From Tubulanus polymorphus (taxonomy: Eukaryota > Animalia > Nemertea): DNA of 64,000 bases. Location: contig NC_134034.1 of assembly GCF_964204645.1 (NCBI RefSeq), forward strand, positions 5,244,914 to 5,308,913, written 5' to 3'. Shown here in pieces: positions 1-64,000 of the stretch; positions within the stretch are counted from its first letter, which is position 1, and every line of letters begins with the position of its first letter. Under the pieces are notes generated by a model. The model did not search any database. It was given only the letters and a program-made list of their open reading frames with translations, and was not told where the DNA came from. The position numbers and the translations under genes are program-made.

Positions 1-1358
1 CTTCATAGGCGTCTCCAAACCCCATCAGAGTATATACAGGATCAGTCACATCTTCTGGAATCAAACACCGTTTAAGTCTTATTTCTTCTAATAATGGGAG
101 GTCGTTCACCCATTTTGACCACGGTACTTGTAATTCTTCACTGAGTGGATCATCCCAACCAGGAACTTGAACCCATGACTTCTGAAATATCATCTTACCA
201 CGTACAGTAAATGGTGACAAAAAAACCTGTTGGATCAAACAGTCGATTTAACGTACTCAAAACAGTGCGACGTGTGTCAATACCATTTTCAACATTAACA
301 TTACTAATACCAAACATCAAAACATCATCTTAACTCACCATCATCACTTAACTCCCAGTGCCTTGGTAACCGCTCCATTATCAGTTATTTCCATGTGGTA
401 TGAAGCAAGATCTTCTTCTTTCATCCCTTTGAGACATTCTGGTTTGTTGGATATAAACTTTCTTAAAGGAAACCCTCCTTCAGTCATCATAGCCTTCATG
501 TCTGAAGCCAGTGAAGCAGTGTCGTTAACAGAATCTGCTCCGGAGATTACATCATCAACAAAAATATTTTCCTTTATTTCAGAACATGCCTTGGGGTAAC
601 GATCTTTGCAACTTTCAACATGATCCATCACAGTTTTAATACTTGAAAAGGCGACGACTTAATACCAAATACCACACGTGTCATTCTATAGATTTTCGGT
701 GGTTCATCCGTCTTCAAATCTCTCCATAGAAAACGTAGACTATCTCTGTCTCTTTCATTAATCCCGATTTGATGGAACATTTTTTCAATGTCAGCAATTA
801 ACGCAACCTTGTGTTGGCGAAATCGTATAAGAATTGCTAGTATGTCCGGCTGGAGTGCTGGACCAGGAATCAGAGTGTCATTAATGGAAATTCCTTCAGG
901 ACCCTTCGACGCACCATCATTCACTATTCTGGTTTTAGTTGTAGTACTGCTTTTCTTGAGAACAGGATGGTGAGGAAGATACCATACAGTACGTCCATCA
1001 GTTGGTTCCTCATCTTCGATAACTAATTCTGCTCTTCCAGAAAGAATCAGGTCATCAATTTGCTCTTTGTACTGTGATGCTAACTCTGGATCCCCTTTTA
1101 ATCTTCTTTCAATTCCATACAGACGATTCTCAGCAATTACTCGATTAGACTTTAACTTGCGATCTTTCCAATCAGGATGTTTGAGTAAACCAGTCTCGTA
1201 TCTACCATCTTTAAAAACAGTTTTTTCTTCATGTTGCTTTAAAGCATCAGTCTCCAAAATAGTAAACTTGGAACTTATTCCACGCGGTAATATACCAATA
1301 CGTTCCAGCTCCCAATGCTTGACCGCTATCTCAGTCGGATCTGTTATATCTACTCTTC
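1..1358 (-). pseudogene. BEL/Pao pol: reverse transcriptase and start of the Pao RNase H-like region, frameshifted
   Basis: ORFs 628-1257 and 344-631 carry BEL RT motifs. The frame upstream of 1257 reads DITDPTEIAVKHWELERIGILPRG and joins FCRV at 11150 once the insertion is removed. Confidence 0.9.
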
Positions 1359-1655
1359 TATGGAACGCGATTCATGCAATAAACATGACCATTGTTACGA
1401 CGTAGGATAATTGCTGCGCCGTAGTATATTTGCGTCGGTGTATATTTTCTCCGACGTAGGATAATTGCTGCACCGTAGTATATTTGCGACGTGTCTACTT
1501 TTCATCGCATCTATTTCGCTGCGACGTGGGTAGTTTGTAACGACGTAGCTTATTTACGTGAAGGTTCCATAGTTCACCGTATGGTGGCGCCACGGTATTA
1601 TATATTCAATAAAGTTAGAATTTAATTGAATCATATCGCTCTTTTCGACGCAACA
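1359..1655 (+). repeat. Left TIR of the IS3EU-type element, with internal direct repeats CGACGTAGGATAATTGCTGC
   Basis: Reverse complement of 10853-11149. Confidence 0.95.
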
Positions 1656-2183
1656 CTCAGGGATTCCCCATGGTCCATTCCCCATTGCTTGTTGAGCAAA
1701 TGGCATCAGACCACAATTAGGTACCTAAAATGAAAAAGAGGTCCTCCATAAATGTTGCCATAATTCTGCAAATGGGATAGGTAACGAATTTCGGTTATAT
1801 GTATGAAATCCATTGGTCCTGAGAGACAGATTGATGATGAAATAAGGGATTCCCTGGACTTTTCTTGCTTGGAGTAAGGGTACCAAACCCGGTGGGGCAT
1901 TCCCTTCTATATTCGGTCCAGATGTACTGGCATACCTGTACTGGGATACCCCTCCTTTCTAAAGGTTTGATTATTTCAAAAGTTAGGTTGGGTACATGGG
2001 GCGAAAACCACTTCAATGCGTAGCTAAGATGCTGGTCTATGAGGCATACGCAGGATTTCCCCTGAATTTACGCGCTTATATGTGAACTAAACGTTTGAAT
2101 TTCTTGTTTTTACCATAGGATATAGAAGATTTTGGAATAGTGGTCTGAGCTCAAATGGCAAATTCCGCGCAAATTCCAATACA

Positions 2184-4690
2184 ATGAATGTCGTACTCTC
2201 AGAACTTAATCTACACCATCTAATCGAAAGATTTCAAGAAGAAAATGTAAGTAGTAGTAGTAGTAGTAGTCCGAATATCAGAGAGTGTATGGGTTCCTGG
2301 ATCATGGGAATTACCAATTCAAATGATAATATTACCGCTAGATAAAAGTATTGTTTTATTTTTAACCATTTTGTTGTAGGTAAATATTGATATCGTAAAG
2401 CATCTTTCTCATGAACAGCTTGTGGAATTAGGAGTCCACAATCTTGGCGACAGAGTCTTACTGATAGACAAGTGCAAAAATCCAGTTCCACGAGAAGTTG
2501 GTATGTCATAATATTGAAATTATTTCTTGCTCAACAATTTGAGGCAATGGCCAATAATGAGATGAGATTGCTTGATTATATTCAGTTAGGGAGCATCTCA
2601 AAATGTTGATAGTTACTTCAATTAGAATTACTCGCGGAAGGGGATGGGGGGGGGTAAAGGCCTCCCGCGGATTCATCACCACTGCCGAACTATCGATTTA
2701 TTGTGGTGCAATAACGATAACATTGAATTGAACCGTCTCTCGTTTAGATGCTGTTGATATTTTAGATGTATTTTATTTTGTTTATAAAAGTCTATTAGGC
2801 TTTAATAGGTTTTTCACTTGTAATTTTGCTATTTTATTTTTCAATTAAAAGTTGTGATAATTGCGAAATACACTCGTGAGAATGTCTTATCTTTGTCTGT
2901 GGTTTCTCATTAGAAAATCAATAGTTCCAACTTTGAAAGGGTGGGGTGGGGGGTTAGAAAGAATTAGACAGTTATTCTAATTGAAGTAACTATCGAAATT
3001 TTGAGATGCTCCCTTTAGTCATACTCGTATGTCTTCTCTTCCTATTAATCTGATGCTAGATAATTAAATTTCAGCAATGGTTCGTGGAAGACCTAAAAGA
3101 GAGATACCATATCAAAGTCTTGAATATCTTATTCTACATACATTCACTTATAAAGAGATTGGCATTATGTTCAATGTTTGTGAAAGAACTATTGCTCAAC
3201 GTGTTATGGAATTTGGACTTCGCGTCTCTAATATGTCAGATAAATTATCAGGTGGGTAAGGTCTTGTAAATCACCTATGATATCTGAATACAGCTACATT
3301 GGTTTTCGCATTTCTTTAAACCGGTAAACGCCTAATTCGGTGGAAAAAATTAAAGTCCCAACTGTACTGGTTTAGGCGGAGTCTACTGTATTTCTTACTA
3401 GCAAATAAAGCATAATTTTTCTATTTGCAGATGATATTCTTGATGACATCGTGGCAGATGCTGTGGCCATTCATCCTAATTGGGGAGAAAAGCTACATGC
3501 TGGCCACATACAAAGTTTAGGCCTTAGAGTTCAGCGTGACCGGATAAGGGAGTCGTTAAGACGGGTCGACCCAGATGGAATCGATGAGAGGAAACGGAAA
3601 ACACTGAAGAGAAGAGAATATTGGGTTCCAGGGCCAAATTTTATATGGCATGTAGATGGCAATCATAAGTTGATTAGGTATAGATTTTTGTCACTTACAC
3701 TTAATATTTCCTCGATGTATTTGAAAAATATCAAAATGAAGTATTCTATCCAAAATGATTTCACGATATTTAGCCTTTGACGAGAAGTTCATGTGTATTT
3801 CAAACAATAATTAAGAAAGCATTATTGTTACATGGATATTAGTAATACATTGTATGAACAATATCATTGAAAGATAACATTTATTGAATTTTCAGATGGC
3901 GTATAGTAATTCATGGGGGAATTGATGGATTTTCTCGGATTCCTGTCTTTATGAGATGTAGCATAATTGCATAACATAATTGCACATCCTGACATTGCAT
4001 TACATAATTGCACATCCTGACAGAGGCCCTGGGCATTTTATTACTGGCCGCAGTGTCCACAATCAACGGATAGAAAAACTTTGGCGCGATGTGTATTCTC
4101 TCTGCACATCTACCTTCTATAATTTATTTCATTCACTAGAAGAAGAAGGTTTACTGATAGCAGACAATGACGTTGACCTGTATGTTTTGCACATGGTTTT
4201 TCTACCCCGCCTACAAAACAGCATTAATCGCTTTATTGATGCCTGGATATGTCATAAGGTCAGAACAGTGGGTCAGTCACCGCTTCAATTATGGTTAAGA
4301 GGTGAAAACCAAGGCAGCCCTCCTGTTGGTGATCATTTGGTAAGCGAAAAAAAAAACACATGCACAACTTTTTCAGTAGAATAATTTTTCAGTTAATTTA
4401 TTTATAATCATATTCTGTATAAATTGGTAATACAAGTTTTGAGCTCAAAATGATGTGTGCCAATTATATTCTCTTTCATTTAGGAACTAATGGCAGCTAA
4501 CTTGGATGATCACGAGAGAGTTATGGTGCCCTTAACTCCATGTCCCATAGATGAAGCAGATCTACCAGTGTTCCAAGAGTTGTCAAGAAGTTCAATGGAA
4601 ACAGAACATGACTTAGGAAAAAATGCTTATATTGAAATCCGACAAGCTTTCCTGCATTTATTATTGGTATATACAGTCAACTCCTCTTAA
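2184..4690 (+). pseudogene. SAM - HTH - integrase-core (DDE) transposase, six exons, catalytic core partly deleted
   Basis: Exons 2184-2246, 2380-2500, 3075-3251, 3431-3677, 3896-~4339, ~4485-4690; phases of the first four introns checked. Motifs: SAM (ELGVHNLGDRVLL), RGRPK, [47 protein letters not shown]. The usual RVRSDxGxEN segment is missing at about 3960-4000. Confidence 0.85.
2588..3014. mobile_element. MITE in transposase intron 2 (Harbinger/Tourist-like GGG..CCC ends)
   Basis: About 40-bp inverted termini AGGGAGCATCTCAAAAT...ATTTTGAGATGCTCCCT. Confidence 0.7.
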
Positions 4691-4983
4691 TCCGGATCCC
4701 ATTAATCCGGATTTTTAATTATTCCGTAGTCATTTCAAAGTCCCGTTTTTTCTTGTTCAAATCCTTAATAAATTATTCAGTTAATCCGTATGAAATAATC
4801 CGTATTAATGCTGAAGTAATCAATTTACAAGTGAAAAAATTAATAATACACCCCTTAAGGGCTATTTCCTGCCTATACTAGGCCAGGTATTAATATTCTG
4901 AGAATTTTCAAATAATCTGTATTTTCAGTTAATCCGTATGATTTTGCCAGGTCCCACTTCTACGGATTAAGAAGAGTTGACTG
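4674..4983. mobile_element. Tc1/mariner (pogo-like) MITE; supplies the stop codon of the last transposase exon
   Basis: TA-CAGTCAACTCCTCTTAATCCG...CGGATTAAGAAGAGTTGACTG-TA. Confidence 0.8.
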
Positions 4984-5241
4984 TAGACTGTAGACTTGAC
5001 TGTATATAGATAGAAACCAGCTGAATCGTTTATCTGAAACACCAATTTTATGTATTATTTGTTCAAAAAATATAAAAACTTAATGGACTGAATAAATGAA
5101 TAACGAAGTAGTCTTATGAATAAAACATAAGTTCATAAACTGGAATGTTAATTGTCAATCCACAACAAGCCTTTTGATATCAATATGATTGAACTGAAAC
5201 CTTGACTGACAAATTCAATGACCGGTTTTCCCTTGAACCTG

Positions 5242-5469
5242 TTACCCTTTAAAGCCTGGCCCACTCTAGGGATATATCAAAGGTGAGTGTATGATGGCAC
5301 ATTTCCCATCACCTGCCTTTGATAAATTCCAAGAGGGGGCACTTTTAAGAGTCAACAACCAGTATGCTGGGCGGGGACGGAATTTATATTCGTGAGGGAT
5401 CAGGCCCAATTCCCGACCACCGTCATACTAGCTATTGACAAAAAGGGTGCTTTGAGCTTTAAAGGGTAA
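5242..5469. mobile_element. Short inverted-repeat element, piggyBac-like CCC..GGG ends
   Basis: TTACCCTTTAAAGC...GCTTTAAAGGGTAA. Confidence 0.5.
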
Positions 5470-5601
5470 AGATTCTAGGACTATTATCCGACTTAATACA
5501 TAGTAAATAAAACATACAAACAAATGGGATGTGTGTCATGAGGATTTCATGTTCATTTACTTCGAATATTCATTTAAAATGAATGCATGTATAAAATCAT
5601 T

Positions 5602-8600
5602 TTATATACATCCAAATCCCGGGGAATTGTATATACAAAATGTCATCTCCTTGACAAAACTTTTAACCTCAAGCATCTTTTTATTCACTGGAAGTCTTAT
5701 TACCATGGCACAAGTATTGGCATGTACTAAGTATCCATCACCACTATGATTGAACTCGATCCTAGGCTTGTGGTGGAAACCTATTATTGGTTCCTGAGAA
5801 GATCCTGTGACAAACATGTGAATATCCTCCAAGGACAGGGTCATCTCGCCAACATCTGTTTTTTCCTTGATATTGCCTTCTGTAACAGAATTTAATGAAA
5901 ATAACTCATTGTTTGTTTCAATTATCAAGTTCAGAATGCAGAGAAATAATAATTTTGTTACATAAGTTTGTTCTGTGAAAAATAAAAATGAAATTAAAAA
6001 GAATAGCAGCCTTAAAATGGATTTTGACTGTAGATGTATAAATGATAACACCAGGAGGTGCTTAAACCTACCAAATGATTCTTCGAGTAAGAACGTCCAA
6101 TTCATGATAATTTGTTCTTCTTCTACCCTCTTATTTGATCCAGGAGGGGAGTAATCAACATGAAATAACTGTGTCATGTAGTCTACGGACGTTGGACTTG
6201 GAGCCCCACTAAAGACCTTTTCGAATGATGAGGGGAATTTGCGGATGAGATCCAGAACTCCGAGAGTCGACATGCCTGCATAACATAAGATGTACAAGAA
6301 TTCAAACATTGTAGCCCTAATGAACAGAATCGTACCGAGCTCTCTGCGTGAACAGAAAACAACCTTAAACCCAAGCTGAGACCGAAATGTAATATAGCTG
6401 CATTCGCAAATTCTACTGCTAAACTGTAAAATACTAACCTTCTAGAAGTTGGTTTAGCTCTGATTTTGAACGGTGAACCAGGGAGTTCAAGGCCAGATAC
6501 TCTACTATCTTTTGTTTGTCGGACAATTTTATGAAAATAGAGGGTTTTGTAAAGCCCATTTCAAAGCGACATTCTAGATTTTCATCTACAAATTTCACCA
6601 ATTCAGCTTCGTCACAAATCTCATTTAGCTGCAAAAGAAAGTTGAAACAATCAAATGTGTATTAGTACTGTCTTATAATGAACCCGAATACAAACTCTTG
6701 AACTGAGAGTCCAGGGAAACCATGCCTACTTTGTGAAATGCTTGACAATTTGACAATTCAATATTCAACATCATGGTAAACATATACAAATCAATGAGCT
6801 TGAAACTCATTAGGAAGCTACAGGTCGAGGAATTAGCAATAGCCCAAGTGGGCTAAAAAGTGAATGCAACAGCCCACTAGGACTTCAGTACAAATGGGCT
6901 AAAAAAATCAATGAATACTACACCTGTTGTAGTTTTTTGCGTAAATCGACATCAGGCACTTCTTCGACAACGATTGTTTTGGCATCATACTTCTCGTACA
7001 GGATAATTTTGGCAATTAATGAATTAAAAAAGCGGGCCCCAGCCCCGCCATGAATAAGGTTCAAAGCTATTAACTGGCCAAAATGAAAAAAAAGATCTGT
7101 TATCCAGAGCTACCAAGTCATGACTCAGTGATCTCGAATTTTCTGGCCCAACAAGAAGCGGAGATCTAGCAGCCTCTGAAATGACTAATTCCAGGAATTC
7201 CCTTCGAGGACCACCATTGTCAATTCCAGCCTCTCCCAAGAAGGTCACTTGAACAGGCTTGGTTAGTTTTGAAGAATTCGTCCTCTTCAGCTTAGCAACG
7301 GCATCTTTAAAGATAAACTTTCTTCTACACGTGAAACTCAATGTCTCTTCGGAATCTTGTTCAACTACCTTGGCAGCGTGGTCTTTTACGATAACCTCAA
7401 GAGAACGGCCATCCCTAAAGTGAAAATATTTCATTCTATATTTAACCTTTGAAAATAAATTGAAAAGACCTTAATGAAGTGCAACATAATGATGTGATTT
7501 AAACTTGGTTACAGTCGCTTTTGTGAATGTTAACAAATACTTTTTTTGGTTAGGGTTAGAGTGTATGGGGCACCCACACACCGCTACTGCGGCAATCGAG
7601 GATTCCACTCATGGCAGGCGAGGATCCGCCAGGTTCGCTGGTAGATAGTTGGTCGTCCGCGTTCAATTTCTTCCACATTTCGATTAATTAAATCTGAATG
7701 AATTTTTCTCTTATCTTTCCGATACCTATGTAAAAGAATGAATTTATTGCATATTTGCATAGTATATGGATTCGCGAGTCTAAAAATTCAGTTCAATGAA
7801 ATTCAATGAACTGATTTTGAGAACGGAAGACCTGTCGCCATCAAGTGGGTGAATCGCGTTCCATAGATACCTGGTGTTGTGGGTTCCCCATTGAGAAGGA
7901 AAGCATGTACATGTACCATATATAATAAATCTACACACCGATAGCCTAAGAAAGTACACATAGACATATAAAAAGCAGAGACCTGAATATAGACTCGGTA
8001 ACAAAAATATATCCATGCTACTACCTTTGTTCTTTTAGATAATGATGCCGTAACTGTAAAATAAATTTGGATTATCCATGACAAGTGTGAATGTGGCATC
8101 GTGAAAAGCTGATAGAAAATTGTCTATGAATGTTAATGCAAGAAAATATAGTTTTTCAATTTCCTGAGTTTAATACAATTCACGTTGACAGTGAAAAGTT
8201 TACGACCGTGGCTTACCGTTCCTCTTTCAATTGTGGTTCCACCACCTCGGCTAAGCTGTTAGCAATTGCCTGATTCAAATCTGCATCACTGTCATCATCT
8301 GGAAACATCATATCTAAATCGGTAGTAAGATCAATAAACTCCTGGTGCCTAAAATAAAACCAATTATGCATTTTATATAAGCTAATTTAGTACAAGAATC
8401 AGAGGGTGTGTCCAGGATGCTGGGAAGAAGCAAGCCATTTAAGACAATCATCTCGGCTTTTTATGAAACTAATAATGCATTAAATATCTTACATTTACAT
8501 GTATGGTAAGTAGTATTGACACCTGATGATGAATTGTAAAACATACATCAACATCACCATATACAGCGAATGTGGAATATAGCTGCTGAAGAAACGTACC

Positions 8601-10778
8601 TGTGGAAATTGTAGGCTGAATTAGGCCGAACTTGTTTAGGATTTCTTTCTGCATCATTTGTCTGTAATCCATAATAATGATAATCCTTAGGTCCATTATA
8701 GAAAACTTATCACTGATAAAATATTTAGTGAGTGTACTTTTTAATTCAGCAGATACAACAAACATAATAAACTGTTATTGCCTGCAATCTGAAACATCTT
8801 GTTACAATGTACATGTATATTACAAGCTATACATACAGACGAAATGCTCCTCTTAACAGCAGCAACAGCAGCAGCAGCAGCATTTGAAATCTTCGGTAGA
8901 TCATCGATCAAACTAGCGATTTAAGAATAATATTTAAAAATTTAATTCCTTTCATCTGTAGAGTGGAATCCTCATCATAACAAACAATAAATCAATTCAT
9001 CAGATACGGATAACATACATGTATATAGAATTGCGACCCAAGTAAGACAAATTAATTTTATACTGGTTTTAACCAACAGGACCCGGTTCCACAGTAGTGA
9101 GTTAGAGTTAACTCTGAGTTAAAATTAGTTAATTTTCAATGTTTTAACTCAGAGTCAAATCTTAACTCACAACTGTGGAACTGGGTTCTGATTTTCTGGT
9201 CCTGTGAAGTTCGTTGTAATAAGAAAAAATATATACCCGTCACAGCTTTCAGTGTGTTCCCTCAACAAAGAGAGTGGAAATTCCGGATCGCATTTCAAGC
9301 CCTTTTCTTTCACTGATTCCGCCTACAACCAGAAACAAATTTTATTGATACTTAAGATCATTTATAAGAACAGCAGAAAATAGTTCATTGACTCACCTTT
9401 GGAGTAGTTTGCGACAATATCTCTCTTTGTATGGGGCGAATATAGATTTTTCCTCGAGCCACAAGGCTCTTCAAGGCATACGGTGTGATGGAGCTGCTTT
9501 CAATGTCAAGCAGCTCCAACATTTTATTTGCCCTGGCAGCAAGAAACTCGAAACCACCACCGGTGGACAACTGTGGAAACACTTCGAACAATTTACCTCG
9601 AAGTTCTATGAATGTTGAATCTTTTTCTATTTCCAATGTTTTCTCGCCCAATCCTGACTGTATCAGGCTAATTCTACTTTCCCTGTCATGCGGAATAACC
9701 ATCTGGAAGCAATGAAATAAAACCATTATTGAAACAGATCGTATTAGTGATAATTCGAAGATAACTTCTGCAAAAGCAAGTTATTAACTTGAGTTATACA
9801 ATGTACAGTTACTTTGGTATTTTTTAATCAAAACAGCTTTACAATAGGCCTATTAACTTTTCAATGTCTGAACTGCTGGTATATGAATGAAAATCTATAA
9901 CTTACACAGTCAGGATTGCCTAGACAAAAGAAAGTTAATTTCATCATAGCCGACTTGTTTTTCGGATCCTTTTTTTTATGTAAATAAAGTTTTCCTCTCC
10001 TTGCCTATGTCATAGGACGGAATAGGTACAGCTAAAAATTTAAAGCATAGGTTTAGTACTGGTACTCGTTATTACAACTTATGATTGTAAATTCCCATTT
10101 ACTCACTTGGACGATTAACACTAGTTGATGATATAAAGTGCCGACATTTCACTTTCAGGAGTGCTCGATCGCCCATTCTTGTTACTCCCATGGAGGTGAG
10201 GTCAGTGTCGAGCATTGCTACGACAGCTGCTGGAGTTACCTGAATAAGATAATGAAAATATTCTGCAAAACACATTATCTCGCTTGTGCTGTGAGCCCAA
10301 TTATGTTACCGCTTCGAGAGAGTAGGTATAGACTCTGCGCCTGGAAAAATGTTGTTACCGGTTATTGAGAAATACCAGAGCCAGAAGAGCACTTAGTTTA
10401 CATCCTTATTACACGTCACAAGACATTACTTCAGGCTTGTAAAGCTGCCTAGCCTGTCATTAGTCATTATAATAATAAAATGATCTTAACATATCACAAT
10501 TCATTTCCATCAACAGGAGACGATCGTCCGGGAGTGGGTGCACGTGCCGGGCGACGATATGGTCTGGATCTTCTCCATATCGACGATCCATCCATCCAGA
10601 TCCATCAACGTATCGTCCGCCGGCGGCGGCACTCGACACTGGTGGTAAGTGGTAGGCCTATGTATATATCTGGATGGATGGGCTTATTGTCCTTATATTG
10701 AATAGTTATCCTTACATTTTCCCTCCGGAATGTTTCTATTACTTCATCAAGTTTCAACTCGGAAAGAATTGCATCCAT
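5602..10778 (-). pseudogene. Multi-exon HECT E3 ubiquitin ligase (SAM, Ubl/PB1-like, UBZ-like, SIM/UIM, HECT), frameshifted
   Basis: Exons 10778-10716 and 10239-10107 encode a SAM domain. 9702-9398 is a beta-grasp-like domain, about 9325-9240 a UBZ-like finger, and about 8350-8218 reads FIDLT...DADLNQAIANSLAE. HECT N-lobe FLGEAGIDNGGPRREF (7434-6925); C-lobe FVTGS and ANTC ending PGFGCI*. Lesions near 9975 and 7090. Confidence 0.85.
9078..9188. repeat. Palindromic hairpin element (MITE-like) in a HECT-gene intron
   Basis: GGTTCCACAGT-GTGAGTTA...TAACTCAC-ACTGTGGAAC arms. Confidence 0.6.
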
Positions 10779-10852
10779 GATTTGTATACCGGCGTGATTA
10801 GATTAGATTAGATTCGAAGGAAAGCGCGAAAGTTTCGGATTGTGGCGTACTA

Positions 10853-11149
10853 TGTTGCGTCGAAAAGAGCGATATGATTCAATTAAATTCTAACTTTATT
10901 GAATATATAATACCGTGGCGCCACCATACGGTGAACTATGGAACCTTCACGTAAATAAGCTACGTCGTTACAAACTACCCACGTCGCAGCGAAATAGATG
11001 CGATGAAAAGTAGACACGTCGCAAATATACTACGGTGCAGCAATTATCCTACGTCGGAGAAAATATACACCGACGCAAATATACTACGGCGCAGCAATTA
11101 TCCTACGTCGTAACAATGGTCATGTTTATTGCATGAATCGCGTTCCATA
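10853..11149 (-). repeat. Right TIR of the IS3EU-type element
   Basis: Reverse complement of 1359-1655. Confidence 0.95.
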
Positions 11150-13279
11150 CTCTACAGAACGGATACTTTTCTTCAATGATTCTTGAATCTGAATTAATAC
11201 TGCAAGGACCAGACAAAATCCAACCAACATGGCTTTTCTGTGCCACTAGTGCACCATCATCGTCCTTCATCGAACAGTCCATCATGATTCTTAACGTGTC
11301 TTCGATTCCCAACAGTATATCAACGCTCGCCTCCCCTCGTGGGAATTTGTCAGCGAACAGTAAGTTTTTAAACTTAGGAATGGTAGAAATGTCCACATCA
11401 ACTGAACCTAGGTCAGCACATGGCTTGTCTAAGACGTAAGCAACAACTTCGAAAACTTCACCACCCAATCAGGAATAATACTGGACACATGAAGTTTTAC
11501 CTTCTGAGTTTTAATCTTCATACTTCAACCACCAGCTAAAGTAAATTCTGCATCAACTTTCGGACCTTGCAAATTCAACTGTTTAGCTGCAACAGTTCGA
11601 ATAAAGGACACACCGCTACCTGTGTCAAACAAACATCTACCAGTAATTTCACTAGACTTTGATATCAAATTAACAAGACCACTTTGCATTACAATCTTCC
11701 TGGGTCCTTGTACGACCTTGACAAGACCACTAGCGCCCTTTACTTTGGTTACTTCATCATCGTTATCATCAGCTAGATTAGACTCATTAGACCTTGAATC
11801 TGTAGACTGCTTTTTCTCATGTTCATTTCTTGATGTTTCTCTGTGTAGTATATCGCAATGCCTCTTTTTACATTTTCTGCATCTCATCTTGCTGTGACAT
11901 TGACGAGCATTGTGACTTCTTTTTAGACAGTTGGAACATGCATTACTTCTTTTTACGCAGTCTGCCCGTTCAGGAACTGACATTTTCTTCATATCATCAC
12001 ATATCAGTGGCGAGTGAGGTTTACTACAAAATATACATGTCTTAGTGTTATCATCAGATTCTTCAGTACTGGAAATTTGAAGAGAATGCCCTGTGGCTGT
12101 AGTACTAGATCTCCGAGGTTGAAATCTCTTTTCTACATGTAATTTACCACCACCACCCTTTTCTCCGTCTGATCTTCGAGCTACAGTGAGCGCATCTTGT
12201 ATCTTGTTTAACATGTGGTCAAACCTCATCGGAAGATTTGAAGTGGTATATTCATCAGTAGATTGTTCACCGTCATTATTTTCATCTCTTTTCTCATTCC
12301 TGAGTGAATCAGATTCCCATTTTCGAACCAACGACTTTGGCAGTTTTGGTCGAACTAATGATGTTAACACCCAGCTACTCTTAATAAGATGTACATCAGA
12401 CTCTGTCTTCTTCATCAAATAATTCCAGCAAGATAATAACTTGGTATAGAGAGGATCCAAGTCCTTTACACTTAATGTCATTGCTGGCTCAATCGCTGAA
12501 ATATCAACAATGGCTTTCTGTAGCCTTGTGTGAACATCCCCATACTTGTTGTCTAGAGCCTTCATGATGTTGTCATAGGTTGGATTACGTAACGCCAAAA
12601 CTAGTTTCTTAGCATCTCCGTCCACCAGTGTCTTGACTAGATGTGCCTTCTCAACATCAGAGTAACCTGGTTTCTCTACTTCTGCTTCCACCAATTCTAC
12701 CCACGACTCAAATTGATCGAGTTCACCCTTGAATATAGGAATTTGTATTTCCCGCTTCCTTTGAGTCAATGTATCAAGGATTTGTTGAAGTTGGTCGCCT
12801 GTAATACCAGTATTCATCTCCTTGAAGGCATCAGCAAGCCCTTTAGTAAAATCTGCGGCTGATACTATACTTCGTCGTTCAGGACTGACCTGTCTCGAAG
12901 CTTTACTTTTTTCTTTCTTATAGACCTTGGCTTCAAGATTTGATAATTTTGCCAACATGTCGAAATAATTTTCCTTGTACAGGTTTTCAGTCTTTTCTTC
13001 CTTTTCAACATCTTCTTTAGACATTTTCTTTAACCGTTCTTCATTTTCTTGATTGTAATCAGTCTTGTCTTGAACGACCTCTAGTGCCTCATAGACTGTC
13101 TGTAAGTTGGCTCTTGCTGCTATAGCCTTTGCGATAGCTACTTGGGCCTCATCATGTTTTCCACCATCATACAAAGTTTCTGCTTTGATGCGCAGGTCAT
13201 CAACAAACTTATGCGTCTGCGTAAACTTTCGACGAGCAATAGGTCTACTGTCAAGAAACTTTTGTAGATTATCAGCCAT
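11150..13279 (-). pseudogene. BEL/Pao gag-protease polyprotein region
   Basis: 584-aa ORF with gag core, knuckles CIFCSKPHSPLIC / CSNCLKRSHNARQC / CRKCKKRHCDILH and LFDTGS protease; in-frame TGA at 11525 and a frameshift near 11468. Confidence 0.92.
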
Positions 13280-14322
13280 TTTAATTCTTAAATATAGCGG
13301 CTAATATGAAGCAATACTTTGAACTTTGTGTTCTTAACCTTTAAATATTATACTTTAACTTAAATCTAATAATAGACTAAATTTAAAACTTCTTTGACTT
13401 TAATCTGTAGAATAACTTAAAAACTTATAGCTATAGTAACTTAAATTATCTTAAACTTTGTGTAACAAGTTTATTATAATAAACCTGATGATTTATACGT
13501 ATACGCTGACGAGCGCTTCTGTACCCAGTACTTAAAACATAAACCGCACCCTGTGTGCAAGAACTTTAGTACCAAATACTGGCAAACTGAAGTACAAAAA
13601 CACTTTTCAGGTATTTACATAAAACGTATAAACTTGTCTTGGCACCTTGTGTGCAAAACTTATAACCTTATATAAACTTATATTAATTATGCTGCTTTTA
13701 CTTAGCATAAACTTTGAAACCTTAAATCAACAAGCACACCTGTATCCCTAAAATTATAACTTTACGAGCACCTTATGTGCAGCGAACTAGAGTGCAATTC
13801 TGAGCACTGGGATACAAATAGACTTATGACTTTATAGCACCTTATGTGCAATTCTTTACCCTAACGTACTGCGACAAAAACACCTCTGTACCTCCTTAAA
13901 AGCTGCACCGTTCTTGTGTGCAGGAAAACTTTAAATATCAATATCACTAACTTGAGATATAAAAGCACTCCTGGTGTATCTTACATAGCTTAACACATTT
14001 AGGGTTTTATACATACATAAACTTGGCATGGAGAGCTCATTTAATTGAAAACTTCATGGCTAGCGCACCTGTACAGATTCTAACGACAAAAATATGAATT
14101 AAAACAACTTGACACAAAGTGCAGAATATTTATGCCCACTTTACTATCAGTACAGATACACCTTCCAGAGCAGAGGACTGTATAATGACATAATAGCTTG
14201 ACCAGGCTTTTTGGTCTTGAGTGAACACCTTAAATTTAAGTGCTCATATTTTGTTAGTTAAAAACATTAAAAAAACCACAAAAACCCAGCAAAGTAATTC
14301 TGAACATCCTTATCAACATTTA

Positions 14323-14340
14323 TCCGGCTCGATTGGACCA
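14323..14340 (-). promoter_or_regulatory. Primer-binding site of the BEL element (tRNA-Tyr-like)
   Basis: Minus strand reads ...GGTAACA-TT-TGGTCCAATCGAGCCGGA, close to the typical BEL PBS TGGTCCTTCGAGCCGGA. Confidence 0.8.
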
Positions 14341-14342
14341 AA

Positions 14343-14800
14343 TGTTACCTTTGGTCATAAAGATTACTTTGGATATTTCTTGATTATCTCTTGGGAGGCC
14401 TCCATTCTCCTTCCTGAAGCATGTTCTGCTTACTTCCTCTTTTTTTGGGTGGCAGCACCGTCTGGTACTATCTTAAAATTACTTTGCTTCTTAACTTCAA
14501 AACTAACTAACTTAGAGCTACGGGAACATGTGTTAATTTATCAACATTGTCACTCTACAGATCAATGGAGAACCTAGGCAATAAATCTATCAACACTGAA
14601 TGCTGAACCCACAGTTACTGGTGTATCTGGTGTATATTATTTATACCGCACGGTTTTGCTGGTCGTATTAAGACCAAACTGAGATGTGACTTATCGAAAA
14701 AAGGAGCACGAATTAGCCGTAATAGTCAGCTGAATAGTCATCTATTTATCCTTCACTCTGTGCGAATAGTTCATATTAACCCGCGGGTGGCGCCATTTAT
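14343..14800 (-). repeat. 5' LTR of the BEL element (3' CA end at 14343; far end probably cut by the LINE)
   Basis: CA dinucleotide 2 nt before the PBS; the second LTR is not in the window, so the outer boundary is approximate. Confidence 0.55.
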
Positions 14801-14804
14801 GATG

Positions 14805-16390
14805 TTTTTTTTTATATCTTAAGTTTATTTGCCGTAAAAGCTGAGCGGCCGGTTGTAGCTCCATAACAAACTAAATCACACCCACTGGAGTCAGGTGGGG
14901 GACTGATCAGTTTTAGAAAATAGAATATTTGAATTCTAAATTACAGGATAATTAAACATAATATTATACATATATAGTAAACTCCAAGCTCCGCTTCAAT
15001 AGATGTTAAGACATCTTGCGGCTGAGGCTTATACAAAATATTAAAATTTTCCGTAAAAATTTGCTTTAAGCACTGTTCTCATTCTTAGTTGGTTGATGTA
15101 TCAAAGTTATAAATACATCATGTACATAAGATATAGAAAAAAAAGTTAATTATTCGCACTTTATGAAATTTTTATGTAATTTTTGGATCCAACCTTGGAC
15201 CTTTTGATCTTTTTTTGGTAGATATTTTTTTTTTTTACAAAGGTATGAGTACAAGATTTTATTTATACATAGTATATTACAGCCAAAAAGCAATAAAATA
15301 GAAAAAGGGAAAAGAAATACATACAAAATTTACAACTTACAAAAAAAATTTACAGCTTAACAATAAAAAGATATGGGATTATTTTTTTATTACATAAAAT
15401 CTAGACTTGCACCCAAAATTTACAGTTTACAGATTTCCTTTTATCCGGTATAAATTATTTTAAAGTCTGTCTATGCTGTTTAGAGATTCGTCGTTTATTT
15501 TGTATTCATCCCCCCTGATTTTGATCAATGTTTCATTTTTTTCCAACTTTCAATATTTCTAAAATGGGTTAGCTCTTGATATAATCTATTTTTCATAAAG
15601 TTTCTCAAGTAATTTTTTAGATCAATCGCATTTTCGCCTGTACATAAATTTCGGTGGTTTTTATATAAGGTCCACTTCAGGACATTTAAAATGTAATTGT
15701 ATAAATCTCGATTTATTTGATCTCTCACAATGTCCTTTGGAATACCGAGATAGATTAATCTTTTTCTCAAAGTAATCGATTGTTCTGCTACCCCATCTAT
15801 GATGGTTTGATATCTCCTGAAGAGATCAACCGCAGCCGGACATTCAATTACTACATGCGCATTCGTAGAGGCTCGGCCACATACTTTACACCTAGGATCG
15901 TTTGATAGGTTCCACGTGACAAGTTTTTGTGCTGTGGCTAAGCTTTTGTCTAGGATTGAGTTATATACATCTTTCCATGTTTGGGCCCATTTAGCACATC
16001 GTTTATTTTAGCTTGGCCAACCGCGGTCATATTACCGAAACTATTTGCTAACTATTATGATTAAGTCATAAATCTGTCGTATCTGTGCATTGACAACAGG
16101 TTTTCGGTGATTTCCAATAAGGAAGGTACATACAGATTTATTTGTGTCTTCCAACGATCCATCGCTCATAGTGGCATGCCAATCTTGTGGTATTGCCCGA
16201 AATATGCGATCATGTTTAGTGGCATTTTTTAGAATGGGACTAAAAGCATCAATTTCTAGAAAGTTTCCAAAATTATCAAATAGATCTTTCACGGTTATAA
16301 TTCCGAGTCCTATGTAATCAGGGTAGTTTAAACTTCTTCCGTTTATAGTTATTGATGGATTGTTGAAAATGGGTTGGTTCTTTATATTAT
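14805..16390 (-). mobile_element. 5'-truncated L1/Tx1-clade LINE (ORF2 C-terminus, 3' UTR, polyA)
   Basis: Minus strand reads LATAQKLVTWNLSNDPRCKVCGRASTNAHVVIECP (zf-RVT CCHC) and QPIFNNPSITINGRSL...GIITVKDL; T-run at about 14805 is the polyA tail. Confidence 0.75.
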
Positions 16391-17131
16391 GTATCGAGAG
16401 GCCTGGTTCGGCTGGTCCGTGTTTTTGGAAAAATTATTCCGCGATATGACAACACCGCAAAACCTGCTTCTCCATGCGCGCCAGTGCCTTGGCCGACAAA
16501 GGGTATCCCCGTGAAAAAAAACCCGTAACTACTTTTTATAATAAAAATGCAGAAATTCCGTGTTTTTGGCAAATTCCAAGATTTCATGATTCTGCGATAT
16601 GACAACACCGTTATTTCAGGGCCAGTTTCCAGGGTGAGATCTTTGTCCGAAAGGTCTTTGCCCCCCCTCAGGATATGATCAATCGAAGAATCTGATTGAC
16701 ATCCCGTGTTCCACTTTTATTACCGTCAATCTATAGTAAACTCTGTGAATGAGGTTTACCATCTAAAGTCTTGGTTCACCTTGACTTATTGCTTCACCAT
16801 ATTTACGAATTTAAAAGTTTCTATCGGTACAGGGATGTATGCATATGACTGGTGGGTTTCTTTAGCTTCAAATCAAGCAAACAGTTCATTGGCAAGTAAT
16901 AGATTTTGATACTTATTTAACAATTTATCGATATTACAAGATTTTATTTTTAGACTTTCGTTAAGATATTTTATTTTGTCTAAATGTCTTTTTTAGCTTT
17001 TGATTAACAGTTCATTTTCTTTCATTAAGGTTGCATGAGTACGCTTGGGCTCTACAAATAATCCGGAACTAGATTTCAATTGACACCGCTTGTTCCACCA
17101 GATGCGTGTAATGAAAGTTACGGTAGGTTTC

Positions 17132-17455
17132 ATGCAGCATTTTTCTCGGACTGCAGAGTAAACCAGCGACAACCAAGAAGACAAAACTAAACGTTGATAA
17201 TGTTCATATTTCTTCGTTTCTATTCACAACCATAAATCTATTACATCTCAACATTTCTTTTAATTGCCAGAATCAAAACCTCATATACAATTTTAGTGAT
17301 GACATGTTATGACAAGGAGTAACCACGGACACTAATTGTCCAAACAACTCAACCCAAACAACTCAACATACATAATACTTAACCAGACATGTCAATTCTT
17401 AAAATCACATCATTAATCGAGATCAAACAAACTATGTAATTTACAGCATGAAATC
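17132..17455. repeat. Direct repeat copy 1 (about 325 bp), paired with 18159-18487
   Basis: Near-identical text ATGCAGCATTTTTCTCGGACTGCAGAG...TTACAGCATGAAATC. Confidence 0.9.
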
Positions 17456-17879
17456 ACTCCCTTCCACGCAAAAACTTTCTCCGAAAGTTAAAAGATTAAA
17501 TGATAATAATAAGTGAATTTGGCAGCACTACGTCTCAGTTTAAAATCAATTTACTATTACAAAAGATAAAATCCCAAACGTATAGTGTCATACTCAGGAT
17601 GCACAGGTAGCTGTCCCATTATTATATCACCTGGCACTATAAACTCTTTTCCACCACGATTAATATATATAACTACAACATCATCCTGTTGAACTCCTGA
17701 TATATCTTCCTCAAATGCCTCTCGCAATAATTCAACCTTAGCATCTGAATTGATATCTACATCTACCGGAAACTCTAGCTTGTCGTGCTTTCTGTGTCTC
17801 ACGCCGGTCACGCCGGGCTTGACTAATAGAGCTTTGCACCAGCTTGGTATTTAAATTCTGTGTTATCTCCTGATCAGTT

Positions 17880-18167
17880 TCAAATTTTCCAGCAAACCAT
17901 CCTTGATGTTCCCCAAAAAATATAGCACGTTCTGGCATAATGTCCGCATTTCCCGCAGTTGTACAAATTTTTCAGTTTCGCATGACAATAATTTCTTTTA
18001 TGACCCCAAATTTTGTTAACTACAAATTCACAACCGAAACATTTCTTCTTTCGAAAATTTTGACGTCTCCTTGGTCTAGTTGGCCAAACCATCTCAGCGA
18101 GACGTTGATCGTAGGGACGGTTAAGAAACCGGCCCTGCCCGGGTTCTCCACCAATTTTATGCAGCAT
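17880..18167 (-). pseudogene. Gag-like double zinc-knuckle fragment
   Basis: CFGC...H...CHAK..LYNCGKCGHYARTC resembles the Gypsy gag CxxC..H..CPA..CxxCGKxGHxAxxC pattern. Confidence 0.45.
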
Positions 18168-18487
18168 TTTTCTCGGACTGCAGAGTTAAACAGCGACAAC
18201 CAAGAAGTCAAAACTAAACGTTGATAATGTTCATATTTCTTCGTTTCTATTCTCTACCATAAATCTATTACATCTCAACATTTCTTTTAATTGTCAGAAT
18301 CAAAACCTTATATACAATTTTAGTGATGACATGTTATGACAAGGAGTAACCACGGACACTAATTGTCCAAACAACTCAAACAACCCAAACAACTCAACAT
18401 ACATAATTACTTAACCAGACATGTCAATTCTCAAAATAACAACATCAATCGAGATTAAACAAACTATGTAATTTACAGCATGAAATC
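18159..18487. repeat. Direct repeat copy 2, ending about 100 bp upstream of the GPCR ATG
   Basis: Matches 17132-17455. Confidence 0.9.
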
Positions 18488-18589
18488 GGTAACAATGTCA
18501 GACATAATGGTAATACCTTATATGGAAATACAGATAGATAAATATAAACGGCCAATCATCCTCTATGTCAACTGATAGTAGAGGTTATC

Positions 18590-19531
18590 ATGCAGAATGT
18601 TACGGACTTCGATGTTCCATTCTTTACAACGCTATTAAACGAGCTCCCCAAGACGAGTCCCGATAGTCTTAGGTGGATGAAAATATGTGTTATACCATTC
18701 ATTTTACTGTTTGGACTGTTAGGAAATACATTCAGTCTGATAATCATGAATAGTAACAGATTTTGTAAATCGTCTTACTCTCAGTATCTAGCTACTCTGG
18801 CTGTATTCGACACGTTCACTCTCATTGTATTCTGTATTCCGTGGATCAACATAATGAACTTCTCTCGTGTATTCCTTAAAGTCACTAGTCGTTTTGGGTG
18901 TTCGGCGTATGAATACTTCGGTATCGTTTCTGATGTTCTCAGTTCCTGGCTTGTTGTAATCGTTACACTAGAGAGGCTTGTTATAGTGATTTTCCCATTT
19001 ACATCTCGAGTTATCGCAACACCTTCTTTTGCGAGACGTGTTACTGTATTTATTATAATTACTGTATCCAGCGTTTGGTCATATATATTATTTGTCGTCA
19101 AATACGATCCGATAATAGAAATGTGCGTCATGACCAGATACTGGTACAAGGTACACTATGGAATTGGTTGTTTTTTCATTACCTATGTTCCGATATGTTC
19201 AATCGTTTTGATGAATGTGGCTATAGTAGCCACCCTCAAAAGTCGCACTGTTTTGGGAAAAGTAAAAAATACCCACAAAACTACGAATAAAGCTACGCGC
19301 GTTGTATTAACCATTTCATTTGTTTTTGCAGCACTTACAGCCCCCCTGGCAGTAACTGGGTTTGTTTCGTCCGTTATCAACATCCCACCTAAAGTTATTA
19401 GTTTCACATATGAAATCACAGGTACAGTTTACAGTGTCAACTGTGCTGTCAACTTCTATATATATCTGCTCACAGGGGACGATGTGAGAAAGTTTGTCAA
19501 GGATAGAATGCGGAAGATGGCTAGATATTGA
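18590..19531 (+). CDS. Intronless rhodopsin-like (class A) GPCR, peptide-receptor/chemoreceptor-like
   Basis: 313 aa, seven hydrophobic helices; GLLGN (TM1), YLATLAVFD (TM2), TLERL (DRY variant), NCAVNFYIY (TM7). Confidence 0.9.
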   Translation: MQNVTDFDVPFFTTLLNELPKTSPDSLRWMKICVIPFILLFGLLGNTFSLIIMNSNRFCKSSYSQYLATLAVFDTFTLIVFCIPWINIMNFSRVFLKVTSRFGCSAYEYFGIVSDVLSSWLVVIVTLERLVIVIFPFTSRVIATPSFARRVTVFIIITVSSVWSYILFVVKYDPIIEMCVMTRYWYKVHYGIGCFFITYVPICSIVLMNVAIVATLKSRTVLGKVKNTHKTTNKATRVVLTISFVFAALTAPLAVTGFVSSVINIPPKVISFTYEITGTVYSVNCAVNFYIYLLTGDDVRKFVKDRMRKMARY

Positions 19532-22047
19532 TCCCATGATGCATCATCCATCCATTAGGTATAGCACGCAGACTCCAATCTATCTAATATTTAAAACCCA
19601 ATTGCAATAAATATATGTGTCTCAATGATGGACACTTAGGGCATTAGTGGTAGTGCATTAATGGTAGTAAGACTAAGTGCATATGAACGCCACATGCATC
19701 TAGATTAGATATGTATATATGAGCTATAAAATGCGTATTGAATCACATTTAAGTCTGCCTTCGATCTCAAAACTGGTAAGTAAGCATTAAACTCGCATTT
19801 CATACACATAATTTTACATCGTCATTGGTTTAGCCATCGACGTAAGAACTAGCGATAGTTTATACGCCCATGGTTCAGCTGCCTCTGCGAGCCTTGAAAA
19901 GGTTGTAAACCGTTAGCTCGGAATAAACGTGAAACAGAAATGTTTTTCTGGCCCGATTCATTAGCGTGATGGTCAGTCAGTGCAGTAAAGCAAAAAACAC
20001 CGACACACTTAAACCAATCAAATGACAATTGGAAATAAAGGACCAATGGTGCAGTGGCTCGCCAAACTGGTGTCAAGTAAAAATCTGTCACGTAGGCTAC
20101 CGGTATGCAAAAATTCATTTCATTGAAAAATGAACAAGAAAAAAATATATAAAAAGGACTCAATTTTGATCAGTGTGAACTTTTAATGATAACTGACTTT
20201 TAACGAGTATGAAATCTTCGAAAAGTTGATTATGGGCCTTTTGTCTGAACAAATGTTTATAATTGTAATACATCCCTTGAATGATATAAAACAACTAAAA
20301 CTATGAGTGACCCGATAAGATACGGTACAAACTTGGTGAGAGCCTGGGTTTCATCGGAGGTTTACCAACAGGACAGAAGCTAGCTTCTCCAAAGTTCTTC
20401 AAATTTGATGCCAATCAGTGCCGGTTACTGACGAAACAAAGTTTATCGACTGACATAATATTTAATAATTTCACGATAGGATTGCTTTAAGTAGCTTACA
20501 TCTTCACTCAGACAAATCGTTGTTACGTGCGACCTACACCGTGGCGCTCGTACTCTATAACTGATACATACACGCAGTGAACACGAGAGTATAAGGCTAT
20601 ATTGCCTACGCGACTGTACACGACTTTTTTCAACGCGAACTCTCCACTGTGCCCCAGTTAACAAACTAATACAAATAATTTGGCTCCAAAACGGATCGCT
20701 AAATCGAACGTTAATAAAATTACTTCAATCAATGATGATAAAACAAGTATTTCAGTCGTGTAAATATCAAACTCATCTCTAAAATTTCGATGCTATCAGT
20801 GAATCAGCCGTGTGGCGAACACCGAAGTAAATTTCCTTATTTTGAAACCACATTTTCGTCAGATATCTTGATGAAACGTAAACTTACACACGGGATATCA
20901 AAACAAGATGAACACATCGCACACAGTAAATCGTTATATCATACGCCTTGAATATCAGTATTCGCGCTAGAAATGATGAATATCAACCCATTTTGTTTGT
21001 GAAATAACGCGCACCAGCTGATCTACCTCGTGCAATGTTATGACTTCATGACGGAAGTCAAAACCGGGTCAACACAAATTTTATAGAAACAAGATTTTGA
21101 GGGGTTTCGTCTTTGAAAGCCCAAAACTACCGAACCATGCGTCGGATCTTGGTGATATAATGTTCTTCCGACGCAAATTGCATTTTCACATATGTTATTT
21201 TGGACATTTAAAGATGCTGCATCAACAACGTGCTCAAATAAATCGAATTTTTGAAACTTTTTGGTAAATTTCTCAAAAAATATGAAACCCACGGCTTTCA
21301 ACTTTGCGTACCATAAAGAAAAACCAATTACGAAATATATTTTTGCTTAATCCGTTCAATTTGCCCATTACTAGTGAAATTACAAGTTACTGAAATTGCG
21401 TTTGAGTGTGCTAAAAATAGCTTCGAGCGTAGTGTGTTAAGCATACGAAAGATTATCGATCGGCCAGGCCGTTGACTGGCTCGCTAAGGCGAGTCAAAAA
21501 ACTATTCATCAGAATTTTCATTTGAATTATTTTGCCCAACACAAAAGCAATTTTGCTTACAGCACAGAAAACAATATGTAAACAATGTGTATAAATACAC
21601 TAATTCACGCAGGGTCAATATTATAATTAATCACAATTTCCTTAAATACTGCCACATCGAGGTGTTAAGAAAGGGCTTGCTTTTCTATTAAAAATTGTCA
21701 TAATGGGAGTCATATGACTACAAGGACCCCGTAAACTGGCTTAAGTTTTCCAGGTTGTTTGTAATTTTGTGAGACAGTGCCTGAATTTATGCTGCTAAGT
21801 ATTCGAAATAGTGAAATTGTTACAGTAGTATAGTACAGGAAACCAGGAAAATGAAAAAAAAAATATTTTATTTAATTTTCTTACGCTTAAAATACACGTG
21901 AAGCAAGAAATCTAATCAGTGTGTCTTGTCTCGACTTTTCCCCGCTGTGACGACTGACGTAGTCTATAGTGACGTTTTTGTTACGTATTACATAACTTAG
22001 GAACTCGCAAATTGGAGGCTCGGAACTCATGTACTCTAGATATCATC

Positions 22048-24600
22048 TCAGGGCTTCCATAGAGTTAAAAGCCAACTTGGTGTGGATTTAAACGGTTGCT
22101 GCTGCCTTTGTTGATAACCCGATACAATCAAGATGAAAAATGCCATTTGAAATAAAATTTTCTCCATTTTGGCATTCGATTGTGGGTTTTGCCCATTCAG
22201 ATTTACACACACAAAATAAAGAGACGAATTTGAGTTTTCACATTCCTTTGGCAGCATCACCAATCTGCTTTGATTTCTTAATCGACTACAAGGCAGCTCC
22301 AGTGGAACCATTTGTCACATACAGGTTGCTGCACTCAATCCTTGGTTCGTCTTTTAGGGGTCTATCATTAAATGTTTCCTCTGTTCAATTAACGATCTCT
22401 TAGCAGGAATGATTTGAATAATCATAATTAACATAAAATGGTAAGATTGAGTACCTTCTTTGCATACAAAATAAAAGGCAATTTCGTCTTCGTCGGTTAC
22501 AGAAACTACGCGGTTGCAATCAAGTGGTAACGATACTACAGGGTGTCCCAGAGATTTCTATACATAAAGAATTGCTCTCCCTACTTTCATTTTTATGATA
22601 GATACACCAAACTTATACCAGAAATAGATGAAGGTGATAAGTCTAATTATGTTAATCAACAATCATTTTATTTCAGACATTTAACAAGATATGCTCAATT
22701 TGTGATCCCGTAAATTTTTTTCTACTGTTCGTCTTTTAACAAAAATATTTACATTCAAATATTCAAAAGTTGTTGGTGTGCCTTTATTGACATTGTCTTT
22801 GATATATCTCAAAAAATAATCAAGGGGTTATGGGTCAGGTGAATTGGGGGCCAGTATGAGGACGTGACAGTCTCTCCAAAATATTACGCTTACCTTTAAA
22901 ATAAATGAGAAACAAGAACGGATCAACGTAACGTCTAGCTGTATTCTGTCGATGGAATAATGAATATCTATACAAGTTCATATAAAGATATCGTAGCATA
23001 AAAATACAGGTTATATAATAATATTAATCATGTTGAAAATCATAGGTGTAATATATGAGGCCTTATAATATATTTCTTATAATGACAATTACTTTAAATT
23101 TAGAAAATTAAATATCTACAAGTTAATTTAAAAACATTGAACTATAAGTCACTTTTAAAAATATTTGAACTACATGAAATTCATGTATTCATGTAATTCA
23201 TTGAATGCGCTTACCTTTAAAATAAATGAGAAACAAGAAGGGATCAACGTAACGTCTAGCTGTATTCTGTCGATGGAATAATGAATGATCAAACTCTATT
23301 TTCCAGAGTTTATATTCCATCGGCAGAACACCAGCTGAGACATGCGTTGATCGGTTCTTGACAAGTTGGCGCGTTAATTATTGATAATCGTTAAAACGAC
23401 CGAGTTGTCACCAATACTCAGGTGTCCAGACATTGTAGTCTGCCCAACAACAAGACTAAGACCAATCTGTTAATTATTGATGACATGTTGGTGCAAACTA
23501 ATTAACATGAAATAAACCTGAGAACTGAGAACTAATTATTCATGGCAACAATTTACAATTAATATGAAATATGATATGAAAGAATATTTGAAATAATATA
23601 ATAAGAATTCTTTTGTTTTGATAATACAAGAAATACAGATTAAATGATGAAGGGTGAAATTATAAGTTATGTACGGCATGATACCAGCCATTCACTCTGG
23701 AGTGATATGATTCTCTTTCCAGAATTCTGACGTAGAACATCTAATGTAAGTTTCACAGTATGGGCTAGGTGGCAGTTAAGGGCAACAAGAGACAATGTTG
23801 TCAAGGAGACACCAATCTGGTCACCATGGCAACGGAACAAAACTTACTGATGCCCGACGTCTGACCAAGTATCAAAATGATTGATCAATGTGTGTAGATT
23901 CTAGAGCAATTCTTTATTGCATAGTTTTTTCTTGGGCACCCTATATATGGATGATCTGCATAGCCAGCTCATCAATATTCTTAAACATTTTCTTTCCACA
24001 AATACTTCTCGCTGAGCCCATCGCCCACGAACGATAAAAGAATTGCTCACCTAAAATTCGGTTGTCTGATTTTCAATTTAAATTTTCTATTCTCTCAATT
24101 AGAACTCACTTGATTGAAATTAGACATGACGTCTTCCTTCAGCCATTTGTGACAGAACACGTTTTTTTCATACCAAGTACGGCGATCTCCTTGGCTTTCT
24201 TCTTTAAAGTATTTGTCAAGTACGTCCTAAGAATTAGCATTAAACATCATACATAAATTCATTTTCTACATAAAATCTTATTACTGGTAAAATAATATCA
24301 AATGGTAACATGTATGATAATTTCCCATTTGCGGAATCCTTGTAGTACGACGGTTAATACTTCTAAGCTGCTCAGCTCGTGACCATCAGCACCAATTCTC
24401 GCTCACGGCGCAGACTTCAATCACTCGACTGCCATGCCATCGCAGTAACATGGGATGCTGTAAACGCCATTTGGTTTCTTTGGCACGTCGTTTGATTGCA
24501 AGTACTGTTCCTATGTGGCAATAGTTCCTGCAGTAGTAGATGAGTTTTCCTCTGTCAAACATGCGAATCTACAAATATATTTTACATGAATATGTAGCTT
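22048..24600 (-). pseudogene. Degenerate second copy of the AcademHP-like transposase (PHD and GDGM regions)
   Basis: Colinear similarity to 29370-30560, including introns; many stops. Confidence 0.75.
22539..23943. mobile_element. Tc1/mariner non-autonomous remnant inserted in the degenerate Academ copy
   Basis: TA-CAGGGTGTCCCA...TGGGCACCCTA-TA; flanks rejoin to match 29815-29840; internal ~80-bp duplication (about 22887 and 23208). Confidence 0.7.
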
Positions 24601-25006
24601 TTACCAAAATTTGGTGTTCATGCAAGGACGACAAGGAAGGTTTTAATCATAGTTTTTATTGAGATAAGACCAGATGCGGGGTTTCTTTCTATTTAAGACC
24701 CATGGTGTGGGCTGTCGATTTCATGCGGGCTGTCTGAAACAGCCCGCATTATTTCACGTTGTATTTCTTGTGGTGACATCTAAAAGAGTTTTTTTGAGTG
24801 AAAAGTGCATATTCGTGTCTCATACACAGATTTCATATATAGGGTTGTAAACTAGCGCCACTGTTGGTATTTCCTAGAACTACTATCGATTAAACTCAAT
24901 CCGGGCATTGATCCTGCACATGCGCACTACACAGTGCACGCAGCAACTTCCATCCTTCCACAGTTCGCGAGAAAGTAACGTTTAAAGTAGAACGAGTAGA
25001 ACGTTA

Positions 25007-25036
25007 CATGTATGTGTGTGTGTATGTATGTATGTA

Positions 25037-25103
<67 letters not shown>

Positions 25104-25192
25104 GCGCGTATGTATGTATGTATGTATGTATGTATGTATGTACATGTAATGTACGTACGTACATACATACATACATACATACATACATACAC
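25007..25192. repeat. Compound microsatellite (ATGT)n-(GT)n-(GCGT)n-(ATGT)n-(ACAT)n
   Basis: Directly visible. Confidence 0.97.
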
Positions 25193-27284
25193 ATAGTTAC
25201 GTTACAAGAGTCCTCCTGCGTCCACATAACTATGGTGAGTATAGTTAAGAAGGGGTAGTTGTACCTCCACAGGAAAATATATAGTGCTCAACATTCCGAT
25301 GACTGAAGTGGCTTTAAAGAATTGCGAAAATCCCCGACTACACTCAGGTGTGCGGCTCCCGGAACTCCCACGGCTTGAGATGAGAAAAGCTACCCCACAC
25401 AGCATCACGCCTAGGGTTATTGGCCACTCAACCCGAACATGATACGCGGTAACCAGCGCGCGCTTACTCCAGACCTGAAATCGCCCTATCTCATTCTATA
25501 AGAGACTCAAGCCTCGTCACTCATCCCTCCTGCCAGCGTGACAGTATGTCCAACGCCACAGGATACAAAGCCGACGAACGCTGCATCGTACCTCGAAGGA
25601 CCTCGGGGCCTTATCCGATGATCCTCTACTGCCGAGTCCGCAACACACCTGCTCAATCACAATTCAGGGGTACTCGCACATATAAGCCACAAACAACCAA
25701 AATCAACCTCAATGACCACATGTTTAAAGGAAACTGAATCGATGTACACTTTATTTTCATTAGAAATACACTGTACGTGCTAACGGGCTAATCGACTATA
25801 ACTGTTCTCTGACGTATTCTTCCACTACCGGCGACGCAGCTCTATCTACGTTGACACTCTACTGTCGCTCCCATCAGCTCAGCGGGGGCGTATCAGTGAG
25901 AAAGAAGGAAATAACTCTTTTATATATACACGGACTTAATTATCCCACACCGAAACTTTCGCGAAGCACGCGACTCAAGGTTCGTCATACAAAACGTCAC
26001 GGGAACATAAATTTATTACACGCTATTAAACGAGGTCGTCTCCCTCCACAAAATATAACTTATACGCGTGTACATGACAACACCCGGGACTTTACACCAT
26101 CACACTAGCGCTTCTCTACACCAATTCAATTCAAACCAAACTTTATTGTCGGCCCGCGACCCTGAACATCATCTGTATACGAACGACCAGACATACTGCT
26201 AGGCCTACTACTACACGCGGGTATACGCACTAACGTCCGAGCGATACGACTAACTCGCCTCGGGTCCCGACACATTAACATTGCATGTATAACTTTTATT
26301 TATCCACTTATTCCCGTATCATAGGGCGTTGAACATTAAAATAAGACTTCCTAGGGACACACACCCCCTCGGAAAAATGTTGGGGACTTGTTTTACTATA
26401 TACACAAAGGTACGGACGACTCAACTACGACGCGTACGTATTACAGGCCCTTCAACTAATAACGCGCCCATACGGGGAACACACAACGAAACTCAACCAC
26501 TTACATCTTGCTGCAACTACTCTTCTACTTAACCCATTAACGGTCGAGAGAAGACTGTCTCGAATCGGCGAATCGCGCGCCTTTTATGGCGAGATTGCCG
26601 ACCCCGGAGTGTCGCGCCACGCTTTTTGTTGATTGCGCGCCGCATGAATGACTGTGCTCGGTTCGAACCTTCAAGCGGCTCTAAAATCTTCGTTTCTTCA
26701 CCGATTCCTTTCAAGTAAACATTTCCTGAAAGCTTCTTTCTGATGTTAATAGATAAAATAATAGAAACCGGCAGAAAAATTCTTTCCTTTGAACGGGAAG
26801 GGAGGGAAGGGCGCGTAGAAGCCGGTCTCGGCAACTGGCGCGCGCTTCGAACCCGGATAGTACGCTCACAGCTAATTTCCACTCCGGATTTCTTCATAAA
26901 CGTTCTCATGCACTTCAGAACTATAAAATATTCACGACTACCTATTCGGGAAATATCAGGTGACTCTAATTTAATTACAAAGGGAAAACGACGATTATCC
27001 GGAGCGTGACGAGGGATGACCCGGAAGTGATTGACAGGGTGACGTCACATTCATAAACAACTCGCACGTGGCATCCGGTCCGGGGTGCTTGATACTAAAC
27101 GATACTAAACTCCACCAATCAACACCCTCCAAATCCGACCCGAGGCATCAGGGGAATGGGTAAGAATGCCACAAATCGCATTATCAACTAACTCGATTTT
27201 TCCATGACTTCGAAAAGAAAGGCAACTCAGAATACGCCCGCGAGGCTCACAGTACAACTAAATACCGACACAAAGGTATATTAG

Positions 27285-27960
27285 GGGCGGAAACATCCGT
27301 CCAGAGTATCGTTCTGTTTCGTCGTTGACAAGCCATACGACCGTCCCCATTTTATGGTTGACAGCAACGTGTACGTCAAAGATGCTTGCAGAGATTCTGA
27401 ACGTTTTTAATTTTGAATTGAAAGATGTCGAAATGGTAGCCGTTATCCCCGACAGGTAGAAAACAAAAGAAAGTAACATGTGTGCATATTATGATGAATT
27501 AAACTAACTATGATTTATTATTGAAACTTAACATTTCAGGCCGAATATTTTCCTGAATTTTAAAAGTGTCGCAAGAATGTCATTTGAAGAAGAATTAACC
27601 TTGTATATAGAGCATTTATCAGAAAAACAGCTGGACGCTAAAAAATGCATCATTTACTGCAGGTCTGAGCTTTCTTGAAACTAGCCCTACGTTTTGATTA
27701 AAGATAATCATTATTATCATCAAATGATGATAATAATGATTATCTTTAATCAAAACGTAGGGCCTTAAAAAATATTAACAGATGCCCAATCGAATCATTC
27801 TAAGATTTCTCTCGCAGATCAATAGACTGTGTGGGTAAGATATATTTACATATGTTAGAGATTGGGCGCAAGAGCTTTTTTTGGCGAACATATAGTTAAA
27901 AACCGATTGATTGACCAGTATCACAGCGTAGTAAATACAGATACGGAAAAGAGAATAGAC
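27285..27960 (+). pseudogene. RecQ-like SF2 helicase fragment (AcademH helicase), three exons, truncated at both ends; largely missed by the ORF track
   Basis: Manual translation: (W)GGNIRPEY..PILWLTAT (motif III)..PDR|PNIFLNF..KCIIYCR (motif IV)..RLIDQYHS; convergent with the transposase. Confidence 0.75.
27684..27763. repeat. Palindrome with 39-bp arms and a 2-nt loop, in a helicase intron
   Basis: GCCCTACGTTTTGATTAAAGATAATCATTATTATCATCA-AA-reverse complement. Confidence 0.9.
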
Positions 27961-28139
27961 CTAAATGTGGCAACGGAATATGCGGACTATGTAGCTGTTG
28001 CACAACGTGTAAAAATTCATGTAAATGTAACGATATATCAGATGTATATATGATGAATCTAAAAATCTAATGAATATATTGAATAGATTATCCCCCTGGT
28101 AGGCAACACTGGGTTGTAAAATTAATAGTGGAAGCTCTG

Positions 28140-31100
28140 CCTATTTTATTCGCTCGTCACTCCAGGAATGGACGTCGAAAGTTATCGACGGAATGAAACG
28201 GACGGAATGCGCAAAAGGTGTAGCTGCTGCGAGGCTTGCAGGATTTCATGTGGATGATTGATAATTGATTTTTGAAATGAAATACTTTATGCTTCAAATA
28301 TATAGATGTTGTATATATGATGGCTCAAATATTGTAAATAATTACCTCAATTGAATCAAAGCGTCCATATCACGACTATGTTTTTGTAGTTTCTTTTTCA
28401 ACTTAGCAGCCCCACGATCATTTATTGTGGTTATTGGCTCGTAATCTGGAATCCTCGATGATGGCGGCCAGGAATCCATTGAAAAAGTTTTCCTCATACA
28501 TTTCAATGAATGCGCGAACCTTATCTGTGTAAGCATTTTCACCGTGCGATTCTAGAAATTTGATAATAAAAGACGATTTAATTTCGGCACGCTCTAGATC
28601 ATTCCAATCGATTACATATTCGTCAATTTACTATCATTCGAATAAACGTATGTGTCGGCGATGTTCGTCTCGTACAACCTATCAATGTTTTTCGCAACTT
28701 GCCTTATCAACTGACTAGCTCTGGCTACAGATGCATCGGTGTATCGCCCATTCAGCTGTTTGAGCTTCTCTGAAGAAACGATGAGTAAAAATATAGATAA
28801 ATAAAATAAATTTTATATAAATCAATGGACTGTTAAATAAAACCGAGTGATAGTTTTCATACCCTTGAATAGGCCGTTCAGCAATTCATTGACGTAGTCC
28901 ATTGGGTGATTCTTACCGACCCCGCCTACAACATTAACTGTTCGATTCCATGTAACTTCCTTGCAGATTCTTTCTGGCCACCCACCATTGAGACCTACAG
29001 CAATTACAAGAAATCAGGTAAAATAAAGTTCAAATTACCAGACGATTAGGCTTATAATAATATCACACCTGCATGGAGGTCATGGCTAAGTATCAGATAT
29101 TTGTTGTGATTGCCTAAATGAAAATCAGGCATATCAAGCCTCCAGTGGTCAATGTTTGCCGCTCCATCTCCTTCTTTCACGGCGTCGACTCGACATCTAT
29201 CATTCAATATCGACCACAGCAATCCGATCGAATACAAAAAAACGCGATCTTTTGGCGATTCCGATCTGCACATCTCTGAAGAAAACCAATCCGAAATTTG
29301 AAATAGATACATTAAATTAATAAAAACTCAAAACAGTTAATTAAAAGTAAACTTGGTGTGAATTTAAACGGTACCTGTGGGCTTTGTGGATAACCCGATA
29401 CAATCGAGATGAAGAATGCCATTGTATATACATTTTTGTCCATTTTTGCATTTGATTGTCGGTTTTGCCTGCACAGTTTTACATACACAAAATATAGACG
29501 CCTTTGAATTTTCGCATTCCTTGCAGCACCACCAATCTCCTAGAATTTCTCCATCAACTCCTACACAGCTCCAGTGGAACCATTTTCCGTTTTTACATAC
29601 AGGATTGCTGCATTCAATCATAGGTTCGTCTTCTAGGTCTATTATTAAAATCTTATTCAATCTGTTCAATCTCATAGCAGGAATGATTAGAAAAAATCAA
29701 AATTGAAATGAAATGATGAGAAAAAAGATTAAGATTAAGTACCTTCTTCGCATAAACAGTAAAATGCTGTTTCATCTTCGTTGGGTACAGACACAACGCG
29801 GTTGCAGTCAACTGGTAACCATACCGTATGGACGATCTGCGTAGCCAGCTCATCAATTGTCTTGGATGTTTTCTTTTCGCAAATGCTTCTCACCAATAAA
29901 CAAATGAGCCCATCCCCCACGAACGATAAAAAATTACTCACCTAAAAACCGATAATTTTGATTTTTATCAATACATTAAATTTTCCATTCTCTGAATTTG
30001 ATAAACTTTAATCTCACTTGATTGAAATTAGCCATGACGTCTTTCTTCAGCCTTTTGTGATGGAACACGTTTTTCATATGGAACAGAGTCCCGCGATCTC
30101 GTTGGCTTTCTTGTTTAAAGAATTTGTCCATTATGTCCTAAGAATTAGCATTAAACATTATACATTCAAATCATATTTCACACAAAGTTTTATTACTAGA
30201 AAATTGATTTTCGAATGGTAACCTGAAGGATAATTCCACGTTTGTCGAATTCTTGCGGGACGACAGTTAATCCTTCTAAGCGGCTTAGCTCGTTACCAGC
30301 GCCCATTCTCGCTCTCGACGCAGATTTCGACCTCTCGACCGTCATGCCATCGCCGAGACATGGAATGGTGTAAATGCCATTTGGTTCCGTTGGCACGTAT
30401 TTCGCTTGCAGGTGTTCCAATATGGCGATAGTTCCAGCCGTAGTAGATCTGTCCTCCTCTATTACACCGATGTTAATCTGCAAATATATTTGACATAAAC
30501 ATGTAGCTTATTCCAATACTTCATGTTCATACAAGGAGGACAATGAAGGCTTTATGAAAGTTCTTACTACTTTACTCTTCTTTGACATTGCAGCCGAATA
30601 ACGATGAAGGATGTGCTCGTTCACAATTTCATTTTCATAACATTGAAAATATTTCTTCAGCACACGTTTTACCAGTACGATCATCCGGGCCTTCAAATTT
30701 TCTAAGTCGTTCTGATTTGGGAGTAACGTTGTGATTGGCATTTGTGTTGCAGGTTTGTAATGAAAATCCCCTATATTTTCAAACGTAACGCGGTTTACTG
30801 AAGCAAACGCGAGCGCCCAAAGCATCATTTTGTTTTGTGTGCGTCCTTCATAACGGGCTAAAGAAAGTTTCTGCACATTATCCCAACATAGCGAGTAACC
30901 TGAGGATGATCAAAAGTTTTAAACATGTAGTTAATATTTGATATATATACGTAAATTGTGTAATGCACGTATTACTGGTACAATCAGAAACATACTTGTT
31001 ATTTGGCTGGTTTTCGCAGCGAATTGACGCTGAAAGAATTATAGATATATATACTTATTACAATGTTAATGAAACAAATTCATGTGACGTTTAATGAAAA

Positions 31101-32451
31101 AATAGGTTTACTTCAACATTTTGTTTCATGTGGATGATATCTTTGTCGTAAGTTTCTCGAATCCTATCGACAACCTTCCGCGTACATACAGGTCCGAAGC
31201 AAACTCCGAGTTTAGAGAAGCATTGATATAGCCGTAATCAAACGGATTTATGCGATTGCATTATACATGTATCAACGAAAAAGTGAAAAGTGTAAATGCA
31301 TCTTACTTGCTGCCTGCATCCACTTCGCCACAACTGAAGAGAATTGATTTCCTTCAAAAAACGAACTTTTCTGCAATTTCTAGAGTCTAGAATTGTTGAC
31401 ACTACAAACCCGAAGCGGTTATCCGGTGTTTGTGAATTTCTATGAATAAAAATCACTAAAATGTTACTATTGAATGCTTGAGGAAAAAAAACAGCAAACT
31501 TCAGATCTCATACCGTTTTCCTGCCATTAACGATGACAATATACTTGTTAATGCGGGCATTGATCCTTTGATAGCGCCGACTGTTTCAGACCACGAAAAC
31601 TGTTCCATATTTTCAAGCGAGGCTTCGTCAAAAAGTGGCGATTTTGTTTGCATGAAGGCCTGATTCTCTTTCTTGATGAGTATACTTACTACAGCAAGTA
31701 GCTGAATAAATGCAACCTTACTCTTTTTTTAAAGTAACAATATCGCTCCTTTATAATTCGAGTGGCCGATCATTTTTTGGGCCTGGTGTCTGAAGTTTTT
31801 CTGGAATTAATATAATATATGATATGTGTACATACCATTACATTTTATTTGAAACTAAGAACTGTATAGCCCATTGGCCTTAGTCAATTTCAGAAAGGCC
31901 TGATTATTTCAGGTACAATCTGAACTCAAATGAATAGTCTATCCTACCACAGAGATTTTTGTGGAAAAACCAGCAGCATCTCCTCCGCCTTGTTCAACAC
32001 TTATTCGTTTTGGAAGCCTAGACGTGGAGCATTCAGGTGAATCGTGTAGAGATCGTTTTGTTCCCCGATCATTGAATACCGGTTTCGAATTATTTCTAGA
32101 CTGAATTTCAACTTGAAATAAACAAAGTTTTGCGAAATAGGATCGTGAAATGATTTACTTGATAAACATTTTTCTGTGTTTGAAAAGTAATTGATTAACT
32201 TATTTTGGAAATTCACCTTTGATCTCATTTAATTCTCTTATTTTTTTACTATATGCTTCTAGAAGTTTAAAACATGTGTAACAAACGAATTCCTTTTCGG
32301 GGTGAAGACAAAATCCGTATTCCAAGCAGACCCTTATTACTGAAAAACCCTTAGCAATCTCACGTGTTTTGTGGAATCTTTTCCACCCTTTCTGCTTAGC
32401 TTCGAAATTGCCGCCGCAAAATGCGCACTCGGAAGGCGACGAAGGTGCCAT
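28140..32451 (-). CDS. Multi-exon AcademHP-like transposase (DUF6589-like core with internal PHD fingers, N-terminal C4 zinc finger); possibly inactive
   Basis: CAFC..CYTC at the N-terminus; GYSLCWDNVQK, GDGMTVER..RLEGL..PQEF, PHD (CSNPVC..WFHWSCVG..WWCCKEC) and WNRTVNVVGGVGKNHPMDYVNELLN, all in GT-AG exons. Confidence 0.7.
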
Positions 32452-32892
32452 CTTTCAATAAACTACGGCAAAATACCACTCGAAATACCATTGCCGGTCG
32501 GTTCTCTTGATTGACAGCCGGATGTTATTGTTGCGGGTTGCCACGTGACATTCTATCATCGGCTTGAACCGATTTGCAGATTCTAAATTGTCTTTCCTTT
32601 TTTCATTTGAAAACCAATGCTACCTAATGCTGTTTTGTCCTCAAACAAATATATTGAACAAACGCATGTTGTCATAAGGTTAGTGTAGATAGTTTATTTA
32701 TCAAAATCGGTTGTTTACAAGCTGAGATATCGCAGTTTGAACACTGACAAAAAAGCCAACCAAATTCTGGTCGGCAACTGTACAGCGAATTCGAATGCAC
32801 GCGTCTGGGTGGTTGGTTACACTAGGATCGTAGAGCGACGGAGATCACTGATGGAGACAACCACTGCCAGTGCTGGGTGAAATTTTAGCATG

Positions 32893-33020
32893 TTATTTAT
32901 CAGTGAGGTCTGGGGAATAAAAATCAGTAACTTTTACCCAAATAAACTTACTTTTTCGGTCAAAATCTTAATATTTTGGGCGTGAATTAGAGCCATTTTT
33001 CGACCGAATGAGACGCCATA
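32893..33020. repeat. Transposon-end-like sequence ending CGCCATA; imperfect inverted partner at 45046-45172
   Basis: GAGGTCTGGGGAATAAAAATC...TTTTTCGACCGAATGAGACGCCATA versus its reverse complement at 45046. Confidence 0.75.
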
Positions 33021-33410
33021 GGGCCTAATGTCTATTTATTAATGTATGAGACCTGTTTTTTCGCGATATCTTGCTTAGTATTTGTAGTACATACCTCATT
33101 TAGGTCTTATCGTGACCACAAAAGTCGCGGACGACATATGAATATCCGATATTTTATCCGTTTATCACCGCTTAGAAGGATTGGTAAGAAGTGTAGGAAA
33201 TCGCATCTTAAATCGGCGAAAACAACCGCCATGTTCGTCTTTTTCCGGCTCATGTGCGCATGCGCTATGATGCGGAATTTCTGCGTAGGGGTGGTAGCTT
33301 TTGAATTTAATTAATGCTCAACGAATCACAGTGTTGCAATAGTGCGCTTATGCATATGCATTCAGGTTAATCGCTTAATAGTAAACACGTACAAACGAAC
33401 GCGCAACACA

Positions 33411-36400
33411 ATGAGCTTTTCAAAACCACAATGGGAAATCATAAATCTATTCACATCACACCTACGTCGAGAAGAGAGGACAGGCCGAAATATCCCAAAC
33501 AACAACACCTACGAAAGAATTCGGGCCGCTCTCAAGAAAAAAGTATCCACAGAGTCGATTAAGAGGAATTACGGTATGTCATAGAAGGAAGTCATGCGTT
33601 GTTTATTTACTATTATAATTAGCCACGAGCTGAAGGATCTCTCACTACACAAAAACAAAAACATTGATTTGAAGAGAACTGATGGCAATCATATCAATTA
33701 AAAACACTTTATTTTTCATATAATTATTTAGGCCTAGAGAAAGCCTGTTATAAATTTCATTTTAAGTAATAAACTATATACACTTCAAAAATACAAAGGT
33801 AATTATTTTTCATAGGCCTATTACAAAAAAAATCTTGATTAAAAAGACATGTTTCAAAACATATTATTAAAGACCGGTTTTCTACATTCAGGCCTATAGA
33901 AAATCATACAATAGGCCTACAAACTTTTTAGTTAGGCTAAAAAAAAATGATACCTTGTTTCTCCGCAGCGGCCGGGTCATTTTTATAAAATATGATAAAA
34001 TTTATAAACAGTTCATTTCTATAGCGGCCGGTCTGTTATGGTAAAATTGATCACGATTTAAAAAAAAGTAATGTATAGGGTAGATAGGCGGCCGGCCGGG
34101 TCAACATTTAAGCTCAGCAGAGTGGAGAAACAAGGTATCAATTTTTTTTAGCCTTACTCTTTTTTGCAAACCCTGCTGGTTCGATAAATGAACTTGAAGT
34201 CAATTTTCAATGGATTTTCAGAAAAAAAGTCTTCAGTAACTGAACCTAGTAAAACCGGACGTCCATCTATAGAACTAGACCAATTTGATCAAGATATAAT
34301 CCGAAGAGAAATTCATGATATGACCAGAGATAAGAAATACATTACAATAGATGGGTAAGAATCAACAACTGCCAGACAAAACACATCCTCCCTGACAATG
34401 ATTCCAACATGATTGCTTCAAGAGATCGCCACAGCCAAAAATCCAGCCAGAGTAGCCCGGATACATAAGCATTGCTCATCATTAGCTTATCAATGTCCAT
34501 TGTCCAAGTTATCTCAACTATAATTATCCGCAAAATTTACCTAAGGGGTCATTCATTTATTACGTATGCATTCGGGGAGGGGTCAGTGCAATTGCTTTCT
34601 GTGATGCTTAGTGTATATGAAAAAAATGGCCGATTTTGCGTACAGAGGGGAGGGGGGTTGAAAAATTCAAATTTTATGCGTACGTAATAAATGAATGATC
34701 CCTAAGTGATCAGGTTATCTGATAATTGGTAAGCAAGTTTTCAGCAAAGCTGTGCACTAGGGCTAGTCAAGCTGGATTTCATACTGCAGCAGTCTTGATG
34801 CCATCATTTTCGAATCCCTTCTGAGAGGGATGTGCAAATATGGATATTAAGGCTAAAAAAATTGATACCTTGTTTCTCCGCTCTGCTGAGCTTGTTGACC
34901 CGGCCGGCCACCTATCTACCCTATACATTACTTTTTTTAAAATCGTGATGAAAATTTCATCAAGATTTCATCAATTTTACCATAACAGACCCGGCCGCTA
35001 TAGAAATGAACTGTTTATAAATTTCATCATATTTTACAAAAATGACCCGGCCGCTGCGGAGAAACAAGGTATCATTTTTGTTTAGCCTAACAACAAAAAT
35101 GTAACTATAAATTTACCATCCATCTTGGTACAGCAGATTTGAAATATTTGATCTCCATATCTATGTATTTATCTCTATAGAATATATGCGAGAATCAAAA
35201 ACAAAATATCAGTTGACTTGAAAAGAGTTTCAATATGGAAATGGATAAGGAGAATTGGGTTCAGGTGGCTGAAGAAAAGTGGAAAACGGTAGGCAAAACA
35301 GTTTTATATCCGATAATTTTGATTAATTATCTGATGTTTCATAGGCCTTTGTATAATGATTATCCCTGTTCCCTTCCAGTATGCCCTAAGATTGATGTGT
35401 CAAATTGATCAATATCTAAAATCATTGTATCTTCTTTCAGCTTTAGTCATGAAAGACCCGACATTGTACGCCAAAGAAGAAACTATCTACGGAAAATAAA
35501 AAAAGCTAGACAGGAGAAAAAACAGATCGTATATTTGGATGAAACGTGGATAAATTCAAGAGATACAATGCAAGGTGAAATTTTAAAACACTAAGCCTAA
35601 GTTAGATTTTTGTATTTGAATCTACCAAGGGCCCATCAGCATAACAAAAATTGGGTCAACCTTACTCAAGATGGCCGTCCTAGGACCTTTTAAGTGCCCA
35701 AAAATGTTAATTTTGGCCCGAATTCCGAGTCCTGTAGCTTCCTACTGGTTTGCCATTTCTCATTGCAATTGCTGATTGACATTCTTTGGAAAGGGATGTT
35801 TTATACCTGAGACAGGTATTTTTGATCAGCCAATTGGCGGCCATCTTGGTGTCATCAGTACTCATTCGTAGGTAGGAAAAAGTTTTTCCACATTAAATTG
35901 ATACCTAAGCATTATTGTGTTACTATATTCAATTGGAAAGTTGTAGCCCATAACGTGTTCTATGATTTTGGTGAGTTTCAAGGTCATTGGTTTTTGCATG
36001 TGGCCACCAGGGGGCGTTGAATAATACAATAACTTATTATTTCTATATTATACTTGTACCTATGCATATTTTGTTACCACAATCAATTACAAAGTTGTAG
36101 CTAATGACATCTTCCATGATTTTGGTGAGTTTTAAGGACATTAGGCTAAACAAAAATGATACCTTGTTTCTCCGCAGCGGCCGGGTCATTTTAGTAAGAG
36201 CGGAGAAACAAGGTATCAATTTTTTTTTAGCCTTAGTTATTCTATATGGTCACCAGGGGGTGTTGAATAGTAGAATAACTTAGCATTAGAGCCCACAGAT
36301 AGAAGAACATATACAGCCTACAAGTAAAACTACAGTCAACCCCCACGATATACTGCGGGAGGGCGGTATATCGGGGTTGACTGTATAAAGAAATTACCAG

Positions 36401-37378
36401 GCAAAAATGTTCGAAAAAAAATTTTCATACAAAAGTTAAGTTTTCAGAGATTTTTTCCCCATATTTTTCACATGCATCTTATCTCTGCTAAGACAAAGTA
36501 CATTGTATGTTACCTGTTTTTAAACCTGGAATCACTATTATCTTCAACAGGCGAATGGACAGAAAATTGGGAAAAAGGAATGACCAACTTTTCCCATCCA
36601 CCATGTAAGGATTGCGGACGAGTAGAGCAAAATGGTAAAGGTGCACGCCTAATCATTTTAGATGCAGGAAGTCGAAATGGCTTTGTGCCAGGTGCAAACC
36701 TGGTTTTTGAAGCAAAAAATGGTTCTGGAGATTATCATCACCAAATGGATGGTAAATATTATTAAGTCTTTGTTTTCAATATCCATATTAATGTCTATTT
36801 CAACTTGGCTTCAGAGCATATCAGATTGCCTAGCTCAGTCAGTTTTGGTGGTAAATATCTGGTAAGGGTCCTATTGGTTAAGTTTGAATTATTGTCCTCG
36901 TTGAAAACATGAAGTTTGAGTTAAACTCAAACTGTGAAACTTTTGTGAAACTAGGCCCAGGGGCCGGTTGCTCAAAAGTTGATTTAAAACAACCTTTGAG
37001 CAGCCAGCCCCTCCATAGCATAAATTGCTCTGATTGTGTGACAACTGATATCTCAAAAAAGTATACCCATCAAAAATATCACTCTCTAATAGTCGTATGA
37101 AAAATGCTGATCGCCTACAGCCTACATCAATCATCAATTTCGAAACTAATCATATTCTATGTGCTTTTCAGGAGACATATTCGAAACATGGCTCGAGGAC
37201 CAATTGATTCCAGCATTAGAGGAACCTTCCCTTATAGTCATGGACCAAGCGTCATATCATCTCTGCTTAGTAAAGGAAAGTCAGGCTCCAAAAAGCTCAC
37301 AGAGTAAAGAAGAGATCAAGGTATTAAAAAACCTAGATGGCCAGTTTTGAAAAATTGTTTTCACAAATTCAATTTAAA

Positions 37379-37423
<45 letters not shown>

Positions 37424-38703
37424 GCTCATCAGAATTTATGAAATCACTTTTTCAAAACTGGTTTCAAAATAATAAATTCCATCATATAAGATTTAAACCA
37501 AGGGAAACCCCATGTCTCAGAAAACATCTCAGAAAACCATTGCATTAGGCCACACCAAAAGAAAACCCTGTTTCTCGGGCCCGACCGACCTGATATTTCG
37601 TCATTTCAAATAATCATTTTCAGAATAAAATATAATTATCATATTCCTGACTAAAAATTTAGTCCAGTAAAAACTATTTACGGCGACCTACCCACTGATA
37701 GAAGAATAACCGATATTTTTTTTCTATACAGAAAATAAATGTCCTACCTACCTACCCATTTTGGGATCATTCATTTATTACGTACGCATAAAATTTGAAT
37801 TTTTCAACCCCCCCCCCTCTGTACGCAAAATCGGCCATTTTTGTCATATACACTAAGCATCACAGAACGCAATTGCACTGACCCCTCCCCGAATGCATAC
37901 GTAATAAATGAATGACCCCTTACAGTGCCATACAGGTTCAAGGAATGAAGTATCTATTTGGTATGCTTATGATGCTAATAACATTAAATTTTCTTTTTCA
38001 GAGATGGTTGGAAAAGAAAAAAGTGACATACGACCAAAATCTAAACAAACCACAACTTGTTAAACTATGTCAAACTCAGTCACCAAATAAACTTTACAAA
38101 TCAGAGCAGCTGATTCTCGATTCTGGACACGAGCTACTGATATTACCAGTCAAACATTGCGAGCTCAACCCAATTGAAATGGTTTGGCACCAGATTAAAG
38201 CATATGCAAAGAAAAAAAACACAACAAACAAACTGAAGGATGTGGAAAAGCTAATCATTGAAGGGAGAGAACTAGTCACGGCGGAAAATTGGAGAAACTA
38301 CGAGGATCATGTGAAGAAAATCGAAAACGAATTATGGATTAAGGACAAATTATCAGACAATCTAGTAAAAAATTTTGAAACTAATCATATTGTAATAAAT
38401 CTGAATGATAGTGATGAGAGTGAGGATGAGAGAGAAAATGAGAGAGAGAATCAGGGTGCGGAAGATGACAGTGAGAAAGATGGAAATATGTCTAGTGAGG
38501 GAGATGAGAGCGAGAATGAGGTTTGTGCGGTGTGTGGAGAGAAGGATGATTGTGGAGATGATCAGCTGGTTGAATGGGTAGCTTGTAGTATGTGTGATCG
38601 CTGGTTCCATGTTTCTTGTTTAACCAATCATGATTCAGAAAATTTCAAATGCAAAAGATGTGAAGATATTCTATGCAAATCAATGTACTTTTTGGAACCG
38701 TAA
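33411..38703 (+). CDS. Seven-exon DD83E transposase with acidic linker and C-terminal PHD finger; frame appears intact
   Basis: Exons 33411-33573, 34222-34354, 35181-35288, 35441-35574, 36551-36751, 37172-37320, 38002-38703 with compatible phases. Motifs YLDETWIN, VMDQASYH, HCELNPIEMVW; PHD CAVC..CSMCDRWFHVSC..CKRC. Confidence 0.88.
33933..34156. mobile_element. PIF/Harbinger-type MITE family A (inverted copy 34848-35089, deleted copy 36142-36235)
   Basis: TWA-GGCTAAAAAAA..GATACCTTGTTTCTCC termini with TTA/TAA duplications. Confidence 0.85.
34545..34702. mobile_element. PIF/Harbinger-type MITE family B (inverted copy 37763-37919)
   Basis: TAA-GGGGTCATTCATTTATTACGTA...TACGTAATAAATGAATGATCCC-TAA. 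Confidence 0.85.
37548..37762. repeat. Repeat family C (GGCCACACCAAAAGAAAACCCTG...), inverted copy at about 39418-40088
   Basis: Reverse-complement matches at 39420-39545 and 40010-40088. Confidence 0.75.
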
Positions 38704-41700
38704 ATTATCCAATCATATCTTAGAAATTCATTTACTTCAATCATTTGATGTACATGTATATATCATCTAAACTGGTTTATTTCTAAGTATCGAATTTAAA
38801 TGACATTGTTTCCAGAACGAAGGCTCTTTGACTGTGCAACTGAGCATATATTCATACAAATCACTCATTAAAGCATTACCCATTCTCCAAACTAGCTGAA
38901 TTTTGAAAAAGGGCCTCGTTAAAATTTATGAGCTTTTTCACGAAAATCTGATCGTAATAATATCTGTTTTAAAAAGCCAATCAGAAAGCAAAGACTCCTC
39001 TATGATTGGCTTCGCCGCAGAGATCAGCAGGTGTTCACGTGAACCCGCGGTAATTTCAACTGTTTTACTTCCGGGTTTTATTTTAAGATCTAAAATTTTA
39101 TTTCAATATAGATTTCTGCGAAATCTTTACTTCATTTGATTTTTGGGAGGAATACTTTTAATTGCACCACAGAAAATATCATAGAAAATTGTGCCAAGTC
39201 CGGGGAAAAAAGCTTTTTCTCAAATCGGATGGATGACCTTGATATGCTATTGTGTTAATTATTAGGTATTGACTAGTCTGAGTGCCCCTTGGGGCTCTTG
39301 TTTTTATCTGACCCGTAAATATTCGATACGGCCAAGTGGCGACAATTGTTGTTCGCCATAATTAGCCATGTTTACACATTTGTTTTTAAGTGAAATTTCC
39401 TTGGGCAGGGCAATCACCAAAATGGGTAGGTAGGCAGGACATTTTTTTTACTTTTTATAGAAAAAAAATATCATTCATTCTTCTATCAGTGGGTAGGTTG
39501 CCGTAAATGATTTTTACTGGACTAAATTTTTAGTCAGGAATATGATTAACAGCTAGTAGACTACAATAATAAAAGGATAATCCAAAGTCGCCATCAAAGT
39601 TGTCTGAGCATTTTGGTTTCCATAGACAAGTGGCTGTCCAATATCAATAGTAGATAAAAACCCACAATAAAAAGAAAAACTATCTGGTAGCTTAACGTTT
39701 CAACTCAATTCTATGAGCAATTTTCAAAAACTAAATCAGTTTTTGAAAATGGCTCATAGAATTAAGTTGATAGTTTTTCTTTTTATTGTCGGTTTTTATC
39801 TACTATTGTCTGAGCATGGCTGCGCCATTTCCAGAATCAAATTTTAAATCCAATATAATAAAATGTTTTTATGATGCTGATCTGTGCCGACATAATAATT
39901 TGGTAAAAAAATATTTACGAGAAAGGAGTTCGGTCGGCCACATATATATTTTTGAAAAGAGTTATTTGACCTAAAATTTTGAAAAAGGGTCGGTAGGCGA
40001 TTATATTTTATTCTGAAAATGATTATTTGAAATGGGGAAATATCGGGTCGGTCGGGCCCGAGAAACAGGGTTTTCTTTTGGTGTGGCCTAAGTGCAATTG
40101 CGTACACTGTAATGCTTAATGTTCATGAAAAAATAATGTAATTGTAAATAGTGCAAACCTCTATGTATCTATGTTATCTTGTCTGTAATCTGTCAATACA
40201 GTTCAACGTTAATTAAATATTATATTATGTTATTATTGTTTGTACTGTGGCTGAAAATGGGTATCTACACGTCTCGAAGATAAACCTTTTTCCCTTTTTA
40301 CTAAACTGATGAAACACATCCATTGATCAAAAACCTGTTTGACAGAACCCTACCGAAGGTGTACTACAGAAATTTCAATAAAAATGCAAACGGAACCATC
40401 TGTACAGAACTCAGGATTTAGACCTCAAAATTGACCCGATTAACTCCCGGTAAAACAGAATAAGCCGGAATTGCATTCAGCCAAGCAGGCTATAAATTAC
40501 CGATTAGACTTAGGATGATTAACTGCATTCGTTGAGACCACAAATTTGCTTCGTCATATTCTGTATCCTGGTTTAAATCTACCGAGTGGATGATTTGTCG
40601 CGTACACCGAATAAACCAAGAAGTATAGATCCTTCGATTTGCAGCAATTTCTTGACCACGTTCAATGTCATGCGCATTTGAATTATCTGACAGACCAAAA
40701 ACCATTCAACAATGTTGGGTAATCTTGCAAAGCTCCTTGAACACACTCTGAAATGAAAATGTTACATGAACAATCCAATAGGATTAGTTTGAAAACCGGT
40801 AGGACAGTGAATGGTATTCAGTGAAACTCGCAGAAATTGCTTTTTCAGTATGCATTGCCATTGGTCCGGTTTTTAACCTAAGTAAATTTCATAAAAATCG
40901 AAAATATTCAACTTATCTATAAGCCGTACATCGGGTAAGTTCAATAAATTTGATTGGGTCCAACAAGTACGACTTATATGTGGACTAGTTATTGTGTAAA
41001 TAAAAAGTTTGATCTACCTCCACTCCATGTCCATGTCCTACTTTCCTTTCCAACTACCTACATATTCAGCCATGATTGATGAAAACTGCGGGACGGACCA
41101 TGAACTCTCTTCCCAAAAATTCAGTTCAACTAAAAAAAGCAACTGCGCATTAGGTCTTTAATTCATTTCGAACTAGCTGAATGAAGGGTTACTGTCCATG
41201 ACTTACCTTATTGAGCATTTCCGACAGAGAGCAACATTAGGCGTTGTGTACCTCCCCCCGCGCCGCGCACACGAGGAGAGCGCGGTGCGGTTGGTTCCCT
41301 TCATCATCCATCCATCCATGCTACGGGATCGAAGATATGTGCGGTTTTTCAAAGCGTTACCAATTTCTTTACAAAAAGCGAATCATCTTAAATAACACTA
41401 CGTGGTAATTGTACTCACGCTTACGCTTCAGTCTAAGACGTACAAAAGTGATTTCTTGCCAATCCCGACTAAAAAAAACGGCATTTTACGAGAGTTCGGG
41501 AGTTCTTCAGACTCAGAGTTGGCGGCAAAATGGTAGCTAGCCACACGTGTTTGCATAACCTAACCAACCCGCAAAAAATAAACTCGCCCAGATCACATGA
41601 CTAAAAACGCTCATTAGCATATGCATGAGCCGGAAAAAGACGAACATGGCGGTTGTTTTCGCCGATTTAAGATGCGATTTCCTACACTTCTTACCAATCC

Positions 41701-41920
41701 TTCTAAGCGGTGATAAACGGATAAAATATCGGATATTCATATGTCGTCCGCGACTTTTGTGGTCACGATAAGACCTAAATGAGGTATGTACTACAAATAC
41801 TAAGCAAGATATCGCGAAAAAACAGGTCTCATACATTAATAAATAGACATTAATGTCTATTTCAACCTGACTTTAGAGCATTCTGGGTGGCCTAGCTCGC
41901 TAATTTTTGGTTGTACATAC

Positions 41921-42057
41921 CTGGGGCCAGTTGCTCAAAAGTTTGTTAAAGATAACCGGCCGTTAAATAAATACCATAGTAACAATGAAATTTCAATTGT
42001 CACCATATCAACTATCCACTGGTTAACTCTAACCAACCTTTGAGCAACTGGCCCCTG
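41921..42057. mobile_element. Short MITE (GGGGCCAGTTGCTCAAAA...TTTGAGCAACTGGCCCC); related copy at about 36958-37012
   Basis: Inverted termini visible. Confidence 0.7.
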
Positions 42058-42922
42058 ATAACGGTCTTAATAGGACCTGAAAGGACTGACAGTCGACCTA
42101 AATCACTATTTTTTAATTCATTTGAAACTGTATGGAAGGATATCCAAAAAGTCTTCACTGAAAGGGGTTCATGAGAGAAAAGTGACTCCACGATTTGAAA
42201 GTTTAACAATATGTTTCCATGCCTACGTATCAAATTTCAGTTGGTAAGCATAGAGACATATCGTTGCTTTGTTGGCGAACTGGCGAATATGTTTTTTGAA
42301 TGTAATGAGAAAAGAAAGGGTGAAATTTTAGGGATATTTGCAATACCATAGTGCGAACAATAAATAACCTTTCTTATAAGAAAATCGGTTTTGATTAAAC
42401 CTGGACAACTCGTTTATAAGTTTAAGCGACTAATTCTACTCTTTGCGAAGACTTGGTCGAGATAAACAACTTTAAAAGTGACCCATGATATTCGTCACCA
42501 TTGCTAACTTCAAAAAAGATATTCGCCGCATATGCTAAATAAGAATACAGTTATTCGTACAACATTCGTCGCATATTCGCCAGTTTGCGAAGTCACATAT
42601 GAAGCATGTTCCTTGATATATGGCAATTCTCCTGAATGTAAAATGTGAAAATCCAAGGTAGCCTAAATAAAAGAAATCTTCCAGTAAGGCCGTTTCGTAG
42701 AAAGGTCTGTTTAACCTCCGAGTTCAACGAACATCAGAAATTGGATAGAAATGCGCACCAATCAAGACTACAAAACTAATGTAACGCAAATAAACTTTAA
42801 TTTCCATAAAAATGAACAAACTTTCAGATTAAACCCTTGAAAAAACAGATGAAAATTTAACATGAAATTTAAAAATCTAAATTCTTAAGTCCATCTATTG
42901 AACAAACGTAGTTTTAATTTTT

Positions 42923-44524
42923 TTACCGCAAGTTTTTGTAGAATAGAATATGTTTGGGCATTCTAATAACAGGATTGGGTCCATTAGTTAAACTTATCAA
43001 GTCGTTATATTCCTGGCTATTTGTGTATGCTTTGTGAAGAGATATGATGTTTCTTCGAAGAGGCAAGTTGAGGGTCTGGAAACCAACCCCGTTATGCGCT
43101 AATTTAAACTCGATTTGATTATGATTTTCTTTAGACACGCGAAGTTGCATGATATCGGGCCATTTAATTGCCACGCCCTCTTCTGACAATCGCGAAAGTA
43201 GAATACCGAATGACTGTGACAGTGCTTTGAAATCGAAAATGTCTTCAGTACAGACATCTGTGACTTTGTACGGACGAGAACATGCCATTTTCACCAGTAT
43301 CGAGAGTTGAGCTGGAACACAAATGTCTCCAGTTATTTTTAGAGCTCGCTCAATCACGCTATGGACTGAATCCCCTTCAGACTGCCCATGGTTAGTTTCG
43401 AAATAGAAAATAGTGATGTCTCGGAGGTTCACGCATTTCCCTAATACATATAGCATCATTCCACATACGATTGAATTTTTGTTTTGCCCAGCACATCCAT
43501 CACAAAACAATGAAGCATGTTCAAACCCTTGTTTGTCTGCTTCTAAGAGATATGCCGCAAGATGCGAGGATATCTCATTGGAACCTCTTCCGGCAATAGA
43601 CTCGTTCCACAAATAGCAATGGCCCTCTTTCGTCTTGATATAGAAGATCGAAAAATTGTAGCAGGATGGTCTCCTTTTGTAAAATACTTCACAGCGATTC
43701 GATTTCGGAAGAAAGATGACCTGCTGAAGATCAAAGGAAGCTACCAGTCTCTTGTCGTCATTCTCATCTTTGTAAAACTGTTTTATCTGCCTAACTTTCT
43801 GTTTTTCCGAGATATGTTTTTCGTATTGACTTCGTAAGTTGTCTCTCTTCTCCAGTTGCGTTGCGAAACCCCTCACAAATACCACATAAGTCTTTCTCCG
43901 TGATCGGATAAAAAATTCATACTGTAATAAGAATGCTTTGTTTCCCGTCTACTCTCTTCGGGTATATCCGAACATTTTAGACCATTCATACTACAATATC
44001 GGCTTTCGCATCGAGGTTTCGGAGAGTTGCGCGCTTCAACAACATTTGATGTTATGTATGTGTTTCCTTTTACACGGGATTTTTTTACCTGCTGTCTTCT
44101 CGATTTCTTGGGGGCAGGTTCTGCCGTTCTGAGCATATTACTTAGATCTTCCATCGGTTCGCCTTTAACTTGGAAGTCCCCAGGTCGACAAGTCGTTTCA
44201 GGGGAACAGAATTTACATTTTTCCTTAAAGTGAATGTAACAAAACACTCGTAAACGTTTGACATGCCGCAAAAATTTCGTCATTGCAATTCGATGTTTCG
44301 CATATCAAATTATGTACGGAGCTATCTGGCACATAGTCGGGATCATCGCTTCGTTCATCATCATCATCCTGGTTCTCTCCACATGTAGATGTTCTGTACC
44401 TTTCGACTATTTGTTTGATGCGCTCCTCTGGAGTTGGGATATCATACCGGCCGGGGAGGTGGCCTCCCTGCTCATACTGAACTGACATGGATCTGTTCCT
44501 AAAAATCACATTCTTCAATCCCAC
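42923..44524 (-). pseudogene. Sola-like (probably Sola1) transposase, intronless, frameshifted at the 5' end
   Basis: FDLQQVIFLP, FYKRR, RGSNEISS, FCDGCAGQNKN, HGQSEGDSVHSVIE. Confidence 0.75.
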
Positions 44525-45045
44525 GCATGAAGTTAATTATACATTGGTGTTGAAACGTTGTCAAAATCTCATACAGAGCCTAAGGGGATATGAATTTTGA
44601 TATTTCGGATAAAATGTCTTTTGTGTAGGAAATAATAATGATTGAAAAAAAACTGAATTTTACATGTATTTGTATTTTCATGTACTCTTATTATTGTATA
44701 AAACAGCTAAATAATATTGCCTATCAAAATCCGAGTTATCTGATTCTGCAGAATTTGAATTAGTCATCAGCATATCCGACGAGCTCGCAGACATTTTATC
44801 AGTTAATAATATAAAGAGAATCCCAAAATTATAAGGAAAATATTAAGTCCATTATATGTTAATAGTGTTTCCTTGAGCAGTTCGACGCTTTGACTATCCT
44901 AATACAGTACTCTTCAGTCAAGTTCTTTATCCGCTGCCAGTGACGTCATATACATGGAGGATGTCATTCTATAGACACGCCATGATGGCATAGTGACACC
45001 GTATTCTGAGGTATGGAAACGTAGCTCGACTTTCGGAGAAACCAA

Positions 45046-45172
45046 TATGGCGTTTCATTCGGTCGAAAAACGGCTCTAATTCAGGGCCAAAATATTAAAA
45101 TTTTGACCAAAAAAGTAAGTTTTTTTGGCTAAAAGTTATTGATTTTTATTCCCCAGACCTCGATGATAAATA
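45046..45172. repeat. TATGGCG-starting end sequence, inverted relative to 32893-33020
   Basis: Imperfect reverse-complement match. Confidence 0.75.
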
Positions 45173-46734
45173 AAAGGCCCTAGACCCTATGCTGAAATAA
45201 AAATTTTTGGGGGGAGTACGAAAGTGCAATAGCACCCAATTTTTTACTCAGTCTCAGATTCCGGAGTGAATTTCATTTATGCCTAGGCCATTCTAGTCCA
45301 TTTATTAAGACATATATGAGATATGTACCCCAAAAAAGTAAGCAAAATATCCCAGAAAAACAGGTCTCATCCATTAATAAATGGACTTTAGTCCCACCAC
45401 CCGCTGTCGAGAAAACATATAGCATATAGTTTTAGTAAATCGGTTCATACGTAAGTCCTAACATGCAGTTTCTTAATGTGATGTCTCATTCTAGTCTAGG
45501 CTCATATATGTTCAATATTTTTTCTAAAAATCCTTTTTTGATTCGTACAGTTTCCTCGATTGAAATTTGAAAGATGATTGAGTTAGGACATGGCCTTTAC
45601 CGAAGGTTCTGGTATCCTTGTGTTTGCGAGAAGGGTCGAATAACATTTTATGATGGCATAAATATCAAGGTAGGCATAATTGCATTTGAGTTCCAGCACA
45701 CATGTGTAGTATAGCCTATACAATATGAACAATGATGCATTCTTTATTGTAGAGGACAAAGCGGAAATTTAAGGACTGGACATTACCCACTTTTGGGATG
45801 GAGGTGTGGCGAGGGAAAATTCCTATAAAAGTAGTTGTAAAGCATGAGCTTCCAAAACTTATGGTCTCCGTGAAAATGAATGGAAAAGAATTGTGATAGG
45901 ATCAGTGAAACTGTGCAGTCCGGATAAATCATTGTTTTTATATCCATTTTACAATGCATTGAATGATTGCCAACAAGTCTTCGAACCATGATTTTAGATA
46001 ATCTGAAAATAATTTCAAATGGTAGGCATGGAAACATATTGTTAAAATTGATTTAGTTCATAAAATGGAGTCTCTTTTTTCTAATTCAAATGTGTTAAAG
46101 AAGACTTTTTGCCAATCCTTCAAAACAGTGTAAAATGGACCTAACAATTGTGATTTATCTGGAATGCACAGTTTCGCTGGTCCTATTGAGACCAATTTGA
46201 GGTATATGTTCAAAAGTTTCAGAGAAAAATCCCAAAAGACCGAAAATAATTAGAATTTAGTAGGGTACATTTAGTATAAGTATACATTTCAAAATAGTCA
46301 GCCTGTAATAGTCTGACTTTAAATTCGGGAAGGTTTCATAACAATGGCTTTTTCAAAGATTCTACTTCTGAAAAGCTCGAGTTATAGGCCTAACCATTTT
46401 CAAAAATCTGGTTCCGATAGAGCGCACTAACAGTAGTCAACTGTAAAACCACTTGTTTGTGACAGTGACTTAAAGTTTTCAAGACGCTTCAATGGATTGA
46501 TATTTGGTTTATACATGTATCTTCCCTAGACCTTCAGCCCCAAAACTGGCCAGATCAGAATCAAGGTGGCCGACGGGCAGCCATTGTTGTTTGCCAAAAT
46601 CAGCTTTTTTTTACACATTTTTGAAGTTTTCAAGGGAAATTTTGAAAACGCATTGATCAATTATATTGATCTTTCAAATGTTTGTATCCGCCGATGATGC
46701 ACCGGCAAAAACTTGGAAATAAAGAAAGGAAAAA

Positions 46735-47420
46735 TTGGGTCGATTGGACCCAAGATGGCCGTCGTGTGACCTTTGTTGTACCCAAAAAGGTCATTTTTGC
46801 CCAGAATTCCGAGACCTGTAGCTTCCGAATGGTTTGCCATTTTTCATTGAAATTCGTAATGGGTATGTAACGTTAAGAAGGGATCTTAAACATTTCAGAC
46901 AGATTCTTTGATCAGTCAAGTGTGACGCAATGGGCGGCCATCTTAGTGTCATCAGTCATTTATAGATTAAAAAGGTTTTTTTGAGGAAAATATCGACAGG
47001 TTAAGACAACGTCTTGATATTTGATAAGCCTGAATAGTATCATTGTCGTAGTATTCATCTCTTCGCGTGGAATTGGGGTTACCCAGGTTTTTTCTCACCA
47101 GCAGGGGAGGTGAATATTGAAGTATATACAATTTGCCTATTTATATTGGTAGCTTTGGATATTTTGTAACCACAATGACTTGCAAAATTGTAGCATGTGA
47201 CATGTTCTATGATTTTTGTGAGTTTCAAGGTCATTGGTCCTTGTATAGATGGTCATCTGGGAGCGTTGAGTAGCCGAATAAGTTAGTATTTTCATATTGT
47301 ATTGGTCTCTAGCCAAATTCTGTAACCACAATCAATTGAAAAATTGTAGCTTGTGACATGTTCTATGATTGTGGTGAGTTTTAAGGTCATTGCTTTCTTA
47401 ATATGTTCACCAAGGGATGT
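46735..47420. repeat. Interspersed repeat also present at about 35650-36280
   Basis: Shared blocks CAAGATGGCCGTC, AATTCCGAG-CCTGTAGCTTCC, GGCGGCCATCTT-GTGTCATCAGT, TGAGTTTCAAGGTCATTGG. Confidence 0.7.
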
Positions 47421-48791
47421 TGAAATTTTCGATTGTTGATTGTTGATTGTTGAGCGTTTCAAACCACTTACTTACAAAAAAGGCGTGGTATCCCTGAACC
47501 CTTAGTTAGATTGATAATATAATATTTCATTATAAAAATACACATAACCTTGTCGCAGGGATGATAATTCCCCGAGGTTTCTCACGGATTTCGGTAACGA
47601 AAAATATCATTTTTCCCAATAGTCCAAAAATGGTGTAAAGTATATGGGGGGTTGATGATGGTCTCACAGCCGGTTCGCATGAATAAAGAAATACCGCAGA
47701 TCTTATAGGTCGGCGTTCTCATCCCAGTTGGCGGCGATTCACGAAAGATAACATTTACATTTACATTGCAATTAAATTTTAGTTTACATTGGTTTTTAAG
47801 CCGCTTTCACACCACACTATTTAGGAAGGTCTAAATTTTACCCGTTCCACTTTTGAATGGACTAACCTGGAAAAACCTAAAATACGAACCGATGTCCGTT
47901 CTATGTTTTGCAACGAACCAATATATGTGTGGAGTTCCAGCTCCATTCTTAATCTTAGTTTTGAATCTATGCTATGAATTAAATTGACATATACGCACTG
48001 TTCACTTAACCTAGGTCACTACATCGTCAGTTTAGACCAGTCTAACTAGTGCTGGTGTGGAGACGGCTTTCGTCTACTTGTGATCGTGAATCAGTTCATC
48101 AGTTTATCATTTTGATCAAACGATCTCAGCTATTTATTTTCATATAAACGCGTTATTCAATGGACGAAGGATCATCGTTATGATATCGTCATATTTACAT
48201 CGTCTATATACGTATCACCAACAGTGAAATCGATATCGCAACTCAACATACGTTTAGATAGAGAACTAAAGCATGCATAAGCCTTATGATGATTCCACCG
48301 ATGACCATTTGTAATTAATCCATTTGAATTTCATTCATATAATTATCGATGGTTTATAGGCAAGATATACGTCTGATGCGGCATGGTTCGTATATATTTA
48401 GAATTTAGTTATGGTTACTTTGTGTTCAGCCTGTTTCAAAAATTTCTTAAAATTGTTTCAATGTATAAATGTATGATCACGACGTAAGAATAATTAATTA
48501 TTATTGTCAATCTCTTTTCATCCCTGAAAATCTAGGAATTGACGGTGGAAGCAATTCGGAGGGTATCATGTGTCAAATTAGGAATGGCGAAAATAAACCG
48601 ACTGCGGAAACAATGAATGACTTGGAAGAACCTGTAAATAGTATGTACCATCATACATACCATTTTGTATCGACACGATCTTACTGATTATTATTTATGT
48701 TTCCTGAGTAATTGGAAAAGTGGGCTTTCATACCAGAGTACCAGAGTACGAGACACCTCTCATCACTACAAGTAATTTTTTTTCCTTATAA

Positions 48792-49085
48792 ATGGGAGAT
48801 AGAAAAGCATTCTTAGCAACAATAAATAACAGAATAAAACCAGCAAAAGAACAATTTGAAATAAAAAAGTTAGTTGATGTTACAAAAGAAATTGAACATA
48901 AAATATTGAAATTAGAAAAGATAAAAACTAAATGTAGAGAGAAAGTATCAGCTAATTTAAGCTACTGTAATGTTAGTACATCGCAAGAATTTAAAGTATT
49001 TTTACCTGATAAATGGGCTTCATTGAGTACAGAGGAATTAAAAGATTTAGAAGGATTTAAAATAATCTATCATGGAAAAAAATGA
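48792..49085 (+). CDS. Maverick hypothetical protein
   Basis: 97-aa Lys/Glu-rich ORF preceded by a T-tract and TAAATG. Confidence 0.5.
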   Translation: MGDRKAFLATINNRIKPAKEQFEIKKLVDVTKEIEHKILKLEKIKTKCREKVSANLSYCNVSTSQEFKVFLPDKWASLSTEELKDLEGFKIIYHGKK

Positions 49086-49826
49086 AGATGGCCATCATGA
49101 TTTAGAAATTGTTGATTAAATTTAAAAAAATAAATTAATAAAAATAATGAATATCTAGAATCCGAAATGACTTATCTGGACAATTTAATTGCTCCGCATA
49201 GATAGACAAAAATAGTGAGATATTTAATTAATTAAAAAAAAAATATTTTTTTTTGCTTTTTTTCTAAAATATTAATCCATTTTTTTTATTGTCAATTTTG
49301 GGATTTCAGAAGTATAGCAGTTGTTTCAGAATTATTAAGATCATGAATTTTATTTTGATTTCTTATACCAACTACACCCAATCAAAATGAATACAATTAC
49401 AAATCCAGCTGTAAAATATAGACATTTATCAAATATTCTAAGGAGTAGAGATAACAATATTTTCACCATTTTTATTACTTATTTTTTCTTTTACAGCTTT
49501 TTTATATTCTCGTGATTTAATTTCTAATTACCGAGACCATTCAATTTGTTTCTGAGTTCTCGGTTTTTTCTTCACTTCTTCCACCTTGTTCATTGTTTAT
49601 AGAAATATCTTTACTTTCAATATTTGAAAATGTTATAACTCCAGTTGATAATAATGTCATAAATCCACCTAATTGAAATGATTAATATCCAAACCATTTA
49701 TTTAATTCGGTCATAACTAGATAATCATTTTTTAAATCAGCATATAATCTATTTTCATCTTGAATTGGCAGCATATAATTACATAATTTAACCTTTTACT
49801 ACATTTTCTGATATCGCGTCATTAAT

Positions 49827-52800
49827 TAGGGTTTTCTGTTATTTCACAGAAAACCCTATTGATATCCGCGTGATTATTATTATTATTATTTTCTTCCACA
49901 CTATTTTTACCAAAAGAACATAGGCTTTGTTACCTTACCGCTGTTTCATATACAATCCATATAATATCGTCAAGCTCACTGAGATCTACAAATAGCCCGC
50001 GTGTTTTTTTCACGAATCATCGTTACAAAAGCGCTGTCGGGCTGTAAACATCGAAAATTTAGCCCCATTCAATGGGGCGACATGTTTTTCGTCATCCCGA
50101 AATCAACCCGCAGGCCGACTGTCACTTCGATTATCAATTCAAGTATAAATGAACTAATTTATTGCCGCAGACTTCACATTCAGTCGCGGTCTTCAAACAG
50201 TGATTTTAACAATAGCCCATTTTCCTCATCAAATCATATTACCGATACACTGGAAATTTACTACTTTAGATTTTAAAAGCACTGTCGAGCCGTAAACATC
50301 GACGAATCGACGTGTGTTACTACATCGACGTTCCGGGGATGAGCTGCGAGTTTCTCCTCATCATGAGAATCAAATCGAGTACAAATTAATTTATTACTAC
50401 AAGTGATTTGGCTGCGGGTTTCAAGGAGTTAGTTTAACAATACCTTTTTTTCTTTACCGAATTAACCGTGTATTTACTAAGATAAATCTTTAGTGTACCG
50501 GGGAATCGTAGGCCTAAACTAAACAGGCCGAAGAGATATGGCGGAGAAAAGCTGTTATGTCGACGAGGTATCAAAATAAAAGAATATATTACTTTATTCG
50601 GCCGCGGGCTTCAACCATTTATCAATACTCTATATTTCCTACAGTACATACCGATCATTGTCAAATGCACAAGGTATTTACTAAATACAAGTATATAACA
50701 CACTCCTATCCATATGCTGGACTCACACTTGACATTCGGAGTAAGCGTTCGCTCTGGGGGAAAGGAGATCGTTCGCTGTGTCGCTTGAAGTGTTTATCGA
50801 GTTTTACGCGACCTTAAGGCTTTAGTATGGTGGCTGATAAGATAAAAAAACATGAATATGCAAATGAGGGCGACATTACGACAAAACGACAAAACTAAAA
50901 TAACGCGAGAAAACAATGATTTTGATTTTGTCGCCCGCGACAATTCATTATTTTGGTTATGTCACACGCGACAATTCAATATTGTGGTTTTATCGCCCGC
51001 GACAATTCATTATTTTGGTTTTATTGCTTGCGACAATTCATTATTTTGGTTTTGTCGCCCGCGAAAATTCAATATTTTGGTTTTATCGCCCACGACAATT
51101 CACTACTTTGGTTTTATCGCCCACGACAATTCACTACTTTGGTTTTATCGCCAGCGACAATTCATTATTTTGGTTTTGTCGCCCGAGACAATTCATTATT
51201 TTGGTTTTATCGCCGGCGACAATTCATTATTACGGTTTTATCGCCCGCGACAATTCATTATTTTGGTTTTGTCGCCCGCGACAATTCACCATTTTGGTTT
51301 TGTCACCCGCGAAAATTCATTATTTTGGTTTTATCGCCCGCGACAATTCATTATTTTGGTTTTGTCGCCAGCCACAATTCATTAGTTTGGTTTTGTTGCC
51401 CGCGACAATTCAATATTTTGGTTTTGTCGCCCGCGAAAATTCAATATTTTGGTTTTATCGCCCACGACAATTCACTACTTTGGTTTTATCGCCCACGACA
51501 ATTCACTACTTTGGTTTTATCGCCAGCGACAATTCATTATTTTGGTTTTGTCGCCCGAGACAATTCATTATTTTGGTTTTATCGCCGGCGACAATTCATT
51601 ATTACGGTTTTATCGCCCGCGACAATTCATTATTTTGGTTTTGTCGCCCGCGACAATTCACCATTTTGGTTTTGTCACCCGCGAAAATTCATTATTTTGG
51701 TTTTATCGCCCGCGACAATTCATTATTTTGTGTTTTGTCGCCAGCCACAATTCATTAGTTTGGTTTTGTTGCCCGCGACAATTCAATATTTTGGTTTTGT
51801 CGCCCGCGACAATTCAATATTTTGGTTTTATCGCCCACGACAATTCATTACTTTGGTTTTAACTCCAGCGACAATTCATTATTTTGGTTTTGTCGCCCGC
51901 GACAATTCTTCTTTTTGGTTTTGTCGCCCGCGACAATTCATTATTTTGGTTTTATATTTTGTTTTAGTCGCCCGCGACAATTTTTTTTTTGGTTTTGTAG
52001 CCCGCGACAATTCTTCTTTTTGGTTTTGTCGCCCGCGACAATTCATTATTTTGGTTTTATATTTTGTTTTAGTCGCCCGCGACAATTTTTTTTTTGGTTT
52101 TGTAGCCCGCGACAATTCAATATTTTGGTTTTGTCGCCCGCGACCATTCATTATTTTGGTTTAATCGCCCGCGACAATTCAATATTTTGGTTTTATCGCC
52201 CGCGATAATTCATTATTTTGGTTTTATCGCCCGCGACAATTCATTATTTTGGTTTTGTCGCCCGAGACAATTCATTATTTTGGTTTTGTCGCCCCCACAA
52301 TTCTTTTTTTGGTTTTGTCGCTCGCGACAATTCATTAGTTTGGTTTTGTCGCTTGTGACAATTCATTATTTTGGTTTTGTCGCCCGCCCCAATTCAATAT
52401 TTTGGTTTTATCGCCCACGACAATTCATTACTTTGGTTTTATCTCCAGCGACAATTCATTATTTTGGTTTTGTCGCCTGCGACAATTCTTCTTTTTGGTT
52501 TTGTTGCCCGCGACAATTAATTATTTTGGTTTTCATAATTTTAGTTTTGTCGCCCGTGGTTTTGTCGGAACATTAAGTTTTTTTGTCGAACAGTGTGTTA
52601 AGATTGTTTTGGAAATTTACTCGGTCTGGTATATTTTGGATTACTGTGTATGTCATTTGTCAGGACATTAAACAGAAGACGACTTAGGATACTACCTTGC
52701 GTGACTCCACTAGTTAGACCGTCTCATTCCAAGATGAGGCGTTCCGTTGATTTCGGTTACAAGTTTCCGTTCAGAGATAACTGCTGAGCCATTTGGGCGA

Positions 52801-52941
52801 CCTATCATTGATACTGTTTCCTAATAGCCTGTTTAGTAATGGCTGATGTTGAGCCTTATCAAATGCTTTGTTGAAATCCCCCGTTGAACAGGATTCTAAG
52901 ACTGTGCACAAAACCCGTTATCGCTGCTTTGCAGCTATATT
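49827..52941 (+). mobile_element. Non-autonomous Helentron-type (HINE/DINE-like) element inserted at T|T in a Maverick ORF
   Basis: 5' TAGGGTTTTCTG..CAGAAAACCCTA hairpin plus (ATT)n; 3' AAAACCC sub-TIR followed by GCTGC-TTT-GCAGC hairpin and TATATT; no TSD; removal restores RTAR-INDAISENVVKG. Confidence 0.8.
50925..52560. repeat. 31-bp tandem satellite array (about 50 units) with a 12-unit (372-bp) higher-order duplication
   Basis: Unit CGCCCGCGACAATTCATTATTTTGGTTTT(A/G)T; same variant series at 51061 and 51433. Confidence 0.95.
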
Positions 52942-53241
52942 TCTAGCTGTTCTCGCGGTTTCATAAATCTTAAATAATCTAATAATTTCATCTGATTTCA
53001 TTGTATCTAATTCATTATAAGTTAAATTTTTACCGATGAAATTTTTACATTTTCCAGATGCTATTAATATTTCTAATTGATGTTTACAATAAAGATGATA
53101 TTCATAATTATTATTTGTTGTAACATTATTTAAAGCACCATCATCTGGAGTTAATTTTGTTTCTGTTATTCCTAAATCATCTAAAGTTTTTTCAATTGGA
53201 ACATCACCATTTTTAGATTTTATTTTCTTTTCACCTCCCAT
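52942..53241 (-). pseudogene. Maverick hypothetical protein, N-terminal part; remainder lies left of 49826
   Basis: TAAATG start; frame continues across the Helentron insertion. Confidence 0.65.
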
Positions 53242-53269
53242 TTATATAACAAAAAAATTAGTTGTGATG

Positions 53270-53545
53270 TTGCAACTAGAATTTAACTAGAATGTAACTA
53301 AAAATCATCTAGATTAACAAACTAGTTGAATTATTATTGTTTTTATTTATTTCTTGTTAAATCTAGTTGATTTTTGTTCCAACTACCAATAACTTGAATT
53401 CAACTAGAATGTAACTAAAAATATACTAGATTAGAAAGCTAGTTAAAATATTGTTGAATTTTATTTGATTTTTGTTTCAAATACCAATAACTAGAATTCA
53501 ACTAGAATGTAACCAAAAATGTAATAGATTAACAAACCAGTTGAA
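53270..53545. repeat. Three imperfect ~110-bp intergenic repeats in the Maverick
   Basis: Recurring AACTAGAATGTAAC(T/C)AAAAA...TAGATTA. Confidence 0.7.
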
Positions 53546-53546
53546 T

Positions 53547-54156
53547 TTAAATAAATTCATATTTAAATGGGTGTTGTAATCTAAATAGTAATTTTGATCT
53601 TTTATCATTTTTCAACTTATCCATATACTCATTATGTAAATCATGTGGAATAATATCATTTTCTTCAAGCGCATTTTTCATCGATTTTCCATCTTTATTA
53701 TAAAAGTAAAACTAAAAATCTAATGTTTTCTCTAAAATCTTTAACAATTGAATTATATTTTTGATTTAAAACCCAAGTTGTTATCCCAAAATGTCTACCA
53801 GAAAAAGCTAAATAACATAACTCACTCTCTCTAATTTTTGAATCATGTAAATTTGCACAATCATCTATGATAAATAATGTATTTGATCCTTTATAAATAT
53901 CAATTGCTATTTTTATACAATTATCTAAATTTTCTTTTAGTGTTTTAGGATCTAATATAATAAATTTATTATATCTAGTAATATTTCTATCATAAGCTTG
54001 ATTAAATTCATATGTTGGACAAAATAATACTATATTATCAAAATAGTTTTTATAAACAGTTTCTAATAAATTTAATATAAAATAAGTTTTTCCACAATTT
54101 GTTACGCCAGAAACTAACATATTATGAGGCTCAAATATAAATAATTCCTTATTCAT
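53547..54156 (-). pseudogene. A32/FtsK-like packaging ATPase, frameshift near 53700
   Basis: Walker A SGVTNCGKT, Walker B LFIIDD, SGRH arginine finger, VLNQ. Confidence 0.9.
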
Positions 54157-55283
54157 ATTTATATTTTTAATTTTACTTGATAATATCCATTCATTGAATT
54201 TATCTGGCCATCCAACCCATTTTACTAAAGAATATTTTTTTCTTTTAACAGTTTTTGTTTTTAATACTTTTTCAATTTTATATTCTTGTTCTAGATTTTC
54301 AGTAGTTAAACTCAATTCTTCTTCATAAAAATACCCATCAACTTCTTCACCATCTAAATCTTCTAATTTATAGACATATGGTTTTGTTGTTATTACCTTT
54401 TTTATTTTATATATTTCCCTAGTAAAATTTCGATCGTATCCTTTGTCAATTATCTTCTTATACTTAGAAATTCTAACATTTTGACCAACTTTAAATTTAG
54501 GTTCACCAAAATCATCTACAAGAAATGCTCCATATAAATTATTCCAAACAATTTCAGCATTTTCAGGTTTTGTAGCATCAATAGGTATCATTCCAATAGA
54601 AGAATGATAAGAATTATTATATCCTTCTATCAATTTTGGTTAAACATCAATCCATTTAAAAGTATTATTTGCTGTAAAATATTTCCACATTCTTGTTCTT
54701 AATGTTCTATTAAATCGTTCAACAACTGCTGCTTTTTATCCGATTTTGTTGAAAAATATTTAATATTATGATTATCTAAGAGTTCATGAACAAGTGAATT
54801 ATCAAATTATTTTATTTTATGATCAAATTGTATTTTTTCTGGTTTTAGTTTATCACCCGAAAGAAATTTTCTTAAAACATGTGATGTTTGTGCAGCATCT
54901 TTTCTATAAAGTGGGAAACTCCATACATAACGACTAAAAATATCAATTATATTCAATATCAACCAATAATCATCATTATCTTTCTTAACATTTTTCATAT
55001 CAATTAAATCTCCTTGCCACTGTTGATCTATATAACTTACCATAGTTTTACGAGTTTTATATTTTCTAATAATTTTTTTATGTGTTGTATATGTTGGTTG
55101 TTCTAACATAAATTCATTTATATCTTTATATTTAACTAAATTTTGTGGGATTATCTTATCTAATTTATCTTGTTTTACTTTACGCCATATATTTTTGGTA
55201 GAAGAAGCAACCGAACTCTCAGGGTCGTAATATAAATTTCTTAAATATTGTTCTTTAGTATTAGGAGTTTTTTTACCACCCAT
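54157..55283 (-). pseudogene. Retroviral-like (rve) integrase with C-terminal chromodomain, frameshifted
   Basis: QWQGDLIDM, IDIFSRY, PEKIQFD, VVERFNRTLR, YNNSYHSSIGMIP; chromodomain YKIEKVL..VKWVGWPDKFNEWI. Confidence 0.92.
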
Positions 55284-55313
55284 TTATATATCGTTAATTT
55301 TAACTTTATATTT

Positions 55314-56562
55314 CTAATATTGAATACTATCTAATTGTGAATTTACAATATTTAATTGTGCGTCAGATATAATATAAATGTGCATTTTAAAATTTAAGCT
55401 TCCTTTTTTCTTTTTCATGAATAATTGTATTCCGTCTTTAGTGTTCTGTAGTTTTTTCCCAGAACCATGTAGTGAATTATCCTCTGTTGTTCTAAAATCT
55501 AACGATAATGCATATTTATTACCGGTATAATAATCAATTTGATTAATATTACAATTTTCAGATGATTTTACTTTTTCATTCATAAAATGTTTTCTAATTT
55601 CTGGCCATTGATCTATCATTCTCATTCCTTGACATAATATTTTTTTTGCTATTCATTCGATTGTTGTTTCTACTTTTTTTTATTTCAGGATTATAATAAT
55701 TATCTACCTTTATTGCGCCATTAGAATATGTTGCAATGGTAAAAAATATTAATATACCTTTAATAGATCTTCTTGGGAAGTTAATATTCTCATTAATTAT
55801 TTCATCATTTGAATTAATAGTTACAGTTTTAAATTTATCAATATAATCATATAATAATGAAAATCCTTGATTGTATTGAGTTTGAATTGTGTTAGCAATA
55901 TTTTCATTAGTTGCTGTATCATATTCTAAACATATATTCGATAATTTATAACCCATATATTTAACAACGTTAGATAATACAATTTCATTTACAGGAGCAA
56001 ATGTTATCTCAAATATAATATCTTCTTGAATTGCATATTTATATAAAGGTGCATTATTATTTATCAATTCAAAGTCTAACGGAATTTTATATTTGCTTCC
56101 ATAAATCTGTTTAATCAAATTATCTACGTCATTAGCTACTACTGCATTATTGGCTTCAGATCTTAATTTATTTTGGTTTTCTGATTGGATGCCTTGAAAT
56201 ATCATATTATTTCTATTTTATTTAGTTAACCATAAATCTTTATAATGCATAAATAAATTATAATCATCTAATGAGAAAACTGTTTCTGGACCAATCTTTA
56301 TTGTTAATTTTTTAATCAAATATCTTCCAACATTATCAACAACATAATTATTATTATTACCGGTTACTTTTATATCAGCTGATAAATAAATACTATTTGG
56401 AACATAAAAAGTATTTTGTGTTAATCGAGGAATTCTAACATATAAAGTTTCATCGGGAATAATATTAGAAGGGTTATGAGTAATTATATGATGAGATCTT
56501 TCTGCTTTAATAGCATTAGATATTCTATGATTCTTAGAAGGATTTATATAACTCCCACTCAT
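55314..56562 (-). pseudogene. Probable major capsid protein (double jelly roll), split into three ORFs
   Basis: About 415 codons, beta-rich (YKIPLDF, YKLSNICLEYD, ENINFPRRSIKGILIFF, HGSGKKLQN); size and position fit a Polinton MCP. Confidence 0.65.
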
Positions 56563-56582
56563 TTATTTAACAAAAAAATTAA

Positions 56583-58004
56583 TTATTTATTTTTGATTAT
56601 GTTTACTAACCCAAAAATAATAGCACTTACAACTGTAATTAAAAATAAAATAATATGTTCAGCAGCAAAGTTAATAATGTTCCCAGCAGATTTCAATATA
56701 AAACCAACAATTGATGCAATAATTCCTGGTAAAGCTGCAGCAGATTTTTTAGATAGTTCCCATAAATATTTTGCTAATTTTTTTAAACCATCTTTAACTT
56801 TATCTTGTATAGAATTATTATCATTCGGGGGTTTATCCGGTTTATTGGGAGTAGGAGTAGATTTCAATGAATTTGATATAGCTAAACCAATTGTTGTAAA
56901 TAACATAGTTGTTAGAATTGAAAGAATTGTTATCCCTTCTAATTTAAATAATAATTTTATTCTATCTTTCAATGATATTTCAGAATTTGGTTTTATCAAA
57001 AAATCTTTGAAAATAACTTTTAATCTATTAATATTATAATCATATGATTTTAATAATAATTTAATTTCATCTTTTTGTAATTCTATGTTATATTCTAAAT
57101 CATCTTTTTCTTTTTCTAAACGTAATTCTTTTTGCCTATATTCTATTTCATCAATTACTTGATGATCTAAATCAGACTTTAATTGTTCTATTTCTTTATT
57201 TTTATCAGTTAATTTATCTTCTAAAAACATAATTTTTTGATCTCGTTCTAATTTTATCTCAGAATTTTTATCAGCATCCTTTCGTATACTAAATATTTCT
57301 CTAATTGCTTCATCAGAAAATATATTTAAATCTTCTAATTCTTGATCTGTTGCATCAAGTAACCCATTTTGTAAAAGTTTTTCAGTTTGAACTTCGGTTG
57401 ATTTAAGTTTACTAGTTTTGGAATTAATAACTTCTTTAGGAATTGTATCTGGTTCTAAATTTTCATTAATTATCTTCAAAAAATCATCATTTCTTCGAAT
57501 AAATTCTTTTCTATTTAGAGTTATCTCTTCTTCTGTAACATCAGTTACAACATCATTATTGATTTTCTTAATTCTAGATTGTTCTAATTTAATTAAAGTT
57601 GGTTTTGTTATTATTTTATCGCGACTTTTATTAGAAGAAATCTTAAAATAATAGTCATCTTTCAAATGCCAATAATAATCACCATTTAAATATTTCAAAT
57701 CTTTTACTAAATAATTCACACCTTTATTTGTTATATTGAATCCAGATTTTTTTAATATTGGTTTGAATTTATCAGTTAATTCGTTATATTCGTTATCTTT
57801 TTTTGCTAATTCTGGTACTTCATTTTCAATATTTATCTTTGAACGTGTTTTATCAATATATTCAGGTGTAGTTAAATTAGAATTATATTCTGTTTCATTA
57901 TCGTTACTGAAACTTGTATCATTAAATTTAGGTGGTTGTTCTTCAGTTATACCGGGTTCATCAAAAGTATCCATTCCAATATTTTCTCCACCTTCTACAT
58001 CCAT
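56583..58004 (-). CDS. Maverick coiled-coil protein with C-terminal transmembrane helices
   Basis: 473-aa ORF with a charged heptad region and hydrophobic segments near the C-terminus. Confidence 0.7.
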   Translation of the reverse strand: MDVEGGENIGMDTFDEPGITEEQPPKFNDTSFSNDNETEYNSNLTTPEYIDKTRSKINIENEVPELAKKDNEYNELTDKFKPILKKSGFNITNKGVNYLVKDLKYLNGDYYWHLKDDYYFKISSNKSRDKIITKPTLIKLEQSRIKKINNDVVTDVTEEEITLNRKEFIRRNDDFLKIINENLEPDTIPKEVINSKTSKLKSTEVQTEKLLQNGLLDATDQELEDLNIFSDEAIREIFSIRKDADKNSEIKLERDQKIMFLEDKLTDKNKEIEQLKSDLDHQVIDEIEYRQKELRLEKEKDDLEYNIELQKDEIKLLLKSYDYNINRLKVIFKDFLIKPNSEISLKDRIKLLFKLEGITILSILTTMLFTTIGLAISNSLKSTPTPNKPDKPPNDNNSIQDKVKDGLKKLAKYLWELSKKSAAALPGIIASIVGFILKSAGNIINFAAEHIILFLITVVSAIIFGLVNIIKNK

Positions 58005-58117
58005 TTATATAAAAAAAAATTAAAATTTAAAATATAATATTCCTCCTATAACAATTCCTACACAAGTTAAAGCTAATTTAGTATTTTCATGGGATTTATT
58101 ATCATTATCAGTTTTAA

Positions 58118-59182
58118 TTATATCATGTTGAATATTATCAGTTTTAATATTTTCTGATTATTATTGTATTTATTAGTGTAACCAATTATGTTTCCCATCT
58201 TTATTACTAAATCATTATAAATAATTAATAGCTTAGGGCCTATACAATAATTTAATCTAATATGTGATTTATCTAAATAATTTTGATATCTTACAATGTT
58301 TTCTGGAATCGATCTATTTTCATCATTATGAATTGAATCTTCAAATAATACTTTGAATTGTTTCTGCGTATCGAATGAAGTGTTATCATTTCCAATTATT
58401 GGGGATCTTGTTTCAACTTGCGCACCTAAAATACATATCAAATAAGTTCTAATAGATTGATTTATTCTTTGTATTCCAGCTTTAGTAAAACCTTCACTAT
58501 TTTCTAAAATGAAATAAACCCAACCATTATTGTTTTGTTGTTGTATATTATTATAATATTTTGGTAATTCAATCCAATTTAGTTTTCTTATATCTGAATT
58601 TGTCATTATTTTTCCAAATTCTTTAGTATATAATATTCTTAATCCACCCATTGTTCCAATTTTTGCTCTAAAATCATTATTTGAATTAATATTAAATTCA
58701 TTACATATTTTATAAAACTTAGAAAAATTAATATTATTATTCAATTCTCTAAAATATTTTGAACCAGGTAAAGGACATTCTAATTCATCTAATATTAATT
58801 TTATTTGAAAATAAGTATGAAATCTAAAAAGTGATAACATCAATGGTAAACTTGGTTTATTTAAATGATCATTCCAACTAATTCCACATCCTGTTGTTGC
58901 ACAATAAGCAGCAAAATTTAATTGGTTCTGCCAATACTTCATATTAGATTTTAATAACCATTGTTTTGCCTCATTTAAATTTTTAAAATTAATTGTATAC
59001 ACATGAAATATATTTTCCATCTTAACATTAAAATAATTAGTTTCAGTAACATAAATATATAAATCAATTAATGAATTTAAAACTTCATTTCTATATGAAA
59101 TATCTTTATTAAAATCTATTGCAGGAATATTAAATTTAATTGATTTATTATATGGGAAAGCTTTTGGAAAACTATCTACCAT
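58118..59182 (-). CDS. Maverick hypothetical protein
   Basis: 354-aa ORF, TAAATG start, motif WQNQLNFAAYCATTGCGIS. Confidence 0.65.
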   Translation of the reverse strand: MVDSFPKAFPYNKSIKFNIPAIDFNKDISYRNEVLNSLIDLYIYVTETNYFNVKMENIFHVYTINFKNLNEAKQWLLKSNMKYWQNQLNFAAYCATTGCGISWNDHLNKPSLPLMLSLFRFHTYFQIKLILDELECPLPGSKYFRELNNNINFSKFYKICNEFNINSNNDFRAKIGTMGGLRILYTKEFGKIMTNSDIRKLNWIELPKYYNNIQQQNNNGWVYFILENSEGFTKAGIQRINQSIRTYLICILGAQVETRSPIIGNDNTSFDTQKQFKVLFEDSIHNDENRSIPENIVRYQNYLDKSHIRLNYCIGPKLLIIYNDLVIKMGNIIGYTNKYNNNQKILKLIIFNMI

Positions 59183-59305
59183 TTATAAAATTAAAAAATT
59201 TATAATCTATTAATTCTTTTAATAATTCATCTTGTTCTTCAACTGTTATATGACCTTTTAAACTTATTATATAATCTAATGTATTTTTCAATTTATTAAT
59301 TTCTT

Positions 59306-59623
59306 TTATATTAGTTTTAATTTTTCTTTATTACTTTTTATATTTAATCTTGAACTTATACCAGTTAAAACACTTGAACTTAATCCTAGCACACCAATTG
59401 ATATAGCTAAAGGTGTTAATGGTGAAAATATTGCTAAAAATGTTATTACAGAACTAATTGTAACTGAACCACTAATAATAAAATAATATATAATTTTAGA
59501 TTTTAAATATTTTTTCTTTTTAACTTTTAAATCATTTTCAAATTCTAATATTTGTTTTTCTAAATATGTTTTTAATTTAGTTTTATTTATATCATGAGGA
59601 ATGATATCAATATTATCATCCAT
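59306..59623 (-). CDS. Small two-TM protein
   Basis: Two hydrophobic helices; TAAATG start. Confidence 0.6.
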   Translation of the reverse strand: MDDNIDIIPHDINKTKLKTYLEKQILEFENDLKVKKKKYLKSKIIYYFIISGSVTISSVITFLAIFSPLTPLAISIGVLGLSSSVLTGISSRLNIKSNKEKLKLI

Positions 59624-59696
59624 TTATTTAGCAAAAAAAATACTAATTAGTAAATCTATACGCTACAAATATAACAATAACAGTTCCACCTTAAAT

Positions 59697-60065
59697 TCAA
59701 ATGATTTCATATTTCTGTTGTTCTTTACTCGGGGTATAATAATCTGATAATTTAGGTTTGTATAGATGTAATTTTTCTTTATTGGTTACCGCGTTATATA
59801 AACTCATTGCATCGTCAACTGATTGAAAATCTCTATGTGAAATCTTCTGATCATATAATTCCTTGTTAATATAATCCATATAGTTTTGCCTCTTTTCTCT
59901 ATATTCTTCTGCTGCTTTATTGTATTTTTCTAATGCTAAGTTATGTCTTTTTTGTTCTGTTAATGATCCATTTTTATCAATATGTTTAAATAAATAACCA
60001 CCACCAGTAAATGCTAAAGCGTTAACAATTGCCGATCCTATAATAGTTATAACTGCAGAAGCCAT
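59697..60065 (-). CDS. Small Maverick protein with hydrophobic N-terminus
   Basis: AIVNALAFTGGGYLF..EQKRHNLALEK; TAAATG start. Confidence 0.6.
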   Translation of the reverse strand: MASAVITIIGSAIVNALAFTGGGYLFKHIDKNGSLTEQKRHNLALEKYNKAAEEYREKRQNYMDYINKELYDQKISHRDFQSVDDAMSLYNAVTNKEKLHLYKPKLSDYYTPSKEQQKYEII

Positions 60066-60315
60066 TTATTTAGTAAAATAATTACGCAATTATATGGGAG
60101 GAATATATTTTTGTTTTTCTAAATAATCAATAGTTAAATTAGATAAAGTAACTGCTAACGTTAATTTTAGATTTGATATCATTGATATCAAATCTATCAA
60201 CATTAACACTTCCCATTTTAAATACTTTTTTTAATACCATTGAATAACCAACAGTTCCAACTGATAATGCGCCATTATATAATCCAGTTATTATCCACTT
60301 ATTATCACTCATTTA

Positions 60316-60609
60316 TTAATCAAAAAAATTACTATCTTCAAAATATTTAGTTATCTTATTTATGATTATTTCAACATTTATTTCATTACTAGTTTCATTT
60401 GTATATATTTCAATTATTATTTTTTTAATATCATCGATGATAAAATCTTCATCTAATTCATAAAATCTTAAAGATTCTCTAATTAAATTAGTAATCTTTT
60501 CTACATTTAAAGTTTCTTTATCTATTGTTGTTTCATACTCAAATGTTGTTTCATTAGAAAATGCAATATTTTTAATATGTATAATTACATCAGTAATGTT
60601 AAATTTCAT
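60316..60609 (-). CDS. Small acidic hypothetical protein
   Basis: 97-aa ORF within the gene array. Confidence 0.4.
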   Translation of the reverse strand: MKFNITDVIIHIKNIAFSNETTFEYETTIDKETLNVEKITNLIRESLRFYELDEDFIIDDIKKIIIEIYTNETSNEINVEIIINKITKYFEDSNFFD

Positions 60610-60684
60610 TTCTTTCTCACGTTTAAAATCAAACCCAAAACATATATTCGGTCCAACAGTTATATTTATTTATATATCAAAAAA

Positions 60685-61437
60685 TTACTCTTTACATCTT
60701 ACAACTAATTCATAAATTACAGGAAAGTTATTCAAATCAATTAAGTATCCATTATGATTACTTATTTCTAATTTGAGATTATTGAAATGTGGAATACAAG
60801 GTTTAAAATCACAATCAGCTAAATTATAATTTATTTGCGTTCCAAATTGTTTAACATTTTTTAATGGTAAAATATTTAATATACTAGAATTACAAATTGT
60901 ATCTTTAGTTGTTTCAAATGTTTTTGTAGGATTAATTAAATTACAATAAATATAGAAATGTGTGTAAGGTATTAAGTTTGATCTACCTTCTGCGTTTACT
61001 GTAACAATATCTGGGTTAATTCCTAACAGTTTAGCTAAAGGTTTTCTTACTATAAATTTAAATTGTTCATCGTGAGCTAACCTAATCTTTATTTTATTAG
61101 AACTTTTTGAAAATCTAATGTTAAATCCGGAATCACTTCCTAATTTAGCTCGAGCTTTTTTATTAATTTCTTGCGCTAATGTATCTAAATTATATAATCC
61201 TGGTTTTAATATATAAAAAACCATTTATTCCTTTTTTTGTAAAAGATTGAAAACATTAAATGTTCTAGACTTTTATTCGATATATTATGAAAAGAATTAC
61301 ATAAACTTATATTAACTAATTTCAAATCAACACAATTCTTAAATTCTCTATCTAATTGTACTAGTAAATTATGAGATTTATAATTTGTAAGTTTTCTTGA
61401 ATCAACAATACATTCTGTATTCTTTTAATTCTACCAT
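60685..61437 (-). pseudogene. Possible minor capsid (penton, single jelly roll), 5' part disrupted
   Basis: KPGLYNL, FYIYCNLI, ILNILP, LKLEISNHNGYLIDLNNFPVIYEL pattern. Confidence 0.55.
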
Positions 61438-61507
61438 TATTTATAACATTAAAAAAATTACCGCTCATCACTAAAAATTAATTTTAATAAAATTTTTCCT
61501 TAATAAA

Positions 61508-61686
61508 TGGATGAGAAGATAGCATGTGAAATTTGTGGTGAACTTCTAAGAAAAAGTAATATGGCACGACATATGAAAAAACATGATGAAAATTATAACC
61601 CCCCTAAAATAAACTGCCCAAATTGTAATAAATTATTCTCAAGAAATTATGTTAAAAAACATTCAGAGAAGTGTAAAATTAATTAA
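61508..61686 (+). CDS. Small zinc-finger protein (below the ORF-track cutoff)
   Basis: MDEKIACEICGELLRKSNMARHMKKH..CPNCNKLFSRNYVKKHSEKC; TAAATG start. Confidence 0.6.
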
Positions 61687-61867
61687 ATTTTTTAAAATTA
61701 AAATTAGCAACGGCTAATGTTGATAGTAACGAAAGTAATAGTAATTCTGTTGAAGTTGAACCTGAAATTATTTGGAACAGACCTTTCTTATTCTATGATA
61801 AGGATAATATAAAAGATCATTTCTGTGAGCCTTGTCGAATAAAATATAGCCCTGAAAATATAGAAGA

Positions 61868-62299
61868 TTGGGAGAATCATCAATTCGTAAAGTACATATA
61901 GATAAAATTTCTAATAAATTTGAAGCAGAATTCAATGAAAGAAAAAATAATATATTAGAAAAAATGAAATATGAGAAAACGTTACCAGATAATAAAGAAA
62001 CAGTTGAAAGGTTAGAAAAACAATATAATGAATTAACAAGAAAAACATATTATCGTAAATATTGTAAATTGATTATTACAACAAGTAAATCAAATCTACA
62101 AAATAGAACAATAAAACATAAAGAAAACGTAAGAAAATACCAAGAGCTTAACGAAGATCTATTACTAAGAAATGATAGACAAAAATGCCCAAAATGTACT
62201 TATGAGTACTTAAGACAAGAAGGTCCTGTGATATTTTGTAATGTAGTGGATGGCAAAAGAATTTATGGGGTGATGAAAAAACTAGAAATATTGTTATAG
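61868..62299 (+). CDS. Maverick hypothetical protein, probably a fragment of a longer decayed ORF
   Basis: Coiled-coil-like region plus CPKC; non-ATG start in the track. Confidence 0.35.
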   Translation: MGESSIRKVHIDKISNKFEAEFNERKNNILEKMKYEKTLPDNKETVERLEKQYNELTRKTYYRKYCKLIITTSKSNLQNRTIKHKENVRKYQELNEDLLLRNDRQKCPKCTYEYLRQEGPVIFCNVVDGKRIYGVMKKLEILL

Positions 62300-62838
62300 A
62301 ACCAAAATTAAAGTATCTAGATGAAATATTTAATATATTTTCTACGGAAGATCATACACCAGAATATAAGCAATGGCTTGAAAAAATGAAAATAAAAATG
62401 GTGAAATAACTAAAAAAGATATAAGAAAAACAATTATTCCATCAACATTTAACACACAAAAAAAGAAAATGTATTTATATTTATTATTTAACGATTATTA
62501 TAAAAAACCTAAATTAACATAAGAAGATATGGAAAATATAAAAGAAACATTCAAAAAAATATTAAGATATTATGTGGATAATAGAATAACAGATTCAATT
62601 AATTATGAATTCTTTTTAAATAAGATTGTAAATTATTTAAACATCGATATTATAATTCCATTTGATGAATTAACAAACAAAAAGAAACAAAGAGAGCGAG
62701 ATGAAATGTGGTACAAGATAGAACTTTATTTAAATGAGAAAAAATGAAATGGAAGAACCTAAACAAAATTATACAAGAACAATTAAATGAAAAAGAAGAA
62801 ACCAATAGTGATTTCGAGTTTGATGATATTGATCCATT

Positions 62839-63294
62839 TTAATAACCATAAGGTAATGTTTTTATACCATCATCTAAAATATGCCTTTTATCATCAAATG
62901 GATTCAAACTAGTTTTTTCAACTTCATTAATGTACATCTCGTGATCTTCTGATCTTAAACAATTCATTTTGTGTTTCATTACAATAGAGTTATATAAACA
63001 CTTTATATAATCTTGAAATTCTATATGTTTATCAACCACATGTTTTGTTATTCCTTTTAACTTTTTAGCTTCATGATCTTTTGTTCTGTAACTATACATT
63101 TTACTTCTTATCCCAACAAATTCAATAATTTCATCACCCTCTAATTCATCTTTAAATTTACCAGGAATCTTTTTATCATCATTGCTAAATAGTTCATGAT
63201 CTTTGGGATAATTGCTAAAATCAAAATGATGTTTTAATGTTTTTAAGTCTTTTGTTATGTCATTTGTCTTGATTTTTAGTATGTACGCATCCGT
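62839..63294 (-). pseudogene. Protein-primed family B DNA polymerase, C-terminal extein
   Basis: TDAYILKI (second half of motif C), FDFSNYP, PGKFKDE, FVGIRSKMYSY, KKLKGI, KTSLNPFDDKR..TLPYGY*. Confidence 0.93.
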
Positions 63295-64000
63295 ATTGAA
63301 GCAAATTAATGGAAATCCGCAGTTAAATGTACCATCTTCAGATGATAAATCATAAACATAATGTGTTGGGTTATATATTTCAAATAAGTCTTTAACTTCT
63401 TCAGTTAAATCTTTTTCTGTGTGGCTTAAATTAAAGCAATTTGGTTTAGATTTAATCAATCCAATATTCATATTGAAGCCTAATGAATTACATAATATAT
63501 TAAACCCTGATATAGCAACTTTTCCTTTTTGAGCTAAAGATATTGCTGGAGAACTCGTAAATTTTCGTTAATCTCGTTAATTTTAGCACCATCTGCTGCG
63601 TAGAATCCAATGAAGAACCATTTTCTTAGATTATCTTTAGCATTTAATACATAGTCTGGAACTATCTTTTCTTAAACTGTAGTATTACTTTTAACTATTG
63701 CATGGATATAGAATTCGTCATTATATTTTGTAGCAAAATCCTCAGGGTTATTTACAAGTATTCTATAAACTGCTGTTGATTTCATATGATCCACGATTCT
63801 AAATGTTTTATGTGAATAAACTTCTTCACAGAATTTCTTAATTCTTTCTAATAATTTCAAATCTTGATTGCATAAATACCAGCAATATTGAGTGCGATTA
63901 ACATATTTATACACACCTGCTGAACCATCACCCATGAAAAATCCATTGATAAAATATTCTTTTTCTTCTAATGTTTGAGGTTCTATATTATAAATATTAT
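63295..64000 (-). mobile_element. Intein with LAGLIDADG homing endonuclease inserted in PolB motif C; N-terminal splicing domain lies beyond the window
   Basis: Block C FINGFFMGDGS, blocks D/E KIVPDYVLN..FFIGFYAADG, block H QKGKVAISGFNILCNSLGF, blocks F/G YVYDLSSEDGTFNCGFPLICFN followed by +1 Thr; one stop (63672) and one frameshift (about 63560). Confidence 0.88.

What the first reader, a model, noticed from the sequence alone, without database searches (positions are those of the whole stretch)
2184..10778. Transposase and HECT E3 ligase of one transposon share a homologous N-terminal SAM module
Seen (absent from the ORF track): transposase exon 1 (2184-2246) encodes MNVVLSELNLHHLIERFQEEN and HECT-gene exon 1 (10778-10716) encodes MDAILSELKLDEVIETFRREN. 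Both are exactly 63 nt and end AAT|GTAAG. Their second exons give VNIDIVKHLSHEQLVELGVHNLGDRVLLIDKCK and VTPAAVVAMLDTDLTSMGVTRMGDRALLKVKCR. Both lie outside the TIRs, so this is an old duplication conserved at protein level. Established: SAM domains form homo- and heterotypic head-to-tail complexes. Inference: a two-component system in which SAM-SAM binding docks a ubiquitin ligase onto the transposase, either for self-limiting degradation or transpososome disassembly, or to ubiquitinate host silencing factors at the element.
Basis: partly seen in the sequence, partly recalled or inferred. Interest (0 to 1): 0.82.

Follow-up and report, generated by a model that had tools for sequence, protein, structure and literature searches.

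The report
Transposon with SAM-tagged transposase and ligase
A decayed copy of a cut-and-paste jumping gene (IS3EU/GingerRoot type) carries its cutting enzyme plus its own ubiquitin-tagging enzyme. Both genes begin with related copies of one small docking (SAM) module, probably copied from one end of the element to the other; whether the two proteins dock on each other is untested.

Summary
Window 1359-11149 is one 9.8-kb DNA transposon with perfect 297-nt inverted ends, TATGG..CCATA termini and a 6-bp target duplication, which are the IS3EU/GingerRoot hallmarks. It has two inward-reading genes: an rva_4 integrase-type transposase (T) and a HECT-type ligase (H).

Each gene starts with a 63-nt exon ending AAT|GTAAG, followed by a second exon that matches the C-terminal half of SAM. 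The T/H similarity is far above chance (z 10-12). Third codon positions are saturated, so this is an old duplication kept as protein. A spliced contig in one public run joins the H SAM exon 2 to the downstream H exons.

New points:
- This copy is broken in both genes.
- SAM is not general on these transposases: none in 56 + 120 database relatives, and none seen in a 56%-related family here whose ligase gene has it.
- The T-H gene pair recurs in other organisms.
- In an older lineage, exon 1 and its upstream DNA still form part of the inverted ends (87-89% identical). This points to end-to-end copying as the origin of the shared module.

SAM-SAM docking of ligase onto transposase stays plausible but untested. 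The scan has already noted this family on other copies in this genome.

The parts
1353..1358 (.). left target-site duplication (6 bp, one mismatch to the right copy)
   Evidence: An empty-site paralogue of the host BEL/Pao element shows one copy of the 6-mer. The C3 copy of the family has a perfect 6-bp duplication.
1359..1655 (+). left terminal inverted repeat, 297 nt, starts TATGG, with ~19-nt subterminal repeats
   Evidence: 100% complementary to 10853-11149. Homology to the other copies begins exactly at 1359.
2184..2246 (+). T exon 1: SAM module, first half (63 nt, phase 0 donor)
2380..2500 (+). T exon 2: SAM module, second half (ends in phase 1)
   Evidence: Pfam SAM_2 E 2.5e-4, 21.6 bits against cut-off 20.5, profile positions 34-64 of 66
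3075..3251 (+). T exon 3: helix-turn-helix; an ATG sits right after the acceptor
   Evidence: Weak HTH hits. It aligns with the HTH block of 56 homologues.
3431..3677 (+). T exon 4: linker and start of the catalytic core (first D)
   Evidence: rva_4 positions 2-21
3896..4339 (+). T exon 5: rva_4 catalytic core. This copy has a net 76-nt deletion at 3963-3998 that removes the second catalytic D, with a 28-nt tandem duplication at the junction.
   Evidence: the intact C6 exon scores rva_4 E 9e-59; family D4
4484..4690 (+). T exon 6 (C-terminal tail; end of model not verified)
   Evidence: Reading; conserved in a 65%-related copy
5602..5879 (-). H last exon: HECT C-lobe with the catalytic-Cys motif and the stop codon; 3' UTR runs to at least 5449
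   Evidence: Pfam HECT E 4.6e-4, positions 238-304 of 306; spliced contig
6072..6275 (-). H exon 12
   Evidence: Splice joints in run X4; frame chain
6439..6628 (-). H exon 11
6924..7414 (-). H exon 10: HECT N-lobe. This copy has one extra base at 7086 (frameshift).
   Evidence: PDB hits to the HECT domains of Rsp5, SMURF1, E6AP and TOM1, E about 2e-5
7847..7865 (-). internal copy of the terminal 19-mer (2 mismatches), same orientation as the right end
   Evidence: 3 matches in the window, 0.02 expected
8025..8053 (-). H exon 9: 29-nt exon present in the spliced contig. It shifts the frame and brings a stop before the HECT part.
8217..8348 (-). H exon 8: acidic stretch with a UIM-like motif
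   Evidence: Read from the sequence; a UIM is flagged faintly on the sea-cucumber neighbour gene
8600..8661 (-). H exon 7
8837..8912 (-). H exon 6 (Ala-rich, over a GCT repeat)
9237..9322 (-). H exon 5: C2HC/UBZ-type zinc finger (first Cys lost in this copy)
   Evidence: Pfam zf_C2HC_14 E 1.2e-5 on the C6 copy
9397..9702 (-). H exon 4: conserved about 100-aa domain, probably a ubiquitin-like beta-grasp
   Evidence: Conserved in family B, C2b and an outside contig. AF2 mean pLDDT is 70. Only weak fold hits, all beta-grasp.
9906..10031 (-). H exon 3: linker. This copy lacks 2 nt in an A-run (frameshift).
   Evidence: Joints 10107|10031 and 9906|9702; comparison of copies
10107..10239 (-). H exon 2: SAM module, second half (ends in phase 1)
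   Evidence: SAM_1 E 0.098; profile against PDB hits SAM only; joint to exon 3
10716..10778 (-). H exon 1: SAM module, first half (63 nt); the ATG is 75 nt inside the TIR
10853..11149 (-). right terminal inverted repeat
11150..11155 (.). right target-site duplication

Best explanation
Window 1359-11149 is a defective copy of a young, low-copy IS3EU/GingerRoot-type DNA transposon: five copies, about 98.4-99.5% alike.

The element has two genes that read inward from its two ends. T is an integrase-like DDE transposase built as SAM, helix-turn-helix, then rva_4 core. H is a ubiquitin ligase built as SAM, linker, beta-grasp-like domain, UBZ-type zinc finger, UIM-like motif, then HECT. The T-H pair is an old, conserved feature of a clade of these elements.

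The SAM module is not original to the transposase. The module, or at least its first exon, sits at or within the inverted ends. Copying between the two ends (extension or homogenisation of the inverted repeat) placed the same N-terminal module on both genes. After that, both copies were kept by purifying selection.

Shown: element borders and class; gene content; homology and SAM nature of the modules; old age with protein-level constraint; H splicing from SAM exon 2 onward; recurrence of the T-H pair.

Inferred: the direction of copying (H to T). Also inferred: the SAM on T replaces the usual helical N-terminus as a self-association handle, and the two related SAMs let ligase and transposase co-assemble. 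I put co-assembly at about 35%.
For: Element and class:
- 297-nt perfect TIRs.
- Borders fixed by comparison of copies.
- 6-bp duplication.
- TATGG..CCATA termini match the IS3EU rule TAYGG..CCRTA with 6-bp duplications (PMC12730594; PMC6839031).
- rva_4 core.

H is HECT-type.

SAM homology.

Constraint:
- dN is 0.28-0.41 with saturated dS between lineages A and A3, for T exons 1-2 and H exon 2. H exon 1 gives dN 0.70 and dS 1.57.
- SAM stays in frame with the HTH exon in both lineages.
- H exons 1-4 are in frame and open in copy C5a.

RNA: run X4 has a 2,078-nt spliced contig with GT..AG introns that joins H exons 3 to 13. A second contig of the same run gives the joint from H exon 2 to exon 3. 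Depth is near zero in the introns. The genome holds no processed copy.

SAM is an add-on to T:
- 0 of 56 closest representatives and 0 of the 120 best-scoring word-search relatives of P0005 carry SAM.
- In family B, T starts at the HTH exon next to the subterminal repeats, while the H gene of that family has the 63-nt SAM exon 1.

End-to-end copying: in lineage A3, T exon 1 (C5c) and H exon 1 (C7) are 87-89% identical in inverted orientation. About 190 nt of upstream subterminal-repeat DNA is 77% identical. The two exon 2 sequences are only 41% identical.

T-H linkage elsewhere: L045, L046, L050, L051.
Against:
- The H exon 1 to exon 2 joint was not among the joints displayed.
- The spliced contig includes a 29-nt exon that stops the frame before HECT. 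A SAM-to-HECT protein therefore needs that exon to be skipped.
- H exon 3 is out of frame or stopped in 4 of 5 copies.
- The A3 evidence rests on two single-copy fragments on different chromosomes. It could be a one-off rearrangement and not the family's structure.
- Absence of SAM in database transposases partly reflects ORF-style gene calls, which would miss small upstream exons.
- Only one family-B copy was informative.
- Nothing here tests binding.
Confidence: 0.6

Rival explanations
1. One reading: a two-component system in which heterotypic SAM-SAM binding docks the HECT ligase on the transposase, so that the ligase ubiquitinates the transposase (self-limitation or transpososome disassembly) or nearby host silencing factors.
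For: - Both modules are kept under purifying selection.
- The transposase took up the ligase's kind of SAM, not some other N-terminus.
- In lineage A3 a T-type exon 1 sits in front of an H-type exon 2, so the halves are interchangeable.
- The nearest solved SAMs by profile include polymer-forming ones, Caskin and SHANK.
- H also carries ubiquitin-reader motifs.
- The T-H pair is conserved across organisms.
Against: - No binding data of any kind.
- T-H pairs persist in relatives where no SAM was found on T, or on either gene, so the partnership does not depend on paired SAMs.
- The only transcript seen would end before the HECT domain.
Confidence: 0.3
2. Historical by-product with independent use: the module was duplicated simply because first exons lie in or next to the inverted ends. 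Each SAM now serves its own protein only, for example transposase multimerisation for end synapsis and ligase self-assembly or substrate binding, with no T-H contact.
For: - The inverted-end arms include exon 1 in lineage A3.
- SAM on T takes the place of a non-conserved helical N-terminus of about 90 aa found in relatives.
- The T and H exon 2 sequences have diverged to 36% identity, and each is conserved within its own type.
Against: This does not explain why the same module type was retained on both genes for so long. It is not distinguishable from the docking model with sequence data alone.
Confidence: 0.35
3. The SAM exons are not part of the T and H proteins: they are 5' UTR exons or short upstream ORFs, and translation starts at the ATG at the start of T exon 3 and of H exon 4.
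For: - Both downstream exons begin with an ATG right at the acceptor.
- The family-B T gene starts at the equivalent Met.
- H exon 3 is disrupted in most copies.
Against: - First and second codon positions are conserved while third positions are saturated.
- dN is far below a saturated dS.
- The frame into the next exon is preserved in lineages A and A3 for T and in copy C5a for H.
- The H exon 3 peptide is conserved in family B and in an outside contig.
Confidence: 0.07
4. The HECT gene is a passenger: a host gene fragment captured once, irrelevant to the element. The resemblance of the N-termini would then reflect capture of two host SAM exons.
For: GingerRoot elements are known to carry host gene fragments (PMC6839031).
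Against: - The pair recurs with diverged sequences in several families of this genome.
- It also recurs in four outside contigs, including an NCBI assembly.
- The H gene is complete, multi-exon, spliced and expressed.
Confidence: 0.05

Closest known systems
IS3EU / GingerRoot superfamily of DNA transposons (PMC6839031; PMC10045372; fungal TET-carrying IS3EU in PMC12730594)
   Same: - Integrase-related DDE transposase (Pfam rva_4/rve).
- 6-bp target duplication.
- TIRs longer than 30 bp that end TAYGG..CCRTA.
- Fungal members carry accessory genes (alpha-kinase, TET/JBP), with the kinase opposite in orientation to the transposase.
   Different: - The accessory gene here is a HECT-type ubiquitin ligase. 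No searchable paper holds both IS3EU and HECT.
- The transposase carries an N-terminal SAM shared with the accessory gene.
- The TIRs are very long (297 nt).
Transposases fused to ubiquitin or SUMO proteases: Ginger1 with OTU or Ulp1, Mutator with Ulp1, Helitron with OTU (PMC2836005)
   Same: These are mobile DNA elements that encode an enzyme of the ubiquitin or SUMO system. That paper already proposed that the ubiquitin pathway takes part in transposition.
   Different: - Those enzymes are erasers (proteases) fused to the transposase.
- Here the enzyme is a writer (E3 ligase) with reader motifs. It is encoded by a separate gene and linked to the transposase only by a shared SAM module.
SAM domains that form homo- and heterotypic head-to-tail assemblies (Caskin, SHANK, Eph receptors, Ste11)
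   Same: The exon-2 profile matches exactly this region of these solved SAM domains and nothing else in the PDB.
   Different: - Only half of the domain could be scored at a time.
- The fold, and the mid-loop and end-helix surfaces, were not modelled because the exons were not joined.
- That these SAMs oligomerise is from general knowledge, not tested here.
G2E3-like HECT ligases of animals
   Same: The ESM Atlas feature search puts the N-lobe exon next to clusters auto-named G2/M phase-specific E3 ligase-like with Pfam HECT (score 0.92).
   Different: This is a lead only. There is no alignment or E-value, and the word search found no relatives in the allowed length range. G2E3 proper has PHD fingers, not SAM (from memory).

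Membership tests
IS3EU/GingerRoot DNA transposons | integrase-like DDE transposase | tested here: met
   rva_4 E 9e-59 and rve E 5e-6 on the intact exon 5 of copy C6. The window copy keeps profile positions 2-21 and 92-183 only.
IS3EU/GingerRoot DNA transposons | 6-bp target-site duplication | tested here: met
   Copy C3 has a perfect 6-mer on both sides. The window copy matches 5 of 6, and an empty-site paralogue shows a single 6-mer. Copy C6 has none.
IS3EU/GingerRoot DNA transposons | TIRs over 30 bp ending TAYGG..CCRTA | tested here: met
   297-nt arms, TATGG..CCATA. The rule is taken from PMC12730594 section 3.1.3.
IS3EU/GingerRoot DNA transposons | transposase groups with reference IS3EU transposases in a tree | not testable with these tools
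SAM domain (Pfam SAM_1/SAM_2) | profile match above the curated cut-off | tested here: inconclusive
   T exon 2 scores SAM_2 at 21.6 bits against a cut-off of 20.5, but this covers only profile positions 34-64. H exon 2 scores SAM_1 at 13.5 bits against 23. The A3 variants give no hit alone. The four-sequence profile hits 13 PDB chains, all SAM. The exons were scored apart, not joined.
SAM domain (Pfam SAM_1/SAM_2) | five-helix bundle fold | not tested
This needs the spliced exon 1 + exon 2 peptide.
HECT E3 ligases | N-lobe homology | tested here: met
   Exon 10 of copy C6 matches the start of the HECT domains of Rsp5, SMURF1, E6AP, TOM1 and Itch, E 2e-5 to 4e-4.
HECT E3 ligases | C-lobe with catalytic cysteine | tested here: inconclusive
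   The last exon scores Pfam HECT E 4.6e-4, 20.4 bits against a cut-off of 23.9, over profile positions 238-304 of 306. A Thr-Cys lies where the catalytic motif is expected. There is no PDB sequence hit for this exon alone.
HECT E3 ligases | ubiquitin thioester formation and transfer | not testable with these tools
   Needs biochemistry.

The most novel reading that the evidence does not exclude
A clade of animal IS3EU transposons encodes its own HECT ubiquitin ligase. In this lineage the transposase has borrowed the ligase's SAM domain, so that the two proteins co-polymerise. The ligase is thereby placed on the transpososome, where it could control transposase turnover, complex disassembly or local chromatin. 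This would be a transposon-encoded ubiquitin 'writer' physically coupled to its transposase.
Probability: 0.25. Interest if true: 0.85.

Novelty: new variant of a known kind. Interest (0 to 1): 0.6.

Why it matters
Transposons are known to carry ubiquitin or SUMO proteases. I found no searchable paper on a transposon-borne E3 ligase conserved across animal phyla. If the ligase acts on the transposase or on host factors, it would be a new way for a mobile element to regulate itself or evade silencing.

The SAM pair offers a concrete handle that can be mutated to test this. The inverted-end route to a shared first exon is also a simple general mechanism: a two-gene element can use it to place one module on both of its proteins.

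This particular copy is dead, and the scan has already reported the family from other copies in the same genome. The added value here is threefold:
- the test of the SAM claim;
- the splice evidence for H;
- the evidence that SAM is a lineage-specific add-on to the transposase.

Tried and rejected
- Chance similarity: rejected.
- Similarity because the exons are part of the TIR in this copy: rejected. The arms end at 1655 and 10853, and no nucleotide similarity is left between the inner flanks.
- TA target duplication: rejected by the empty site and by copy C3.
- My first guess of a 14-nt micro-exon after H exon 2 was wrong. The contig shows a 126-nt exon, 10031-9906.
- Pfam on single HECT N-lobe exons gives nothing. 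PDB sequence search was needed.
- SAM exons were sought by tblastn in family B, A2, C2b, 19 paralogue loci and 7 outside contigs. Only the family-B H exon 1 was found.
- The word search with the HECT exon found nothing in its length range.
- Several contig look-ups gave contigs too short to be useful.
- Weak multi-copy SAM-like hits (E 0.2-0.8) could not be fetched.
It was re-run from coordinates.
Everything was done exon by exon, by reference.


Full report
WHAT IS THERE

The finding's span lies inside one mobile element, window 1359-11149 (9,791 bp).
- The two ends are 297-nt inverted repeats, 100% complementary, with internal repeats of about 19 nt.
- Comparison with a full paralogous copy shows that homology starts exactly at 1359 and stops exactly at 11149.
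- The element sits inside the pol ORF of a BEL/Pao retroelement. A paralogue of that retroelement without the insertion carries a single copy of the 6-mer that flanks the element here on both sides, with one mismatch.
- Another copy of the family (C3) has a perfect 6-bp duplication.
- The termini read TATGG..CCATA.

A 6-bp duplication, TIRs over 30 bp and TAYGG..CCRTA termini are the features used to assign IS3EU elements (PMC12730594). GingerRoot, the same superfamily, is defined by a 6-bp duplication and an integrase-related transposase (PMC6839031; PMC10045372).

The genome (268 Mb) holds five copies, about 98.4-99.5% alike.
- The window copy is full length but broken in both genes (details below).
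- C6 is full length and lacks a target duplication.
- C10b lacks its left end.
- C3 and C5a are interrupted by large insertions.

THE TWO GENES

T (+ strand) has six exons.
- Exons 3-6 give a helix-turn-helix and a Pfam rva_4 integrase core.
- The window copy has a net 76-nt deletion in exon 5 that removes the second catalytic Asp, which is present in C6.
- Other copies carry other defects: a stop in C10b, loss of exon 2 in C3 and loss of exon 5 in C5a. All six T exons of C6 align without gaps.

H (- strand) was modelled from a spliced contig.
- Run X4 contains a 2,078-nt contig whose ten joints all have GT..AG ends on the minus strand. It links H exon 3 (10031-9906) through 9702-9397, 9322-9237, 8912-8837, 8661-8600, 8348-8217, 8053-8025, 7414-6924, 6628-6439 and 6275-6072 to 5879 and beyond.
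- A second contig of the same run gives the joint 10107|10031, which connects SAM exon 2 to exon 3.
- Intron bins have little or no depth in that run.
- The genome has no processed copy: exactly five high-identity loci, all with introns. The contig therefore reflects RNA.

Scored exon by exon, H contains:
- a C2HC/UBZ-type zinc finger;
- a UIM-like acidic motif;
- a HECT N-lobe, with PDB matches to Rsp5, SMURF1, E6AP, TOM1 and Itch at E about 2e-5;
- a HECT C-lobe, Pfam HECT E 4.6e-4.

Exon 4 encodes a conserved domain of about 100 aa. Its AF2 model (mean pLDDT 70) gives only weak fold matches, all to ubiquitin-like beta-grasp domains.

The window copy of H has a 2-nt loss in an A-run of exon 3 and one extra base at 7086.

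THE SHARED MODULE

- Shuffling gives z = 12.2 for exon 1 and z = 10.0 for exon 2.
- Third codon positions match at random level, while first and second positions are conserved.
- T exon 2 passes the SAM_2 cut-off over the C-terminal half of the profile. H exon 2 hits SAM_1 weakly.
- A profile of the four available exon-2 peptides finds 13 PDB chains, all of them SAM domains: Caskin, SHANK, Eph and Ste11.

Both modules share the same gene structure: a first exon with a phase-0 donor after the same residues, and a second exon ending in phase 1.

HOW OLD, AND IS IT CODING?

Two diverged single-copy fragments exist.
- C5c holds the T half: exon 1, exon 2 (62% identical) and the HTH exon.
- C7 holds the H half: exon 1, exon 2 (55% identical) and parts of exons 4 and 5.

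Between these fragments and the window family, dN is 0.28-0.41 with synonymous sites saturated, for T exons 1-2 and H exon 2. H exon 1 gives dN 0.70 and dS 1.57. The SAM-to-HTH frame is kept in C5c, using a donor 19 nt further on. In copy C5a, H exons 1-4 form one open frame. The modules have therefore evolved as protein.

WHERE DID THE SHARED MODULE COME FROM?

SAM is not a family trait of the transposase.
- A full HMMER search with the intact core exon found 6,291 relatives.
- None of the 56 closest long representatives has SAM in Pfam, while all have rva_4 and many have an HTH.
- Local searches with the SAM exons against all 150 listed hits found nothing.
- None of the 120 best-scoring word-search relatives of P0005, a transposase 56% identical to T, carries a SAM family.
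- Relatives instead have a non-conserved helical stretch of about 90 aa before the HTH.
- Caveat: many of these are ORF-style calls that would miss small upstream exons.

Family B in this genome (transposase 56% identical) points the same way.
- Its H gene has a 63-nt SAM exon 1 with the same GTAAG donor, and a degenerate exon 2.
- Its T gene begins at the HTH exon, directly inside the subterminal repeats.

In lineage A3 the T-side and H-side fragments align in inverted orientation.
- About 190 nt of subterminal-repeat DNA is 77% identical.
- Exon 1 is 87-89% identical.
- The two exon 2 sequences are only 41% identical.

So exon 1 behaves there as part of the inverted ends, and a T-type exon 1 stands in front of an H-type exon 2. 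In the window family the H start codon is only 75 nt inside the TIR.

Taken together, the simplest history runs as follows.
1. The ligase gene had the SAM.
2. Copying between the two ends put the module on the transposase gene.
3. Later homogenisation could still exchange exon 1.

The A3 evidence comes from two fragments only, and could be a one-off rearrangement.

IS THE LIGASE PART OF THE ELEMENT'S BIOLOGY?

Diverged T-H pairs occur at further loci in this genome and next to related transposases from other organisms.
- Two ENA contigs are convergent and one is head-to-head, the latter with an exon-4-like match at E 2e-17.
- An NCBI assembly, GCA_002754855.1, has convergent HECT, UIM-like and N-lobe exons. 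I recall this assembly as a sea cucumber; that was not checked here.
- No SAM exons were detected at any of these loci.

Earlier notes of this scan on other copies in this genome, which they call a ribbon worm, reached the same view of the pair.

MECHANISM

What is shown stops at anatomy and history.
- It is not required for the T-H partnership, which exists without paired SAMs.
- The one transcript seen includes a 29-nt exon that stops the frame before HECT. It would encode a SAM, beta-grasp, UBZ and UIM protein without the ligase domain, unless that exon is skipped.

I favour SAM as a self-association handle on both proteins. I put co-assembly of T and H at about one in three.

LITERATURE

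- Transposases fused to OTU or Ulp1 proteases are known, and a role of ubiquitin in transposition has been proposed (PMC2836005).
- Fungal IS3EU elements carry kinase and TET genes.
- No searchable paper holds both IS3EU and HECT, and broader searches gave nothing relevant.

Noticed in passing
window 1-1358 and 11150-13279 (- strand): The host of the insertion is a BEL/Pao retroelement. It has a gag-like 584-aa ORF, a protease region, and a pol ORF that continues across the insertion site. A 97%-identical paralogue lies on contig C3.
   Followed up: partly
window 8025-8053 (- strand): A 29-nt exon is included in the only spliced H contig. It shifts the frame and brings a stop, so that transcript would encode the SAM/UBZ/UIM part without HECT. 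This may be a poison exon or an alternative exon.
   Followed up: partly
window 9966-9980: The A-run in H exon 3 differs in length among the five copies (exon 126, 127 or 128 nt). Only two copies keep the frame, and only one is fully open. It is a mutation hot spot.
   Followed up: yes
window 7847-7865 (- strand): A third copy of the element's terminal 19-mer (2 mismatches) lies in an H intron, oriented like the right end. It could be an alternative end or a relic transposase-binding site.
   Followed up: partly
window 7479-7678 and 9079-9278: Contig depth rises about ten- to five-hundred-fold in all four runs, which marks very high-copy short repeats inside H introns. The second one carries an inverted repeat (about 9077-9190).
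   Followed up: no
window 2588-3014: 45-nt inverted repeats (93% complementary) bracket a segment of about 430 nt in T intron 2. It looks like a small nested MITE and is present in all copies.
   Followed up: no
window 3966-4021: A 28-nt tandem duplication sits at the junction of the deletion that removed part of the transposase core in this copy.
   Followed up: partly
G000 C6:18205154-18214963 (L025/L031): This full-length copy has no target-site duplication. Its H start codon is changed to ACG, with a 50-nt deletion just upstream. The missing duplication may reflect recombination between copies.
   Followed up: partly
L046 5200-9800 (- strand) and 10001-11296 (+): In this outside contig the ligase-like gene and the transposase gene are head-to-head, less than 250 nt apart. 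This is the opposite of the tail-to-tail layout seen here.
   Followed up: partly
G000 C8:3179927, C10:11517481, C1:21792810 and at least 7 more: A multi-copy family gives weak matches to the H SAM exon 2 (41% over 32 aa) inside 73-aa open frames. It may be another repeat family with a SAM-like exon. The DNA could not be fetched.
   Followed up: no

Follow-up and report, generated by a model that had tools for sequence, protein, structure and literature searches.

The closest described counterparts of the locus analyzed here are the pol-c inteins of Mimivirus and other Nucleocytoviricota. As far as the available parts of the sources go, these inteins interrupt PolB at the site YGD/TDS (the slash marks a splice junction), start with Ser, end with Asn in front of a Thr of the extein and contain a TxxH motif and LAGLIDADG motifs (PMC549080; PMC5784728), and all of these features recur in the inteins described below. 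Archaeal pol-c inteins (L017, L018, L021, L027-L029) also share the motif-C site and the junction residues. A survey of eukaryotic inteins reports, in its accessible text, nuclear inteins in fungi and a few protists next to plastid and viral ones, the viral inteins belonging to giant-virus families including the invertebrate iridoviruses and to unclassified viruses (PMC5784728). Animal-infecting viruses and eukaryotic nuclei were already known as intein sites from that text, but the iridovirus and fungal inteins are neither integrated in animal chromosomes nor located in protein-primed polymerases (PMC5784728). Metazoan genomes are stated to be devoid of inteins in the consulted part of a review (PMC8529194).

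Next to these inteins, nuclease domains of the HNH and VSR type are known as inserts within the protein-primed PolBs (pPolBs) of Polintons, at least from the accessible text of two studies (10.1101/2023.08.22.554363; PMC11161782). In the available part of one of them it was suggested that the nuclease inserts stem from intein invasions (PMC11161782). The text of the other, on which the former draws, describes HNH and VSR inserts as far as accessible and has no match for intein, Hint or LAGLIDADG (10.1101/2023.08.22.554363). PLVs encode GIY-YIG and HNH genes according to the text at hand (PMC12220804), and the available main texts of four further studies make no mention of inteins (PMC8097293; PMC11131425; PMC8502044; 10.1101/2024.03.25.586562). 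Within the literature searched and its accessible main texts, no description of a Hint-domain intein in a Maverick was found.

Here, a stretch of 64,000 nucleotides from the nemertean Tubulanus polymorphus (NC_134034.1, positions 5,244,914 to 5,308,913), in the following called the window, was analyzed. In it, the catalytic motif of a Maverick pPolB carries a broken pol-c intein of the LAGLIDADG type, which belongs to an intein clade that likely originated once from a giant-virus polymerase and likely spreads among Mavericks by homing; we hold this reading as a whole with good, though not full, confidence. Judged from the sequences, what looks new is the kind of host, i.e., a protein-primed Maverick polymerase in animal DNA, while the pol-c homing intein itself and its chemistry look ordinary. 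The intein lies in animal chromosomal DNA, yet its carrier there is a virus-like element that has integrated rather than a gene of the host. The features of the window are collected in Table 1.

Table 1. Features of the window; positions are counted from its first nucleotide.
Feature	Position	Strand	Evidence or remark
C-terminal two-thirds of pol-c LAGLIDADG intein	63295-64000	minus	profile of 103 PolB inteins; 57-64% identity to P0006 intein
First LAGLIDADG motif EYFINGFFMGDG	63924-63959	minus	acidic residue retained (GFFMGDG)
In-frame stop codon within endonuclease domain	63672-63674	minus	
Second LAGLIDADG motif WFFIGFYAADG	63588-63620	minus	acidic residue retained
Reading-frame change zone	63545-63581	minus	similarity to P0006 shifts between frames
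Splicing blocks F and G, YVYDL...ICFN	63295-63360	minus	terminal Asn, penultimate Phe
C-terminal Asn codon of intein	63295-63297	minus	
+1 Thr codon of C-extein	63292-63294	minus	
C-extein: +1 Thr and C-terminal 151 aa of Maverick protein-primed PolB	62839-63294	minus	
AT-rich Maverick body	52900-64000	minus	21-26% GC (host DNA 34-43% GC)
Probable major capsid gene, three ORF pieces	55314-56562	minus	Pfam Capsid_N E 0.003, first piece only; no PHROG match
rve integrase fragment	54807-55283	minus	Pfam rve E 2.4e-5, below cut-off
Chromodomain, then A32-like packaging ATPase	53698-54639	minus	Pfam Pox_A32 E 3.8e-11, Chromo E 4.7e-5
Host-side DUF7869 ORF	42923-43948		
Host-side ORF with DDE_3 and PHD	37912-38703		
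Host-side intronless rhodopsin-type GPCR ORF	18548-19531		
Host-side retroelement gag/protease-like ORF	11525-13300		
Host-side HECT fragment	5602-6441		

The insert is located exactly at D/T of motif C. Each motif quoted by an initial annotation of this DNA was found at its position on the minus strand. From 63998 on, this strand reads NIYNIEPQ...EYFINGFFMGDG..., a stop, WFFIGFYAADG and then the frame change, and the ORF 63567-62839 passes through YVYDL...ICFN and TDAYIL into 151 residues of polymerase. The C-side pol-c junction, Asn/Thr at 63295/63294, falls inside the window at the site where intein-free sisters read YFD-TDS, and block F, the terminal Asn and the +1 Thr are all present (YVYDL...N/T, 63360-63292). 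About 127 N-terminal residues of the intein (about 380 nt), predicted to include blocks A and B, fall past position 64000. Two types of profile match show that the resemblance to an intein exceeds chance. With an X placed at the stop, the N-terminal piece exceeds the Pfam cut-off for LAGLIDADG_3 (24.7 bits vs. 22.5; E 2.8e-5). Moreover, 103 PolB inteins from outside Mavericks (PF00136-type, giant-virus-type) served as the sole input of a profile, which was run against the 1437 stop-free segments of all six frames of the window and matched three collinear segments (E 8.2e-26, 7.7e-9 and 1.4e-15; profile positions 134-232, 236-275 and 271-359), the next best segment reaching only E 0.23. On its own, the C-terminal piece has no match to the splicing models of Pfam and NCBIfam. 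The identity to the intein of P0006, a metagenomic pPolB, is 57% over 139 aa and 64% over 83 aa. A homologue search with residues 1-110 of the window ORF matched 0 of 132 candidates, and phage records gave no match. PDB sequence matches to tissue factor (E 0.13 or worse) were dismissed as chance, and a fold prediction from a single sequence (pLDDT 39.9) was set aside as unusable.

The insertion is not open and in frame in the window copy, and this copy is unable to make a splicing precursor. The stop and the frameshift near 63560 reported earlier are both real: the stop occupies 63674-63672 and the frame change could be placed within 63581-63545. A further sign of decay proposed in the initial annotation, and its remark on the penultimate residue, have to be read differently. 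The change from TDS to TDA was taken as a mark of a dead polymerase; it rather represents a lineage state, because the fragment P0271, the nearest relative with an intein, also reads N/TDA and TDA occurs in 5 of 71 intein-free pPolBs. The penultimate residue is indeed Phe and not the usual, non-obligatory His, but lack of His is common here: a survey of 119 listed relatives (12 unparsable) gave 115 parsed inteins with Lys in 76, His in 33, Ser in six and Phe in none. A non-His penultimate residue is normal for this intein family, and the Phe of the window copy may possibly reflect decay.

Intact relatives were found with residues 60-242 of the window ORF as query, which retrieved 66 proteins among 416 candidates. 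These are mostly long pPolBs, several with PF03175, and in P0006 the polymerase matches DNA_pol_B_2 (E 5e-17), identifying the extein as protein-primed PolB. The C-extein of the window is 74-83% identical to P0002-P0005, which have no intein and an uninterrupted motif (YFD-TDS), and 59% identical to P0006. P0006 is a protein of 1693 aa from a JGI metagenome contig with an insert of 354 aa reading YGD/SVTSD...VTEDH...IISN/TDS, i.e., Ser1, TxxH and Asn/Thr. Next to DNA_pol_B_2 it matches LAGLIDADG_3, and it matches Intein_splicing (E 4.5e-7) and TIGR01445 (E 7.8e-5) under their cut-offs; the relative P0079 passes the cut-off of Intein_splicing (37.7 vs. 35.8). In P0006, P0079, P0089, P0093 and P0094 the reading frame is open and residue 1 is Ser; VTEDH, the TxxH of block B, is present in all five full relatives, and both acidic LAGLIDADG residues are retained in each of the five full inteins examined. 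The fragment P0271 is closer to the window, with 70% identity in the intein and 83% in the C-extein, and ends IVKN/TDA.

A structural model of the P0006 intein based on an alignment of 67 rows (pLDDT 93.5) has its best PDB matches in the endonuclease inteins TliVMA (E 5.5e-18), PI-PfuI and PI-SceI, and its best named viral matches in PolBs of a phycodnavirus, Pandoravirus, Marseillevirus and Megavirus. The model predicts a Hint plus endonuclease fold for this relative of the window copy. These data bear on the alternative that the polymerase has acquired a fused nuclease domain that does not splice, as other Polinton polymerases have with their HNH and VSR inserts. Such inserts are known, as far as the accessible text goes (10.1101/2023.08.22.554363), and the penultimate Phe of the window copy would fit with it. 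However, the catalytic DxD is divided by the insert, the relatives have lost none of the splicing residues and show a complete Hint fold, and clean alleles with and without the insert differ by exactly 346 aa. The known HNH and VSR inserts differ in just these respects: Hint or LAGLIDADG domains are not mentioned for them in the available text, whereas the insert described here has splicing blocks and divides the active site (10.1101/2023.08.22.554363; PMC11161782). We regard the fused-nuclease explanation as extremely improbable. The intein-bearing pPolBs carry, besides the intein, an Endonuclease_7-like insert or one that, going by its motif, is VSR-like.

A search with the P0006 intein yielded 1885 proteins, the best 120 of which were examined. 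Among these, the pPolBs P0079, P0089, P0093 and P0094 share 43-47% identity with the query and the rest are almost only PF00136 PolBs with 30-42%. Furthermore, the representative search yielded 18 short fragments, 15 of which are nearer to pPolB inteins than to other inteins, and therefore further copies of pPolB inteins exist. Neither the window ORF nor P0006 retrieved a relative when viral contigs were scanned, and a metagenome scan returned eight loci, four giant-virus-type PolBs and four without an intein match, and no Maverick. A pPolB extein is absent from the 80 best viral loci and from 25 prokaryote loci. Going by their exteins, the intact intein-bearing relatives sit in other Mavericks and the animal copy in the window is the broken one.

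The initial annotation had proposed kinship with giant-virus pol-c inteins, and the 103-intein profile, the trees and the fold search agree on it. Trees and fold search both place the Nucleocytoviricota pol-c inteins as the group nearest to the pPolB inteins. The lengths are alike (337-354 aa for the pPolB inteins compared to 351 aa for the Mimivirus PolB intein, according to the available source text, PMC549080). Their exteins differ: that of the pPolB inteins belongs to an integrating Maverick and is protein-primed (PF03175 type), whereas that of the viral inteins is an RNA-primed PolB (PF00136). The identity between the two groups of inteins is 33-42%, the pPolB inteins form a clade of their own, and the window copy resides in animal chromosomal DNA. 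The best IMG/VR loci for the P0006 intein are giant-virus MAGs (38-42%). Archaeal pol-c inteins are 29-33% identical to it over a partial length only, its N-terminal part, and form a separate clade (100/100).

In trees of 110, 41 and 28 rows the pPolB inteins are one clade, with supports of 99, 99 and 100/100, respectively. Rooted with the archaeal outgroup, they nest among giant-virus-type inteins, and the latter were held together without the pPolB inteins in 0 of 200 bootstrap trees. A clade of 16 rows marked by a star (support 98) unites the pPolB inteins with nine giant-virus-type inteins, and the ending GFPLI is common to the pPolB inteins and one giant-virus subgroup. Taken together, the sequence comparisons favor a giant virus as donor and a Maverick as recipient, short of proof. 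A sister-group relationship, in which the Maverick inteins stand beside those of giant viruses owing to a shared unsampled source or to an old exchange in the opposite direction, is unlikely in our judgment. It gains from the AU test, which did not reject an arrangement placing the Maverick inteins outside a clade of giant-virus-type inteins (p 0.0745; LG+G4 on 28 rows, 13 of the 41 being left out), from the long stem of the pPolB intein clade (0.35-0.39) and from deep branches with support mostly below 95. It conflicts with the nesting seen in both rooted trees, with the starred clade, with the shared GFPLI ending and with the far greater diversity on the giant-virus side, which holds 103 of the 115 parsed inteins.

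Besides the direction of transfer, the initial annotation had suggested homing as a possible means and a co-infecting Maverick as the recipient. While the direction from giant virus to Maverick remains favored, with the reservation of the AU result, true homing across such distant targets is doubtful. Homing between very distant PolB genes was argued to be implausible for Mimivirus and archaea in the accessible text of PMC549080, and rare recombination at the shared D/TD is therefore the likelier route. The event is not particular to this element: all pPolB inteins found fall into a single old clade that spans at least five polymerase lineages, which indicates, from these trees, that the invasion of pPolBs is old and family-wide.

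The intein tree and the polymerase tree were built separately, as the initial annotation had recommended, and the intein clade (100/100) is set against a patchy distribution on the polymerases. In the polymerase tree (75 rows, FastTree, three rows skipped) the starred branches force five changes between presence and absence of the intein, and the nearest polymerase to that of the window is intein-free. Six of the seven intein-plus rows are inside one polymerase clade of 27 rows (99). P0089 belongs to another pPolB family; its intein is 42-49% identical to the other pPolB inteins and its polymerase only 24-25%, and a sideways move of the intein is therefore needed. For P0006, P0079, P0093 and P0094 the identities of intein and polymerase are similar (45-50% vs. 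42-49%), which would fit long co-descent and speaks against ongoing homing.

Sister Mavericks with and without the intein, which the initial annotation had proposed to look for, do exist. The 90% cluster of P0079 has 136 members, of which 15 on contigs of 57 kb to 1 Mb were examined: seven have an intein of 346-348 aa, six have none and two end short of the site. The exteins of both types are 94-99% identical and the alleles differ by exactly the 346-aa insert. In this comparison, which covers proteins only and in which the 13 copies are related and not independent, all ten fixed differences between plus and minus alleles (1191 columns) fall at residues -7 to +44 around the site. Homing endonucleases leave a co-conversion of flanks along with homing. 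The clustering is the pattern expected for homing with flank co-conversion and, on these protein alignments, would represent a homing-like footprint. The empty members read YFDTDA (three), YTDCDS (two) or YGDTDA (one) at motif C; DTDS is thus found in 0 of 6 of them vs. 62 of 65 other intein-free pPolBs, and they differ from each other most at the site (0.10-0.13 vs. mostly below 0.06 elsewhere). These altered motifs may represent escape from cutting by the endonuclease. The intein-free family members with this altered motif C (TDA or CDS) are P0199, P0201, P0202, P0203, P0205 and P0206.

Alternatively, the intein might have entered Mavericks once in ancient times and then been inherited and repeatedly lost, with little or no present-day homing. 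The agreement of intein and polymerase identities among P0006, P0079, P0093 and P0094 and the concentration of six of seven intein-plus rows in the 27-row clade (99) point in this direction. On the other side stand the P0089 intein in a polymerase of only 24-25% identity, the clustered fixed differences on both sides of the site, which precise loss would not leave, and the intact acidic LAGLIDADG residues in all five full inteins, and the scenario of a single entry followed by loss appears improbable to us. Going beyond the preferred reading of a giant-virus-derived clade spreading by homing, a live lineage of animal-genome inteins can be envisaged, which would home through multi-copy Mavericks in host nuclei with empty copies escaping by codon changes in the catalytic motif. 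This extension is tentative and in our estimate falls somewhat short of an even chance; if true, Mavericks would be partners of large cytoplasmic DNA viruses and a route for inteins to animal germlines. With the alleles that have and lack the intein, copies of a single repeat family provide a natural system for homing that is open to study by DNA sequence alone.

For an intact copy, the residues predict class-1 splicing, in which the acyl shift at Ser1 would be followed by attack of the +1 Thr and cyclization of the Asn, restoring motif C; splicing would be required there, as the insert parts the catalytic aspartates. The freed endonuclease would cut the empty motif-C site of sister Mavericks within the same cell, and repair would copy the intein plus some flanking codons into the cut element. 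More speculatively, a co-infected cell might have been the place of first entry, with a large DNA virus as the source; illegitimate recombination at the shared D/TD would be a likelier route than ordinary homing, and Maverick integration might then have brought the intein into the animal germline. The pPolB inteins are evidence, directly from sequence, that genes have passed between giant viruses and Mavericks, and they back the intein invasion of Polinton polymerases suggested in the accessible text of PMC11161782.

The element from about 52900 to the end of the window is a decayed Maverick with many genes broken. With its pPolB, an rve integrase, an A32 ATPase and what is probably a capsid gene, it resembles Maverick/Polinton elements and animal adintoviruses as described in the available texts (PMC8502044; PMC8097293). 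No adenovirus-like protease was matched by Pfam among the scanned element ORFs within the window, past whose end such a gene may be located, and no terminal inverted repeat, 6-bp target duplication or terminus was recognized there, where only one end of the element could fall. All 30 bins of 52000-64000 are covered by four sequencing runs, which come from two studies and share one species label. In the second study, raw reads (1934 million letters) are 142-198 deep on the intein part and mostly 90-95% alike, the picture of a multi-copy repeat that has diverged. From this, the element is estimated to be present in several copies or more in any genome above 100 Mb. The lower depth on the intein (142, 198) compared to the C-extein bin (354) was considered as a sign of intein-free sister copies and dismissed, because the bins of the element vary from about 90 to more than 1000.

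These data also bear on the explanation that the element is a contaminant or a misassembled viral contig and not part of the animal genome, which we consider very improbable. The missing terminal repeat and target duplication leave some room for it, and no long read was seen that joins host and element. Nevertheless, the reads of the second study span the whole element under the same species label with the depth and divergence given above, many genes of the element are broken, and the contig also bears repeats of the host and a GPCR of the rhodopsin type; the clusters resembling this GPCR all stem mainly from animal phyla (ten rows shown, scores 0.96-0.97). The location in an animal genome, as stated in the initial annotation, is upheld by this host-side gene on the same contig.

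Related inteins were also noted elsewhere. Long giant-virus-type PolBs of 1800-2800 aa (P0074-P0078, P0080-P0086 and others) apparently have more than one related intein each. Type II topoisomerases (P0087 and L108:6001-7158) carry inteins of the same family, one of them at a D/TD-like site reading DQD/.../TDG, and three inteins are apparent in P0087. Contigs of bacterial and archaeal MAGs (L009-L015) encode PolBs with giant-virus-type inteins and are probably mis-binned viral DNA.

The regions 50919-52533 and 53367-53564 of the window hold a satellite with a 31-bp unit in about 51 copies, which is very deep in the reads, and a 98-bp tandem duplication. Two ORFs of the element (56583-58004 and 59306-60065, minus strand) contain hydrophobic stretches, have no Pfam match above cut-off and may be candidate counterparts of the membrane-active accessory genes of Beta adintovirus, as far as these are described in the accessible text (PMC8502044). 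An AT-rich island at 48700-49900 may be a piece of this Maverick or of a different one that other repeats have set apart. Most full-length genes of the element (53241-61224, minus strand) start with TAAATG, often behind a run of T, and the ORF 48792-49085 (plus strand) of the AT-rich island lies behind the same promoter-like motif. TAAATG is found at the start of 8 of 17 element ORFs of at least 60 aa vs. 28 of 417 ATGs overall. This start context resembles a poxvirus late promoter and hints at a putative dependence of the element on a cytoplasmic helper virus.
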